From NCBI GenBank assembly GCA_026991575.1, contig JALXBF010000138.1, forward strand, positions 11,099-75,098: a stretch of 64,000 nt of DNA. The letters are read 5' to 3'. This document shows, one piece after another, positions 1 through 64,000 of the stretch. Numbering within the stretch: the stretch's first letter is position 1; each line of letters begins with the position of its first letter. The notes beneath the pieces are model-generated. The model was not told the origin of the DNA. It saw only the letters and a program-made list of their open reading frames with translations, and ran no database searches. The translations under genes and the position numbers were made by a program. The stretch comes from Planctomycetota bacterium. GTDB lineage: Bacteria > Planctomycetota > Planctomycetia > JALXBF01.

Positions 1-356
1 ATGCCCGCCACTTCAGGCACCTGCACGGGTTCTAACGCACCAGCTTGCCGTAGCCTGAGCGTTCCCAAGATCTCGTTGTTCCAGAAGACGTCGCAGCGTA
101 CCCGGCCGGATCGGGCCTCCTGAAGCAGCAGGTTAACCAGACCGACCGTCTTGGCTGCTTCGGTGTCGGTCTTGGCCCGCACAGTGATCCCGGACTCCCG
201 TTCAAATTCGGTGTAGATCGGACGAGCAAACTCGTCGTCTACGGCCACGTAGAGCACCACCTCAGGCCGCGCACGGCCGCAGCCCAGAGCGGCGGGGGCG
301 ACGCTTAGCAGCACCAGCAGCATTAGTCGAACGAGGTGAGGACGGCGCAGACACAT
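1..356 (-). CDS. ABC transporter substrate-binding protein, Fe(3+)/thiamine-type family (N-terminal part; gene continues beyond the window edge)
   Basis: The minus-strand translation from ATG 356 gives MCLRRPHLVRLMLLVLLSVAPAALGC (lipoprotein-type signal) followed by VVLYVAVDDEFARPIYTEFERESGITVRAKTDTEAAKTVGLVNLL...DVFWNNE. This is typical of FbpA/AfuA-like periplasmic binding proteins. Third-codon-position GC is consistent with coding. It is not in the ORF track because the gene runs off the window start. Confidence 0.5.
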   Translation of the reverse strand, partial: MCLRRPHLVRLMLLVLLSVAPAALGCGRARPEVVLYVAVDDEFARPIYTEFERESGITVRAKTDTEAAKTVGLVNLLLQEARSGRVRCDVFWNNEILGTLRLRQAGALEPVQVPEVAG

Positions 357-393
357 GGCACGCGCTCCAGCTGGGCGGTGTGGGTCATGCTTC

Positions 394-2823
394 TCAGCGG
401 GCAACACTCTGAGGTTGCTGTGCGGCAGGGGCAGCGGCTGCCGAAACCTCTGCAGGGGCCGGTTCGGGCCGTGGGGCGGTTTGGCCGCGCAACCGGGCGA
501 CGATCGTCAGGAAGCTAGGCACCAGTACGGGACGGACCAGGAACGTGTCGATGAGCACGCCGAACCCGAGGGCAAAGCCCAGCTCGATGATGGCCGTCAG
601 TGTGCCGGTCATCATCGAGAAGAATGTTCCGGCCATGATCAGGCCGCACGAGCTGATGATGCCACCGGTGCGTGCCGTTGCGTAGCGCAAGCCATCCACC
701 ACCCCCCGCTTACGCTGCTCCTCGACCACACGGGACATCAGGAAGATGTTGTAGTCCTCGCCGACCGCCACGAGGATCACGAACAGGAAGAAAGCGACCT
801 TCCAGTCCAGGCCAGGGAACGGCTGGCCGAGCAAGTGGGCTTTTGAGCGGAAGACCAGGTCGGACAGCCCCAGGGTCGCGTAGTAGCTGAGTAGCACGGT
901 TGCCAGCAGATACAGACACGTTCCCGGCCGCCGGAGCAACAGCACCAGTACCGCGTAGATCGCGATGACGACCAGGACGTTGATCCGCCGCTCGTCGGAC
1001 TGCGTCACGGCGCGGAGGTCCGCGACGGCTGCCGGCGTGCCGCCCAGCCCGATGACTGCCCCGGTCAGTGGATGGCTGCCTTCCTGGACAAAGTCTCGCA
1101 CCACGGCTTGCACGCGTCCGACCGTGTCCAACGCTTCGTTGGAAAACGGCGGCACGTCGAAGACGACGAACAGACGGGTCACGGAGCGGTCGCGCGGGCT
1201 GACGTAATAGTTCAGCGCGGCGACGTTGGTGACGGTGCTGGTCAGCGGGCGGAAGACCTGGGTCAGGCCGCCAAGCAACCCCCCCAGGCCACGGCCACCC
1301 GAGGGCTGCTGCTGCTCGGCTTGCGTGAGCGGCTTGCCGGTGCCGAGCGGATCGACCACGCTGCGGACCCGAACCACATGAGGCACCTGTTTGATCCGTT
1401 CGGCAAGCTTGCCGATCGTCTCACGCGCTTCCGGCGAGACCAGTTCCGTTTCGGCGTCAAGGATCACCGCCAGCGGCCCCAACTCGCCCGGCTCGAAATG
1501 GCGGCTCAGCAGCTCATAGCCGAACTTGCTCTGACGCTGCGGTGAGAGCTCAGCCAGGAAGTCGTAGCTTACCGGCGTGTACGGCGCCCAGAGTGCGAAG
1601 GGCACCATCAGGCCGGTGGCGGCCAGCCAGATGCGGCCCGGCTTGCGCACGATCGCGGCACTGAGCCAGTCCCAAAACCGTTCGCCCAACGGTCCGCTGA
1701 TGCCGTGGGCCTGCTCACCACGCTGTCGAAGTCGCAGCGGCCAGAAAGCGTACGGGCCCAACAGCCGAAGCAGGGCAGGGGCAAACGTCAGACAGCCCAC
1801 CAACGCCACAGCCAGGCTGGCGGCCACCGCCGGCCCGGTGTAGCTGATCTTGCCGAACTGGGCGAAGTACATCATCGACAGCCCGAAGATCACCGTTCCG
1901 GCGCTGGCTACCAGGGCGCCCCCGACGCGAGCGATCGCTTCACGCACAGCCTCGGCCGGCGACAGACCGTGCTCCATCTCCTCGCGGAATCGGGCAATGA
2001 GAAACAGGCAGTAGTCCGTTCCGGCGCCGAAGAGCAGCACCACGATGAAGATGTCGGTGATCTTCATGACCTGAAAGTCGAACCAGGGGACCAGCGACAG
2101 TGATGCCAGCAGGCCTTTGCTGATGACGATTGCCAGCGTGATGGTGCTCAGAGGGATGAGCGTCAGGAGGGGGGAACGGTACACGAGCATCAGGATCAGC
2201 ACGACCAGCACGATGGTCCAGATCAGCGACGCGTCGAGACTCTCCAGCTGCGCCTCCTGCATGTCGGCTCCCACGGCGGCCGAGCCGGTGACGGCGACCG
2301 TGATGCCCGGCGGGATCTCCCCCTTCTGACGCATTTCCTCAATGACGCCGCGGACGGTGCCGACCACCTCAATGACCTTGCTCGCCGTCAGCGGCCAGCC
2401 GCACCGCGTTACGATCGTGGTCGCACGGCCGTCTTTGCTGGTGAAGAGCTGACCCATGACCGGGGTCCGGTGGCTGCGCACGGGTGCAAGCCGGAAGTCA
2501 CGATCCGCATACAGCGAGCGCAGCTCGTCAATCCGCCGGGCTAGCTCATCGACGAACGCAAAGTCCGCTTTGCTCAGCGGCCCGTCCTCGCGCACAACCA
2601 CGACGACCAAGTCGCTGGTGCCGACGTCGGCCGGGAACGCACGCGAGAGGATCTCGTAACCACGCACCGTGGGATAGTCGGGAGGGAAGAAGCGGATGTC
2701 TTCGTCCTTGGTCACCTCACTGAACGGCGGGGCAAAGAAGTGCAAACCGCCCAGCACGGCAAACCATGCCAGACAGACCGCAAGCCAGTAGCGGCTTACT
2801 AGCCGACCAAGCTGCTCGAACAT
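394..2823 (-). CDS. MMPL family RND-type transporter
   Basis: The 809 aa product has two blocks of transmembrane helices separated by soluble domains and the GAGTDYCLFLIARFREE motif typical of MMPL/RND transporters. ATG start at 2823. Confidence 0.8.
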   Translation of the reverse strand: MFEQLGRLVSRYWLAVCLAWFAVLGGLHFFAPPFSEVTKDEDIRFFPPDYPTVRGYEILSRAFPADVGTSDLVVVVVREDGPLSKADFAFVDELARRIDELRSLYADRDFRLAPVRSHRTPVMGQLFTSKDGRATTIVTRCGWPLTASKVIEVVGTVRGVIEEMRQKGEIPPGITVAVTGSAAVGADMQEAQLESLDASLIWTIVLVVLILMLVYRSPLLTLIPLSTITLAIVISKGLLASLSLVPWFDFQVMKITDIFIVVLLFGAGTDYCLFLIARFREEMEHGLSPAEAVREAIARVGGALVASAGTVIFGLSMMYFAQFGKISYTGPAVAASLAVALVGCLTFAPALLRLLGPYAFWPLRLRQRGEQAHGISGPLGERFWDWLSAAIVRKPGRIWLAATGLMVPFALWAPYTPVSYDFLAELSPQRQSKFGYELLSRHFEPGELGPLAVILDAETELVSPEARETIGKLAERIKQVPHVVRVRSVVDPLGTGKPLTQAEQQQPSGGRGLGGLLGGLTQVFRPLTSTVTNVAALNYYVSPRDRSVTRLFVVFDVPPFSNEALDTVGRVQAVVRDFVQEGSHPLTGAVIGLGGTPAAVADLRAVTQSDERRINVLVVIAIYAVLVLLLRRPGTCLYLLATVLLSYYATLGLSDLVFRSKAHLLGQPFPGLDWKVAFFLFVILVAVGEDYNIFLMSRVVEEQRKRGVVDGLRYATARTGGIISSCGLIMAGTFFSMMTGTLTAIIELGFALGFGVLIDTFLVRPVLVPSFLTIVARLRGQTAPRPEPAPAEVSAAAAPAAQQPQSVAR

Positions 2824-3030
2824 CGTTGTCCCGGTGCCTCAACTACAGCCTCAGTCCTTGACTACGCCGGCGCACGCCGCGTGGCACCCGCTGTCGTCCC
2901 GCTGGCCCAACAACCGTCAACTCAAGCGTACACCGCACCTGCGACCGTGTCAAAGCTGGCGCTAGCCGCCGTCGGCCACTCGGCGACCGACAGCACCGTC
3001 TGGGCAAACTAGGCAGTCTGCGGACCAGGC

Positions 3031-3900
3031 TTACCAGTCGATCCGCTCGAGCCGACCGTCGGCATAGGTTACGAAGGTGTGTGCCCCGCACGGGCTCAAG
3101 CCTAGTGCCACGAGCGGCTCGTTCCGAGTGCGCCGTTCGCGCTGGACCACGCCGGCTGCGTCCAACAACACCAGATATCCATCGAGTGTTGCCACGACGA
3201 TCTTGGCACCGGCGAAATCCACGGCTGCCAGCCGACTGCCGGATCGGACCTGGTAGCTGCCCTCGTAGAATCCGTCGGCGCGATAGCGTTCCAGGCCATA
3301 GGTGAACGTGGGCACCAACACGTAGCGGCCAGTGCCTGGCGTGGCCAGCGGTCCCATCGGGCTCCAGACCCGCTCATCCCAGATCGACTTCAGCGCCAAG
3401 TCCATGAGCATCAGGAAGGTTGAGTCGCCTGCCACATACAGCCTCGGCTCGGTCACGACGAAGCACAGTGACCGCGCCGGCCGGAGCGTTTCGGTGCTGG
3501 CCATCTTCGTTCCGTAACGGTCCACCAACAGCAGCTTTCCCTGGTCGGTTCCGACCGCGAAGCATTCGCCGAACACGCTGCTGGCCACAGCCACCGGACC
3601 ACTCAACGGCAGCGTCCACCGCTTCACGAGCGAACCGTCGACGCAGAGCAGCCCCCAGCCCTGCAGCGCAACCAGGACGTACTCAGCAGACGCGTCGATC
3701 GTTGCGTGGGCGATCCGGGAGCGCGACAACTGTCGCTCGGCGACGACGCGCCCCTGGTAGTCGAGTACGAACAGGTGTTGCTCCCCCCAAACGAGCACCC
3801 GGCGTGCCTCGCCCGCCAGTGCCATGCCCGCCAGCGGCACCGGTAAGCGGACCGACGGACCGGCATCCCCGGCTGTTGTCTCGACCGAAGGGTTCGTCAC
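3031..3900 (-). CDS. hypothetical protein with beta-propeller-like (PQQ/WD40-like) repeats
   Basis: Repeated hydrophobic-strand/turn segments (e.g. ...GRVVAERQL, DGSLVKRWTL, GKLLLVDRYG, DGYLVLLDAAG) suggest a beta-propeller. There is no signal peptide. The apparent start is a GTG, so the start is uncertain. Confidence 0.4.
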   Translation of the reverse strand: MTNPSVETTAGDAGPSVRLPVPLAGMALAGEARRVLVWGEQHLFVLDYQGRVVAERQLSRSRIAHATIDASAEYVLVALQGWGLLCVDGSLVKRWTLPLSGPVAVASSVFGECFAVGTDQGKLLLVDRYGTKMASTETLRPARSLCFVVTEPRLYVAGDSTFLMLMDLALKSIWDERVWSPMGPLATPGTGRYVLVPTFTYGLERYRADGFYEGSYQVRSGSRLAAVDFAGAKIVVATLDGYLVLLDAAGVVQRERRTRNEPLVALGLSPCGAHTFVTYADGRLERIDW

Positions 3901-3918
3901 GATGACCAGCTCCGCACA

Positions 3919-4551
3919 CTAGCCAAACTGCCAGTAGCGTACCAGCGCCGGCGGGAAATTGCGCAACACCACCGTCTGGCCGATTCCGTAGCGGCGTTGC
4001 CAGGCGGCGACCGCCGCGGCAATGCCCCTCAGCCGGCCCCGTTCCGGGCCCCAAGCGACAGCCAGACGAAGCGGGCGCAGCCAGAGGTACTCGAAAAAGC
4101 TCAGCACGCCGCCGTCGGCAGCGAGCCGACGGAAGGTGCGCAGAATGAGCCGCACCTGCTCGGCAGGGAAGTTGTTCATCGGTAGGCCAGAGATGATGAA
4201 GTCGAACTGCTCGGAGAGCAGGGCACGCTCGATCCGGTCGTGCACGAGCCGCACCTGAGCGGCAACGGACTTGAGCACCGGATCGTGTGCCAGTTGCTCG
4301 GCCAGGTGAGCCACGAATCGATCCGAGACCTCGACCAGGACCAGCTCGTCGCCGGGACGCAGAAGGCGGGCGATCCGTCTGGTGAAGACGCCCGTGCCTG
4401 GCCCCACCTCCAGGACCCGCACCGGGGCCGAGTGCCCGGCGAGGGGACGGGTGATCGCACGGGCTAGCGCATCGCTAGACGGCAGCACGGCTCCGGTCGT
4501 CTCGCGACGAAGCAAGAACTCCTGCAGAAAGAGAGCATATTCGCGAAACAT
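3919..4551 (-). CDS. class I SAM-dependent methyltransferase (phospholipid N-methyltransferase / rRNA-adenine-dimethylase-like fold)
   Basis: Motif I LEVGPGTGVFT followed by an acidic residue (LVLVEVSD). 210 aa. ATG start at 4551. Confidence 0.6.
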   Translation of the reverse strand: MFREYALFLQEFLLRRETTGAVLPSSDALARAITRPLAGHSAPVRVLEVGPGTGVFTRRIARLLRPGDELVLVEVSDRFVAHLAEQLAHDPVLKSVAAQVRLVHDRIERALLSEQFDFIISGLPMNNFPAEQVRLILRTFRRLAADGGVLSFFEYLWLRPLRLAVAWGPERGRLRGIAAAVAAWQRRYGIGQTVVLRNFPPALVRYWQFG

Positions 4552-4769
4552 CGCACGAATCCCTTGCCACCAGGCGCTGCCGTCCCACCGCCCCTACCCA
4601 TTTTTCCGCTGCGCTCGGGACGGCATAACTGCGCCAACCGGATCACCGTACGCTCATGATGCTGGCCAGGCGATTGCGAACCCCGTTTGCCCAACCTATA
4701 TTCGGTTGTGCAGCGGCACGCTGGGCAGAGAGTGCTGGTGACTCGGTGTCGTGGAGTGCGTGGAGTGCG

Positions 4770-6422
4770 ATGAAACGGTTGTTCGGTCCCGTTAGCTTTC
4801 TGCTGCTGATCGCCTTCCTGCCTGTACCCGCGCCTGCGCTAGCGCCACCGCTCGGAGAGGGCGAGGAGCTGGACGACCTGCTGGTGCGTGGCTCAGCTCT
4901 GGAAAGTTCCGGGCAGTGGCAGAAAGCGATCGATCTGTACGAGCAGGCCCTTAAGCGACACCCGCAGTCGCGGCTGCTGCGCGAGAAGCTTTGGGAGTGT
5001 CGTGTGCACCGCTGTATCGCGCGGCGGTACGAGGATTCGAGCTTCACCGGACAGCTGATCCGCTTGCCCGAGGCGAAGCTGGTGGCCTTCTTCAGTGAAG
5101 TGGTCACCACGATCCAGGAGAACTACTACCGGACACCGGACCTGGCAAAGCTGCGTGCGGCCGCGTTCCGAAGCCTGCTGGTAGCCCTGCACAACCCGGT
5201 GTTCCGCAACCGTGCCCTCGGGCAGCTCTCCGAGCAGGATATCCGCGAACTGGAACAGTTCACGTGGATGTACCTGAAGCAGGGAGCCCACGGTAGAGTG
5301 ACGCGTGAGCGGCTCGTGTATGACACGCTCCGGTTCGTACGCGAGTGCCGTTCCCGGTGGCAGCTGCGCGAGGCACCGATTCTTCTGCAATTGACCTTTG
5401 GCCTCAGCCAGGGGCTCGACAAGTACACGACCTGTCTGACACCGAAACGGTTGTCGGACCTGTATGCGCTCATTGACGGTGAGTTCGTGGGGATTGGCGT
5501 CGAGCTGAAGGGCAGCGACGACGGACACCTCGTCGTGACCAACGTGCTGCAGAACAGCCCCGCCCAGCGCGCAGGCCTGCGTAAAGGGGATGTGATCGTG
5601 GCAGTGGACGGGGTCCCGATCCAGGGCGAATCGGTCGAGCGTGCGGCCGATCGCCTGCAGGGCCCGGAAGGCAGCATCGTGCAGGTGCTGGTGCGGCGCG
5701 ACCATTCGGACCGGCTGTTGGAGTTCCGTATTGTCCGGGGCCATGTCGAGGTGCCGAGTGTGGAACGCTATGAGATGCTGTCCCCCTCAGAGGGGATCGG
5801 CTACGTAAAGCTCGTAGCTTTTCAGCGCACCACCGTTCAGGAGCTGGTACACGCCGTGAACCAGCTCCGCCAGCAGAACCTCAAAGCGCTCATCCTCGAC
5901 CTCCGTGGCAACCCGGGCGGATTGCTGTCGGCAGCCGTGGACGTGGCGGACTGTTTTCTGGATAGCGGCACGATCGTTTCCACGTCCGGCCGTGGCGAGG
6001 GCCAGTCGTGGACCTACTGGGCGCGACCAACCGGTACCTGGCACTTCCCGCTTGTGCTGCTGGTCGACCACGACAGCGCCAGCGCGAGCGAGATCGTGGC
6101 CGGCGCGATCAAAGAACACAAACGCGGGTTGCTCATCGGCGAGCGAACCTACGGCAAGGGAACCGTGCAGAGTATCCTGCCGTTGCACACCGTGAACGCC
6201 GGGCTCCGCCTGACGACCGCCGAGTTCCTCTCGCCCAGCGGGCGGCCGTACAGCCAGCGCGGCGTCGAGCCGGACATCTACGTCGCTGGCAGCAGCCCGG
6301 TAGGCCACGAGGCGGATTCCCCGTACGCCGCTGCCCTGAGGCTAAGCCGGGATCACCAGCTAAGGATGGCGCTGCAGAAGTGTCGGGAGCTGGTGGCGCG
6401 TCGGCCGGCAAGTCGGCACTAG
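4770..6422 (+). CDS. S41 family C-terminal processing peptidase (tail-specific protease) with N-terminal TPR-like region and PDZ domain
   Basis: Classic S41 motifs LILDLRGNPGG and VLLVDHDSASASEIVAGA. A PDZ-like segment (GIGVELKGSDDGHLVVTNVLQNSPAQRAGLRKGDVIVAVDG). The signal peptide begins MKRLFGPVSFLLLIAFLPVPAPALA at ATG 4770. The tracked ORF start at 4656 is probably too far upstream. Confidence 0.85.
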   Translation: MKRLFGPVSFLLLIAFLPVPAPALAPPLGEGEELDDLLVRGSALESSGQWQKAIDLYEQALKRHPQSRLLREKLWECRVHRCIARRYEDSSFTGQLIRLPEAKLVAFFSEVVTTIQENYYRTPDLAKLRAAAFRSLLVALHNPVFRNRALGQLSEQDIRELEQFTWMYLKQGAHGRVTRERLVYDTLRFVRECRSRWQLREAPILLQLTFGLSQGLDKYTTCLTPKRLSDLYALIDGEFVGIGVELKGSDDGHLVVTNVLQNSPAQRAGLRKGDVIVAVDGVPIQGESVERAADRLQGPEGSIVQVLVRRDHSDRLLEFRIVRGHVEVPSVERYEMLSPSEGIGYVKLVAFQRTTVQELVHAVNQLRQQNLKALILDLRGNPGGLLSAAVDVADCFLDSGTIVSTSGRGEGQSWTYWARPTGTWHFPLVLLVDHDSASASEIVAGAIKEHKRGLLIGERTYGKGTVQSILPLHTVNAGLRLTTAEFLSPSGRPYSQRGVEPDIYVAGSSPVGHEADSPYAAALRLSRDHQLRMALQKCRELVARRPASRH

Positions 6423-6431
6423 CGCGCATAG

Positions 6432-6478
6432 CACAGGCTCTGCGGGCACCGTCCACGCAACGGGCCCCACAGAGCCTG
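6432..6478 (+). terminator. stem-loop immediately downstream of the S41 peptidase stop (terminator-like, no U-tract)
   Basis: Inverted repeat caggctctg ... cagagcctg, 10 nt after the TAG at 6420-6422. Confidence 0.3.
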
Positions 6479-6878
6479 GCGCCAGCGGTCAGAACAACGG
6501 GTTGTCGCACGGCGACGTCCATCGTCTCGTGCCTCAGAACCCCGCGGGGTACCCGAGCGCAAAACAAATGCCATGCCGTGCTGGTCATGAGCTGACAAGT
6601 CACGTCATCGCAAGGGGTAATGGAGGCCCTTCCCGGCTCTGCATGATCCCCGGGCGCGATACGATGCGCACCCAAGCGCTTTCAGAATGACGGCGCACGG
6701 CAGCGCCCGCTGCGGCAGGAGCTTGCGGCCGCCGGCGGCGGAGGACGTCGGGGAAGTCTCCGAACTGGCGCCCGTGGCGGTCGGGCGAGTACGGAAGGCA
6801 GCACGTCACAGCGGGGCTGTGGTATACCGGGCCATAGCTCGGACGGCGATCGAGCTGCAGGACGAGCGGGCCGGTGGG

Positions 6879-8186
6879 CTATACGGGCGTGCGGCCGATG
6901 GAGTAGTAGCGGAAGCCGAGTTGCTTGAGCTTGGCGGGCTCGTAGAGGTTGCGTCCGTCGAAGATGACGTGCCCGCGCATGAGCGACTTCATACGCTCGA
7001 AGTCCGGCAGGCGAAACTGGTTCCACTCCGTCACGATGGCTAGCGCATCAGCGTCTCGAAGTGCCTCATAGAGGTCCTCGTGGTAGGTGACTCGATCTCC
7101 CAGCACCCGCCGGGCATTGGCCATAGCTTCCGGATCATGGGCGTGCACCTCGACGCCGTGGTCCAACAGCTGCTTGATCAGGACCAGCGACGGGGCCTCT
7201 CGAACATCGTCTGTCCGCGGTTTGAACGCCAGGCCCCAAACCGCGATCCGCTTGCCTGAGAGTTTCCCGTCGAAGTGTGCCCAGATCTTGCCGAACAGCA
7301 CCTGCTTCTGGTGTTCGTTCACGGCATCGACCGCTTCCAAGATGCGGGGCGGGACGCCGACCTGGCGGGCCAGCGCGGCCAGGGCGCGGACGTCTTTCGG
7401 GAAACACGAGCCGCCATAGCCGGCGCCCGGGAACAGGAACGCAAAGCCGATGCGCTGGTCGTGGCCAATGCCGCGGCGCACGTCGTTGATGTCGGCCCCA
7501 AGTCGTTCGCACAGGTTGGCCATCTCGTTGATAAAGCTGATCTTGGTCGACAGCAGCGCGTTGGCCACGTACTTGGTCATCTCGGCACTTTCCGGCGACA
7601 TCACCAGAAACGGTCGGTCGGTGCGCAGGAACGGGGCGTAGAGTTCGCGCAGTTTGTCCGCTGCCTCCTCGGACCGGACGCCTACGACCACGCGGTCCGG
7701 CTTCGTGAAGTCCTCAACCGCCGCGCCTTCCTTCATGAACTCCGGGTTCGACACCACCTCCACCGGCACGCGCGCCTTTTCGCGAAAGCGAGCGTCCACC
7801 CGCGCGTTGGTACCCACCGGAACGGTGCTCTTGATAACGACGGTCTTAGGCGCGTCCGCATGCTCGGCCAACGCGTCGACGACGGCCCAGAGGTTGCTCA
7901 GGTCGGCCGATCCGTCGTCCGACTGTGGCGTGCCTACGGCGATGAAGATCAGCTCCCCGTGACGCGTTGCCTCTGCGATGTCCGTTGTGAACCGCAAGCG
8001 ACCGGCGCGGGTATTGCGCTCGATGAGCTCCTCCAGACCCGGCTCGTAGATCGGCACGATACCCTGGCAGAGTTGTTCGATCTTGTTCCGGTCAATGTCC
8101 TGGCAAACGACGTCGTTGCCGCTTTCGGCAAAGCAAGTACCAGTAACCAGTCCCACGTAGCCGGTGCCGATGACTGTGATCTTCAT
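6879..8186 (-). CDS. ugd: UDP-glucose 6-dehydrogenase
   Basis: N-terminal Rossmann motif [23 protein letters not shown]. Catalytic region [11 protein letters not shown]-glucose/GDP-mannose dehydrogenase family architecture. ATG at 8186; the tracked ORF start at 8261 is an upstream extension. Confidence 0.85.
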
Positions 8187-8340
8187 CGCTGGCCTGCCCC
8201 AGATGATGCCAACGGTGTGGAGCCGGGACGCCGGCCCACTGAACCAGCTTGCCACAGACACGCGCGGCCCTGCCGAGATGCTGTCGGGTGGCCGCTGCCC
8301 GCCAGCGTGCTGGACGTAGTGCCTTGTGCCGTTCGCCCCA

Positions 8341-8709
8341 CTAAGCCCCCTGGGGGCGCTTCAGCCAGAACTCAGCGGGAACCGGGTGTAGCCCCGGTTT
8401 GGTTTCGACTTCCACGTCGCCCAGCACACGGCTCTGACAGGCAAGCCTCAGCTTACCCTCGCGACCAATCGGCAAGAACGGCATCAGGGCAATCCGGACC
8501 CGTTCGATCACCGTCGGCGGGCTCAAGTTTTCACCGCCGCTGCGCACGACCACGGCGCACTTGCCACACATGCCATGTCCGCGGCAGTTCAGGTAGCGAT
8601 GGATGCCCCTATAGAGTTCGATGCCGTTGGCCAGCGCCACCTCGCGGAGATTGGCCCCTTCCTCACATTCGACCGTCTTCCGCTCACGCACGAACGTGAC
8701 TTTTGGCAT
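8341..8709 (-). CDS. 2Fe-2S ferredoxin
   Basis: Cys pattern C-x5-C-x2-C...C ([13 protein letters not shown] ... LACQSRV) as in plant/vertebrate-type [2Fe-2S] ferredoxins. ATG at 8709 with a GAGGAG RBS. Confidence 0.6.
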
Positions 8710-8905
8710 CGCTAACGACGACTCCTCACCTGACGCATGTACCCGTTCTGACAACAGTACGCCCAATCATAAGCCCCGGTTGGTGGCGGTTCCAGGCGAA
8801 CCTTGGGGCCGTTCGGCGGGGATTGCCCGCCGGACGTCCGTTAGCGGCTTGCGACCCGGTCATCGTCGGTTAAGCCGGTGCCGCTCGGTGGCGGGCGCCA
8901 CGTTC

Positions 8906-9796
8906 CTACGGGGCCGGTGTCAATTCCGCGGTGAAGTCAAGCCAGTGGAAAGAATGGGTCAGCGCGCCGACGCTGATGCGGTCTACGCCGGTTTCTGCTA
9001 CCGCACCCACCGTTTTGAGCGTGATGCCCCCGGAAGCTTCCAGCACGACGCGTGGCGCCACCCGGTCGCGCACCGCAACGGCTTCCCGGAGCAGGGCAGG
9101 GGACATGTTGTCCAGCAGCACGGCGTCGGGCTCACCTGCCAGGGCGTCATGAAGCTCCTGAAGCGTGTCTACTTCGATTTCCACGAACGTTCCTTCGGGT
9201 ACCCGGCTGCGAACCAGGCGTACAAGCTCTGCCAGGCTGCCGCTGCGGCCGCCACGCTGCCACAACAGACGGTGGTTGTCCTTCAGCAGAACCGCGTCGT
9301 AGAGACCAAGACGGTGGTTCTTGCCACCGCCAGCTCGTACCGCGTATTTCTCCAGCAGTCGCCACCCAGGTGTCGTCTTCCGCGTGTCGTAGATGGCAGC
9401 CCTCGTGTGCGAGACAGCGGCCACGTAGGCTGCCGTTAGCGTGGCGATGCCGCTGAGCCGAGCCAACGTGTTCAGCAGGGTGCGCTCAATGGTGAGTAGC
9501 GTAGCGGCCGGACCGGTCAACTCCGCAACACACTGCCCGGCCGTGATCGGTTCACCATCGGCTGCATGCACAATCAGGCGGCAAGACTGCTCGACCGCAA
9601 ATGCCCGCAGTAGCGTGGGGACAAAGGCCAGGCCGGCGAGCCTGCCCGCTTCGCGGCTCACCACGGCCAGACGAGCGCCCTGGCCGGCCGGCACGCACGC
9701 TCGCGACGTGATGTCGCCGGAGCCGCCCAGATCTTCCTCGAAGGCGGCCCGGAACAACCGGTGCGCCGCGGCGCGTTCTGCGGCTGTGGCTGCCAT
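8906..9796 (-). CDS. nadC: nicotinate-nucleotide pyrophosphorylase (carboxylating) / quinolinate phosphoribosyltransferase
   Basis: LLDNMSP and LEASGGITL motifs. Tightly packed after uvrB (a GTG candidate at 9808 overlaps the uvrB stop; ATG at 9796). Confidence 0.8.
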   Translation of the reverse strand: MAATAAERAAAHRLFRAAFEEDLGGSGDITSRACVPAGQGARLAVVSREAGRLAGLAFVPTLLRAFAVEQSCRLIVHAADGEPITAGQCVAELTGPAATLLTIERTLLNTLARLSGIATLTAAYVAAVSHTRAAIYDTRKTTPGWRLLEKYAVRAGGGKNHRLGLYDAVLLKDNHRLLWQRGGRSGSLAELVRLVRSRVPEGTFVEIEVDTLQELHDALAGEPDAVLLDNMSPALLREAVAVRDRVAPRVVLEASGGITLKTVGAVAETGVDRISVGALTHSFHWLDFTAELTPAP

Positions 9797-9804
9797 CGGG
9801 TGGA

Positions 9805-11874
9805 TCACGCTCGAGTTGCTCTCCCCTTGCGCCCGTGCCGCTTACGGCGCCTGCGGCCGTTGCCGCCAGCGGCCAAGGCCAAGTCAGCCTCTTGTTCGCC
9901 GGCAAGCTGGCGGCGCAGGGCCATGATCCGGTCACGCAGCTCGGCGGCCCGTTCAAACTCCAGCGCTTCGGCTGCCGCATACATCTCTTCTTCTAGCTCC
10001 TTGATGTACTCCATCGTTGCCAGCTGCATCTCGCTGGCGTGGATCGCCCGTCGCACGGTCTCCCGTGCCCGGATCTGCTCCTCGATCCCGGCACGGATCG
10101 CCTTCCGGACGGTCTCGGGGGTGATGCCATGTTTGCGGTTGTATTCCAGTTGCAGCTGCCGACGGCGTTCGGTTTCTTCGATCGCACGCCGCATCGACTC
10201 GGTGATCTGGTCGGCGTAAAGGATCACTTCGGCGTGCACGTGACGAGCGGCCCGACCGATGGTCTGAATCAGCGACGTTTCACTGCGGAGGAACCCTTCC
10301 TTGTCCGCGTCCAGGATGGCCACGAGCGACACTTCAGGCAGGTCGAGTCCTTCGCGGAGCAGGTTCACGCCGACTACCGCGTCAAAGGTCCCCTCACGCA
10401 GCTTACGAAGTACCTCGACCCGTTCAAACGCATCCAGCTCGGAATGCAGCCACTCGCAGCGGATCCCCTGGTGACGCAGGTACGTGACAAGGTCTTCGGC
10501 CAGACGCTTCGTCAGGGTGGTTACCAGTACGCGTTCCCCCTGGGCGGCCCGTTTGCGGATCTCGCCCACCAGATGCTGCACCTGTCCTTCGGCCGGCTCG
10601 ACCCGTACCTTCGGGTCAACCAGTCCCGTGGGCCGAATCACCTGCTCGACTACCTCCCCGCCGCACTTCTCCAGTTCGTACGGGCCCGGGGTCGCCGAGA
10701 CAAAGATAACCTGGTTGTGACGAGCTTCCCATTCGTCGAATCGCAGGGGCCGATTGTCCAGCGCGCTGGGCAGGCGGAAGCCGTGTTCGACCAGAGTCTT
10801 CTTACGGCTGTGGTCGCCTGCGTACATGCCGCGCACCTGTGGCACCGTGACGTGCGACTCGTCGACAAAGAGCAAATAGTCCGGGGGGAAGAAGTCGTGC
10901 AGCGTGTACGGCGGCTCGCCGGGTTTGCGGCCACTGAGGTGGCGGCTGTAGTTCTCAATCCCGGGGCAGTAGCCGGTTGCCAGGAGCATTTCGATGTCGA
11001 ACCGCGTGCGTGCTTCCAGGCGTTGTGCTTCAAGCAGCTTGCCTTGCTTACGGAACCAGGCGACCCGTTCTTCCAGTTCCTCTTCGATCGCGGCGACCGC
11101 TCGACGGATCCGGTCTTCGTGGAGCACGAAGTGTTTGGCTGGGTAGATGAACAGTTCGTCGAGCAGCTGCAGGGTCTCGCCGGTGACTGGGTGCACGGCG
11201 GCCAGCTGTTCGATCTCGTCGTCCCACAGTTCGATCCGGTAGGCAAAGTCTTCGTACGGGGGCCAGCATTCGACGATATCGCCGCGCACGCGCAGTCGGC
11301 CGCGGGCGAATTCCAGGTCGTTCCGCTCATACTGGATTGCCACCAGTTCGCGCAGCAGCTCATCGCGCTCGATCCGCTGGCCGACGCGCAGCCAGACGGT
11401 CATCGCGCGGTAGTCTTCCGGCGAGCCCAGGCCATAGATGCACGAGACGCTGGCGACGATGATCACGTCGCGCCGGGTCATCAGCGCGCTGGTAGCGGCC
11501 AGTCGCAACCGATCAAGTTCCTCGTTGATGGAGGCATCCTTCTCGATGAAGATGTCGCGCTGGGGGATGTAAGCTTCGGGCTGGTAGTAGTCGTAGTAGC
11601 TGACGAAGTAGTGCACTGCGTTGTACGGGAAGAACTCCTTGAACTCGGCATACAGCTGGGCGGCGAGCGTCTTGTTGTGCGACAACACCAGCGTGGGCCG
11701 GTTCATGCGGGCGATGACATTGGCCATGGTGAAGGTCTTTCCCGAACCGGTCACGCCCAGCAGGGTCTGGTACTTCTTGCCCTCTTCCAGCCCCCGGCAC
11801 AGCTGTTCGATCGCCTTGGGCTGGTCCCCTTTCGGTTCGTAGGGGGCAACAAGCTGAAAGCGTTGTTCGGCCAT
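9805..11874 (-). CDS. uvrB: excinuclease ABC subunit B
   Basis: N-terminus [25 protein letters not shown]. Walker A GVTGSGKT. Helicase motifs. C-terminal UvrB/UvrC interaction region ([13 protein letters not shown]). Confidence 0.95.
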
Positions 11875-11895
11875 AGCGGTCTCGCTCGCGAGGCG

Positions 11896-12243
11896 TCAAC
11901 GTGAGGCAGCTTCTGGGGCTAGCGGCTTGGGTTGCCTAATGTAGGGTATCAGCCGTTCGACCGTGCGTGGGCCAATGCCTGGCACGGCCGTCAGTTGCCA
12001 CGGGTCGGATACCGGCGTGGCGGCCAGATGGCGGTGCAGCCTTCGGGCCCGCGCCGGCCCCAGCCCTGGCAGCAACTGCAGTTCCGCCCGCGAAGCCGTT
12101 CCCAGGGCAATCCGGTACGTGTGCGGTTCCAGTAGCAGCGGCTGGCCCGATGGCCGGTCCAGGCGGCTGCTCGGATGCTGGAACCAGCTGGCCAGGCCTG
12201 CCAGTAGGACGAGGGCTGCGGCAGGATTGAGCGCTCGGCGCAT
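11896..12243 (-). CDS. ComEA-like helix-hairpin-helix DNA-binding protein
   Basis: Signal peptide/TM MRRALNPAAALVLLAGLASW followed by HhH repeats (ELQLLPGLGPARARRL ... LTAVPGIGPRTVERLIPY). Confidence 0.6.
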   Translation of the reverse strand: MRRALNPAAALVLLAGLASWFQHPSSRLDRPSGQPLLLEPHTYRIALGTASRAELQLLPGLGPARARRLHRHLAATPVSDPWQLTAVPGIGPRTVERLIPYIRQPKPLAPEAASR

Positions 12244-12587
12244 GGTTCTGAGTCGCTCCGGGCGCTCTGCATTCCGCTACTGAATTATTTGGCACCGCAG
12301 GCTGTGTTGGAATGCGGCGCAGTGTTCAAGAATGCTGCGACTTGCTGTTCAATTTTGCACAATACATGACCTATTTTGCAACACCTTGCCCGCTGGATGC
12401 CGGTGCGGCCATCGACCGGCGTGGCCGTCCAATCGCTGTAACCCGTTTTCTGTCGACGTGTTCTGCATCACGCCCGCGGTCGGTGGCCATTGTTGGCACG
12501 GTTTTTGCATGTAAGCCGTGCGGGTGAGCAGAGAAGAGGCGACGTTGCTGACCCAGACCCCCGTAGAGGACAGCGACCCCGTGAGAC

Positions 12588-12629
12588 CCCTTCGGCTCGT
12601 GCCCCCTCCACGAGTCGAAGGGTTTTTTT
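12588..12629 (+). terminator. Rho-independent terminator on the + strand
   Basis: Stem cccttcggctcgtg / cacgagtcgaaggg (13/14 bp), 7-nt loop, followed by T7 (12623-12629). It sits in a divergent intergenic region, implying a short + strand transcript that starts after 12244. Confidence 0.6.
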
Positions 12630-12935
12630 GCCGGTGGCGCGGCACAAGAGTTGAAACTCGCCGGACAGAGTGACCGCTACCAGGCGGCTCAGCTGTGAAA
12701 AAACTTCGTGCAGGGGTTGACAGCCGCGGGCCGCTTGGTCAAACTAGTAATCGCAGTGGGCGTGTTGCAGGGACGCAGTGGGGCGAACGGGCGATTCTCT
12801 TCCCTTCCTTGGGGCGATCGATCCATTCAGGGGCGATTCGGCAACGGGCCCGTCAGTGGGGCGGGTTCTGGTCTAGTCTTCCGCAGCGCGAGGTACCGGA
12901 AGGGAGCGTGTGGTCTAGTCATCTGGAGGTAGGTG

Positions 12936-14135
<1,200 letters not shown>

Positions 14136-14160
14136 GCAGCCCGCGGAACCCGAAGAAAGC

Positions 14161-14197
14161 AACGCCCCGGGCCTTGTCGGCCCGGGGCGTTCCTTTT
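14161..14197. terminator. bidirectional intrinsic terminator between convergent genes
   Basis: GC-rich hairpin aacgccccgggcc-ttgtc-ggcccggggcgtt, followed by cctttt on the + strand and preceded by a U-rich complement on the - strand. Confidence 0.65.
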
Positions 14198-14220
14198 CCC
14201 TCAGGCTCTCACTGCTGGTC

Positions 14221-15354
14221 TCACCAGCTGATGCCCAGCGACAGGAATGCGCCGTGGAAGATCACGCTGTTGTCGTCGTCGTACTGGCCGGGCTGGGCAA
14301 GGTTGAAGGAGAACTGATCGTAGCCGCCCGCGTAGCCAACCAGGTACATCAGCTCGTAGCCGGCACGGATCTCGAAGTTCTCATGGAAGCGCCACAACCC
14401 GTAGAGTCCGGTCTCGACGATGTAGGAAAATTCGGTCTCGTCACGGTCTTTTGAAAACGCTGTGTTGCCGGTGCGTTCCCTCAGGAGCACGTCCGTGTCG
14501 ATGATGTTGATGCCCGCGGAGGTGCGCAGGAAGGCGCGCGCCTCCAGGCCGGGCATCAGCTCATAGCTGCCCACCACGCCGAGCATCCCCGCCAGGATGT
14601 GGTTGTCGGCGTTCGTCACGTAGTCGAAATCCTGGAAGCCAGTGGCTGCAGGTGCCGGACCGTACTGGCTATAGATGCTGAAGTCATCGTCGATGTTCAG
14701 GTAGCGGATGCCGTATTCGGTGGCAAAGCGCAGGCTACTGCCGCAGTCGGTCGGGGCAGAGCACGGGTGGGTCCACGTCCGCTTGATGAGCTCCAGCCCG
14801 GCTGTGTCTGTTTCGTAGTCGACATCGATGTAGCTGACGTTCGTGCCGAAGTCATCGAAGGAGAACGGATGGTTGTAGACTGGCATGTTCACGTTGAACG
14901 GCCCGCTCAGCTGCTGGGACCGGGTCAAGTCATCGACCCACCAGCCCTGAAGTTCCCATTCCGTCCCGTCGCCAACCTGCTTGCCGATCACAAAGCGAGC
15001 ACCGAGCTCGACGCCCGAGTCGAGGTTTTCGCTGCTGATGACGCCAGCGGGGCTGACCACCAGTCCGCTTCCCTCCCACCGGTCTCGCTGGCGCCAGAGC
15101 AGCTCTCCGCGGAAGTACCAGCCGGCCAGCGTGATGTCCGGAATCCAGTGATAGTCCGTGTCCAGAATGCTCCGATCGATGACGATCGACTGGGGCGCTT
15201 CGGCCTTCTGCTCGCCCGGTAGGACCGTTACCGAGACGTCCGGAACGGACGGATAGAGCAGGTTGCCGTCACCGGCGACAGCAGGCTGCACGGCCCAGCC
15301 CGCAGCGCTCAGTGCGCACAGGATCTTGCTCAATCGACGCGCTAGGCGGCCCAT
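14221..15354 (-). CDS. putative outer-membrane beta-barrel (porin-like; BBP7-like) protein
   Basis: N-terminal signal peptide (MGRLARRLSKILCALSAAGWAVQPAVA). Alternating-hydrophobic beta-strand character. C-terminal aromatic terminus ...FLSLGISW. GGGGAGG RBS before ATG 15354. Confidence 0.5.
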   Translation of the reverse strand: MGRLARRLSKILCALSAAGWAVQPAVAGDGNLLYPSVPDVSVTVLPGEQKAEAPQSIVIDRSILDTDYHWIPDITLAGWYFRGELLWRQRDRWEGSGLVVSPAGVISSENLDSGVELGARFVIGKQVGDGTEWELQGWWVDDLTRSQQLSGPFNVNMPVYNHPFSFDDFGTNVSYIDVDYETDTAGLELIKRTWTHPCSAPTDCGSSLRFATEYGIRYLNIDDDFSIYSQYGPAPAATGFQDFDYVTNADNHILAGMLGVVGSYELMPGLEARAFLRTSAGINIIDTDVLLRERTGNTAFSKDRDETEFSYIVETGLYGLWRFHENFEIRAGYELMYLVGYAGGYDQFSFNLAQPGQYDDDNSVIFHGAFLSLGISW

Positions 15355-15488
15355 TACTTGCCTCCCCAAACGATGGTCTCTCACGCGCAGGGTCGGTGCG
15401 AGGCGGCCGGATCGACCGGTCTCACAGAAGTTATCGTCTGGAGCGGAAGGAGCGGTTTAGCCGGATGTGCCACAGCAGCAGGACAGCG

Positions 15489-15526
15489 AAAAAAGGCAGG
15501 CTGCCCATCGACCTGGGCAGCCTGCC
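15489..15526 (-). terminator. Rho-independent terminator downstream of the beta-helix gene (minus strand)
   Basis: Minus-strand hairpin GGCAGGCTGCCCAgg...ccTGGGCAGCCTGCC followed by TTTTTT (A-run 15489-15494 on the + strand). Confidence 0.6.
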
Positions 15527-15567
15527 AGGGCCCGCTTGGCGTGGACGATGACCTTGCGGTCCGGACG

Positions 15568-17982
15568 TTACCAGTTCTGAACCACGATCGGCAGCTCTAC
15601 AGCCACTACCTCGCCGCTTCGGGTCTTGGCGGTCATGATCAGCGTGTGACGACCGGGCTGCAAGTTGAGTTGACTGACGCGGAAGAAGACCGCGATATCC
15701 CGGATGCCATCGTTATTGAAGTGCCCGCGGCGGACCGCCAGCGGCTTGACGCCGTTGATGCGAATCGAACCAAGCCGCAGCTGGCGCGGGTCAAACTCCG
15801 GCGAACTGACCAACCGGCACTTAACACGCTGATTCGTGCCGCGGTAGAGCGATTGCGTGCAGATCGGCTCGGTGTTCATGCGCTTTAGTTCGGCAAACGC
15901 ATAGCCTACCCCGTCGTCACCGGGGCCCACGATGATGCGGCGGAAGCGGTCATTGAGGCTGTTGTCGCCGCCAAGTGACCCGACGATGTCGGCGCCGTCA
16001 ACGTAGCCGGCCGGCTGCCGCTCACGGATGATGTACCGTCCGGGTCGCAGGTCGGTAAACGAGTAGTTGCCGTTCGCATCGGTATATGTCACCAGGCGTA
16101 CACGCTGACCAAGGTCGTTGCGGCCGGCCAGCACGATCCGTACGCCTGCGATCCCCGGTTCGCCGTCGTCAAGACCGTTGCCATTACGGTCGACGAACAC
16201 GCGTCCTGAGAGACTTGCCGGTGCGAACCGGACCTCGCGAACCGGACCGAACTCCGAGGTGTTGCCATTCAACGTTGCTGTGGCCGTCAGCAAGGTGCCT
16301 TCGGTCACGCCGGCGGGTAGGGGCAGTTCGAACCGGAAGCGAGGGCTGTAGATCGACGCGGTGGCGACGATCACCCCGTCCAGTGTCGGACCGTACCAGT
16401 CGCTCGTTGCGTCGCCGTCAGCGCTGCTACCCTCGACAGCGGCTCCGATGAACGTGCGGCCTTCGCCGAAGCCGCTGGGGTCCGGCTCGGCAATGAAAAA
16501 CTCCACCTTGCTGCCCGGCTCGGCAAATCCCTCCAGCACCAGCTTGCCACTGTCAATCAGGGCGCTGGTGATGAGCGGGAAGTTCATCAGCTGATTGGAG
16601 CCGATATCCAGGTCGCCCGGGTCATTCAGCGTGACGCCGTCAAACTTTGCCGTCGTAACCTGCTCATGCAGGTCAATGCCCAGTTGGCGATTGTTGTACA
16701 CGGAGTTCTCAGTGATCGTGTTGCCGTCCGTCTGAACGACCCCCTCAATGTTCACCGAGATTCCCACTTCGTTGGCAAAGACCACGTTACGGCGGACGGT
16801 GTTGCCAGTGGCTCCCTTGCGAAGCGCGATACCAGCCGAGATGTTGTTGTACACCGTGTTGTTCTCGATCAGGTTGTTGCCCACGCCCGGTTCCACCGAG
16901 CCGACCTCGATGCCGTGGCCCGACGTGGCGTCAAATTCGGGACCGAGCACGTCGGTGTCGAAGTTGGTGTTGTGGTGCACCAGGTTGTACTGGACCACGC
17001 TGTTCCAGCCGTTGACGTCGATGCCGTCATGGTCGTCGTCTTCCCAGCCGTTCTGGAACACCTCGTTGTAGCGCACGTAGACCACCGAATAGTCCCGCGC
17101 ACCGTCGATGCCCACCTCACCGTTGTAGCCGACGTAGTTGTACTGCACCGTCAGCTGGCTTGGACTACTGACATGCACGCCGTCCTTGCGGGTGCGCAGC
17201 GAGATGCCCGGATCCGAACCGTCCGGCAACGTGCCGATCAGATTCCACTGCACCACCCGGTTCGTGCCGGCACCCGTAGCCCCCGTGCTCACGATCCCGT
17301 GCCGGGCGTGGTAGACGGCCAGCCCTTCGATCAACACGTCCGAGACATCGCCATCGATCGTGATACCGTCAAAGCCGCCCGCGTCGATGGCGATCTCGGG
17401 CCGCGGGTACGTGGGCAGGGGCACAGCGTCCACGCCGACCGTGCCGCCACTACCCACCGAGCCTTGATTCGTGTCGCCCACGTTACTGGTCTGCGTGAAG
17501 CCACGGATCTCGACGCTATCGGTGATCGTGGGCAGCGGACTGGCCAGCTCAATCACCCACCATTGCGATCCCACCGGTCGGCTTGCCGTGAAGCCCGGGT
17601 CCGACGTGGGGATGTTGAACTCGATGACGTCCGGGCCCGGATTCGCATTAGCGTCGAGGATGGCCTGTCGTAGCGACCCCGGCCCGGAGTCGGCCGTGGT
17701 GGTGACCGTGAAGGTGCTTAGCAAGCAGCGCTCTTCCAGCCGCTCCAGGCTAAGCCGATTCCGGCCCCGCCGTTGGCTCGTCCGACAGGCAGGCCGGCTG
17801 CCGAACCGCCGAAACAGTTGCCTCAGTCCCATCAAAACTACCTCCACCCCAATGCGGGCTCGTGACGGATCAGACACGGACGTGCGGCTAGATGACCCCG
17901 AGTTGCCCGTCCCTGGGGTGGCACCCGCAAGAGACCGGTGCCTGACACTGTTGTAAAGATGGAAAATATGGGCAGTCAACAC
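15568..17982 (-). CDS. secreted right-handed parallel beta-helix repeat protein with Cna-B/SdrD-like domain
   Basis: N-terminal RRGRNRLSLERLEERCLLS leader. Beta-helix repeats (NNLIENNTVYNNISAGIALRKGATGNTVRRNVVFANEVGISVN). A Cna-B-like segment (GRVFVDRNGNGLDDGEPGIAGVRIVLAG...YTDANGNYSFTDLRPGRYII). 804 aa. Confidence 0.7.
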   Translation of the reverse strand: MLTAHIFHLYNSVRHRSLAGATPGTGNSGSSSRTSVSDPSRARIGVEVVLMGLRQLFRRFGSRPACRTSQRRGRNRLSLERLEERCLLSTFTVTTTADSGPGSLRQAILDANANPGPDVIEFNIPTSDPGFTASRPVGSQWWVIELASPLPTITDSVEIRGFTQTSNVGDTNQGSVGSGGTVGVDAVPLPTYPRPEIAIDAGGFDGITIDGDVSDVLIEGLAVYHARHGIVSTGATGAGTNRVVQWNLIGTLPDGSDPGISLRTRKDGVHVSSPSQLTVQYNYVGYNGEVGIDGARDYSVVYVRYNEVFQNGWEDDDHDGIDVNGWNSVVQYNLVHHNTNFDTDVLGPEFDATSGHGIEVGSVEPGVGNNLIENNTVYNNISAGIALRKGATGNTVRRNVVFANEVGISVNIEGVVQTDGNTITENSVYNNRQLGIDLHEQVTTAKFDGVTLNDPGDLDIGSNQLMNFPLITSALIDSGKLVLEGFAEPGSKVEFFIAEPDPSGFGEGRTFIGAAVEGSSADGDATSDWYGPTLDGVIVATASIYSPRFRFELPLPAGVTEGTLLTATATLNGNTSEFGPVREVRFAPASLSGRVFVDRNGNGLDDGEPGIAGVRIVLAGRNDLGQRVRLVTYTDANGNYSFTDLRPGRYIIRERQPAGYVDGADIVGSLGGDNSLNDRFRRIIVGPGDDGVGYAFAELKRMNTEPICTQSLYRGTNQRVKCRLVSSPEFDPRQLRLGSIRINGVKPLAVRRGHFNNDGIRDIAVFFRVSQLNLQPGRHTLIMTAKTRSGEVVAVELPIVVQNW

Positions 17983-18278
17983 GAATTGAGAAAAATGCGC
18001 GGTTGCTGGCCACAGAACCGCACGAGCCCGCGCAAGCGGGCCGGCTGCGTAGATGAGCCGGGTCCGAGTCCGTCACAATGATGCGTCGGGCAACAACGTA
18101 TGGTAGGTGCGCTGCGTAGAGGCTAACATGGTGGTGTCAGCGCGTGCTGAGGGCCGCCACTGCTGCAGCAAAGCGTCGTGCGCAGCCGTGCTAGCGACGC
18201 TGCTGGCAGGACGGCAGCGTGCCGTGATCCAGCCGGGCAACGGCCGGAACCACGTGGGGTTGCTCCACCGATCTATCC

Positions 18279-20036
18279 GTGCGGAGCGAGGACGTGTCGG
18301 TACTGAACGACGGATCCCTGGCCGCATTCCTCAGAGCTTGCGGCGCCCGTCAGCCACTGCACCTACTGCTGCGCAACCGGCAGACGGGGGAGACAACGAA
18401 GATCCAGCTCCGCTATCCATTTGCCGTTGTCGGACGGCACGTTCGCAGCGACCTACCCATTCCGGACTGGCGGGTAAGTTCACGGCATGCCTATCTGCAA
18501 GTATTCAACGGTGCCGTTTTCTGCGCCGATTTGGGCAGCAAGACGGGCTTGGTTTGGCGCAGCGGCCGCCACGGCGCGAACTGGTTTGTGCCCGGCGATG
18601 CGCTGGTGCTGGGCAATTACGAACTGGAGCTCTACGGACCATCCGCTAGGTTGGTTGTGGATGAGGCCCAACCACCGGTCAGCCCGTTACGCAAGCCACC
18701 CGACCCAGACTTGCGACCAGCGGCCTGGCTAGAGTTCCTCACCGGGAAGTCGCCCGAACGGTACTGGCGCGTCACTCGTCCGATGGTGCTGCTCGGACGG
18801 GCCCCCTGGTGCAAGCTCCAACTTTCTCACCGAACGGTCTCCACGGCGCACTGCGTGCTCCTCTGGCAAGCGGGGAACCTCTGGCTCGTGGATCTCAACA
18901 GCCGCTCAGGCATCCTCGTCAATGACCTACCGCAGCGGTGGGCCCGGCTCAACGATGGGGATATCTTCTCGCTCGGAGTCTTTTCGATTCGTTGCCACTA
19001 CGCCGCCCCGGACGACGTTGACCACCAGCAGCCGACGGCCAGCGTGCCCGAGCCTCACACCGTGGACGACATGGCCGATCAGCAACGCGCCACCGGGATC
19101 GAGGTGAGCGAGCGGGACACGGACACGTTACCGCCCTTCAGTGGACCGGCCCTGGCCGCAAGGCCCGCAGCCCGCTCTTCCGCCCAGGACGACCGAGTGC
19201 CGGTCTCGGCGCACACGGACCCGCCTGCCAGGTTGCTGATCCGGTCGGGTTCTGACGAGGAGGCGGGGCTGATGGTACGGCCCGAAGGGGGCGATGTCCC
19301 GGTTACGTTGACCCGCAATGACCTCAGCTGGCTTGTCGATCAGATGGCTGCATTCCAACAGCAGGTCTTCGATCAGTCGCAGCAACTAGTTCTCATGGTC
19401 CTGCAGGCGTTCGGCAGGATGCACAACGAGCAGATGGCCGTGATCAAGAAGGAGCTGGACGCCTTGAAGGAGATCAACCGGGAGCTTGTCTGGTTGAAGG
19501 CACGTCTGGCCCAGGCGCGACAGCCCGACAGCACACCGACCGGGCAGACTGTCCGGCGGGAGGCTACCACGCGCGTTACGACAGCCATCCGTGTGACACC
19601 AGGACCGAATGGAACCGGGACGCCCCCTGGTGCGGCGGCACCCAGCGGTGCTAAGTCGCAGCCCGCTCCGCCGCCAGCCAGCAGTTCCGTTGAGACAAGC
19701 CTGTCGCAACCGGGCCATGCTGAGCCCCTTCCGCGCGGCGCACAGGCAGCTGCTCCGAAGGCTGCAAACGAGTCGAAGGCTGAACGACGCAAGAGGAAAG
19801 TGCGGAGAGCTCCTGCGGCTTTCGAGAAGCGCTCCCGGGAGACTGCTGCGACAGAAGACAGCCCCGCTGGTTGGCACGCCAGCGAACCGCCTGGGGCTAG
19901 CGACGTCGAAGCAGCGGATATCCATGCGTGGCTTTGTCAACGCATGGCCGAGCTGCAGCAGGAGCAGGCGAGCCGGTGGCAGCGCATCATGGAACTGCTT
20001 GGTACTCCGTTCGGTGCCGGACGAGGGTTGCCGTAG
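18279..20036 (+). CDS. tandem FHA-domain protein with Pro-rich linker and C-terminal coiled coil
   Basis: Two FHA cores (...VGRHVRSDLPIPDWRVSSRHAYLQV...DLGSKTGLVW and ...LGRAPWCKLQLSHRTVSTAHCVLLW...DLNSRSGILVND). Then low-complexity P/A-rich segments and a KKELDALKEINRELVWLKARL coiled coil. GTG start. Confidence 0.7.
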   Translation: MRSEDVSVLNDGSLAAFLRACGARQPLHLLLRNRQTGETTKIQLRYPFAVVGRHVRSDLPIPDWRVSSRHAYLQVFNGAVFCADLGSKTGLVWRSGRHGANWFVPGDALVLGNYELELYGPSARLVVDEAQPPVSPLRKPPDPDLRPAAWLEFLTGKSPERYWRVTRPMVLLGRAPWCKLQLSHRTVSTAHCVLLWQAGNLWLVDLNSRSGILVNDLPQRWARLNDGDIFSLGVFSIRCHYAAPDDVDHQQPTASVPEPHTVDDMADQQRATGIEVSERDTDTLPPFSGPALAARPAARSSAQDDRVPVSAHTDPPARLLIRSGSDEEAGLMVRPEGGDVPVTLTRNDLSWLVDQMAAFQQQVFDQSQQLVLMVLQAFGRMHNEQMAVIKKELDALKEINRELVWLKARLAQARQPDSTPTGQTVRREATTRVTTAIRVTPGPNGTGTPPGAAAPSGAKSQPAPPPASSSVETSLSQPGHAEPLPRGAQAAAPKAANESKAERRKRKVRRAPAAFEKRSRETAATEDSPAGWHASEPPGASDVEAADIHAWLCQRMAELQQEQASRWQRIMELLGTPFGAGRGLP

Positions 20037-20110
20037 AAAGCCGTGCGGGGCGCAAAGAAGAATCCGGAGCTCATCTGCTCCGGATCCAGCCGCATGGCAT
20101 CATGTCCGCG

Positions 20111-20689
20111 TCAGCTGCTCACGCCCCTGGGTGGATTCGGGCGAGACGGCCCACTGTGGCGCGGCGTTGGCGGTCGGTAGCGTTCCGCGGTTGGCGGTCT
20201 GGGGCGTGGTGGCGGGGGCGGAGCTTGCAGTCCTACCCCGCTAGCCGGCACGCCCACAGAGCCACCGCCCAGACCTGGAAAGTAGCCGCCTAGGTCGCCG
20301 AAGGCGGTTGGATGACCGGTTGGTGGCATGCCCTGGCCAATACCACTAACTCCGGCCGCTCCGCCAAAGCTGGGTCTCGGCAGGACGATGCTGCCGAAGC
20401 GCGTGCCGATCAGGCGGTTCAGCCGCTCGCCCTGCAGCGCCACTCTCGTCTGAAGGTGCTGTAGCTGCATCTGGTTCAATTGCAGCTGGCGCCGCATCTC
20501 CAGCTCGGGCCGAATGCGCCGGTAGTACATGTAGGTCGGCCCAACGCGACGCAGCAGGTCGATGTACGGGCTGATCGGGGGACGCCGCTGGTAGAGCGGC
20601 CGAGGGTATACCTGAGCGTACAGCTCGCTGGCAAGCAGGGCTCCCAGCAAGCTGACCAGCGCCCAACACATCTTCCAGTGGCTGAACAT
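20111..20689 (-). CDS. hypothetical secreted protein (signal peptide, coiled-coil, Gly/Pro-rich C-terminus)
   Basis: MFSHWKMCWALVSLLGALLASELYA signal peptide. ATG at 20689. Confidence 0.4.
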   Translation of the reverse strand: MFSHWKMCWALVSLLGALLASELYAQVYPRPLYQRRPPISPYIDLLRRVGPTYMYYRRIRPELEMRRQLQLNQMQLQHLQTRVALQGERLNRLIGTRFGSIVLPRPSFGGAAGVSGIGQGMPPTGHPTAFGDLGGYFPGLGGGSVGVPASGVGLQAPPPPPRPRPPTAERYRPPTPRHSGPSRPNPPRGVSS

Positions 20690-20719
20690 GGTTGTGTCCT
20701 CTGGCCTAGCTACGCAAGC

Positions 20720-21151
20720 CTACTTCTGTTTCTCGTCAGCCTTGCCGGACGGGCCGTTTTTCTCGGGCTGCTGGCTGACTGCAGATTGGCCGGTCACGCC
20801 GCCGGGAATCGTGGCCGGCGCCGTAGTACCGTTGTTTGGCTTTCCGCTCTCATTGTCGCTTGCGACGGCGGGCAGTTCAATCGGTGCCCCCTGAGCAGCG
20901 CTGAACCGCTTTCGCCATTGCTCCCAGTTTGCCGGCCACCGACGCCACGTATTCGGGTAGTAACCATAGTGGTCGCTGTAGAACGCGTGCATCGACTTCT
21001 TGCGTCCGAATACGAGGCGGAAGATCCGGTCTAGCTGCAGGGAGAACCGCTTCCATTTCTCGCCCGCGCCGACCTCGTTGGCCACCGCAGGCAACAGGAC
21101 GCCCGCTGCCACGGCGGTGATGAGCCAGCGTTTCCAGCTTCCACGCGTCAT
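20720..21151 (-). CDS. hypothetical secreted Trp-rich protein
   Basis: Signal peptide MTRGSWKRWLITAVAAGVLLPAVA. Strong GGGAGGA RBS before ATG 21151. Confidence 0.4.
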   Translation of the reverse strand: MTRGSWKRWLITAVAAGVLLPAVANEVGAGEKWKRFSLQLDRIFRLVFGRKKSMHAFYSDHYGYYPNTWRRWPANWEQWRKRFSAAQGAPIELPAVASDNESGKPNNGTTAPATIPGGVTGQSAVSQQPEKNGPSGKADEKQK

Positions 21152-21194
21152 TCGTTGTCCTCCCGTCTCGCTTGCTCAAGCTGGGTTCAGCCGG

Positions 21195-22271
21195 TTAGAA
21201 CCCGAAGCCGAAGCCGCCCCCGAAACCACGGCGGCCAAGGTGGCCGAACTGGAACGCGCGGATGGTCGAGTGGCCGAACAGCGAGAACCCAAAGAGTCGC
21301 TCGACCGGAGCAGTGACTCGGGCGATGAAGCCGTCGGCAGCGTTCCAGAAGCTAGCCTTCACGTAGATCCGATCGCCGGGCAGCAGTTGGTAGTTCGTCG
21401 TCGGATCGCCGCCCCGGGTGATGGCTACCCAGTCGATGGGCAAGATCTGGTCACCTGTTCCATCCGGGGGGGCAGGTCGCGCAACCCACATCTCCGAGTG
21501 GGCGGCGGCAGTGGGGGGCAGGCCGCCGACCATGGCCATGGCGTCAAGCACCGTCTCGTTGCCCGTAATTGGGATGCGCACCACCTGCTCGCCCAGCCCG
21601 GCACCGTCGAAGATGATGTACGCCCATTTGCTGTTGTAGCTCAGCACGTCCAGAGCGATCTGCGGATCCTCCAGGTACTGCTTCAGGTGTCCTTCGATGA
21701 CCGTCTTGGCTTGCTCCAACGTCAGGCCAGCAACACGTACCGAGCCGTAGATCCCCAGGTTCACGGTACCGTCGGGGCGAACAAGGTGTTCGCCGGCGAT
21801 TTGCTGCATGGCGGCCATCTGGGCCAAGCTGACCATCACCTGGGGCTGCGCGAACGTCTGACCCAGGAACTGCTCGATCGCCTTCTTAGCTTCCTCAACC
21901 GTCAGCCCGGCAATCCGCACCCGGCCGTACTGGGCGCCCAGGTCGACATAGCCCTGTTCATCGATCGCGTACACCCCGTCAATCGGGGCATCGGGCAGAA
22001 GCCCGGTGGCCTGGATGTAGACCGCATCCAGCGGTTCGAGGTGGTACGGGGGCTTCGGCACAACCTTGCGCGCCTCGATGAGCAGTATGTCCGGTGGCTC
22101 GATCACGTACTCGGGCAGGTTCACTTTGGCCAGTTCGCGCGGTATGGCAGAACGCCGGATCGCGTCGGCTTCCTCCCGGGTCGGGACAGTGTGGCACCCG
22201 GTAAGAAACAACGTGAGTGCCATCCCGACGACTAAGCCGACAGAAGAGTTCCGTACAAGGCTCCGTCCCAT
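21195..22271 (-). CDS. polysaccharide export protein (OPX/Wza-family Poly_export + SLBB domains), lipoprotein
   Basis: Lipobox LFLTGC. Poly_export-like motif YVIEPPDILLIEAR...DGVYAIDEQGYVDLGAQYGRVRIAGLTVEEAKKAIEQFL. A second SLBB-like repeat. Gly/Phe-rich C-terminus (GFGGGFGFGF). ATG at 22271. Confidence 0.7.
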   Translation of the reverse strand: MGRSLVRNSSVGLVVGMALTLFLTGCHTVPTREEADAIRRSAIPRELAKVNLPEYVIEPPDILLIEARKVVPKPPYHLEPLDAVYIQATGLLPDAPIDGVYAIDEQGYVDLGAQYGRVRIAGLTVEEAKKAIEQFLGQTFAQPQVMVSLAQMAAMQQIAGEHLVRPDGTVNLGIYGSVRVAGLTLEQAKTVIEGHLKQYLEDPQIALDVLSYNSKWAYIIFDGAGLGEQVVRIPITGNETVLDAMAMVGGLPPTAAAHSEMWVARPAPPDGTGDQILPIDWVAITRGGDPTTNYQLLPGDRIYVKASFWNAADGFIARVTAPVERLFGFSLFGHSTIRAFQFGHLGRRGFGGGFGFGF

Positions 22272-22489
22272 GCATTCCCTCCCGCCACGCGGCGCGAGCG
22301 GCTGCTCGGACCTTCGAGTCAACCAGCTCCTTAGATCGATCCAGGTGCGCGGGCCGCATTCTGGCCAAAATAGCTACGCCGCGCACAACCCTCACAGTCC
22401 TTGCCTACTGCAAAGGATCGGTTCTGCCTGTAACAGACTTGAGGACGGCTCCGAACAACCGCCAGGAAGTGAATCTGAGACTAGAGCAC

Positions 22490-22528
22490 ACCACAAAGAC
22501 GAAGAGCCCCGCCCAAAGCGGGGCTCTT
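22490..22528 (-). terminator. terminator-like hairpin downstream of the 22580-23290 gene
   Basis: Perfect 11-bp stem aagagccccgc/gcggggctctt with a 5-nt loop. On the minus strand it is followed by a moderately U-rich tract. Confidence 0.45.
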
Positions 22529-22579
22529 GGGACAAAGTCTACCACCAGGGAGGGAAGGTTCTGCCAGGCAGTCCACTCA

Positions 22580-23290
22580 TCAGCGCTGCGCAGCCACAGC
22601 CGGAGCCCGTGGCGCGGACCGCACCGGGCGCCACACAACGCGCACCACGGTCACGCGGCGGTCACTCTGCTTGTTCGCGTCCGGCGTTTGGCCCTTCTGA
22701 TCGTCCTGCGGCTGTAGCTGGGGCGTACCTTTGGGCTGCTGCTGTGGTGCCGCGTCGGGAGGGGGCGGTGGCGGCACGGGCTGAGGCTGCTTCGTCTCTG
22801 GCCTTACGTCCGGCTCGGAAGCCCGCTCAGGTGCGGTTTCCGTTTGGGGCTGCGTACCGTTTGGAGCATAGTAGTAGCGGCGTTCTGTGCTGGGTGAGGG
22901 CAACTGCTCGACCTGCGGACGCGGTGCCTCAGGCGCGGGCTCAGGCCCAACCGTCTCGCATCGCTGTTGATACGTCGTGACGGGGATCGTACGCTGCTGC
23001 TCGACCACGGCAATGGTCGGTACCCACAGCGTATGGTACGTGCCAAAGATCGGGTCATACCAGCAGCGCTGTGTCCACGTCAGTTGCGGGACACGTTCGG
23101 TCACGGTCTGGTAGGTCGTGCGTGGCTCATAGTAGCACCGCCGGACCGTCGTGGTCGGCACCGTGCCCCCACTCGGGCTGCACGGTGTGCACACGTAGCC
23201 CGTGGGGGACCACCCCCAGATGCACGCAGCCGCAACGGCGGGACTCAACAACGCAGACAGCAAGACCAAGGGCCGTGTCATGCGTCCCAT
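22580..23290 (-). CDS. hypothetical secreted protein with Cys/Tyr/Thr-rich N-domain and Pro/Gln-rich tail
   Basis: Signal peptide MTRPLVLLSALLSPAVAAAC. Repeats of the type YYEPRTTYQTVTERVP / WYDPIFGTYHTLWVPT. Then a PQ-rich low-complexity tail. Confidence 0.45.
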   Translation of the reverse strand: MGRMTRPLVLLSALLSPAVAAACIWGWSPTGYVCTPCSPSGGTVPTTTVRRCYYEPRTTYQTVTERVPQLTWTQRCWYDPIFGTYHTLWVPTIAVVEQQRTIPVTTYQQRCETVGPEPAPEAPRPQVEQLPSPSTERRYYYAPNGTQPQTETAPERASEPDVRPETKQPQPVPPPPPPDAAPQQQPKGTPQLQPQDDQKGQTPDANKQSDRRVTVVRVVWRPVRSAPRAPAVAAQR

Positions 23291-23526
23291 CGGTAAATTC
23301 CTCCACTGGAGGCTGCAGCCGAACCCCCGTGCCGGAAGGGCGACATTTCATTGTAGCGTTCGCAAGCGGCGGTGCTGCCCGTTGCGGCAGGGATGGGAAC
23401 CAACGGAAGCACTTTGGCTTAGAATAGAGAACCCAACACGCCCGGCCCTGCGCTCCGGACCCGTGATGGCGGCTCGTTGCGCTGCGGTGGTCGGCCGGGC
23501 CGGCTTCCCGAGAGAGGAGGTGGATC

Positions 23527-24507
23527 ATGGCACAGGCGACGTCTGAGACGACACCGCTACGTCGGTACGGCATCTATGAGGACATCACCCGCACGATTGG
23601 CAACACGCCGCTGGTCCGTCTGAGAAAACTGACGGCCGGGCTGCACGCCACCGTATTGGCCAAGCTGGAGAGCGGCAACCCGCTCTGGTCGGTCAAGGAC
23701 CGCATCGGGGTTGCCATGATCGACGCCGCGGAGCGCGAGGGCAAATTGAAGCCGGGCGGTGTCGTCATTGAGCCCACCAGCGGCAACACGGGGATCGCGC
23801 TGGCGTTTACCTGCGCGGCGCGCGGCTACAAGCTGATCGTCACGATGCCAGAGAGCATGAGTCTGGAGCGGCGGCGGCTGCTGAAGGCGCTCGGCGCCGA
23901 GATCGTTCTGACGCCGGCCAGCGAGGGAATGCCTGGTGCGGTGCGGCGGGCGGAGCAGATTGCCGCTGAGAACCCCGACTATTTCATGCCGCAGCAGTTC
24001 AAGAACCCTGCAAACCCGGAAATCCACCGCCGGACCACGGCAGAGGAGATCTGGCGCGATACAAACGGCGCCTGTGACATCCTGGTGGCTGGCGTCGGCA
24101 CGGGTGGAACGATCACCGGTGTTGGCGAAGTGATCAAAGCGCGCAAGCCTGAGTTCAAGTGTGTTGCCGTGGAGCCGGCCAAGTCACCCGTCATCAGTCA
24201 GAAGCTGGCCGGTCAGGAGCTGAAGCCCGGTCCGCACAAGATCCAGGGCATCGGAGCCGGCTTCATCCCGGAGGTCCTCAACCTGCAAATCATCGACGAC
24301 GTGGTTCAGGTGGAAGAGGAGGCTGCGATGGAGACCGCCCGCGCACTGGCCGCTAAGGAAGGCATCTTCTGTGGTATCTCCTCCGGTGCCGCGTGCTGGG
24401 CCGCGCTGCAGGTGGCGAAGCGGCCCGAGAGCCGTGACAAGGTGATTGTGGTTGTCCTCCCGGACCTCGGTGAGCGCTACCTGTCCACGCCGCTGTATCC
24501 GGAATAG
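23527..24507 (+). CDS. cysK: cysteine synthase A (O-acetylserine sulfhydrylase)
   Basis: [19 protein letters not shown] (PLP lysine), and [10 protein letters not shown] motifs. 326 aa. A GAGGAGG RBS precedes the ATG. Confidence 0.9.
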
Positions 24508-24595
24508 CGCGAGCCGGTGATCGGTGGGCGTTCGCGGAGTCAACAACCCGGCGGCGGCTGTGCTGTGTGCAGCTGCTGCCGCGCCCAGCGTGCGG

Positions 24596-25621
24596 TCAGC
24601 GTCTGAGACGGGCAAACAGCGCAGTGCCCAACAGCAGCCCAGCGAAGGCGACCACGACGCTTGCACCGGTCGGCGCATCGAGAACGACGGACAACGCCAG
24701 CCCGAGGAGTGCTGCACCCACGCCCAATGACCAGCCCAACAACAGCCGCACCAGGAGGCTCTTGGCAACCAGCATGGCGGCTACCGCAGGCACAACCAGG
24801 AAGCTGAAGACCAGTAGCACACCGGCCATCTGCACGCTGCTGCTGACGACGAGTCCGAACGTCGCATAGAAGAGAAAGTCCCACCATCGCGCCACCCGGC
24901 CCAACGCTTGTTCCCGGTCCGGGTGGAAAGACAGCACGCTAAAGGGGCGCCAGCAGATGACGTGCACGGCCGCGACGGCTGCGTACAGGACGGCAGCGTG
25001 CAGGACATCGGACGGGTGAACAAACAGGATTCGCCCAACGAGCATCGCTTCTGTCTGCTCGAGCGCGTCGACGGGGCTCTTGTAAATCAGGATCACAGTC
25101 AGCGCAGCCCCGACGGCATAGACAATGCCGATGATCGCCTCCTGGGGCACCGGCCCCGTGCGACCACGGCACACGGCGAACACGGCGGCGCCGACCAGTG
25201 TAAACGCGATGCCACCGAGGTATGGTCCCCAGGCTGAGCCATTCAACGCTGCTGTGTGCTCCCGTGGCGGTTCTGCGTGGGCTGGGCTAGTGTCTGGGGC
25301 GTCGGCCAGTTCGGCTTCGATGAGCTGGTCGATCTCTTCTGCGCTGTCCGGGAACGAGGCCTGCGTTCTATTCGCACGGCCGTCGGCATTGCCAGGTACG
25401 GCTGCCGTTTCAGGAGCTGCAGAGAGCGGGGGAGTGCCGAGGTAGTGCTGTATGGTGGCTGCGGTTGCCGTCCCCAAGAAGGCCAGCTGGGCCAACGCAA
25501 GGTCGACGAAGATGACCCCTCGCGAAACCACATGCAAGCCCAGGTAGCAATGGATGCCCGCCAGCACCAGGCAGGCCATGAAGGGCCAGACGAGGTAGTG
25601 CAGCAGCTCAGCCCCGTTCAT
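24596..25621 (-). CDS. ABC-3 family metal (Zn/Mn) ABC transporter permease with extended cytoplasmic loop
   Basis: Polytopic protein with ZnuB/MntB-like segments. Approximately 80-aa acidic/Ala-Pro-rich insertion. The stop/start 4-nt overlap with the upstream binding-protein gene suggests an operon. Confidence 0.7.
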   Translation of the reverse strand: MNGAELLHYLVWPFMACLVLAGIHCYLGLHVVSRGVIFVDLALAQLAFLGTATAATIQHYLGTPPLSAAPETAAVPGNADGRANRTQASFPDSAEEIDQLIEAELADAPDTSPAHAEPPREHTAALNGSAWGPYLGGIAFTLVGAAVFAVCRGRTGPVPQEAIIGIVYAVGAALTVILIYKSPVDALEQTEAMLVGRILFVHPSDVLHAAVLYAAVAAVHVICWRPFSVLSFHPDREQALGRVARWWDFLFYATFGLVVSSSVQMAGVLLVFSFLVVPAVAAMLVAKSLLVRLLLGWSLGVGAALLGLALSVVLDAPTGASVVVAFAGLLLGTALFARLRR

Positions 25622-26574
25622 GATTCGTCTCCCCGCACGGGCTCGGCGTCCGTGGCTTCCGCACGCACCTGCTGGGCTGCCCGGACGATGTTGCCCACCA
25701 GAAAATCAAAGTGGCTGAAGATATCCTTGGCTTCCGGTACGCCACCAACCCATTCGGGAAATGGGACGATAACGGCACCGGTCTCGCGGGCAATCGACTC
25801 GGCTGTCCGCCGATCGGCCCAGGTGTTCAGCAGGATGATGCGGCAGCGCTCACGGCGCATGAGCTGGATCAGGCGGGCGACATGTCCCGGTGAAGGTTCG
25901 ATCCCAGGCTTCGGTTCGACGTAGCCGATGACGCGCAGAGCGAAGCGGTCGGCGAAGTACGGGAAGACGTTGTGGTAGCCGACCACCTTGAGCCCGCGGT
26001 AGGGCCGCATCTGGCGCAGCCAGCGGAGCAACTCCCGCTTCATGCGATCCTCGAATCCTGCACAGTTACGGTGGTATTCCGCAGCGTGCTCCGGGTCGAT
26101 CTCCGACAGTCGATCTCGTAGATTGCGCCCGATGATGATCAGGTTGATCGGATCGAGGACGTAATGAGGATTGCCGTAAATGTGCATTTCGCCCTGCGCG
26201 CGACTGACCGCGCGTGGTATCTCCTTGAGGCGGATTCCCCGGGCGGCGTTGAAGTTGCCCGGCCTGCCCGGCAAGATCTTCGCGTTTCGCGCACCGCGTA
26301 ACAGGGCTGGTACCCATAGCTCCAGGTCAAGTCCGCTGTGGATGAACAAGTCCGCCTGGGCAACCAGTGCAACCTTTGCCGGCGTCGCTACGATGCGGTG
26401 GATGTTTTCTGGGCCCCGCATGATGCTGGTCACGGCGACACGGTTGCCCCCGATGCGCCGCGCCAAATCCGCGTACGTCGGCGTGGTCGTCACGACTCTC
26501 AACTGAGCATGGGCCACCGCGGACGTTGTCAGCCACCCGATGGCCAGAACGGTCACAATCCAGAGATGACGCAT
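25618..26574 (-). CDS. metal ABC transporter substrate-binding protein (ZnuA/TroA family)
   Basis: Signal peptide MRHLWIVTVLAIGWLTTSAVAHA. TroA-like core LRVVTTTPTYADLARRIGG...LFIHSGLDLELWVPALL. ATG at 26574; the tracked ORF start at 26670 is an upstream extension. Confidence 0.75.
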   Translation of the reverse strand: MRHLWIVTVLAIGWLTTSAVAHAQLRVVTTTPTYADLARRIGGNRVAVTSIMRGPENIHRIVATPAKVALVAQADLFIHSGLDLELWVPALLRGARNAKILPGRPGNFNAARGIRLKEIPRAVSRAQGEMHIYGNPHYVLDPINLIIIGRNLRDRLSEIDPEHAAEYHRNCAGFEDRMKRELLRWLRQMRPYRGLKVVGYHNVFPYFADRFALRVIGYVEPKPGIEPSPGHVARLIQLMRRERCRIILLNTWADRRTAESIARETGAVIVPFPEWVGGVPEAKDIFSHFDFLVGNIVRAAQQVRAEATDAEPVRGDES

Positions 26575-26600
26575 GGCAGTTTCGCTCCAAGGCATACCGG

Positions 26601-28010
26601 CTAGAAACGCTGCCGGATGTAGTACGGTTCCGGGGGATGAGCACCAAAGGCGTAGACGGTCTGAAACCACACGGTGTGTGCTGTATCGCTACCTGACTCC
26701 TGTAGATCCTGACGGAACCATTCGTACTGGAAGCGGAAACGATTGAATTCCGTCAAGAAGTACGTGGCATGGACTGAGGCGGCTATCAAGTACCCGTCCT
26801 CACGCGGCAACTCGGTGGCGTCGAACCGCAAGCCGACAAACCATGGGCGGCTCAGCCGACGCTGTAGCAGCACATAGCCTCCCACGTCTGCTCGGGTTCC
26901 CCCGGTAGGATGCTCCGTCTCAGCCGCGTACAACTCAGCTTGCACCAACCATTCCCGATATGCGTTCGCACGTGCGTCGACCCAGGTCCACATGAAGTCA
27001 AGAGACTGAAGCAGGGAATATGTGGAGCCGCTGCTGAGTTCTTCGGCGGTGACGACCCCGTTGACAGCCACGGTCACGGTTTGCTCACCAGGGCCGAGCC
27101 AGCATGCCGGGTTCCACAGTGGGGCGGTCTCCGCGGGCCACTCGCGGTACCACTGGTGCCGGACCAGGGCCAACGGAAAGTCGGTGCCACGGACCGGGAT
27201 CGGCGCTTCGTCGGCTTCCTCGATCGGCTGCCCATTGGTCAGCTCCACCGTTATTTCGCGAATCCACGGGCCCGTCGTTCTCAGCCGGCGGCTGTACGAC
27301 ACCCCCGGTCGGATAAGCCCTTCGGGCCCCAGAAACTGCTGCAGCACAAGCGGCCGGTCCACGGTGGGCAGGTCATGGTCGTCCGTGAGGTTCGTCGGTG
27401 CGAGCGCCATTCGAAACAAGCCAATCTTTACAGTGCCATCCCCGACGAGTTGTTCCAAGGTGCGATGAAACGAGAAGTCGTGTAGGACCAGATACGCCTC
27501 CTCAAGCTCGACTTCCCCGCCAGAGAAGTGCAGCTTGAGCAGCGCGTCGGCGAATGGGTCGACCGCCGCGGTGGCGAGCAACTCGACGCCGCGCACGCGG
27601 AAGTCGTCCAGGTCCTCGGCCATCAGGTCAGCGTGGCGAAGGGGAGCAGAGTAGTCTGCGTCGGGGCCTGAGCTGACCTGGCCGAGAAAATCTCCAATTA
27701 GCGAGATGTTGGGATTGAACGCGGATAGCCGAGCACCGAGGCCGGCGCCGAGCTGAGGCGCTTCCGGGGCGGCCTGCCGCTGTCTCTCGGCCTCTTGGAG
27801 CATCCGCTCCAGTTCGTCTGCCAACCGGTCGCGTTGCTCAGCGTTCGTGACTGCCTTCCCAGCCGCCTCCTGTGCCGCGAACACCGGCGCGCCCAATCGC
27901 ACCGCAGCCTGCTCTGCTGCGATAGCCCGCGCTACGCCGCGCGACCACATCAGAACCGCGACGACCACCGCGACCAGCCACAACAATGCTTGGATGCTGC
28001 GTCGTGACAT
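26601..28010 (-). CDS. hypothetical protein, possible outer-membrane beta-barrel with N-terminal coiled-coil
   Basis: N-terminal TM/signal segment. Charged coiled-coil (AEQRDRLADELERMLQEAERQRQ). A beta-rich body. C-terminal ...YYIRQRF aromatic end. Immediately upstream (in the direction of transcription) of znuA-like. Confidence 0.45.
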   Translation of the reverse strand: MSRRSIQALLWLVAVVVAVLMWSRGVARAIAAEQAAVRLGAPVFAAQEAAGKAVTNAEQRDRLADELERMLQEAERQRQAAPEAPQLGAGLGARLSAFNPNISLIGDFLGQVSSGPDADYSAPLRHADLMAEDLDDFRVRGVELLATAAVDPFADALLKLHFSGGEVELEEAYLVLHDFSFHRTLEQLVGDGTVKIGLFRMALAPTNLTDDHDLPTVDRPLVLQQFLGPEGLIRPGVSYSRRLRTTGPWIREITVELTNGQPIEEADEAPIPVRGTDFPLALVRHQWYREWPAETAPLWNPACWLGPGEQTVTVAVNGVVTAEELSSGSTYSLLQSLDFMWTWVDARANAYREWLVQAELYAAETEHPTGGTRADVGGYVLLQRRLSRPWFVGLRFDATELPREDGYLIAASVHATYFLTEFNRFRFQYEWFRQDLQESGSDTAHTVWFQTVYAFGAHPPEPYYIRQRF

Positions 28011-28185
28011 GTCCTTGGCTCCGCAGAGCAACGAGAGGCCCGCGATCGACTCAGCCCCGTGCCACGCTGTCGAGAGGCCCGAGACTTACGTTGAGCGTAG
28101 ACTTCCAACAGTAACGCTCGAACGCGCCCGGCACCGCCGGGCACCATGCGAAACCGGGCCCGTGGCCGCTCGGGCCTGCGTCCGG

Positions 28186-28464
28186 CTAGCGATCAGTGCT
28201 CTGCGGTGGCGCGCGGCATGGGACGAAGTGCCTGGTGAGGCAGTCGGCACTAGGTGATGGATAAGGAAAGACTGAGCCAGAGCAGACGGCTGGCCAGACT
28301 GGATGCGTCGCCTGGTCGACTGCCAACGCCGCTGTGAGTGTCACTTGACACGCGACGCACCCCGCCTCGGCATGGGCCGACGCGTGCGCCGAAGCCAGTG
28401 GTAGCAGCACTACCACGGCGATCAACAGTGTCGCGAATGCGATATGGCGCGGCATGGCATCCGG
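28186..28464 (-). CDS. possible small secreted CxxC peptide (low confidence)
   Basis: C-terminal 92 codons of a long spurious ORF. MPRHIAFATLLIAVVVLLPLASAHA signal peptide, then SAHAEAGCVAC... (His-rich plus CxxC). No clear RBS. Third-position GC falls off in the second half. Confidence 0.25.
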   Translation of the reverse strand, partial: PDAMPRHIAFATLLIAVVVLLPLASAHASAHAEAGCVACQVTLTAALAVDQATHPVWPAVCSGSVFPYPSPSADCLTRHFVPCRAPPQSTDR

Positions 28465-28509
28465 TTGCGACGTTCGGACGGACCCTACCGATTGTATCGA
28501 GTCTGACGC

Positions 28510-28989
28510 GTGGTAGAGATGAATGTTCTGGCAGACCAGCGCGAATTGCCCCCTGTGCGGCTTCATATCCCCCGATCCGTATGGGCCAACATGTTGGACC
28601 ATGCTCGTCGCGTGCTGCCCGAAGAATGCTGTGGGCTGCTGGCCGGTCACGGTAGCCAGTGCAGCCGCCTCTACGAACTGGAGAATGCCGATCACAGCCC
28701 GGTGAGGTACTCTGCGGAGCCGCGTTCGCTGATTGCTGCCTTTCGCGACATGCGTGAGCGTGGCCTGGAGCTTCTTGCCATCTACCACTCGCACCCGACA
28801 TCCGCTGCAGTGCCAAGCCGCACGGACTTGGCCGAAAACTACTACGGCACGGTGCCGCGAATCATCATCTCGCTGGCGGTCAATCCGCCTGAGGTTCGTG
28901 GCTACGTGCTGCATCCGGATCGGTGGCAGGAAATCGAGCTGGTCGTCGTAGCGGACCCGCCTGCTCGGGGCAGTATCATTGACTACTGA
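28510..28989 (+). CDS. Mov34/MPN/PAD-1 (JAMM) family metalloprotease
   Basis: JAMM motif: E (EECCGLL) ... HSHPTSAAVPSRTD (H-x-H-x7-S-x2-D). 159 aa. GTG at 28510 or ATG at 28519. Confidence 0.7.
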   Translation: MVEMNVLADQRELPPVRLHIPRSVWANMLDHARRVLPEECCGLLAGHGSQCSRLYELENADHSPVRYSAEPRSLIAAFRDMRERGLELLAIYHSHPTSAAVPSRTDLAENYYGTVPRIIISLAVNPPEVRGYVLHPDRWQEIELVVVADPPARGSIIDY

Positions 28990-29016
28990 TCTGTCGCTGA
29001 CTTCCTCAGTCAACCG

Positions 29017-29511
29017 TTGACGGTAGCCGCAGGACGAGGAGGAGAACGGCTCGTGGAACGCACTTTCGTGATGGTCAAACCGGATGGTGTTCAGCGACGC
29101 CTGGTGGGCGAGATCATCAGCCGTTTCGAGCGCAAGGGCCTGAAGCTGGTTGCGTTGAAGCTCGTTCAACTGACGCGCGACCAGGCGGCTCAGCTCTATT
29201 CCGTTCACCGCGAGCGGCCTTTCTTCAACGATCTGGTTGAGTTCGTCTGCTCGGCACCCGTGGTCGCGATGGTCTGGGAGGGACCGGACGTGGTTGCCGT
29301 CGCGCGCCGTCTGATCGGCGCGACCAACGCGTTGCAGGCCGAGCCGGGCACGATTCGTGGCGACTTCGGCGTAAGCACCCAGATGAACCTCGTTCATGCA
29401 TCCGACAGCCCTGTCTCGGTGGCGCGGGAGCTGCCTGTGGTGTTCGACCAGCAGGAGCTGGTCAGTTACACGCTGGCGACCGAACCATGGCTCGGGACCG
29501 ACGCGAGCTAG
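29017..29511 (+). CDS. ndk: nucleoside-diphosphate kinase
   Basis: ERTFVMVKPDGVQRRLVGEIISRFE...NLVHASDS (active-site His). The true start is probably the GTG near 29053. Confidence 0.9.
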   Translation: MTVAAGRGGERLVERTFVMVKPDGVQRRLVGEIISRFERKGLKLVALKLVQLTRDQAAQLYSVHRERPFFNDLVEFVCSAPVVAMVWEGPDVVAVARRLIGATNALQAEPGTIRGDFGVSTQMNLVHASDSPVSVARELPVVFDQQELVSYTLATEPWLGTDAS

Positions 29512-29844
29512 CTGCCCAGCCGAGGCCGCAAACCGCCGAGGATCGCAGCCGTGCCGAGCAGCGCGGCATTGGACGTGGCACGCGTCAGGATCCGGTGAAC
29601 CCGTTCTACGTGCTCGTCGTGCTCTTTGCCGTCTTGTTCACGCTGGCGTCTTTCCTGTACCTGGCGACGGACCTGTCGGCAACCGGTCCGCAGCGTTCCG
29701 GCATTGCGCGGTTCATGGCCGAGCACGGCACGGCGGTGCTGTTGACTCTGGGGGGGTGCATCGTGGCAACCTGCCTGGCGTCTATGGCGCTGGACAGCTA
29801 CCGTTGGCGCGGAACGAAGCGTGTCGTGAAGCGGAGAGAAGACG

Positions 29845-29858
<14 letters not shown>
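29487..29858 (+). CDS. small membrane protein (two predicted TM helices)
   Basis: FYVLVVLFAVLFTLASFLYLA and AVLLTLGGCIVATCLASMAL hydrophobic segments. It may start at GTG 29595 (AGGA RBS) to avoid overlapping ndk. Confidence 0.4.
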
Positions 29859-33998
<4,140 letters not shown>

Positions 33999-34011
33999 GG
34001 GAGGGAGGCCG

Positions 34012-34344
34012 TCAGTTGCTGGTTCCGGGCAACGCCTCTGCTGTCGGGCTCTTCAGCCGGGGGCTGGCCAGCCAACCCGGTGACCGCACACGAGACTGCT
34101 CCTGTCGATGTGCTTCGCCTGCGGCCCGGTCGCTCAGCCGACGCGCTGCCATGACGAACGCGGGTGCCGACTCCCGGGCCAACTGTGCACGTAGCCGAGC
34201 GTGGATCTCCGCCAGTTGCTCTGCCCGATCAGACAGCTCGGTAATTCGCTGCTCCAGCCGAAACCGATAGGCCTCAAGCCACACGGCAGCCGCACCGACC
34301 GGGATCAGACAGATCAGCAGCGCGATCACCCGGTGTAGCCGCAT
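34012..34344 (-). CDS. FtsL-like cell division protein (TM anchor + coiled coil)
   Basis: MRLHRVIALLICLIPVGAAAVWL TM segment followed by a heptad-like EAYRFRLEQRITELSDRAEQLAEIHARLRAQL. Positioned immediately upstream of the PBP gene. Confidence 0.45.
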   Translation of the reverse strand: MRLHRVIALLICLIPVGAAAVWLEAYRFRLEQRITELSDRAEQLAEIHARLRAQLARESAPAFVMAARRLSDRAAGEAHRQEQSRVRSPGWLASPRLKSPTAEALPGTSN

Positions 34345-34375
34345 GGCCGTTTCCTTGCTCAGGTCGAAAGGTGCC

Positions 34376-35647
34376 CTAACGGATCTTCCGGTCCTTTGGC
34401 TCCTTTTCGGCCACGGCTGACGTCACGGGCAGCTTCAGCTCGATCCCGGGCTTCAGACGGTGCGGGTTCGGGAGGATGTCACGGTTAAGCTCGTAGATCT
34501 CTTTCCAGCGGCTACCACGCCCGAGCACGCGGCGGGCGATCGTCCACAGTGAGTCGCCTCGCCGCACGCGGTAAGTCCGCTGCGTCGGTTTGGCGGCCTG
34601 CTGCGTGACAGGCACGGAAGCGCGGGGGGCAGGTGTGGTCTTCGGTACCGGCGGTAGTGAGCCGTCGTCGCCGGCATCCTCGGCGGCCGCCGTGGTGAGC
34701 ACGGTGGAGCTGTCAACAGAACGCCGCAGATCTTCGTCGTTGCCTGCCAGGTCGGTTGATGGGGGCATCGAGTCTGTGGGTGGCGTGTTAGTCGGATAGG
34801 TGACAATCGGCGGAGGCGGTTCTTCGAGACCGGGGTCAGCGCCGGCAAGCAGATGCGCATCGGTGGCCCGGGAACGTAGCTCCTCGGAAGGCACCGGCTC
34901 ACCGGGCGACTGTAGGACCGGTGCCTCAGTTAGCTGCTGTGATGGATCAACCAACGTTGATTCCGGCGATACCGCGACAGGTACGGCTGCGTCCGTGGCT
35001 GCCGGTTGCGATGCACTCAACGGATCACGAGCCTCGCTCTGGGCTGGCTCCGTCGTCGCATTCGTTGGCGGGGTGACAGCCAGAATGGCTGGCGATGGTT
35101 CATCGGCTGGTTCGGTGGTTTCGACGTTCGGAGGGAGTTCGGGGGGCTGCGGCTCACCTTGCGGCTGCGTGCCGGCCATCGTGCCCGCGCTGCTGACGTC
35201 GCTGTCATCGGTGGTGGCCGAGGCGATCTCGTCGCGGCTTGCCGTGTCGGCGCCCTGGTCGGCCGGCACGAGCACCATGTCAACCTGTGGTTGACTGGCT
35301 GGATCGGGCTGATGGAGGCCGCCGGGAGCAGGCTCGGCCGGAACGTCGGAGGTTTCGGACGAGACGCCCGGCGGATTGGCCAGTGACTGAGCCAGCTGCG
35401 ACGGCAAGCTGACCGGTTCCGACGCGGGTTGGGGTGCGACAGACTGTTCTGTCCGCTCGACAACCTCAACTCTGCCGGCCTGATCAGGACCCGGCTGCGT
35501 GTCAGCATCGTCGGCCACGGAGCCGGCCCCGGCCGCCGCGACGTCGATCGGCTGGTGGTGCAGTCGCTTCAGGACGACAAAGCCAAAGACCAGCAAGAAG
35601 GCAGCGGTAAAGACGAGGCCCACGCGCGTGTCTCGTGCTAGGGACAT
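34376..35647 (-). CDS. LysM domain protein with N-terminal TM anchor and long Pro/Thr/Ala-rich linker
   Basis: C-terminal LysM YRVRRGDSLWTIARRVLGRGSRWKEIYELNRDILPNPHRLKPGIELKLP. Start probably ATG 35647 (MSLARDTRVGLVFTAAFLLVFGFVVL) with a GGAGAA RBS. Confidence 0.6.
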   Translation of the reverse strand: MSLARDTRVGLVFTAAFLLVFGFVVLKRLHHQPIDVAAAGAGSVADDADTQPGPDQAGRVEVVERTEQSVAPQPASEPVSLPSQLAQSLANPPGVSSETSDVPAEPAPGGLHQPDPASQPQVDMVLVPADQGADTASRDEIASATTDDSDVSSAGTMAGTQPQGEPQPPELPPNVETTEPADEPSPAILAVTPPTNATTEPAQSEARDPLSASQPAATDAAVPVAVSPESTLVDPSQQLTEAPVLQSPGEPVPSEELRSRATDAHLLAGADPGLEEPPPPIVTYPTNTPPTDSMPPSTDLAGNDEDLRRSVDSSTVLTTAAAEDAGDDGSLPPVPKTTPAPRASVPVTQQAAKPTQRTYRVRRGDSLWTIARRVLGRGSRWKEIYELNRDILPNPHRLKPGIELKLPVTSAVAEKEPKDRKIR

Positions 35648-35818
35648 GCCGTTCTCCGACGGATGCGTCACGTCATGCCATAGCTGTTTTGCGTACCGCA
35701 ACATTGCGGCAATGGGCCTCCATGCCAGCCGGTGCTCCTTACTGCGAGCATGCAGACACGTCGTTTCCCGGCCAGCGTACTGTGCGGCACAATCCTGGCG
35801 GAGCTGGCTCTTGTGGAT

Positions 35819-36756
35819 TCATCGGCTACCGGTCGGCGACCGGTCCAACGATTTGCGGAGCCGAGCGGCCCGTAGCTTGGCGCTGCGGGCGCGCGGGTTG
35901 GTGGCGATTTCCGTGGCTGAGGGGCGAATGGGTTTCTTCGTCAAGCGCTCCCACAGTTCCCGATCGGCAAATGCTCGCTTCACGAGGCGGTCCTCCAGCG
36001 AGTGGAAGCTGATCAGTACGGCGCGACCGCCAGGACGCAGGCAGTATGGGAGTTGCTCCAGCAAGCTGCACAGGGCGTCCAGCTCGCGATTCACGACGAT
36101 CCGCAACGCCTGAAAGGTTCGTGTGGCCGGATCGATGCGGCCCCGCTCATAGCCTGCGGGTACGGCCGCGCGGACGATCTCGGCCAGCTGTTCGCTCGTT
36201 TCGATCCGGCTGCGTCGCCGTGCTCGGACAATCGCTGCTGCGATGCGACGTGCGTACCGCTCCTCGCCGTACTGTTTCAGGATGCGGGCCAGCTCCGGTT
36301 CAGGCAGCTTATTGACCAGTTCAGCCGCCGTTGGGCCGGGAGCGGTCGGATCCATCCGCATGTCGAGCGGCCCGGACAGCCGAAAACTGAAGCCGCGGCC
36401 AGGGTCGGCCAGCTGGTCGGAGCTGATTCCCAGATCGGCCAGCACGCCGTCGACTCGGTCCACCCCGAGCTCGTCAAGCACCTGGCGAAGGTCGGCAAAG
36501 TCGGCGTGGCAAAGCCGGACGTTACCCAGACCATCCAGGCGTTGGGTTGCCAGTTGAAGCATGTCAGGATCACGGTCCAGGCCGATCAGCAACCCCCCGG
36601 GCGCGATGCGCGACAAGATGGCAGCCGAGTGTCCCCCCGATCCCACAGTGCAATCGACCACGATCGCGCCGGGCGCGGGGTTCAGGTAGCTGAGCACGGC
36701 ATCCAGCAGTACGGGCACATGCCGTGCGCTGGAGCGTTGCTGCCGCGCGTCGTCGC
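35819..36756 (-). CDS. rsmH: 16S rRNA (cytosine1402-N4)-methyltransferase RsmH (MraW)
   Basis: HVPVLLDAVLSYL...IVVDCTVGSGGHSAAIL...DLGISS motifs. The tracked ORF start (36805) runs into a terminator hairpin. GTG 36756 with a GGAGTG RBS is more likely. Confidence 0.8.
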
Positions 36757-36782
36757 TCACGGGTGGTTCACTCCCAAGGTAC

Positions 36783-36820
36783 GAAAAAAACGCGAAGGGC
36801 ATCACGAAACCCTTCGCGTT
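36783..36820 (-). terminator. Rho-independent terminator on the minus strand just upstream of rsmH
   Basis: Perfect 11-bp stem aacgcgaaggg/cccttcgcgtt, 10-nt loop, followed on the minus strand by T7. A second weaker hairpin+T7 lies at about 36838-36870. Confidence 0.5.
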
Positions 36821-37354
36821 GTGAGGTTGCGCAAAAAAAGGACGGCAGCCCGTTCCGTTCCGTCAGAACAGCAGGCCGGTGAACAAGCCAGACACCGGTG
36901 ATGGCTCGCTCATCCGAGCCCGTTGACCGCTGGCGTCCTCCTGACCTGGTCAAGCCGCCGTCGCCCACGCTACGCTTCGGCGCTACGCACGGCCCGATCG
37001 ATCCTTCTGCTGCGTCCTGCTGCGGCGATCGTCCTGATCGACGTTGCGCCTCCCTGCATGTCCTCCTCAGGCGTCCAGCCCTGAGTGCTTCCCTGCTCGG
37101 GATCGGACATCCTGCGTTGCCGTGGTGTAGCCGACACGCCGTGACAACCAGGGTCAGTTCGGTTGTGACAGCAGAAACGATACTGGCCGGCATGCGCGGT
37201 CGCAAGGCCAAGTGATGGTGGTTTCGCGGAAAATACGGCCAGCGTGTGAACGCCTGTTCATGGACTGGTAACCTTCCGGCATGGTTTTCCGTTACGTCTG
37301 GCATCGCGCTGCGCGGGAAGGTGTTCTGCGACTAAATCTGGATGAATCCGTGGG

Positions 37355-38527
37355 CTACGGCACGGCATGGCAGAGCCGCTCATAGAGCTGGACGTAGGCG
37401 GTCACCTCCGCCTGCACGTCCCAGCTTGCCATATACCGTCGGCCCCCTTCAGCGGCGCGGTCACGCAGTGCGCAGTCGTCCAGCGCACGGGCAATCGCAC
37501 TGGCCAGTTCATGGGGGGACTCAGGGGGAACCAGCACGCCCCCCCCGAAACGCTCAACCAACTCCCTGGCCCCCTCGACAGCCGTGACAACCACAGGCAA
37601 CCCGCAAGCCAACGCCTCCAGCACCACATTCGGTTGCCCTTCCCAGCGTGATGGCAACACAAGCAGATCGGCCGCTTGCATCAAGCTGGCCAGGTCATTG
37701 CGGAAGCCAAGCCAGCGAACCGCGTCCGCAACGCCCAGCGCGCCCGCCAGACGCTCATAGCTTGCCCGGTTACCCCGGCCGGCGACCCAGAGGACGATGT
37801 CCGGACGCTCATCCAACAGCAGCGGTAGACTTCTCAACAGCACGTCCAGTCCTTTCTGGTGCGTCAACCGGCCGGCGAACAGCAGCACCTCGTCCCGCTC
37901 CCCCGTGCCCAAGGCACGCCGGCACGCCGCACGGTCCACCGGGGGCTGTGGCGGTTCGACCGCGTTGGGAATCACCGTCAGACGGGCGCGGGCAACCCCA
38001 TGTCTCACCAGAAATTGTGCCACGCGGTCACTTACTGCCGTGACGTGATCGGCCAGCCGCCAGGTAAGCTGTTCGGCCACCCGCTGCCACCGATTGCCCC
38101 GCTCCGCAACGCGGACGCTCGCCACGACGGGCAGTGGCCGTAGCAGCTTCAGCACGCGGGCAGCTAGGTTGCCGTGGCACAGGATGCTGTGCACGATGTG
38201 TGGATCGAAGCGGTCGGCGATGCGAACGAGGCGGGCCAGGGCAAGGGGGGCTCGTGCCGGCGTTGCCGCCAGCGCGGTCACCGCATAGCCCTCCGCTTGC
38301 AGCGCTTGACCAAGGGCTCCCAAAGGGCCGAGCGAAACGATGTGCGGCTGCCACGCCGGGGGCAGGTGGCGGACCAGTCGGGCAAGGAATCGCTCGGCAC
38401 CTCCGATGTCGGTGTCCGTGATCACATACAGGACACGGTGCCGCAATCTGCAACAAGACCTGCGCTCGGTGCTACCACCTGGACGACGCAACGTGGCTGG
38501 TCCCGTTGTGTTTCCGCTCGCGGTCAC
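37355..38527 (-). CDS. glycosyltransferase family 4
   Basis: VLYVITDTDIGGAERF N-terminal GT-B motif. C-terminal EGQPNVVLEALACGLPVVVTAVEGAREL (EX7E-like). The start is uncertain (GTG at 38527 or an internal TTG). Confidence 0.8.
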   Translation of the reverse strand: MTASGNTTGPATLRRPGGSTERRSCCRLRHRVLYVITDTDIGGAERFLARLVRHLPPAWQPHIVSLGPLGALGQALQAEGYAVTALAATPARAPLALARLVRIADRFDPHIVHSILCHGNLAARVLKLLRPLPVVASVRVAERGNRWQRVAEQLTWRLADHVTAVSDRVAQFLVRHGVARARLTVIPNAVEPPQPPVDRAACRRALGTGERDEVLLFAGRLTHQKGLDVLLRSLPLLLDERPDIVLWVAGRGNRASYERLAGALGVADAVRWLGFRNDLASLMQAADLLVLPSRWEGQPNVVLEALACGLPVVVTAVEGARELVERFGGGVLVPPESPHELASAIARALDDCALRDRAAEGGRRYMASWDVQAEVTAYVQLYERLCHAVP

Positions 38528-38573
38528 GTGACGTAGGATGTCTTACGGAATGCAAATCTCGCAGCGTTCACCC

Positions 38574-39602
38574 ATGCGTCTCGACGAACTCGACTATCCA
38601 CTGCCAAAGCATCTGATTGCCTATGAGCCTGCCGCGCGACGCGATCAGTGCCGCCTCCTGGTGGTCGACCGTCGCCGGGGCACGACTGCGCACCGGCTCT
38701 TCGCAGAGCTGCCTCAATTTCTACGGCCGCGGGATCTGGTCGTTCTCAACGACACTCGCGTGCTGAAGGCAAGGGTGCGCGGCCGGCGTCGCACCGGAGG
38801 CCGCTGGGAAGGGTTGTTTCTGCGCCAGTGTGCGGACGGGGTCTGGGAACTGCTGTTGAAGAGCCGAGGCCGGCTTCGCGAGGGTGAAACGTTGTCCCTG
38901 GGTGAGCAAGGACGCTGGCAGCTAACATTGCTCGAGCGTTGCGGGGGCGGGCGATGGCGCGCTCGCATCGACCCCCCCGAACCGGCGGTTGTCGTGCTGG
39001 AGGAAATTGGCGAAGTGCCACTCCCGCCCTACATCAAACGCCCGGTCCAGCCCGACGATGAACGTTGGTACCAGACGGTCTTCGCTCGCCGGCCCGGATC
39101 GGTTGCGGCCCCTACGGCCGGCTTGCACTTCACGGGCGAGATCCTCGATGAGCTGGCTGCTCGCGGCGTCCGGCTGGCCTGGGTTACGCTCCACGTCGGC
39201 CCAGGGACCTTCCGGCCGATCGAAGCAGAACGGATCGAGGACCATCGCATTCATGCAGAGTGGTGCCGCGTGCCCGAAGAGACAGTGGCGGCAATCCGGC
39301 GCACCCGAGCTGCCGGGGGCCGGGTGCTAGCAGTCGGGACAACCGTCGTGCGCACGCTAGAAACCGCAGCCTTGGGCGGAGAGCTCCGGCCATTTGAAGG
39401 CGAGACCGACCTGTACATCTACCCACCGTTTACCTTCCGAGTGGTGGATCTGCTGCTGACGAATTTCCACCTGCCCAAGAGCACGCTGCTGGCGCTCGTG
39501 TATGCGTTCGGAGGCCGCGACTTGATCCGGCGGGCCTACGAGGAGGCGATCGCAGCCGGTTACCGTTTTTACAGCTACGGCGACGCGATGTTGATCCTGT
39601 GA
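38574..39602 (+). CDS. queA: S-adenosylmethionine:tRNA ribosyltransferase-isomerase
   Basis: MRLDELDYPLPKHLIAYEPAARRDQCRLLVV...VLNDTRVLKARV...TAGLHFT...ALVYAFGG. An alternative upstream ATG lies at 38538. Confidence 0.85.
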   Translation: MRLDELDYPLPKHLIAYEPAARRDQCRLLVVDRRRGTTAHRLFAELPQFLRPRDLVVLNDTRVLKARVRGRRRTGGRWEGLFLRQCADGVWELLLKSRGRLREGETLSLGEQGRWQLTLLERCGGGRWRARIDPPEPAVVVLEEIGEVPLPPYIKRPVQPDDERWYQTVFARRPGSVAAPTAGLHFTGEILDELAARGVRLAWVTLHVGPGTFRPIEAERIEDHRIHAEWCRVPEETVAAIRRTRAAGGRVLAVGTTVVRTLETAALGGELRPFEGETDLYIYPPFTFRVVDLLLTNFHLPKSTLLALVYAFGGRDLIRRAYEEAIAAGYRFYSYGDAMLIL

Positions 39603-39728
39603 TCTATCCCACGGTAGGGCCTTTCTCCGCAGGCAGCCCGCAACGCACACCGGAACCGCGCCCGTTGTTGGACTGCAGCCCCGGCGGCGACAGCAGCAGA
39701 AGCTCGGGCCCCGGTGGGCAGTGGCCGG

Positions 39729-41561
39729 CTAGCGGCGGCCCAGCGTCACTTCAAAAGTCAGCTCCTTGTTGTCCCGCTTCACGACGACCTTTACCTTCTG
39801 ACCGGGCTTGTATTCCCGTAGCGCCTGGTCCAGATCCTCCAGGCCATGGATTTCGATGTCGCCGATCTTGACGATGACGTCACCGGCTTTCAGGCCTGCC
39901 TTCTGTGCCGGCCCGCCTTCCGTAACAGCATCCAGCAGGACGCCATCGACATCCGTGTTACCGAAGGAGGGGACCGACCCCAGGTATGCCCGTTCGCTTT
40001 GCTGGCCGCGACGTGGCCGCTGCGGCGCGACGTGCACGTAGGCCGGTCGCTTCGGCGCATTGGCCACTCGCACGACCACGTCGTAGACCATGTCTACGAT
40101 CCGTGCCATGCCCTCGTAGTTGAGCTTGTCCCAGTCATCGGTCGGCTTGTGGTAGTCGGGATGCAAGTCGGTGAAAAAGTGCAGGACCGGAATCCGCTTG
40201 CGGTAAAACGAAGCGTGGTCGCTCGGGCCAAAGCCAGTTTTCACCGCCTTAAGATCGAAGCCGTACTGTTTGGCGAGTTCCGGGATCCACTGGCCAAATT
40301 CTGGTGCCGTGCCCGTACCGTAGACGATCAGCTTGTCCTTCCTCAGCCGGCCGACCATGTCGAGGTTAATCATGGCGACGACCTTCTCCAGCGGTACGGT
40401 CGGATGTTGGACGAAGTGGGCTGAGCCGAGTAGGCCGCGCTCCTCGGCTGCGAACAGGATGAACAGGATCGATCGGTCCGTACCTGCCTCTTTGAGCCGG
40501 CGAGCCAGTTCCAGCACGGACGCTGTGCCGCTGGCGTTATCGTCCGCTCCGTTGTGTACCGTGCGTGTGCCCGGTGCCAGTGAGCCGGGGCCGCCCAACC
40601 CGACGTGATCATAATGGGCACCGACAACCACGAACTCATCCTTGTGCTTGCCCGTGCCGGGAAGCATGGCCAGCACGTTGCGCACGTACGCCTTCGCCTG
40701 CTCAAGCTTGCATCCGTAGCGAACACGCACGCCGTCAAGCGGACAGCTTCGCGGCTTCAAATCCCGGTCAATCGCCTCGGCTAACTCGGCCAGGGTCTTG
40801 CCTGTTGCCTCTTTCAGCAATCGGTCGGCTAGCTCTCGTCTGATGTGAAACAGTGGGATGCGGACCGCTTGCCGTTGTCCGCCGTAGCCGAACGGCATCA
40901 GCGTGTCTTCTTCTTTGGCAAGCGTGAACGGGTCGGTCACGAACAGTACCGCCTTGGCTCCGAGTGACTGGGCCAACCGCGCTTTGGTCAGCAGGGCAGA
41001 GTGGCGCGTCTGCGTCTTGCCTCGGAACGGTCCGTCATCGTCCTCCGCCCCTTGACGCGGTTCACGCCGCATGACCAAGACGACCTTGCCCTTGACATCC
41101 AGGTCCGCGTAGTCGTTGTAGTTGTATTCCGGGGCGCGGATGCCGTAACCGGCAAACACCAGGGGGGCTTCGCCCGTGCCGGCTCCGCCGAAGGAAAGCA
41201 CGGTGAAGTCCGTGCCGGGACTGAGCGTCAGCTTGGTTGACTCTGCCAGGGTTAGTTCCAGCGTGGGCGTTCCTACGAGCTTACGGCCAGTGACGACCGG
41301 AAACTGCTGGAAGAAGGTTCCTTCCTCGCCCGCCGGTGCGAGCCCCAGCTCCTCAAACTGCTTGGCCAGGTACTCCGCAGCTAGCTCGATCCCTTTCGTG
41401 CCCACGCCTCGCCCTTCCAGCTCGTCGGAAGCAAGGTACATCACGTGGGCCTTTAGCCGGCTGATCGTATCGGTACGCTTGTCCTTGTCCGTGCCGCTCA
41501 GTGTTGCCGGGACCGCGATCACCACCAGGAGCGGTGCAAGGAGGATTCGGCGCAGACGCAT
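39729..41561 (-). CDS. M28 family peptidase (PA domain) with C-terminal PDZ domain, secreted
   Basis: Signal peptide MRLRRILLAPLLVVIAVPATLSG. M28 zinc-ligand region (VVGAHYDHVGLG...NGADDNASG...E-ERGLLGS). PDZ GGPAQKAGLKAGDVIVKIGDIEI. GGAGG RBS before ATG 41561. Confidence 0.8.
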   Translation of the reverse strand: MRLRRILLAPLLVVIAVPATLSGTDKDKRTDTISRLKAHVMYLASDELEGRGVGTKGIELAAEYLAKQFEELGLAPAGEEGTFFQQFPVVTGRKLVGTPTLELTLAESTKLTLSPGTDFTVLSFGGAGTGEAPLVFAGYGIRAPEYNYNDYADLDVKGKVVLVMRREPRQGAEDDDGPFRGKTQTRHSALLTKARLAQSLGAKAVLFVTDPFTLAKEEDTLMPFGYGGQRQAVRIPLFHIRRELADRLLKEATGKTLAELAEAIDRDLKPRSCPLDGVRVRYGCKLEQAKAYVRNVLAMLPGTGKHKDEFVVVGAHYDHVGLGGPGSLAPGTRTVHNGADDNASGTASVLELARRLKEAGTDRSILFILFAAEERGLLGSAHFVQHPTVPLEKVVAMINLDMVGRLRKDKLIVYGTGTAPEFGQWIPELAKQYGFDLKAVKTGFGPSDHASFYRKRIPVLHFFTDLHPDYHKPTDDWDKLNYEGMARIVDMVYDVVVRVANAPKRPAYVHVAPQRPRRGQQSERAYLGSVPSFGNTDVDGVLLDAVTEGGPAQKAGLKAGDVIVKIGDIEIHGLEDLDQALREYKPGQKVKVVVKRDNKELTFEVTLGRR

Positions 41562-41750
41562 GGACACCTCCGCAGCAAACCAACAGATCCGTTATCCTGT
41601 GACGAAGACGGGCGAAGCTTCCCTGATTGTACAGTGTGCTACCGGTGGCGCAGTCCGTGCTAACGGCTCGGCTGCTCGACCAGTCCTGTTGGCGAACTAC
41701 AATTGGGCAGGTGTGGACGGCCACGTCGGCAGCCAATCTGGTGAGGACCC

Positions 41751-43493
41751 GTGCGTAGCGCCGCTGAACCGAAGCCGCTGGCCACGCTTCTGGTGGTTCT
41801 GGGGCCCGACCAGGGCAAGGCATTGCAGCTCAGGCCGGGTACCTACCGCATCGGTCGTGACCGACACAGCCATTTGCAGTTGCGCGACACGGAGGTTTCG
41901 CGTAAGCATGCGCTGTTGCAGGTTAGCCACGAGGGGATCTGGCTGGAGGATATCGGCAGTTCGAACGGGACGTTTGTCAATGGCGATCGGGTGACTCGCC
42001 GGCAGCTACGCCCTGGTGACCGGATCCGTATGGGCCGTAGTGTGCTGGTGGTCACGGCGGCCGAGGGCGAAGCTGCGACTGCCTCGGCAACGCGGGTGGA
42101 TCTGGTGGCCGGGAATCCGGCCATCGAGCACTCGGCGATTGTCCATCGGCTTGCTCAGCAACCCGGTGCGGCAGAACTGTTGAGTGCTGAGGCGTTGGCG
42201 GGGCAGCGGCCCGGCGTGGCCCTGGCTCATCTGCGCATCCTCTTTGAAGCGAGCCAGGCCGTCAGCCGCATCGGCGAAATCCCCGATCTACTCCAGCGCA
42301 TCCTCGAGCTGGCACTGCGGTCGGTGCCGGCAGAGCGGGGGGTGGCACTCGTGCGCGAAGAGGGCCAAGAGGACTGCGTTCCGGTCGCGGTGGTCACGCG
42401 TGCTGGTGACCGGGGCGAGAACATCCGGATCAGCCGGACGATCATCGACTACGTGCTTCGCAACCGTGAAGGGGTCTTGACCAGCGACGCTCGGAAAGAC
42501 ACCCGCTTTTTCGGCGGCGCCAGCATCCAGCAGTTCGCGATCCGCGAAGCGATCTGCGTGCCGATGGAAGGGCGGCATGAGATCGTTGGCGTCCTGTACC
42601 TGGACCGGCGGGCTTCGGTGACCGGCCACGGGACCAGCGAGCGAGCAGCGACGGACTTCACGCCCGAGCATCTACAGCTCGCTCTGGCTGTAGGCCGGAT
42701 CGCCGCACTGGCGGTGGAAGAAACGCAGTACTACCGGGCGCTGCTCAGGGCGGAGCGGCTGGCGGCTGTGGGCCAGGCGATGGCAGCGTTGAGCCATCAC
42801 ATCAAGAACATCCTGCAAGGCTTGCGCACCGGTGGCGACCTGATCGAGATGGGGCTGGCTCGTCATGATGAGGGGTTCGTTCGGCAGGGTTGGCAGATCG
42901 TTAACCGGAACCAGAGCCGGATCTACCACCTGGTCATGGACATGCTGTCGTACTCCAAGGACCGAACCCCGTTGTGGGAGCCGCTGCGGCTTTCGGAGCT
43001 AATGCGCGACGTGATCGATCTGTTGCAGTCGCGTGCCTCGGAAGCCGATGTCGAGCTTTCGGTGGAGTTGCCCGAGGATGACGACGTGCTCTTTTACGCC
43101 GATCCCCAGGGGATTCACCAGGCGATCCTCAATCTGGGGCTCAATGCGATCGATGCGGTACGCGACATGGAGCGGGGACAGGTGCAGGTGCGTGTCCGCT
43201 GCGATCGGCACCAGCAACAAGAGCTGATCATCGAAGTCCAGGACAACGGTCCCGGCGTGCCGCCGGAGTTGCGTCAGAAGATCTTCTCGCCGTTCTTCTC
43301 CACGAAGGGGTCGCGCGGCACCGGTCTGGGGCTGGCGGTTACGGAGAAGATCGTGCGGGAACACGAGGGCAGGGTAGAACTTGAGAGTGAGCCCGGTCAG
43401 GGTGCCCTGTTTCGCATCATCCTGCCGCTGCGGACCGAACCGCCCGCGTTGGCCGGGGACGAGGACGCCTCGTCCTTGCCCACGCTCCCCTGA
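41751..43493 (+). CDS. sensor histidine kinase with N-terminal FHA domain and GAF domain (soluble)
   Basis: FHA (YRIGRDRHSHLQLRDTEVSRKHALLQV...DIGSSNGTFVNGDRV). A GAF-like middle region. HisKA H-box (MAALSHHIKNILQGL). HATPase_c (DNGPGVP...GTGLGLAVTEKIV). No TM segments. Confidence 0.8.
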   Translation: MRSAAEPKPLATLLVVLGPDQGKALQLRPGTYRIGRDRHSHLQLRDTEVSRKHALLQVSHEGIWLEDIGSSNGTFVNGDRVTRRQLRPGDRIRMGRSVLVVTAAEGEAATASATRVDLVAGNPAIEHSAIVHRLAQQPGAAELLSAEALAGQRPGVALAHLRILFEASQAVSRIGEIPDLLQRILELALRSVPAERGVALVREEGQEDCVPVAVVTRAGDRGENIRISRTIIDYVLRNREGVLTSDARKDTRFFGGASIQQFAIREAICVPMEGRHEIVGVLYLDRRASVTGHGTSERAATDFTPEHLQLALAVGRIAALAVEETQYYRALLRAERLAAVGQAMAALSHHIKNILQGLRTGGDLIEMGLARHDEGFVRQGWQIVNRNQSRIYHLVMDMLSYSKDRTPLWEPLRLSELMRDVIDLLQSRASEADVELSVELPEDDDVLFYADPQGIHQAILNLGLNAIDAVRDMERGQVQVRVRCDRHQQQELIIEVQDNGPGVPPELRQKIFSPFFSTKGSRGTGLGLAVTEKIVREHEGRVELESEPGQGALFRIILPLRTEPPALAGDEDASSLPTLP

Positions 43494-43502
43494 CGTCACC
43501 TA

Positions 43503-44156
43503 TCACAGAAACGGGTTCGTCCACTTCTCATGGCCGATGGTCGTGCTGGGGCCATGGCCCGGGTAGACGCGGGTCTCGGCCGGCAAACTCAGCAGCTTAG
43601 TACGAATGCTGTGCAGCAGGAGGGCCGGGTCGCCGCCGGGGATGTCGGTACGGCCGATGGAGCCGGCGAACAGCACATCGCCCGCGAACAGACTCCACGG
43701 GGTTGTCGCACGCAGCAGGTAGGCAACGTGGCCGGGCGTGTGGCCAGGAACGGCGAGTACCTCAAAGCTCAGGCCGGCGTATTCGACCGTGTCGCCGTCA
43801 TCGAGCAACACGTCGGCCGGCGGGCTGGTAACCTCAAGCCCTGCCATGAACGACAGGTTCAAGGTTGGATCGGCAAGCATCGGAGCGTCGTTGCGGCCGA
43901 TCAGTAGGGGCGCATCAGGAAACTGCTCCTTCAGTGCTCGGTTCCCCCCGATGTGGTCGCCGTGGCCGTGCGTGTTGAAAATGGCTGCCACGTTCAAGCC
44001 GCGCCTTGCAATTTCTTCAAGAACCCGTAACACTTCAATCCCCGGGTCGATCACCACGGCGTCAGTTTGGCCTTCTTGCCAGACGAGGTAGGTGTTCTCA
44101 GCCAGTGGGGCCGTTTCGATCACGGCAACCTCAATGGCAGGCGGCTCCTGGCTCAT
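43503..44156 (-). CDS. MBL-fold metallo-hydrolase (hydroxyacylglutathione hydrolase-like)
   Basis: HGHGDHIGG (HxHxDH) and VPGHTPGHVAYLL motifs. 217 aa. Confidence 0.8.
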   Translation of the reverse strand: MSQEPPAIEVAVIETAPLAENTYLVWQEGQTDAVVIDPGIEVLRVLEEIARRGLNVAAIFNTHGHGDHIGGNRALKEQFPDAPLLIGRNDAPMLADPTLNLSFMAGLEVTSPPADVLLDDGDTVEYAGLSFEVLAVPGHTPGHVAYLLRATTPWSLFAGDVLFAGSIGRTDIPGGDPALLLHSIRTKLLSLPAETRVYPGHGPSTTIGHEKWTNPFL

Positions 44157-44265
44157 AGGTCGATCCCCGTTGGCACAGTGTTTGCTTGACGGACGCTACC
44201 GACTCGGTTGGCAGCACTCGCGCATGAACCGCACCGGACAGTCCTCCTCGGCATGGAGGTGGCGA

Positions 44266-45054
44266 ATGTTTCGTTATGCCGGCGTGTGGATGCTACCGCT
44301 CATTCTAGCCCTGTGCCTCCCCGCGACCGCTCAGACCGGCGGCGGCGTGCGGCAGGCCAGTCGCAGCGTGGTCAATCCGTCGATGAGCCTGCCGCTGAAG
44401 CTGGTGCAGGAGGCCAAGGAGGCATATGCCTCGGTGCGCAGCTATCAGTGCATCTTCATCAAGCGGGACTACATCGACGGCAAGCTACAGCCGCACCAGT
44501 TCATCTTCATGAAGGTGCGCACCCGGCCGTTCAGCGTGTACATGCGCTGGCTGAAGCCCCGGGCCGGTCGGGAGGTGCTCTACGCACCGCACCGTTACGG
44601 CCCGAAGATCATCGCGCACGAGGTGGGGGTCAAAGGGGTGGTCGGCACGGTCGAGCTTGATCCGCACAGCGCACGTGCTCGGCGCGAGAGCCGCCACCCG
44701 ATCACCGAAGTGGGCATCGGCAACATGATCCGCAAGCTGGAGCGCCGCTGGCTGCTGGCTGCCCGCGACCCGCAGTACGTTGCCGAGGTGAAGCCGAATG
44801 CGAAGGTTGGCAACCGAAGCTGTTGGTGTGTCAAGGCCCGCTCCCCGGTTCGGGGGCGCTACGAGTACTACCGCGTGCGCGTGTTCTTCGACAAAGAGTA
44901 CAAGCTGCCGATCCGCTTCGAAGGCTACGCATGGCCAACCCGCCAGTTCCCGGATGGCATGCTGATCGAAGAGTACACGTACGATCGACTCCAGTTGAAC
45001 GTGCCGGTCAGCGAGCTGGACTTCGACCGGCGCAACCCGCAGTACAACTTCTAG
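44266..45054 (+). CDS. hypothetical secreted protein (DUF1571-like?)
   Basis: GGAGG RBS plus ATG 44266. Signal peptide MFRYAGVWMLPLILALCLPATAQ. The tracked ORF start at 44092 is an upstream extension that overlaps the neighbouring gene. Confidence 0.45.
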   Translation: MFRYAGVWMLPLILALCLPATAQTGGGVRQASRSVVNPSMSLPLKLVQEAKEAYASVRSYQCIFIKRDYIDGKLQPHQFIFMKVRTRPFSVYMRWLKPRAGREVLYAPHRYGPKIIAHEVGVKGVVGTVELDPHSARARRESRHPITEVGIGNMIRKLERRWLLAARDPQYVAEVKPNAKVGNRSCWCVKARSPVRGRYEYYRVRVFFDKEYKLPIRFEGYAWPTRQFPDGMLIEEYTYDRLQLNVPVSELDFDRRNPQYNF

Positions 45055-45081
45055 CCGCGGCAGCGGGGGGGCGGACAGGTC

Positions 45082-45705
45082 TTAGCCGGCGGCGCCGGCA
45101 CCGAAGAGGGCGTCGAAACAGAACCGGCTCCAGCTCTCGAGGCGGTGGCGGTGCAAGCGGAGCACCGGGATCGGAACGAACTCCGCATCACGCAGTGCCC
45201 GCTCCTTTGCACGCACCTTCGGCTCGGCCAACTCAAACAGATGCACGACGCCCAGATGGACCTTGCCGACATCGGTCGAGTCGTCGTTGATCAGTCCGAC
45301 GCACCGCTCGGAGTAGTCTGAGAGGATCTCGACCTCCTCGGCCAGTTCGCGCAGCATCGCGTCCTCATAGGGCACCCCCTGCAGGTTCCACAGCCGGCGA
45401 TCATCCAGGGAAATGTGTCCGCCGACGCCGATCGATTCCAGGTCGTGCAGTCGGTGTTCGCCCTGTTGCCGGCCGCGGCGGTAGCGAAACAGGCGGTTCC
45501 CGCATTTGAGGATGCAATACGGGATGATCTGCTTGTAGGCGGGGTCTTCTTCCGCCCGGTCGCGCGGCAGAAAGCGGACCTCATCCGGACTGATGAGCCG
45601 GGGTAGATAGCGGTCCACGTCGGCGCAGAATCCCTGGAAGCGGCCCAGTTCATCGAGAAGCCGCGCTTCGACGACCATCACCTTTTCGTTCGGCCAGCGG
45701 GCCAT
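45082..45705 (-). CDS. hypothetical protein, possibly degenerate NUDIX-fold
   Basis: KQIIPYCIL...GGHISLDD...MLRELAEEVEI loosely resembles a Nudix box (REUxEE). GGGGAG RBS before ATG 45705. Confidence 0.35.
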   Translation of the reverse strand: MARWPNEKVMVVEARLLDELGRFQGFCADVDRYLPRLISPDEVRFLPRDRAEEDPAYKQIIPYCILKCGNRLFRYRRGRQQGEHRLHDLESIGVGGHISLDDRRLWNLQGVPYEDAMLRELAEEVEILSDYSERCVGLINDDSTDVGKVHLGVVHLFELAEPKVRAKERALRDAEFVPIPVLRLHRHRLESWSRFCFDALFGAGAAG

Positions 45706-45929
45706 GCTCTGCTCCCCTGGTTTACCGTCGTGGCATGCTATGGCCGCACAGGATGATATTCCCACCGGGTTGCTCGATGCAAACAGCTTGCCCCCGCGCC
45801 CCGTTTTTCCCTACGGGGCAATCTGCCGTTGACCGCCATGGACCGTTTCGGCAGAATCCCGCCCGTCAGACCGGACGTCAGGTCTGCGGTGTCTCGGGTT
45901 GTGAACTGCGTACAGCAAAGGAGTGCGGC

Positions 45930-46601
45930 GTGAAGCGTCTAGCTGGTTACGTAGCGTGCATCGTCGCAAGCGGCCTGGTTGCTCTCGGAGCCGTCCTGCT
46001 GGATCGGGCAGTTGGCCAACAGGCTTCCCAGATCCCGACCCGCATCGGGCTGATCGACCTAGACTACGTGCTGAAGAACTACACGAAGTTCAACCGGTTG
46101 GCCGAGGAGCTCACCGCCCAGGCCAAGCAGAAGGAGGCTGAGATTCAGCGGATGCAGCAGGAGCTGCGCAGTCTGATCAAGCAGCAGCAGGCTCAGAAGC
46201 CCGACAGCCCGCTCTTTGCGCAGTACCAGGAGCAGGCCACTAAGAAGCGGGCCGAGCTGGAAGCGACCATCGCCAACGCTCAGCGTGAGTTCGCTCGCCG
46301 CCAGGCTAGCCTGTATCACACGACCTATCGGGAAGTCGAGGCGGCCGTTGCCCGCTATGCCCAGTCGATTGGCCTGACGATGGTCATCCAGACCCGCAGG
46401 CCTGGCAAGGTGGCGCCCACCGATCCGCAGGCAGTGTTCCGCGAGATCGCCCGTCCGGTGGTGTACAGCCATCCAGCGCTGGACATCACCGACGAAGTGC
46501 TCGCACTGCTTAACCGCGGCAGCGGCACGATGGCTCAGCCCGCAGGCCGATCGGTGTTGCCCGCGGCACAGCGCCCCACGCGGAGTTACCAGCGGCGCTG
46601 A
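45930..46601 (+). CDS. OmpH/Skp family periplasmic chaperone
   Basis: GTG start with an AAGGAG RBS. Signal/TM, then RIGLIDLDYVLKNYTKFNRLAEELTAQAKQKEAEIQRMQQEL, characteristic of OmpH. Confidence 0.7.
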   Translation: MKRLAGYVACIVASGLVALGAVLLDRAVGQQASQIPTRIGLIDLDYVLKNYTKFNRLAEELTAQAKQKEAEIQRMQQELRSLIKQQQAQKPDSPLFAQYQEQATKKRAELEATIANAQREFARRQASLYHTTYREVEAAVARYAQSIGLTMVIQTRRPGKVAPTDPQAVFREIARPVVYSHPALDITDEVLALLNRGSGTMAQPAGRSVLPAAQRPTRSYQRR

Positions 46602-46700
46602 ACCGCTGGTCGCCAGCCCCACCAACTGGGCTGAACCCACGCGTGCCGGCCGTCTGGCACCGCGATCAGAACCGACGATCCGCAGCCATAGGGAGCAAGG

Positions 46701-47921
46701 ATGCGACGCCAACGGACAATCCAGCGACCGATCGCGGTCCGCGGGCACAGTTTTATCTCCGGCCTGGATATCGTGCTCCGCTTCTGTCCAGCTCCCGAAC
46801 ACGCTGGCCTGCATTTCGTCCGCGTTGACCTGGATCCAAACAGGGTTGTCCCGGTAGACGTGGACAGGCGTCTGGACTGCCCGCGGCGCACGACGCTTGC
46901 CGATGGTGACGTACGGGTCGAGATGACCGAACACGTACTCGCAGCACTGCGGGGCCTGGGTGTGGACAACTGCCGCATCGAAGTGAATGGCCCTGAGACG
47001 CCGGGCTGCGACGGTTCATCCCTGCAGTTCGCGCGTGCGTTGTTGGATGCGGGAATCCAGAGTCAGTCTGCGTGGTGTGAGCCGCTGGTGCTGGAGCACC
47101 CGATCTGCGTCAGCGACGGCAAGGCGTTCGTTGCCGCGTTACCGAATCCGCATGGCTACTTGGAGGTGGACTACACGCTGGACTACACCTCGGTCTCGCG
47201 GCTGCTCGGGCGTCAGCGGTTCATCTGCCAGCTGAACCTGGTGAACTTCCTCGGTGAGGTTGCCCCGGCTAGAACGTTCCTGCTGCGCGAGGAAGCCGAG
47301 CAGCTGCGTGCGATGGGCTGGGGCAGTCGGACCACAGCCCGCGACCTGCTGATTTACGACGATGATGGCCCCATCGACAACGCGGAACGCTATCCCGACG
47401 AGCCGGCACGGCACAAGGCGTTGGACATCATCGGCGATCTTGCCCTGGCAGGCCGGGAGCTCGTGGCCTCCGTCATTGCCTACCGCTCCGGCCACCGGCT
47501 CAACGCTGCGCTTGCCCGGGCCATCCGGCAATGCCACAACCTGGACGTCACACTGTCGATCGGCGCCGGCGTGCCGATCTGGCCCGGTGTGCTGTCCGAG
47601 CTGCCGCCGCGAACATCGAAGGGGGGGACGGGGCAGTTTGTGATTTCCGAACAGGGGGGAGCGGACCCGATGCTTGCCCGCGGCGCCGCGTTGCTGGCGG
47701 CCTGGCTGTCGGCCGCTCGCTGTCTCGGGCGTGGTGAGCAGTTGGATCTGGTGGAGTTCTGTCACGTGTCGATCGACCGGGCACCTGAACCCGCGCAGCC
47801 ATTTGCCGTGAGTCTCAAAAGACGGGACGGCGGCGAGATCGAGCTGCAGGTAGTCCAGGACGACCGATTGCTGGGAAGAGCATCGATCCGGCCGGCAGCC
47901 GCGGTTGCCCGGGCTGCTTAG
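46701..47921 (+). CDS. lpxC: UDP-3-O-acyl-N-acetylglucosamine deacetylase with ~100-aa C-terminal extension
   Basis: N-terminal TIQRPIAVRGHSFISGLDIVLRFCPAPEHAGLHF...HVLAAL...ALDIIGDLAL (LpxC HKxL/D motifs). 406 aa versus the usual ~300. Confidence 0.85.
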   Translation: MRRQRTIQRPIAVRGHSFISGLDIVLRFCPAPEHAGLHFVRVDLDPNRVVPVDVDRRLDCPRRTTLADGDVRVEMTEHVLAALRGLGVDNCRIEVNGPETPGCDGSSLQFARALLDAGIQSQSAWCEPLVLEHPICVSDGKAFVAALPNPHGYLEVDYTLDYTSVSRLLGRQRFICQLNLVNFLGEVAPARTFLLREEAEQLRAMGWGSRTTARDLLIYDDDGPIDNAERYPDEPARHKALDIIGDLALAGRELVASVIAYRSGHRLNAALARAIRQCHNLDVTLSIGAGVPIWPGVLSELPPRTSKGGTGQFVISEQGGADPMLARGAALLAAWLSAARCLGRGEQLDLVEFCHVSIDRAPEPAQPFAVSLKRRDGGEIELQVVQDDRLLGRASIRPAAAVARAA

Positions 47922-47962
47922 TGTTCGACCTGGTCCAGACGCTCAGCCGGAGAGAGAGCACT

Positions 47963-48772
47963 ATGGCGGCAAAGATTCATCCGCTCAGCCAAGTGGCGGC
48001 GACCGCCGAGTTGGGGGACAACGTCGTCATCGGGCCGTTCTGCGTCGTCGGCCCGAACGTGGTCATCGGCGACGGTACCGAGTTGATCAGCCACGTGACC
48101 ATCGTGGGTGATACGGTCATCGGCCGGGACAACCGGATCTATCCGGGAACCGTCATCGGAGCCGAGCCCCAAGACCTCAGCTACGACGGTACCCGGACAC
48201 GGGTTGAAATCGGTGACGGAAACGTCATCCGCGAATGCGTCACGATCAACCGGGCCACGACCAAAGAGGATGGTGTTACGCGCATCGGGAACCATAACTA
48301 CCTCATGGCCTGCTGCCATGTGGCCCACGATTGCAAGCTGGGCAACCACATCGTCTTGGCGAACAGCGCCCTGCTGGGGGGGCACGTGCACATTCACGAT
48401 TACGCCATCGTCTCCGGCAATGTGGGCATCCACCACTTTGCGACCGTCGGAAGGCTGGCGTTCGTGGGTGGCCAGAGCCGAATCGTGCATGACGTGCCGC
48501 CGTTCATGCTGGTGGATGGGAACCCGTCATGGGTCCGCTGCGTGAACGTGCTCGGGTTGAGGCGGCATGGCATGACCGGCGAGCAGATCGGGGCGCTGAT
48601 CGAAGCCCATCGGCTCATCTACCGGGCGCGAATGCGGTTGGACCATGCCGCCGAGCTGCTCCGCAACCACGGTCGCTGGACGGAAGAAGTCGAACACCTG
48701 TTCGAATTCCTCAAGCGCCAGTTTTCGGGACGAAACGGACGAGCCCGCGAAGCACTTCGCCGCGCAGCGTAA
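47963..48772 (+). CDS. lpxA: acyl-ACP--UDP-N-acetylglucosamine O-acyltransferase
   Basis: MAAKIHPLSQV...hexapeptide repeats...GGQSRIVHDVPPFMLVDGNPSWVRCVNVLGLRRHG, typical of LpxA. ATG 47963. Confidence 0.9.
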   Translation: MAAKIHPLSQVAATAELGDNVVIGPFCVVGPNVVIGDGTELISHVTIVGDTVIGRDNRIYPGTVIGAEPQDLSYDGTRTRVEIGDGNVIRECVTINRATTKEDGVTRIGNHNYLMACCHVAHDCKLGNHIVLANSALLGGHVHIHDYAIVSGNVGIHHFATVGRLAFVGGQSRIVHDVPPFMLVDGNPSWVRCVNVLGLRRHGMTGEQIGALIEAHRLIYRARMRLDHAAELLRNHGRWTEEVEHLFEFLKRQFSGRNGRAREALRRAA

Positions 48773-48794
48773 ACAACGGCAGGAGAAACAACGG

Positions 48795-49844
48795 GTGGCC
48801 AGCAACAGGGAACTGCGCGTCGCGGTTATCGGAGTCGGACACCTGGGCCGGCACCACGCGCGCATCTTGAACGAGCTGCCCGATACGAAGCTGGTGGCTG
48901 TCGTCGACTGCCGGCCGCGGCAGGCCGAGTCGGTTGCCCGTAAGCTGGGTACCGTGGCCTGCACGTCGGTCGATCAGCTGCCTGAGAACCTCGATGCCGC
49001 GGTCGTTGCCGTTCCGACAACGCTGCACCGTGAGATTGCGCTGCAACTGATCGAACGCGACGTGTCGTTGCTGGTGGAAAAGCCGCTGGCTGAATCGATC
49101 GAGGCTGCCGACCAGATCGTCGAGCAAGCCGAACGCCGCGGCGTGCTCCTGCAAGTCGGGCATGTCGAGCGGTTCAACCCCGCTTTCCAGGCACTGCAGC
49201 TCACGTCGCGCTGGGGACGACCGTTCTTTATCCAGTGCGTGCGCGAGGTGCCCTACAGCTTCCGCTCGACGGACATCGGTGTCATCCTGGACTTGATGAT
49301 CCACGACATTGACCTGATCATGTGGATCACCGGTGAGTTTCCTTCCGTTGTCCGCGCACATGCCTGGGCCCATTTCGGCCGGCACGAAGACGTGGCCGTG
49401 GCTATGTTCCGTTTCCCTGGCGGAACCGTGGCTCACTGCGTGGCCAGCCGTGTCAGCCCCGCCGTACGCCGCGAACTGAAGGTCTCCTGCCGCCAGCGCC
49501 ACCTGACCTTAGACCTCATGCGGGGCACTGCCCAGCTCATGGAACCGACCGAGCGGGTCGACGCCGAACTGACACTCTTCACGGACCCGCCTGCCGAAAA
49601 GGTACCCTGGCTCCGCAACCAACTCTTCGAACGCTACTTCCGTCGCCGGGAGCTGAGCTGGCCATCCCTGCTGGAGCCACTCCGAGCCGAATTACAGCAC
49701 TTCTTGCACTGCGTGCGCACCGGCACCCGGCCGTCCGTCGATGGCCTGGCCGGACGCAACGCCGTGGCCGTTGCCCATGCGACCCTCAACGCCGCGCGCG
49801 ATCAGCTTTCCATTGAGCCCCATCCATACCCGCGCGCTGCCTAG
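48795..49844 (+). CDS. Gfo/Idh/MocA family oxidoreductase (GnnA-like, possible UDP-GlcNAc 3-dehydrogenase)
   Basis: LRVAVIGVGHLGRHHARIL...EKPLA...GHVERFNP. GTG 48795 with an AGGAG RBS. Located immediately after lpxA. Confidence 0.7.
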   Translation: MASNRELRVAVIGVGHLGRHHARILNELPDTKLVAVVDCRPRQAESVARKLGTVACTSVDQLPENLDAAVVAVPTTLHREIALQLIERDVSLLVEKPLAESIEAADQIVEQAERRGVLLQVGHVERFNPAFQALQLTSRWGRPFFIQCVREVPYSFRSTDIGVILDLMIHDIDLIMWITGEFPSVVRAHAWAHFGRHEDVAVAMFRFPGGTVAHCVASRVSPAVRRELKVSCRQRHLTLDLMRGTAQLMEPTERVDAELTLFTDPPAEKVPWLRNQLFERYFRRRELSWPSLLEPLRAELQHFLHCVRTGTRPSVDGLAGRNAVAVAHATLNAARDQLSIEPHPYPRAA

Positions 49845-50353
49845 CCAGCCGCCTCAGAACGCCGTTGCGACCGGCTCGTGCTCAACGCACGCTGGAGTGC
49901 TTCTGGGACGCAGACTCCGCACGGGGCCGGCCAGGCCGATCCTGTACCGGGCCCGCAGCCAATCGGCCTTAACGCGATGCCGGCTCCTGCCCACGGGGGG
50001 GCCTGGAGCTTGCTGCGAGGGGGGCGCTGAGCGAGCGAGTGGGCGGACTGGGCCCATGCGCATCGTCTCCATGCCATGGCCTCGCCCACCACACTCAAAC
50101 ACCGGTGCCCGTTACGTCACCACCAAACCTTTCGTGTGCCACACCACAGGGCCCGGATGAATACCTTCAGACTATGCGTTCGCCTGTGTGATTCGAAACG
50201 ACCCTTCACCTGGCCCGTGGCCCAGCAAGCCGCACTGCCTGCCCGAACACTACCCCTGCACGCTTCTTGCCATCAGTTGGTCTGCGTTGCTGCAGGCATG
50301 AGGCTGTCTGAGCCGGCACCCAGCCTGCTTATGCAGCCATGGCCGGTAGAACG

Positions 50354-51391
50354 CTACCGCTGGTGGCGTCGCTCCTTCAGTCGCTTGGCGAGGATGGGGA
50401 TCGTGAACCCACCGACCAACTCGTCGTTCTCGTCGACGTAGCACCAGTCCTCCACTTCATCGACACGCACTCGCACTCGGTCACCGACCTTCAACGGTCC
50501 GAGGTCATGTGGGTCGTTAGCCAGCGCGCCGTAAATCACCCCGCCCTCGATGGCATCGACCTCGATCCAGATGTGTTCCACTCGGTCGTCATACCGCACC
50601 GGCGCTTTCACACTGAACTGCGAGCCTGCCCGCGCCTCAAACGCTCGCACGAACTCGTCGAACCGACGCTGTGCCTCCTCCTTGGCCGCCCGTATCTCCT
50701 CGTCGTCCGAGTCGACACTCACCATCGGCAGGAGATCCGCGGCCTTCAGGGCTTCGATCGGATCTTCGCCACGCAGCGCTGCCGCCGTGTTCTCGCCAAC
50801 CGCGTGCATGATCCCGTACTCGGGCAGATACACCAGTAGCGCACGGTCGTCGATGAGTTCCGCGATCAGCCGTGCCATGTAGCGGTACGCCTCACGCTGC
50901 TTCGCTGCAGGGTCGCCGTCTTCAATGATCGTCATCAGGTCGCACGAGACCCATGCTTCGTGTTCGAGGAACAGCAGCCGCTTGCGCAGGTCGGGCAGCG
51001 CATCTGCGTCCGCCTGCTTGTCCTCCACGTAAGGCCATGGCACCACGTGCACAGAGAACACGAAATCGCGGAACAGGATCAGAAAGTGCGCGTCCTGCCG
51101 ATGCGCACCGCGCGGTGACTTGTCGGGCTGAGCGTCAGGCATGGGGCCCAGCGCGGTGATCTTGATCTCCTCCTCCCGGTCACGCCCCTTCCGCCACGCC
51201 TCGGTGGCGATCCTCTCGAGAACAGCTGCGTCCAGATAGATCGGTTCGCGCATCAGCAGCACAACGGAATGCAGCGTTTCGTCGTCCTCTCCGTGGTGCG
51301 TGTCACGAGCTGCTTTCCGCCGTGTCGCGAGCCAGAAACCAATGCCGGCCAGAAGTACCAGCACCACAACCAGAACGATGGCGACGGCCAT
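50354..51391 (-). CDS. membrane-anchored protein with C-terminal DUF2314-like domain
   Basis: N-terminal TM MAVAIVLVVVLVLLAGIGFWL. C-terminal HIWIEVDAIEGGVIYGALANDPHDLGPLKVGDRVRVRVDEVEDW resembles DUF2314 (YegJ-like). Confidence 0.5.
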   Translation of the reverse strand: MAVAIVLVVVLVLLAGIGFWLATRRKAARDTHHGEDDETLHSVVLLMREPIYLDAAVLERIATEAWRKGRDREEEIKITALGPMPDAQPDKSPRGAHRQDAHFLILFRDFVFSVHVVPWPYVEDKQADADALPDLRKRLLFLEHEAWVSCDLMTIIEDGDPAAKQREAYRYMARLIAELIDDRALLVYLPEYGIMHAVGENTAAALRGEDPIEALKAADLLPMVSVDSDDEEIRAAKEEAQRRFDEFVRAFEARAGSQFSVKAPVRYDDRVEHIWIEVDAIEGGVIYGALANDPHDLGPLKVGDRVRVRVDEVEDWCYVDENDELVGGFTIPILAKRLKERRHQR

Positions 51392-51578
51392 GTGTACCCC
51401 CCTTCTGGCATCGAGACCTGCCAGCCTTAGCATGGATGCCGGCAGATGTGATTTTAGCTCAGTGCGCGGTTGGCAGGGCGCCGGCTGCCGGCTACGAAGC
51501 GGTTCGTTTCTTTGCGTTGGTACAGCGGGCCGAAACGGTTCCTGGGCCTGGCTGCAGGGAAACCTGGCGTTGACCCGG

Positions 51579-53438
51579 TCAGGAGCGCGTGCGTGCGGTG
51601 GTCACCGCCAGCACACCGCGGTGCCGCTGGCCCAGCAGATACTGCAGGTGGCGGTACAGTTCCGAGTTCCTGGTCAGTTCCTCGTGTGAACCGACGGCTG
51701 CCACCGCACCGTCCTTCAAGACGACGACGGCGTCAGCTTGCTTGAGCGTGGAGAGCCGGCGGGCCAGGAAGAGCACGGTTCGATCCCTGCAGAACCAGCG
51801 TAGCGCGTCATCAACAAGCTGACGCGCCTCCTCGTCCATCGGCTGCCACGGCTCTTCGATCACGGCCAGGGCAGGGTTCTGAACAATTAGCCGGGCCAGC
51901 GCAATGCGAAACTGCTCACCGATGGTTAACTGTTCGCCTAGCGGTCCGATTACCGTGTCATAGCCTTCGGCCAGCCGTTGGACGAAGCTGTGCGCATGCG
52001 CCCGCTTGGCCGCCTCGACAATCTCCGCAAACGGCCGCTGCTGCTCACCCCCGGCGATGTTCGCTCTGACAGAAGCCGTGAACACGTAGTACCCATCCAG
52101 GGCAATGCCCACGTTGGCTCTCAGGCTTTCCAGCGTGGCCTTGCGGATGTCGCGCCCGTCGATCAGAATCTGGCCTTCATCCGGGTCGATCAGCCGGGTG
52201 ACCAGGTAGGCAATGGCCCGATAGCTGGCCCGGTCCGTGCTCAGGACCGCCACGATGCTACCGGCTTCGATCGCGATGTTGTAATCGCGCAGGTAGACGC
52301 GGCCGCCGCGCATGACGGACACGTGACGGAAGCGCAGCTCTCGGCTGAGCGGGTCGAGGAAGCGCGCGTCGGGCAGCTGCAACACCTCAGGCTCACGCTG
52401 CAGAAACTCTGCCAGTGGTTCGCACGCAGTGTGGCTTGCCTTCAGCGTCTGGATCGCTCCCCAGGCGTTCTGAGCGGGCAGTACGGCCAGCAGCAGCGCC
52501 CCCAGCAACAGCAGTGCGGTGTCGACGTAGAGATTGCGCACGGCGAGCTGATACAGCAACAGCACCGCAAAAGTCGCAGCACCGAGTGAGAGGGCAAAGA
52601 GAACAACCGGCCAGGTCAGCCGAGCTAGGGCCAGGTCACCACTACGCACCCTGACCAGATCGGCCAGCACATCCTCGAACCGGCGGTGTACAACATCGTC
52701 CATCAATAGCGCCTTGGCCATCTGCACGTAATCGAGGCTCTCCGACAAAAGCCGCTCTTCTTGGATGGCGCGCTGCTCACGGCGGGCAAGGACCGATCGA
52801 ATCCGTCGGACGCCCAGCCCAGCCGATACCAGAGCCAGCGCCATCAGGGCTGCTGCGGCTATGCTCTGCAGCGGTGCCACTGCCAGGGCCAACGCGCCGA
52901 AGACCACCATCGGGACCGGTTCACGCTGGCTGAGTTCGAGCCAGGCTGCCAGCGCACGCCTCAGATTAGGCATTTGCGCAAGCACCGCTTCGTAGCCCAC
53001 CGGCTGGTTCGCACCGAGAGTTCGCTCCAGGGGCGGGGCCAACCGGTGCGCCTGCCGGTACACCGCCCGGCGGATCCGCGCTTCGCTCTGCGCGATAATC
53101 GAGCCGGCCAGGCGGCATTCGACCGCCCGCGCCGCCAGCCAGATCAGCAGGCAGGCCCACACAAGGCCACCGGCAAGAAGCACCCTCGACGCTACCGGTG
53201 CGGCACCTGGCGGATTGGCCATTCGGGCGGTGAGCTCAAGCCAACTGAGCAACCCGGTCTGCGAAACCGGGACACCGAACGTCGCTACCACCATGCGGAT
53301 CGCTGCGACAAGGGTGATCAACGCGGCAAGCGCAGCAGACGTGGCAACTAGGGTTGCTGCGAACCAGGCCAGGCGACGGGACTGAGCACCACGCAGGAAT
53401 GGACGGAGAACTTCGACTTGTGCGCTGATTCCAGCCAT
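51579..53438 (-). CDS. ABC exporter-like protein (TMD-NBD fusion) with degenerate, probably non-catalytic NBD
   Basis: Six-TM type-I exporter-like N-half. C-half aligns to an ABC NBD, but the Walker A is replaced (LSTDRASYRAIAYL), the signature by LTIGEQ, the Walker B by AVIEEP, and the H-loop His by Arg (ARRLST). Confidence 0.65.
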   Translation of the reverse strand: MAGISAQVEVLRPFLRGAQSRRLAWFAATLVATSAALAALITLVAAIRMVVATFGVPVSQTGLLSWLELTARMANPPGAAPVASRVLLAGGLVWACLLIWLAARAVECRLAGSIIAQSEARIRRAVYRQAHRLAPPLERTLGANQPVGYEAVLAQMPNLRRALAAWLELSQREPVPMVVFGALALAVAPLQSIAAAALMALALVSAGLGVRRIRSVLARREQRAIQEERLLSESLDYVQMAKALLMDDVVHRRFEDVLADLVRVRSGDLALARLTWPVVLFALSLGAATFAVLLLYQLAVRNLYVDTALLLLGALLLAVLPAQNAWGAIQTLKASHTACEPLAEFLQREPEVLQLPDARFLDPLSRELRFRHVSVMRGGRVYLRDYNIAIEAGSIVAVLSTDRASYRAIAYLVTRLIDPDEGQILIDGRDIRKATLESLRANVGIALDGYYVFTASVRANIAGGEQQRPFAEIVEAAKRAHAHSFVQRLAEGYDTVIGPLGEQLTIGEQFRIALARLIVQNPALAVIEEPWQPMDEEARQLVDDALRWFCRDRTVLFLARRLSTLKQADAVVVLKDGAVAAVGSHEELTRNSELYRHLQYLLGQRHRGVLAVTTARTRS

Positions 53439-53476
53439 CAACCTTCGTGCAGCCGCCTCCAGCAGGCGTCTGCCCG

Positions 53477-63651: not shown

Positions 63652-64000
63652 ATGAGTCCGGAGCGCAGATCGGACAGCGAGGGACCGGTGCTGGGTGCCC
63701 AGGTGAAGTTGTTGAGAGAGCGGCTTTGCGACGCACCGGTCGGTGCCTGGATGCACCCCTGCCCGTACTTGCCCGGCCGGATCTCCTTTCAGATAGGCAC
63801 CGACTGCACCGACGCTATGTCTGCATGGGATTACCAGGTCCTGCTGGAGCATAACTTCCGGCGATCTGGTCCGTTGGTCTACACAGTAGGGTGTGATGGC
63901 TGTGTGGAGTGCCGGAGCCTGAGGGTTCGTGCCGATGAGTTTCAGCCGTCTCGCACCCAACGCCGCTGCTGGCGCCGTAACGCGGACCTTTCGATTCGCA
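63652..64000 (+). CDS. arginyl/leucyl-tRNA--protein transferase family (Ate1/Bpt-like), N-terminal part; continues past window end
   Basis: The translation from ATG 63652 contains ...HPCPYLPGRISFQIGTD...AWDYQVLLEHNFRRSGPLVYTVGCDGCVECRSLRVRADEFQPSRTQRRCWRRN. This matches the conserved C-Y-L-P-G / G-F-RRSG / C-x2-C / RRN pattern of ATE/Bpt N-terminal domains. Not in the ORF track because there is no stop in the window. Confidence 0.45.
   Translation, partial: MSPERRSDSEGPVLGAQVKLLRERLCDAPVGAWMHPCPYLPGRISFQIGTDCTDAMSAWDYQVLLEHNFRRSGPLVYTVGCDGCVECRSLRVRADEFQPSRTQRRCWRRNADLSIR

Follow-up and report, generated by a model that had tools for sequence, protein, structure and literature searches.

A predicted sigma-54-type small RNA gene beside comEA-uvrB in Planctomycetota

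Several proteobacterial small RNAs (sRNAs) depend on sigma-54 and an enhancer-binding protein, namely Qrr1-5 (LuxO), GlmY (GlrR), CrcZ/CrcY (CbrB), NrsZ (NtrC) and, in Myxococcus, Pxr. At sigma-54 promoters, an enhancer-binding protein attached further upstream has to open the DNA in an ATP-dependent manner. In another group of sRNAs, comprising RsaE/RoxS of Firmicutes, CcsR of Rhodobacter and RepG of Helicobacter, C-rich sequences pair with G-rich ribosome-binding or leader sequences, RepG opposing a C/U-rich terminator loop to a G-repeat leader. To our knowledge, none of RsaE/RoxS, CcsR and RepG is sigma-54-dependent. The Pseudomonas RNA ErsA depends on sigma-22.

Sigma-54 regulons and NtrC/ZraR-type activators have been predicted in Planctomycetota (PMC12316311), and the terms sRNA and small RNA do not occur in that phylum-wide regulon survey. 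Our literature searches returned nothing on sigma-54 sRNAs in Planctomycetes, and no account of a Planctomycetota sRNA whose regulatory input had been defined. Here we analysed the intergenic region between a comEA-like gene and a DUF1559 gene in a planctomycete window, that is, the whole 64,000-nucleotide stretch of DNA under study. Judging from its sequence and conservation, positions 12494-12629 probably constitute a stand-alone sRNA gene of the sigma-54 type. As in Qrr, GlmY, CrcZ, NrsZ and Pxr, the gene would be short and stand alone, with a -24/-12 promoter directly upstream and a Rho-independent terminator directly downstream. The sRNA family is new and its functional type, that of the sigma-54-dependent sRNAs, is already known. 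The coordinates of all features are collected in Table 1.

Table 1. Features of the intergenic region and of its two flanking genes, in window coordinates
Feature	Position	Strand	Description
comEA-like helix-hairpin-helix gene	11896..12243	-	Pfam HHH_3/HHH_5; first gene of the comEA-uvrB-nadC cluster
Conserved block AGTGTTCAAGAATGCTGCGA	12321..12340	unassigned	candidate activator site
Two ATTTTGCA direct repeats	12352-12359, 12373-12380	+	21 nt apart; contain the first two TTTTGCA copies; not conserved in L083
Predicted sigma-54 (RpoN) promoter TGGCACGGTTTTTGCA	12494..12509	+	-24 GG 12495-12496; -12 GC 12507-12508
Predicted sRNA, ~110 nt	12520..12629	+	defined by sigma-54 promoter, conservation island and terminator
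Variable 5' domain	12520..12571	+	purine-rich GAGCAGAGAAGAGG, then 5' arm and loop of hairpin 1
Hairpin 1	12544-12577		3' arm overlaps the invariant core
Invariant core AGCGACCCCGTGAGACCCC (AGCGACCCCGUGAGAYCCC)	12572..12590	+	AGCGAC (12572-12577) is the 3' arm of hairpin 1
Intrinsic terminator	12588..12629	+ only	14-bp stem 12588-12601 / 12609-12622, one G-U pair
Terminator loop CCCCCTC	12602-12608		7 nt, C-rich
Terminator T7/U7 tail	12623-12629
Sigma-70-type promoter of the DUF1559 gene	12717..12745	+	-35 TTGACA 12717-12722; 17-nt spacer; -10 CAAACT 12740-12745
DUF1559 5' UTR	12752..12935	+	140-185 nt among orthologs
Leader G-rich box TGGGGCGAACGGGCGATTC	12779-12797	+
Leader G-rich box TGGGGCGATCGATCCA	12810-12825	+
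Leader G-rich box GGGGCGATTCGG	12830-12841	+
Leader G-rich box GGGCCCG	12846-12852	+
Leader G-rich box TGGGGCGGG	12857-12865	+
GGGGCGA boxes	12780, 12811, 12830	+
TGGTCTAGTC repeats	12869, 12911	+	window-specific; 2 copies vs 0.11 expected
CTTCCG / CGGAAG inverted repeat	12878-12883 / 12897-12902		window-specific
Leader conserved element GCGCGAGGTACCG	12886-12898	+
Leader Shine-Dalgarno sequence GGAGG	12925-12929	+
DUF1559 / prepilin-type N-terminal methylation gene	12936..14135	+	Pfam SBP_bac_10 (DUF1559), 6e-41, and N_methyl

Organisation of the locus and of the predicted sRNA gene

Sequence identical to the window was found in an ENA metagenome scaffold (JOHN19-1, 470 kb) and in a Logan contig. 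The two divergent genes are separated by 692 nt, and the GC content is 0.555-0.57 over 12200-12499 compared with 0.60-0.72 in the flanks. ARAGORN detected no tRNA or tmRNA, and no homologue of the ComEA-like protein other than itself was detectable in a set of 5.8 billion proteins. A first-pass annotation of this region, drawn up by reading the sequence, had listed the terminator, three TTTTGCA copies, the leader repeats and a locally elevated AT content, all of which lie where it placed them, to within a few bases. TTTTGCA occurs exactly three times in the 64-kb window (12353, 12374 and 12503; 3.7 expected by chance), the three copies lying within 160 nt. They do not form one repeat family: the third is the -12 element of the promoter described below, and the other two are not conserved. 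The case shows that a repeat spotted by eye may turn out to be part of a promoter. The ATTTTGCA repeats that hold the first two copies could be lineage-specific activator sites or a product of chance.

The candidate promoter reads TGGCAC-GGTTT-TTGCA and ends about 80 nt before the terminator. The exact consensus TGGCAC-N5-TTGCW has 2 matches in the window for 0.11 expected, both of them intergenic and each pointing at a transcription unit. The second match, at 44171, precedes a DUF1571 gene by about 70 nt. From the spacing to the -12 GC, transcription of the sRNA would start at about 12519-12522, 12 nt past this dinucleotide. Taken together with the position of the terminator, such a start yields an RNA of about 110 nt, and the predicted RNA folds better than its shuffled versions (z = -3.0). 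The first-pass annotation had proposed a short, non-coding plus-strand transcript ending at 12623-12629, a prediction that the terminator and the conservation support; its length, put at 250-340 nt with an origin in the AT-rich half, has to be revised, since conservation and the sigma-54 promoter place the start near 12520. A terminator-like site at 12318-12339 was not retained as a terminator, being part of the conserved block upstream and devoid of a proper U-tract.

The previous reading that the gap holds no credible ORF is borne out. Mechanical ORFs of 42 to 98 amino acids can be drawn in it, none of them conserved. The one that runs through the sRNA (51 amino acids) is broken by a 1-nt indel in the closest orthologous locus, L083, and the changes observed in the terminator preserve pairing and not codons; both the frameshift and the stem-preserving changes argue against a coding function. 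An own promoter, a Rho-independent terminator, the lack of a conserved ORF and a conservation sharply above that of the flanks are together characteristic of a stand-alone sRNA.

Conservation, synteny and range of the family

An ortholog of the DUF1559 protein at 92% identity led to the loci L083-L086. Using relatives of UvrB as an anchor, we obtained five more lineages beyond the window and L083-86, with UvrB identities to the window of 86% (L101/L102), 77% (L105), 76% (L106/L107), 76% (L108) and 75% (L109). Homologues of the sRNA were thus recovered in seven uncultured planctomycete lineages (UvrB identity 75-100%), in line with the earlier suggestion of a stand-alone sRNA. Every homologue lies on the strand opposite to the DNA-repair genes comEA-uvrB, in the spacer that precedes the comEA-like gene. 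The comEA-like gene is the constant divergent neighbour, this synteny being kept in L101, L105, L106, L107, L108 and L109. The DUF1559 gene is found downstream of the sRNA, about 300 nt away and on the same strand, only in the window and L083 lineages. In L101, L105, L106, L108 and L109 no gene lies downstream, and the RNA runs towards the 3' end of a gene on the opposite strand; this arrangement in 5 of the 7 lineages points to a stand-alone unit and not a leader. The sRNA is present as a single copy in a syntenic position, and it has neither terminal repeats nor further copies.

Comparison of the window with L083 revealed abrupt steps in identity. Identity was 47% over 12244-12320, 95% over 12321-12340 and 45%, with indels, over 12341-12491. 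Within the promoter, TGGCAC and TTGC were kept and the spacer was changed. Identity then fell to 33% over 12510-12521, rose to 97% over 12522-12629 and dropped again to 45% over 12630-12725. The conserved island therefore begins at the predicted start and ends at the U-tract. Within it, the only changes are one stem substitution and a 1-nt loop indel, both of them in the 5' domain, which is otherwise identical between the two loci. This domain is unalignable in L101, L105, L106, L108 and L109, where it measures 55 to 85 nt, and no consensus fold could be derived for it across the subgroups.

The 3' module, formed by the core and the terminator, behaves differently from the variable 5' domain. 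All 13 loci with the sRNA, from 7 lineages, contain the core motif AGCGACCCCGTGAGAYCCC, which is absent from the 96 other loci. Across lineages, 91% of the cells of the terminator stem are paired, for 35-57% in slid controls, and 3 stem pairs exhibit compensatory double changes (U-A/C-G), although this covariation rests on few events, the 3' module being known in about 4 distinct versions only. Despite the changes in the stem sequence, the loop stays GCCCC(C)UC. The CCCC of the core is predicted to be unpaired in the window-type RNA and, in the L105-type RNAs, to form pairs within a small hairpin, so that the accessibility of the proposed seed would not be uniform.

The sigma-54 element is kept along with the RNA. 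The exact GG-N10-GC spacing is present in 7 of 7 lineages, correctly oriented upstream of the RNA, with spacer and flanks that differ among lineages. The pattern GGCAY-N5-TTGC is likewise found in all seven, 78 to 98 nt upstream of the core in six of them and at about 81 nt, counted by hand, in L109; five lineages have the form TGGCAC-N5-TTGC, whereas L101 has aGGCAC and L109 has TGGCAT. The pattern has its sole match in the 6-14 kb of each sRNA-bearing homologous locus. Over 1.09 Mb of loci the relaxed promoter pattern matched 32 times, 13 of these matches being this promoter. The background of about 9e-6 per strand-nucleotide corresponds to a probability of about 1e-3 per lineage that the pattern falls by chance on the correct strand at a distance of up to 130 nt. 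The covariance model R1, built from the core and the terminator and excluding the promoter, detected L108 and L109 at 81 bits; since the promoter was absent from the model that found them, its presence in both loci is an independent confirmation. We infer from these regularities that the RNA gene is probably sigma-54-dependent. No rpoN or enhancer-binding-protein gene was detected in the window or in the related loci by searching for GAFTGA, ESELFGH and RpoN-box motifs, so that their presence in this genome is presumed from the phylum-level literature.

Potential activator sites were sought further upstream. The conserved block at 12321-12340 stands 155-175 nt upstream of the sigma-54 promoter; a CAGAATnnGACAG block occupies a position about 185 nt upstream of it in L105, L106, L108 and L109, and L101 carries two TGATACA/TGTATCA palindromes. 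All three are candidate activator sites for the sigma-54 promoter, and the upstream blocks could equally serve the divergent comEA-uvrB operon as operator or promoter. They are conserved within subgroups, at 150-190 nt, with no clear dyad common to all lineages. No single activator motif shared by the 7 lineages was found, apart from a weak sharing of k-mers (TTGAACAG-like). TGTTC half-sites in this upstream region recall the LexA box of Verrucomicrobia, TGTTC-N4-GAACA (PMC4951493), but do not match it.

The range of the family appears narrow. A set of 37 more distant planctomycete uvrB loci yielded no member of it, and the GTDB representative genomes, whose UvrB proteins are at most 73% identical, contained nothing similar to the intergenic region. 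A scan of metagenome DNA with the pattern CCCCGTAGAGGN{6,10}CCCCGTGAG, which spans a variable part of the sRNA, returned 9 chance matches in coding DNA, and a scan of viral contigs with the core sequence returned 0 matches. The comparison with Rfam that had been recommended at the outset, run at the gathering threshold on the window and 5 related loci, gave no match to any curated family, with Qrr, GlmY/Z, CrcZ, Pxr, RsaE, 6S, tmRNA, RNase P and the riboswitches among those covered. A permissive scan of 11800-13400 produced best E-values of 3.8-6.1.

Promoter and leader of the DUF1559 gene

Downstream of the sRNA terminator, the DUF1559 gene exhibits a strong sigma-70-type promoter of its own, from which a transcript would be predicted to start at about 12752. 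Among the window, L083, L085, L088, L089 and L090, TTGACA is invariant and is followed at 17-18 nt by cATACT, CAAACT or GACTAT. A simple promoter scan of 11500-13500 reported no sigma-70-type promoter; it missed this one because the -10 hexamer of the window is weak.

The 5' UTR contains a series of boxes that recur in the leaders of orthologs whose proteins are 74-92% identical. Five ortholog lineages share the G-rich boxes and GCGAGGTACC, together with GCAGTGGG at the start of the UTR, 2-3 direct repeats GGGGCG-N2-3-CGATCC about 20-25 nt apart, GGGSCCG, GTGGGGCG, GCGAGGTRCC and the Shine-Dalgarno sequence GGAGG. The leaders of the window and of L083 carry in addition an internal duplication of about 42 nt (CGCAGTGGG twice). 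The first-pass annotation had described the leader as more structured than a plain promoter requires. As far as conserved boxes are concerned, the leader is indeed more than a plain promoter, but it has no stable or covarying fold: it is no more stable than its shuffled versions (z = +1.33), and the consensus fold is weak (-16.5 kcal/mol, with a covariation term of -2.1 kcal/mol), which is not what is expected of a riboswitch-type element. The repeats singled out at that stage do exist, but the TGGTCTAGTC pair and the CTTCCG...CGGAAG inverted repeat are specific to the window. The conserved boxes are probably linear binding sites for a protein or an RNA, acting at the level of either DNA or RNA.

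DUF1559 orthologs at 74-81% identity (L087/88, L089, L090) exhibit the same promoter and leader with no adjoining sRNA. The L088 lineage does possess the sRNA, on another contig of the same samples, beside comEA-uvrB. The sRNA thus stays with comEA-uvrB while the DUF1559 leader sits elsewhere, which indicates two independent elements that are adjacent in two lineages. The leader boxes provide a separate lead on the control of the massively expanded and enigmatic DUF1559 family.

Possible mode of action and relation to known sRNAs

The following scheme would account for these observations. Sigma-54 RNA polymerase would bind the -24/-12 element TGGCAC-N5-TTGCA, and an enhancer-binding protein encoded elsewhere, possibly bound to the conserved block that lies some 155-190 nt further up, would open the promoter. 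Transcription, which we predict to occur on the strength of these sequence signals, would start near 12520 and stop at the U-tract 12623-12629, yielding the RNA of about 110 nt. In this RNA the 5' domain would be free to vary, the 3' module (core and terminator hairpin) being held invariant. Action in trans is the most likely mode. The C-rich 3' module might then base-pair with target mRNAs at G-rich segments that resemble Shine-Dalgarno sequences, a mechanism that we put forward tentatively and consider somewhat short of an even bet; the target mRNAs would thereby be placed under the signal sensed by the enhancer-binding protein.

The adjoining DUF1559 leader was considered as a target. Full-length duplex energies between sRNA and leader were no better than those of dinucleotide shuffles for three cognate pairs. 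With seed-only duplexes, the leader ranked 6 and 8 among 41 upstream regions of the window, and the best non-self pairing site in the window falls inside a coding region. Pairing of the sRNA with this leader was rejected as unsupported, its complementarity being at chance level. The broader idea that the C-rich 3' module (CCCC of the core and GCCCCCUC loop) is a dedicated riboregulator of G-box leaders such as that of DUF1559 is given a very low probability, complementarity at chance level in one leader and 41 upstream regions weighing neither for nor against it. If true, it would place part of the large planctomycete repertoire of DUF1559 proteins (pseudopilin-like surface proteins) under a sigma-54/enhancer-binding-protein signal and would constitute the first post-transcriptional circuit described in Planctomycetota, which the linkage to comEA-uvrB might tie to DNA uptake or damage.

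Several other explanations were weighed. The sigma-54-driven sRNA could use its 3' module to bind or sequester a protein (e.g. Hfq, ProQ, a CsrA-type protein or a nuclease) instead of pairing with mRNAs. We regard this as unlikely, even if it agrees with the conservation of the 3' module next to a varying 5' end, where a seed is usually located, with the different accessibility of the C-run between subtypes and with the lack of a convincing local target: the RNA displays one short conserved motif and not the repeated arrays of sponges such as CsrB/RsmZ or CrcZ, and its C-rich loop and linker fit the anti-Shine-Dalgarno seeds of RsaE/RoxS and RepG. Highly improbable is a cis-acting leader or attenuator in which promoter, RNA and terminator would serve conditional read-through into the DUF1559 gene. 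The position of that gene in the window and L083 is what suggests it, and synteny largely refutes it, through the five lineages in which the 3' end of an opposite-strand gene faces the sRNA and through L088, L089 and L090, which carry the DUF1559 gene and its leader with no sRNA adjoining. In addition, the terminator is strong and invariant, and the DUF1559 gene possesses its own conserved promoter (TTGACA-N17-cATACT) past it.

We give slightly less credit still to the original proposal of a 250-340-nt transcript arising near the TTTTGCA repeats, or of a tiny Cys-rich peptide encoded by the 60-amino-acid ORF at 12332-12514. This region is locally AT-richer, and the ORF has its ATG (12332) within the conserved block, in a frame that is open in L083, but an open frame of 60 codons in DNA of about 60% GC is estimated to arise by chance in roughly 1 case out of 6. 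Only 10 of the first 30 residues are identical in L083 and none after them, the cysteines are not kept and no RBS precedes the ORF, so that neither the residue and cysteine conservation nor the ribosome-binding site of a small protein is found. As for the transcript, the low identity and the indels over 12341-12491 speak against it, as does the simple scan of 11500-13500 with its lack of a sigma-70-type signal. The least credible view is that the island is a DNA-level element (a cluster of protein sites, a recombination site or the relic of a mobile element), the sigma-54-like motif being coincidental or an unrelated operator. The apparently narrow phylogenetic range of the family would be compatible with such an element. 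The compensatory changes, however, maintain a hairpin with a following T-run for one strand only, all seven lineages have the exact GG-N10-GC spacing, and the single-copy, syntenic occurrence with neither terminal repeats nor additional copies is not that of a mobile sequence.

The preferred reading thus remains a sigma-54-type sRNA gene. This candidate has a clear type of promoter, ends that are predicted precisely, seven homologues and its own covariance model, which makes it an unusually well-defined entry point to RNA-based regulation in Planctomycetota, and it may help find what one of the many planctomycete enhancer-binding proteins senses. It differs from the proteobacterial sigma-54 sRNAs by its host phylum, by resembling no Rfam family in sequence or structure, and by the location of its conserved part, which is the 3' module and not a central or 5' seed; unlike qrr1-luxO, it has no activator gene next door. 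With these sRNAs it shares the implied control by a signal-sensing AAA+ activator and a synteny kept with one neighbour. The best sub-threshold Rfam match, Pseudomon-1/ErsA (RF01719; 16 bits, E = 4.3, for a gathering score of 50), reflects a likeness limited to a generic terminator with a C-rich loop and a U-tail. RsaE/RoxS, CcsR and RepG are not homologous to it, judging by the absence of an Rfam match, and its pairing with the adjoining G-box leader is at chance. Like them, it exhibits conserved C-runs in the linker and in the terminator loop (GCCCCCUC), and as in RepG the terminator loop is a candidate seed, with a G-run-rich leader adjoining in two lineages.

A further sigma-54 consensus

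The window has a second exact match to the sigma-54 consensus, TGGCACAGTGTTTGCT. A metallo-beta-lactamase-fold gene and a DUF1571 gene enclose it in a gap of 97 nt, and the start of the DUF1571 gene lies approximately 70 nt downstream of the element. The match probably represents a genuine sigma-54 promoter, driving in this case a protein-coding gene, and it supports the use of sigma-54 by this organism. All features are listed in the table.

Coordinates of the features
Feature	Locus	Position	Strand	Remark
Second sigma-54 consensus	window	44171-44186	+	exact consensus match
Metallo-beta-lactamase-fold gene	window	43503-44156	-
DUF1571 gene	window	ATG about 44254	+
comEA-like gene	window	11896-12243	-
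DUF1559-BBP7 gene pair	window	12936-15384
Hairpin with T-runs	window	about 14160-14190		common to DUF1559 and BBP7 genes
Leader duplication	window	12752-12797
Leader duplication	L083	3825-3865
TGTTC/GAACA half-sites	window	12321-12351
TGTTC/GAACA half-sites	L083	about 3440-3470
TGTTC/GAACA half-sites	L101	9255-9290
Palindrome pair	L101	9350-9415		minus strand as read
269-aa DUF1559/SBP_bac_10 gene	L106	8050-8859
269-aa DUF1559/SBP_bac_10 gene	L107	5152-5961

DUF1559 genes, their leader and their neighbours

The gene next after the DUF1559 gene encodes a putative beta-barrel porin (BBP7) and is convergent with it. This order was found in four lineages (the window, its closest orthologous locus L083, and L087, L088 and L089), even with different upstream neighbours, and the pair may form a functional module. 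A GC-rich hairpin, AACGCCCCGGGCC-TTGT-CGGCCCGGGGCGTT, could serve as terminator for both genes. The DUF1559 leader carries an internal duplication of approximately 42 nt, made in the window of CGCAGTGGG at 12752 and 12774 plus one extra GGGGCGAACGGGCGATTC box. Since this duplication is present in the window and L083 lineages and absent from L088, L089 and L090, the copy number of the G-box array differs between lineages. In one sRNA-bearing lineage (L106 and L107), uvrB and nadC are separated by an inserted short DUF1559/SBP_bac_10 gene, a further instance of a DUF1559 gene beside this cluster.

The comEA-like gene and putative operators

A search of 5.8 billion proteins with the comEA-like HHH protein of the window matched only the protein itself. 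In all relatives the corresponding position is occupied by a gene of matching Pfam type; in L083 to L086 it was not called, although its 5' end aligns. The gene appears to be fast-evolving. L101, another sRNA-bearing locus, has two near-perfect palindromes immediately upstream of the comEA-like gene: TGATACA-G-TGTATCA and, about 35 nt away, TGTATCA-CTC-TGATACA. They precede the sRNA promoter by 150-210 nt and have the look of tandem operator sites for a regulator that acts as a dimer.

In the window, L083 and L101, the stretch that separates the sRNA promoter from comEA-uvrB contains recurrent TGTTC/GAACA half-sites. The window has TGTTCAA twice, L083 has it as an inverted pair, and the arrangement in L101 is AGAACA...TGTTCT. 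These half-sites might serve uvrB as a planctomycete SOS operator, or else be the activator site of the sRNA. Compared with the LexA box of Verrucomicrobia, TGTTC-N4-GAACA (PMC4951493), they resemble half of the box but differ in spacing.

Follow-up and report, generated by a model that had tools for sequence, protein, structure and literature searches.

We found that the minus-strand genes OPX, P3 and P2 of this planctomycete locus form an operon-like cassette, and that OPX together with P2 and P3 is, as judged by sequence comparison, the conserved unit. The best explanation, to which we assign a probability of about 0.6, is that this cassette encodes the periplasmic and outer-membrane part of an extracellular-polysaccharide pathway of planctomycetes, the inner-membrane partners of which are located elsewhere, and that the product of the adjacent FHA gene would be a cytoplasmic phospho-threonine reader acting on an inner-membrane step. 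The locus does not represent a novel type of secretion machinery. Gene structures, domains, the conservation of the cassette and neighbourhood statistics were computed here; "the window" below means the whole 64-kb stretch of DNA that was analysed.

Layout of the locus

The five ORFs of positions 18279-23290 were confirmed (Table 1), the public assemblies make the same gene calls, and the ORFs are not chance ones, since all five are conserved in relatives. The coordinates and domain assignments given in the earlier note were thus borne out by the ORFs and by Pfam, but the FHA gene, which had been described as divergent from the four minus-strand genes, is convergent with them: its stop is at 20036 and that of the minus-strand run at 20111, tail to tail across a 74-bp gap. 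A terminator-like hairpin sits inside this gap, between the two stop codons, and is positional evidence only, because the number of terminator-like sites that the consensus scan returned for the region was not above that in shuffled sequence. With this convergent arrangement and the hairpin in the gap, the FHA gene and the cassette have no promoter region in common.

Table 1. Genes and terminator-like hairpins of the locus (window coordinates)
Feature	Position	Strand	Remarks
Tandem-FHA gene	18279..20036	+	ORF, 585 aa; public call starts 5 codons later, 580 aa
Terminator-like hairpin	20060..20087	-	consensus scan and sequence; followed on the minus strand by TTCTTT
P2, small secreted protein	20111..20689	-	ORF, 192 aa
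P3, small secreted Trp-rich protein	20720..21151	-	ORF, 143 aa
OPX (Wza-family) lipoprotein	21195..22271	-	358 aa; ORF reaches upstream to TTG at 22322
Terminator-like hairpin	22502..22528	-	12-bp stem, 8 G-C pairs, then CGTCTTTGTG
P5, secreted, possibly lipidated protein	22580..23290	-	ORF, 236 aa

The genes of the cassette are separated by gaps of 30 and 43 bp, and the first hairpin lies past P2. The start of OPX is most likely the ATG at 22271, which agrees with the public gene call and is preceded by a GGGAGGG ribosome-binding site. P5 is separated from the upstream end of the OPX ORF by 257 bp that hold the second hairpin, located 52 bp past the stop of P5 and about 230 bp ahead of the OPX start; because of this interval, the 12-bp stem and the T-rich run after it, P5 is probably a separate transcription unit. 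The P5 protein is Pro/Thr/Gln-rich overall, with a Cys/Thr/Tyr-rich N-terminal half, a Pro/Gln-rich tail, 6 Cys and a possible lipidation site (AAAC). Its homologues were found only in loci L083-L087, at 37-60% identity, and in none of 80 other species, so that P5 is a neighbour restricted to this clade and followed by a terminator-like hairpin of its own.

Models for PCP/Wzc, exosortase, priming sugar transferase and Wzm-type ABC permease found no such gene in the 64-kb window, which bears out, for these families, the earlier statement that the usual capsule partners are not adjacent. The subset of window ORFs that was scanned contained no T6SS or T3SS genes.

The OPX lipoprotein and its conserved partners

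OPX is a Wza-type pore lipoprotein, as predicted from its sequence. It matched Pfam Poly_export (E 7.6e-25) with two domains of 46.3 and 49.8 bits against a gathering score of 28, and the order along the protein is an LTGC lipobox (its G-C conserved across the family alignment), Poly_export, a second, partial Poly_export, one SLBB-like domain, C-terminal helices at 308-327 and 334-341, and a Gly/Phe tail, the C-terminal end being GRRGFGGGFGFGF. The SLBB match was weak (16.8 bits, under the 27-bit Pfam cut-off). The Poly_export and SLBB domains and the Gly/Phe end that had been described before are therefore all present, but the second Poly_export domain had been missed and the SLBB assignment is below cut-off.

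By both sequence profile (E 3.5e-18) and fold, the best PDB match of OPX was E. coli Wza, the OPX protein of group 1 capsule and colanic acid (PDB 2J58; Wza-Wzc, 9R60-9R69). The AF2 model had a pLDDT of 76, with low confidence in the last 20 residues, and its ten best Foldseek PDB matches were all Wza/OPX proteins. The two proteins have in common the lipoprotein character, a Poly_export (PES) domain followed by the SLBB fold, a C-terminal helix and, in relatives of the window OPX, a Wzc-like PCP/tyrosine kinase gene nearby. Wza differs in having a D1-D2-D3 arrangement, whereas the window OPX has two Poly_export domains, only one SLBB, the Gly/Phe tail and no match to Pfam Wza_C; furthermore, the window OPX lacks adjacent wzb-wzc, and Wza loci lack P2 and P3, one or both of which almost always stand next to this OPX subfamily. 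By analogy with Wza, OPX would assemble into a ring-shaped oligomer through which polymer leaves the cell, with its C-terminal amphipathic helix perhaps traversing the outer membrane.

P2 has a signal peptide ending in AQ, the motifs RPxxSPYLNLLR...NYYGLVRP and TGHxxxF...YF on either side of a helix of approximately 40 residues, and a Gly/Pro-rich tail; in its AF2 model (pLDDT 63) residues 55-95 are helical and the remainder is disordered. P3 contains 7 Trp in its 143 residues and the family motif GYYxTxWRxWP (HYGYYPNTWRRWP in the window protein), followed by a low-complexity, Pro-rich tail. Neither protein matched Pfam, NCBIfam or the PDB, and to our knowledge neither their families nor the FHA family are among the described components of exosortase loci. 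The P2 family comprises 2,553 representatives at E<=1e-10, all labelled "hypothetical". Using profiles built in-house (iterated for P2) and gene calls that were simple longest ORFs, we detected P2 in 50 of 81 loci, almost without exception immediately 3' of OPX, and P3 in 44 of 81. The strict P3 motif occurred in 53 of 6,619 ORFs, including 11 outside the profile matches; all 11, and nearly all of the others, lie directly downstream of OPX on the same strand.

More than 6,500 OPX homologues were found. Sixty-five species-level planctomycete loci had sufficient DNA downstream of OPX to be eligible; in 58 of them P2 and/or P3 directly followed OPX on the same strand, and the P3 motif added four, giving 62 of 65. 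The earlier note had grouped P2, P3 and P5 as three low-complexity secreted proteins with no assignable domains; this holds for Pfam and NCBIfam, which matched none of them, but P2 and P3 belong to the conserved core with OPX and P5 does not.

The pathway context was evaluated in the 42 loci flanked by 8 kb or more on both sides. In 21 of these, a PCP, exosortase, priming transferase or Wzm/Wzt gene was located within 9 kb of the cassette, and the other 21 had no such partner within that range. A full-length Wzc-like PCP/tyrosine kinase was present in 17 loci, and 13 of these 17 had an exosortase as well (exosortase total, 13). The neighbours were identified with NCBIfam as eps_fam tyrosine kinase (137.6 bits, cut-off 108) and 8TM_EpsH (123.1, cut-off 105.6), with EPS_sugtrans just under its cut-off (285.7 against 295.6). 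Because half of the well-flanked relatives place the cassette beside a PCP, exosortase or priming transferase, the lone cassette of the window would be a split-off part of an ordinary extracellular-polysaccharide pathway; and because 17 of 42 carry a full-length PCP nearby, it is not a stand-alone pore module without Wzc. The earlier reading of a module lacking Wzc does not, in substance, survive the presence of a full-length Wzc-like PCP near the same cassette in these relatives.

The tandem-FHA protein and its neighbourhoods

The FHA protein contains two FHA stretches (Pfam E 7.7e-23), FHA1 spanning roughly residues 30-115 and FHA2 roughly 150-237, and the family alignment showed that the GR and SxxH residues are kept in both. 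Past FHA2, a Pro/Ala-rich disordered region leads to a conserved helix rich in Gln (about 350-410), and a further helix lies at the C-terminal end (about 545-575), the conserved C terminus of the family consisting of an FGRMHxEQM motif and a HAWLxxRxAxLxxE..WQR helix. On these alignments the protein belongs to a distinct family defined by tandem FHA domains and conserved C-terminal elements. No signal peptide or membrane-spanning segment was found (maximum 19-residue hydropathy 1.02). Because it has no hydrophobic segment able to span a membrane, the protein is predicted to be cytoplasmic, and it therefore could not directly touch an outer-membrane lipoprotein.

At 60% identity the 73 loci of this family grouped into 39 clusters, not counting the window protein, which stood alone. 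Flanks of 5 kb or more were available for 17 clusters, of which 11 contain specific polysaccharide genes, a further 2 contain an epimerase and four have no polysaccharide gene, any enrichment in these counts being relative to background gene densities that we estimated ourselves rather than to an empirical null. When the neighbours were tallied by Pfam family, those for nucleotide sugars and polysaccharides came out on top and no Ser/Thr kinase stood out. Seen from the OPX side, just 2 of 80 other species (L011 and L064) have a member of the FHA family within 9 kb, and only in L011 is it a full-length orthologue adjoining the cassette. L085, with 79% OPX identity, retains P5-OPX-P3-P2 without the FHA gene. 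The conserved co-occurrence of FHA and OPX that the earlier note had looked to as a check is thus largely lacking.

These counts bear on a possible but rather unlikely account, in which the FHA gene is beside the cassette by inherited synteny within one narrow clade and serves an unrelated pathway, for instance growth of the cell envelope or general Ser/Thr signalling. Planctomycetes have many FHA proteins, and a second one is encoded in the window at 41751-43493. Consistent with this account, the whole block CysK-P5-OPX-P3-P2-FHA-beta-helix is syntenic in close relatives along with housekeeping genes, the FHA gene was lost from L085 while the cassette was kept, and the four well-flanked clusters without sugar genes and the two-in-80 count point the same way. 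Against it, the FHA family is found by polysaccharide genes in many arrangements (L124, L112/L131, L128, L106, L141 and L011). On the L124 contig the order on one strand is OPX-P2-FHA-exosortase-PCP-Bac_transf-GT2-deacetylase, in L011 the FHA gene is convergent after OPX-P2, and in 12 loci a Bac_transf gene is convergent with FHA, 28-207 bp past its stop codon. Because the arrangements differ, selection for proximity rather than inherited order is suggested.

A link between the FHA family and polysaccharide genes is therefore plausible from gene neighbourhoods, and this much of the FHA-controlled envelope module proposed earlier stands. Direct gating of the OPX pore by the FHA protein is not supported, given a predicted cytoplasmic protein, convergent genes and co-occurrence in 2 of 80 species.

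Relation to known systems and the proposed pathway

Class-3 (short) OPX proteins with beta-barrel translocons, such as M. xanthus WzaX/WzpX, have separately encoded partners, and their pathway genes can be split over several loci (PMC9603273, PMC9601211, PMC12819527). The window OPX would likewise depend on separately encoded partners in a split pathway. However, class-3 proteins have 280 aa or fewer and no C-terminal helix, whereas the window OPX has 358 aa and such a helix, and their partners are 18-stranded barrels rather than small helical or disordered proteins; no recurrent beta-barrel gene was seen in 80 loci. In the E. coli gfcABCDE and yjbEFGH OPX loci, GfcA and YjbE are small low-complexity signal-peptide proteins of unknown role. 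P2 and P3 resemble them in size, composition, signal peptide and position beside an OPX gene, but the motifs differ and no sequence relationship is known.

A PEP-CTERM/exosortase (EpsH) system has been reported in Planctomycetes (Haft et al. 2006, PMC1569441). The relatives' cassettes likewise lie beside an exosortase, PCP/tyrosine kinase, Bac_transf, GT2/GT4 and DUF3473 deacetylase genes, and OPX partially matches TIGR03027 pepcterm_export. In contrast, the XrtA-specific models were all under cut-off (OPX 64.5 against 180), the relatives' exosortase is closest to XrtD/XrtW, the window holds no exosortase, and P2, P3 and the FHA family are not listed among its components in the queried text of PMC1569441.

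That exosortase systems pair polysaccharide loci with surface-sorted proteins (PMC1569441) lends something to a rather improbable reading of P2 and P3, as matrix or surface proteins that are secreted along with the polymer or attach to it and are not parts of the translocon. Their signal peptides look cleavable, their Gly/Pro-rich low-complexity tails are long, and they evolve fast, with 58-74% identity where OPX is 92% identical. However, neither sequence has a PEP-CTERM-like C-terminal membrane anchor, and short, strongly conserved motifs of both stay beside the OPX gene across three orders, which is more typical of an interaction partner. With gene order as the basis, we infer that P2 and P3 are lineage-specific secreted proteins serving as accessory subunits or tethers of the OPX translocon rather than its cargo.

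A self-contained, Wzc-independent secretion or pore module of OPX and three secreted proteins, gated by FHA through phospho-threonine, would suit the window's lack of partners, the 21 similarly isolated relatives and the several lineages with FHA next to OPX-P2, but we consider it very improbable, since the other half of the relatives put the same cassette by PCP and exosortase, the FHA protein, with neither signal peptide nor membrane segment, has no access to a lipoprotein of the periplasm or outer membrane, the FHA gene and the cassette are convergent and separated by a hairpin, 78 of 80 OPX loci and L085 lack FHA, and P5 is not conserved.

The FHA protein reached the cut-off of no curated FHA family (FhaB 48.6 against 125, TagH 46.4 against 120). 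It shares the FHA fold with T6SS Fha/TagH and T3SS YscD and exceeded the cut-off of Pfam Yop-YscD_cpl (58.9 bits against 33.2), but YscD has a membrane segment and a periplasmic ring domain and the window protein has neither. Its PDB profile matches were only the FHA domains of OdhI/GarA, FhaA and Rv1747, FHA1 being nearest to OdhI/GarA and FHA2 to FhaA. In M. tuberculosis, FhaA binds phosphorylated MviN, and Rv1747 is a tandem-FHA ABC exporter. The window FHA domains carry the same canonical GR and SxxH residues, whereas the conserved C-terminal helices are unique to the window family.

In the extracellular-polysaccharide pathway that we favour, the Wzc-like PCP/tyrosine kinase, exosortase, priming sugar transferase and glycosyltransferases would be encoded elsewhere in the source genome, as in half of the relatives. 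The FHA protein would act on inner-membrane assembly, its target being perhaps the priming transferase, PCP or an ABC exporter in a putatively phosphorylated form, and the outer-membrane pore itself would not be gated by it. Such a cytoplasmic protein might link Ser/Thr kinases to glycan assembly or export at the inner membrane.

Conservation and genetic organization of the OPX cassette

One genome per species was scanned with an alignment of the OPX subfamily, the Wza-family lipoprotein encoded in the window, yielding 80 loci from Gemmatales, Pirellulales, and Planctomycetales. Unsupervised clustering of all ORFs in these loci returned one recurrent family directly 3′ of the OPX gene, and iterated profiles detected relatives of the small proteins P2 and P3 in 50 and 44, respectively, of 81 loci (the 80 plus the window). 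It was found that P2 and/or P3 follows OPX immediately and on the same strand in 58 of the 65 loci having at least 1.5 kb of downstream sequence; the P3 motif adds four loci, leaving only 3 of 65 in which both are missing. This motif in its strict form is present in just 53 of 6,619 ORFs, and all 11 strict-motif ORFs outside the profile matches lie directly downstream of OPX, as do nearly all of the profile matches. One OPX subfamily is thus accompanied by the P2/P3 families in about 95% of species-level loci. All 16 other species with both small genes show the gene order OPX-P2-P3; in the window (20111-21151, minus strand) and in L083-L087, its close relatives, the two small genes are locally inverted to OPX-P3-P2.

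The five ORFs originally described in this region were confirmed at their coordinates, and public assemblies call genes of 580, 192, 143, 358, and 236 aa; that the small ones are spurious ORFs of high-GC DNA was ruled out by their conservation in relatives. The G+C content of the window is about 64%, and its nearest named relatives are Gemmatales/Gemmataceae planctomycetes. The tandem-FHA gene had been called divergent from the minus-strand genes; however, it runs from 18279 to 20036 and they run from 23290 to 20111, an arrangement that is convergent, with a gap of 74 bp that contains a hairpin. The intergenic gaps of 43 bp (OPX-P3) and 30 bp (P3-P2) are compatible with a single operon. P5 and the OPX ORF downstream of it are 257 bp apart, with a strong hairpin and a T-rich run 3′ of P5. 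OPX translation probably begins at 22271, where an ATG is preceded by the ribosome-binding site GGGAGGG. Because terminator-like sites are no more frequent in this region than in shuffled sequence, the two hairpins carry weight by position alone. A promoter scan gave no sigma-70-like site, and an Rfam search of the entire window gave no match at the gathering threshold.

Coordinates of features in the window and, for the last three lines, in FHA-family loci
Feature	Location	Coordinates	Strand
UDP-glucose/GDP-mannose dehydrogenase	window	6879-8261	-
Planctomycete-typical surface-protein set beside the FHA gene	window	12933-17982	
BBP7-like putative barrel, within the surface-protein set	window	14221-15384	
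Tandem-FHA protein, 585 aa	window	18279-20036	+
Hairpin in the convergent gap	window	20060-20087	
P2	window	20111-20689	-
P3	window	20720-21151	-
OPX	window	21195-22322	-
P5	window	22580-23290	-
ORFs without a Pfam match at E≤1e-5 (403-664 aa)	window	26601-28031, 28186-29397, 57938-59932, 62071-63960	-
GT4 glycosyltransferase	window	37355-38527	-
FHA-GAF-HATPase_c protein, histidine-kinase-like, 580 aa	window	41751-43493	+
455-650 aa ORF upstream of FHA	L105	7340-9292	
455-650 aa ORF upstream of FHA	L114	8503-9870	
455-650 aa ORF upstream of FHA	L156	7341-9185	

Several other window genes are listed in the table. The surface-protein set, which includes a DUF1559/N_methyl protein and an 804-aa beta-helix/SdrD_B protein in addition to the putative barrel, is syntenic in close relatives only and is absent from the 80 OPX loci. 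The first of the four ORFs without a Pfam match lies directly upstream of a ZnuA/ABC-3 metal-uptake pair. The second FHA protein matches the FHA-family profile weakly and through its FHA domain only.

The OPX protein and the small proteins P2, P3, and P5

Sequence comparison and structure prediction together place OPX among the relatives of Wza, and the order of its domains is unusual. The whole protein matched Pfam Poly_export (PES, PF02563) at an E value of 7.6e-25, and when it was split in halves, two Poly_export domains were obtained (46.3 and 49.8 bits, cut-off 28). The Pfam SLBB signal was weak (16.8-17.8 bits, under the cut-off of 27); an SLBB (beta-grasp) domain after the PES was identified by alignment to Wza and by structure comparison. 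Specifically, a profile of 23 OPX family members matched Wza chains at an E value of 3.5e-18, aligning residues 161-303 to Wza residues 99-231, and the ten best Foldseek matches of the AF2 model (mean pLDDT 76) in the PDB were all Wza/OPX structures with a probability of 1.0. An N-terminal lipoprotein signal is predicted from the LTGC lipobox, whose G25 and C26 show conservation of 90% or more across the subfamily alignment. From N to C terminus, the protein has the lipobox, a Poly_export domain followed by a partial one, a single SLBB-like fold, two helices (residues 308-327 and 334-341), and a low-confidence Gly/Phe tail.

The pLDDT falls from 87 to 30 over the C-terminal helices, of which the first is amphipathic (hydrophobic moment 1.42). 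A weak second HMMER stretch of the OPX profile extends up to Wza residue 341 and touches the beginning of the Wza D4 helix, and a Pfam search that included Wza_C gave no match in the final 56 residues. Class 1 (Wza-like) OPX proteins cross the outer membrane by a C-terminal amphipathic helix (Wza_C), a role that the modelled helices might also have. Most members of the subfamily end in a Gly-rich stretch with Phe as the final residue (...GF), a feature reminiscent of the aromatic residue at the C-terminus of outer-membrane proteins.

Class 1 OPX proteins have been reported in 56 of 62 planctomycete genomes (Saidi et al.). The class-3 translocon, in which an OPX protein of at most 280 aa without a C-terminal helix works with the product of an 18-stranded barrel gene, was rejected, as OPX has 358 aa and a modelled C-terminal helix; unsupervised clustering of the neighbours in the 80 OPX loci returned no recurrent barrel-sized family. 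OPX scored below the cut-off of every curated OPX family in NCBIfam, including the XrtA/PEP-CTERM EPS export protein (TIGR03027; 64.5 bits, cut-off 180).

The earlier note had described the three other secreted proteins as having no obvious assignable domains, and no match to P2, P3, or P5 was found in Pfam or NCBIfam, nor to the P2 and P3 families among PDB sequences. P2 is characterized by a signal peptide ending in AQ, the motif RPxxSPYLNLLR...NYYGLVRP, a Gln-rich helix, and TGHxxxF...YF, and P3 by the single short motif GYYxTxWRxWP ahead of a Pro-rich tail. A single-sequence search with P2 returned 3 proteins only, so that an alignment was required; the resulting family profile, run against 1.84 billion proteins, matched 2,553 representatives at E≤1e-10, or about 2,500 clusters at 50% identity. 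The best 150 of these representatives are small proteins, and the members with names that were checked are all annotated as "hypothetical". Apart from disorder, the P2 model contains the signal helix plus one short and one long helix (the latter at residues 55-95), and it offers too little for a fold search. P5 was ruled out as part of the cassette core, as it has homologues in the closest relatives only (37-60% identity) and none in the 80 species. P2, P3, and P5 may be comparable to the GfcA/YjbE-type small proteins associated with OPX.

Polysaccharide genes around the cassette and the FHA family

The earlier note had proposed a small FHA-controlled envelope secretion/pore module with no Wzc-type partner adjacent. 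The 64-kb window yielded no PCP (the Wzc-like partner), exosortase, priming transferase, or Wzm. Among relatives, 42 have 8 kb or more of sequence on either side, and 17 of these carry a full-length PCP no further than 9 kb from OPX. Since ParA/MinD-type ATPases are matched by the in-house PCP profile as well, the PCP counts were restricted to matches spanning the N-terminal Wzz-like part. An exosortase was found within the same distance in 13 of the 42, and a PCP, exosortase, priming transferase, or Wzm/Wzt in 21; in the other half, the cassette stands alone as it does in the window. Recurrent neighbours above NCBIfam cut-offs are a PCP with a tyrosine-autokinase domain and an exosortase; an UpxY/RfaH-like antiterminator (NCBIfam score under the cut-off), as well as a CapD-like enzyme and a GT4 glycosyltransferase, both named from their sequences, also recur. 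The cassette therefore belongs to ordinary polysaccharide pathways, and the "orphan" look of the genes arises because the pathway is often split over loci. Split polysaccharide gene clusters are known in Myxococcus, and exosortase-linked polysaccharide loci are known in Planctomycetes (PMC1569441). Sugar metabolism is represented in the 64 kb by the dehydrogenase and the GT4 glycosyltransferase alone; both lie among housekeeping genes, each more than 10 kb from the cassette.

The tandem-FHA protein matched Pfam FHA (PF00498) over two stretches with 81.1 bits (cut-off 20.7). In the family alignment G52 R53, R69 H70, G173, S188, and H191 are invariant; we take the GR and SxxH residues to be the phospho-threonine-binding site of FHA domains. 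The first domain is most like OdhI/GarA and the second most like FhaA. The protein has neither a signal peptide nor a membrane segment (maximum hydropathy 1.02), and searches of residues 255-585 gave no further domain. In NCBIfam it scored below the cut-offs of all curated FHA families, such as mycobacterial FhaB/FipA (48.6; cut-off 125), OdhI/GarA (34.8; 200), and GltG (31.5; 650). The Yop-YscD_cpl model does match it (58.9 bits, cut-off 33.2), giving a likeness to T3SS YscD, but YscD has a membrane helix and periplasmic ring-building domains, whereas this protein has no hydrophobic segment and no additional domain. The T6SS protein TagH/Fha (TIGR03354) was rejected at 46.4 bits against a cut-off of 120.25, with no T6SS gene among the subset of window ORFs scanned.

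Conserved co-occurrence of the FHA gene with OPX was not borne out. Close relatives, with OPX 86-92% identical, retain the entire block including housekeeping genes, and this synteny is uninformative about function. In a relative with 79% OPX identity (L085), P5-OPX-P3-P2 is kept and the FHA gene is absent. A full-length orthologue occurs in 1 of the 80 species (L011), convergent after OPX-P2, and an FHA ORF in a further locus (L064) is unrelated to the family.

The picture from the side of the FHA family is different. The single sequence found no metagenome locus, and a four-sequence family alignment was used instead; it returned 73 loci, forming 39 clusters at 60% identity with the window protein separate on its own. 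The neighbour seen most often is a short priming glycosyl-phosphotransferase (Bac_transf), convergent and 28-207 bp past the FHA stop codon in 12 loci, a constancy of position that argues against chance. Epimerase, Wzm/Wzt, TPR proteins, exosortase, PCP, and OPX/P2/P3 also recur. Flanks of 5 kb or more are available for 17 clusters: specific polysaccharide genes are present in 11, an epimerase only in 2, and neither in 4. OPX or P2 adjoins the FHA gene in at least four arrangements (L088, L106, L112/L131, L124, L128, and L141). In L124, the Pfam-confirmed order on a single strand is OPX-P2-FHA-exosortase-PCP-Bac_transf-GT2-deacetylase, with the end of P2 overlapping the start of FHA. In a Pfam census of 112 neighbours, nucleotide-sugar and polysaccharide families rank first, and Ser/Thr protein kinases are not among the 25 commonest families. 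The background density of such polysaccharide genes is estimated at a few per 6-9 Mb genome; against this estimate, which is not an empirical null, the counts imply an enrichment of at least ten-fold around the FHA family.

Other neighbours of the FHA family were observed. Of the 112 neighbour ORFs, which come from 26 dereplicated loci, 3 encode sigma-54 activators (Sigma54_activat plus HTH_8) and 2 encode T6SS Hcp; PEP-CTERM systems use a sigma-54-dependent regulator. In two FHA clusters (16 loci), an ORF of 455-650 aa lies upstream on the same strand, at a distance of about 80-120 bp to about 1.5 kb. It has a C-terminal region that is hydrophobic by eye and a weak N-terminal Ceramidase_alk match (27 bits, below the cut-off), with no match in NCBIfam. 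Seven loci (L110, L114, L116, L125, L140, L146, and L155) carry a ParA-like ATPase together with an ORF of about 540 aa without a family match, 3-9 kb from FHA, and some of these polysaccharide/FHA loci may be on plasmids or integrated elements.

Interpretation and significance

The best reading of these results is a split polysaccharide pathway, of which OPX-P3-P2 would form the outer end, with the tandem-FHA protein as a probable cytoplasmic phospho-threonine reader tied to an assembly step, its presumed target. The proposed link between FHA and export thus survives in part: the FHA family recurs among polysaccharide genes, but direct gating of a self-contained pore is unsupported because the orientation is wrong, the proteins would be in different compartments, adjacency is rare from the OPX side, and relatives have Wzc-type partners.

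A bolder and rather doubtful possibility is that, across planctomycetes, OPX, P2, and P3 together make up a three-component translocon for polysaccharide in the outer membrane. P2 (coiled-coil) and P3 (Trp motif and Pro-rich tether) would then be obligatory structural subunits, for example, bridging the unusual planctomycete envelope, and the dedicated tandem-FHA family would be a phospho-threonine control layer on polysaccharide assembly alongside the Wzc tyrosine-phosphorylation cycle. Within the split pathway that we prefer, P2 and P3 could be either subunits or cargo.

Wza-type export, exosortase loci, and FHA regulators are already known, and the general picture of Wza-type export is unchanged by the findings on the cassette and FHA. 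What appears to be new is that two unnamed families of small proteins accompany one OPX subfamily almost universally, that Poly_export domains occur in tandem, and that members of one FHA family are repeatedly located in polysaccharide loci; a full-text literature search returned no paper linking FHA proteins with polysaccharide export in Planctomycetes. Planctomycetes figure prominently among biofilm formers and colonisers of surfaces, and we know of no experimental study of their polysaccharide export machinery. P2 and P3 are testable candidates for lineage-specific translocon parts. Furthermore, that genes of one tandem-FHA family recur inside polysaccharide loci suggests control of polymer assembly by Ser/Thr phospho-signalling in Planctomycetota, and if confirmed, this would complement the well-known control of polymer assembly by tyrosine kinases.
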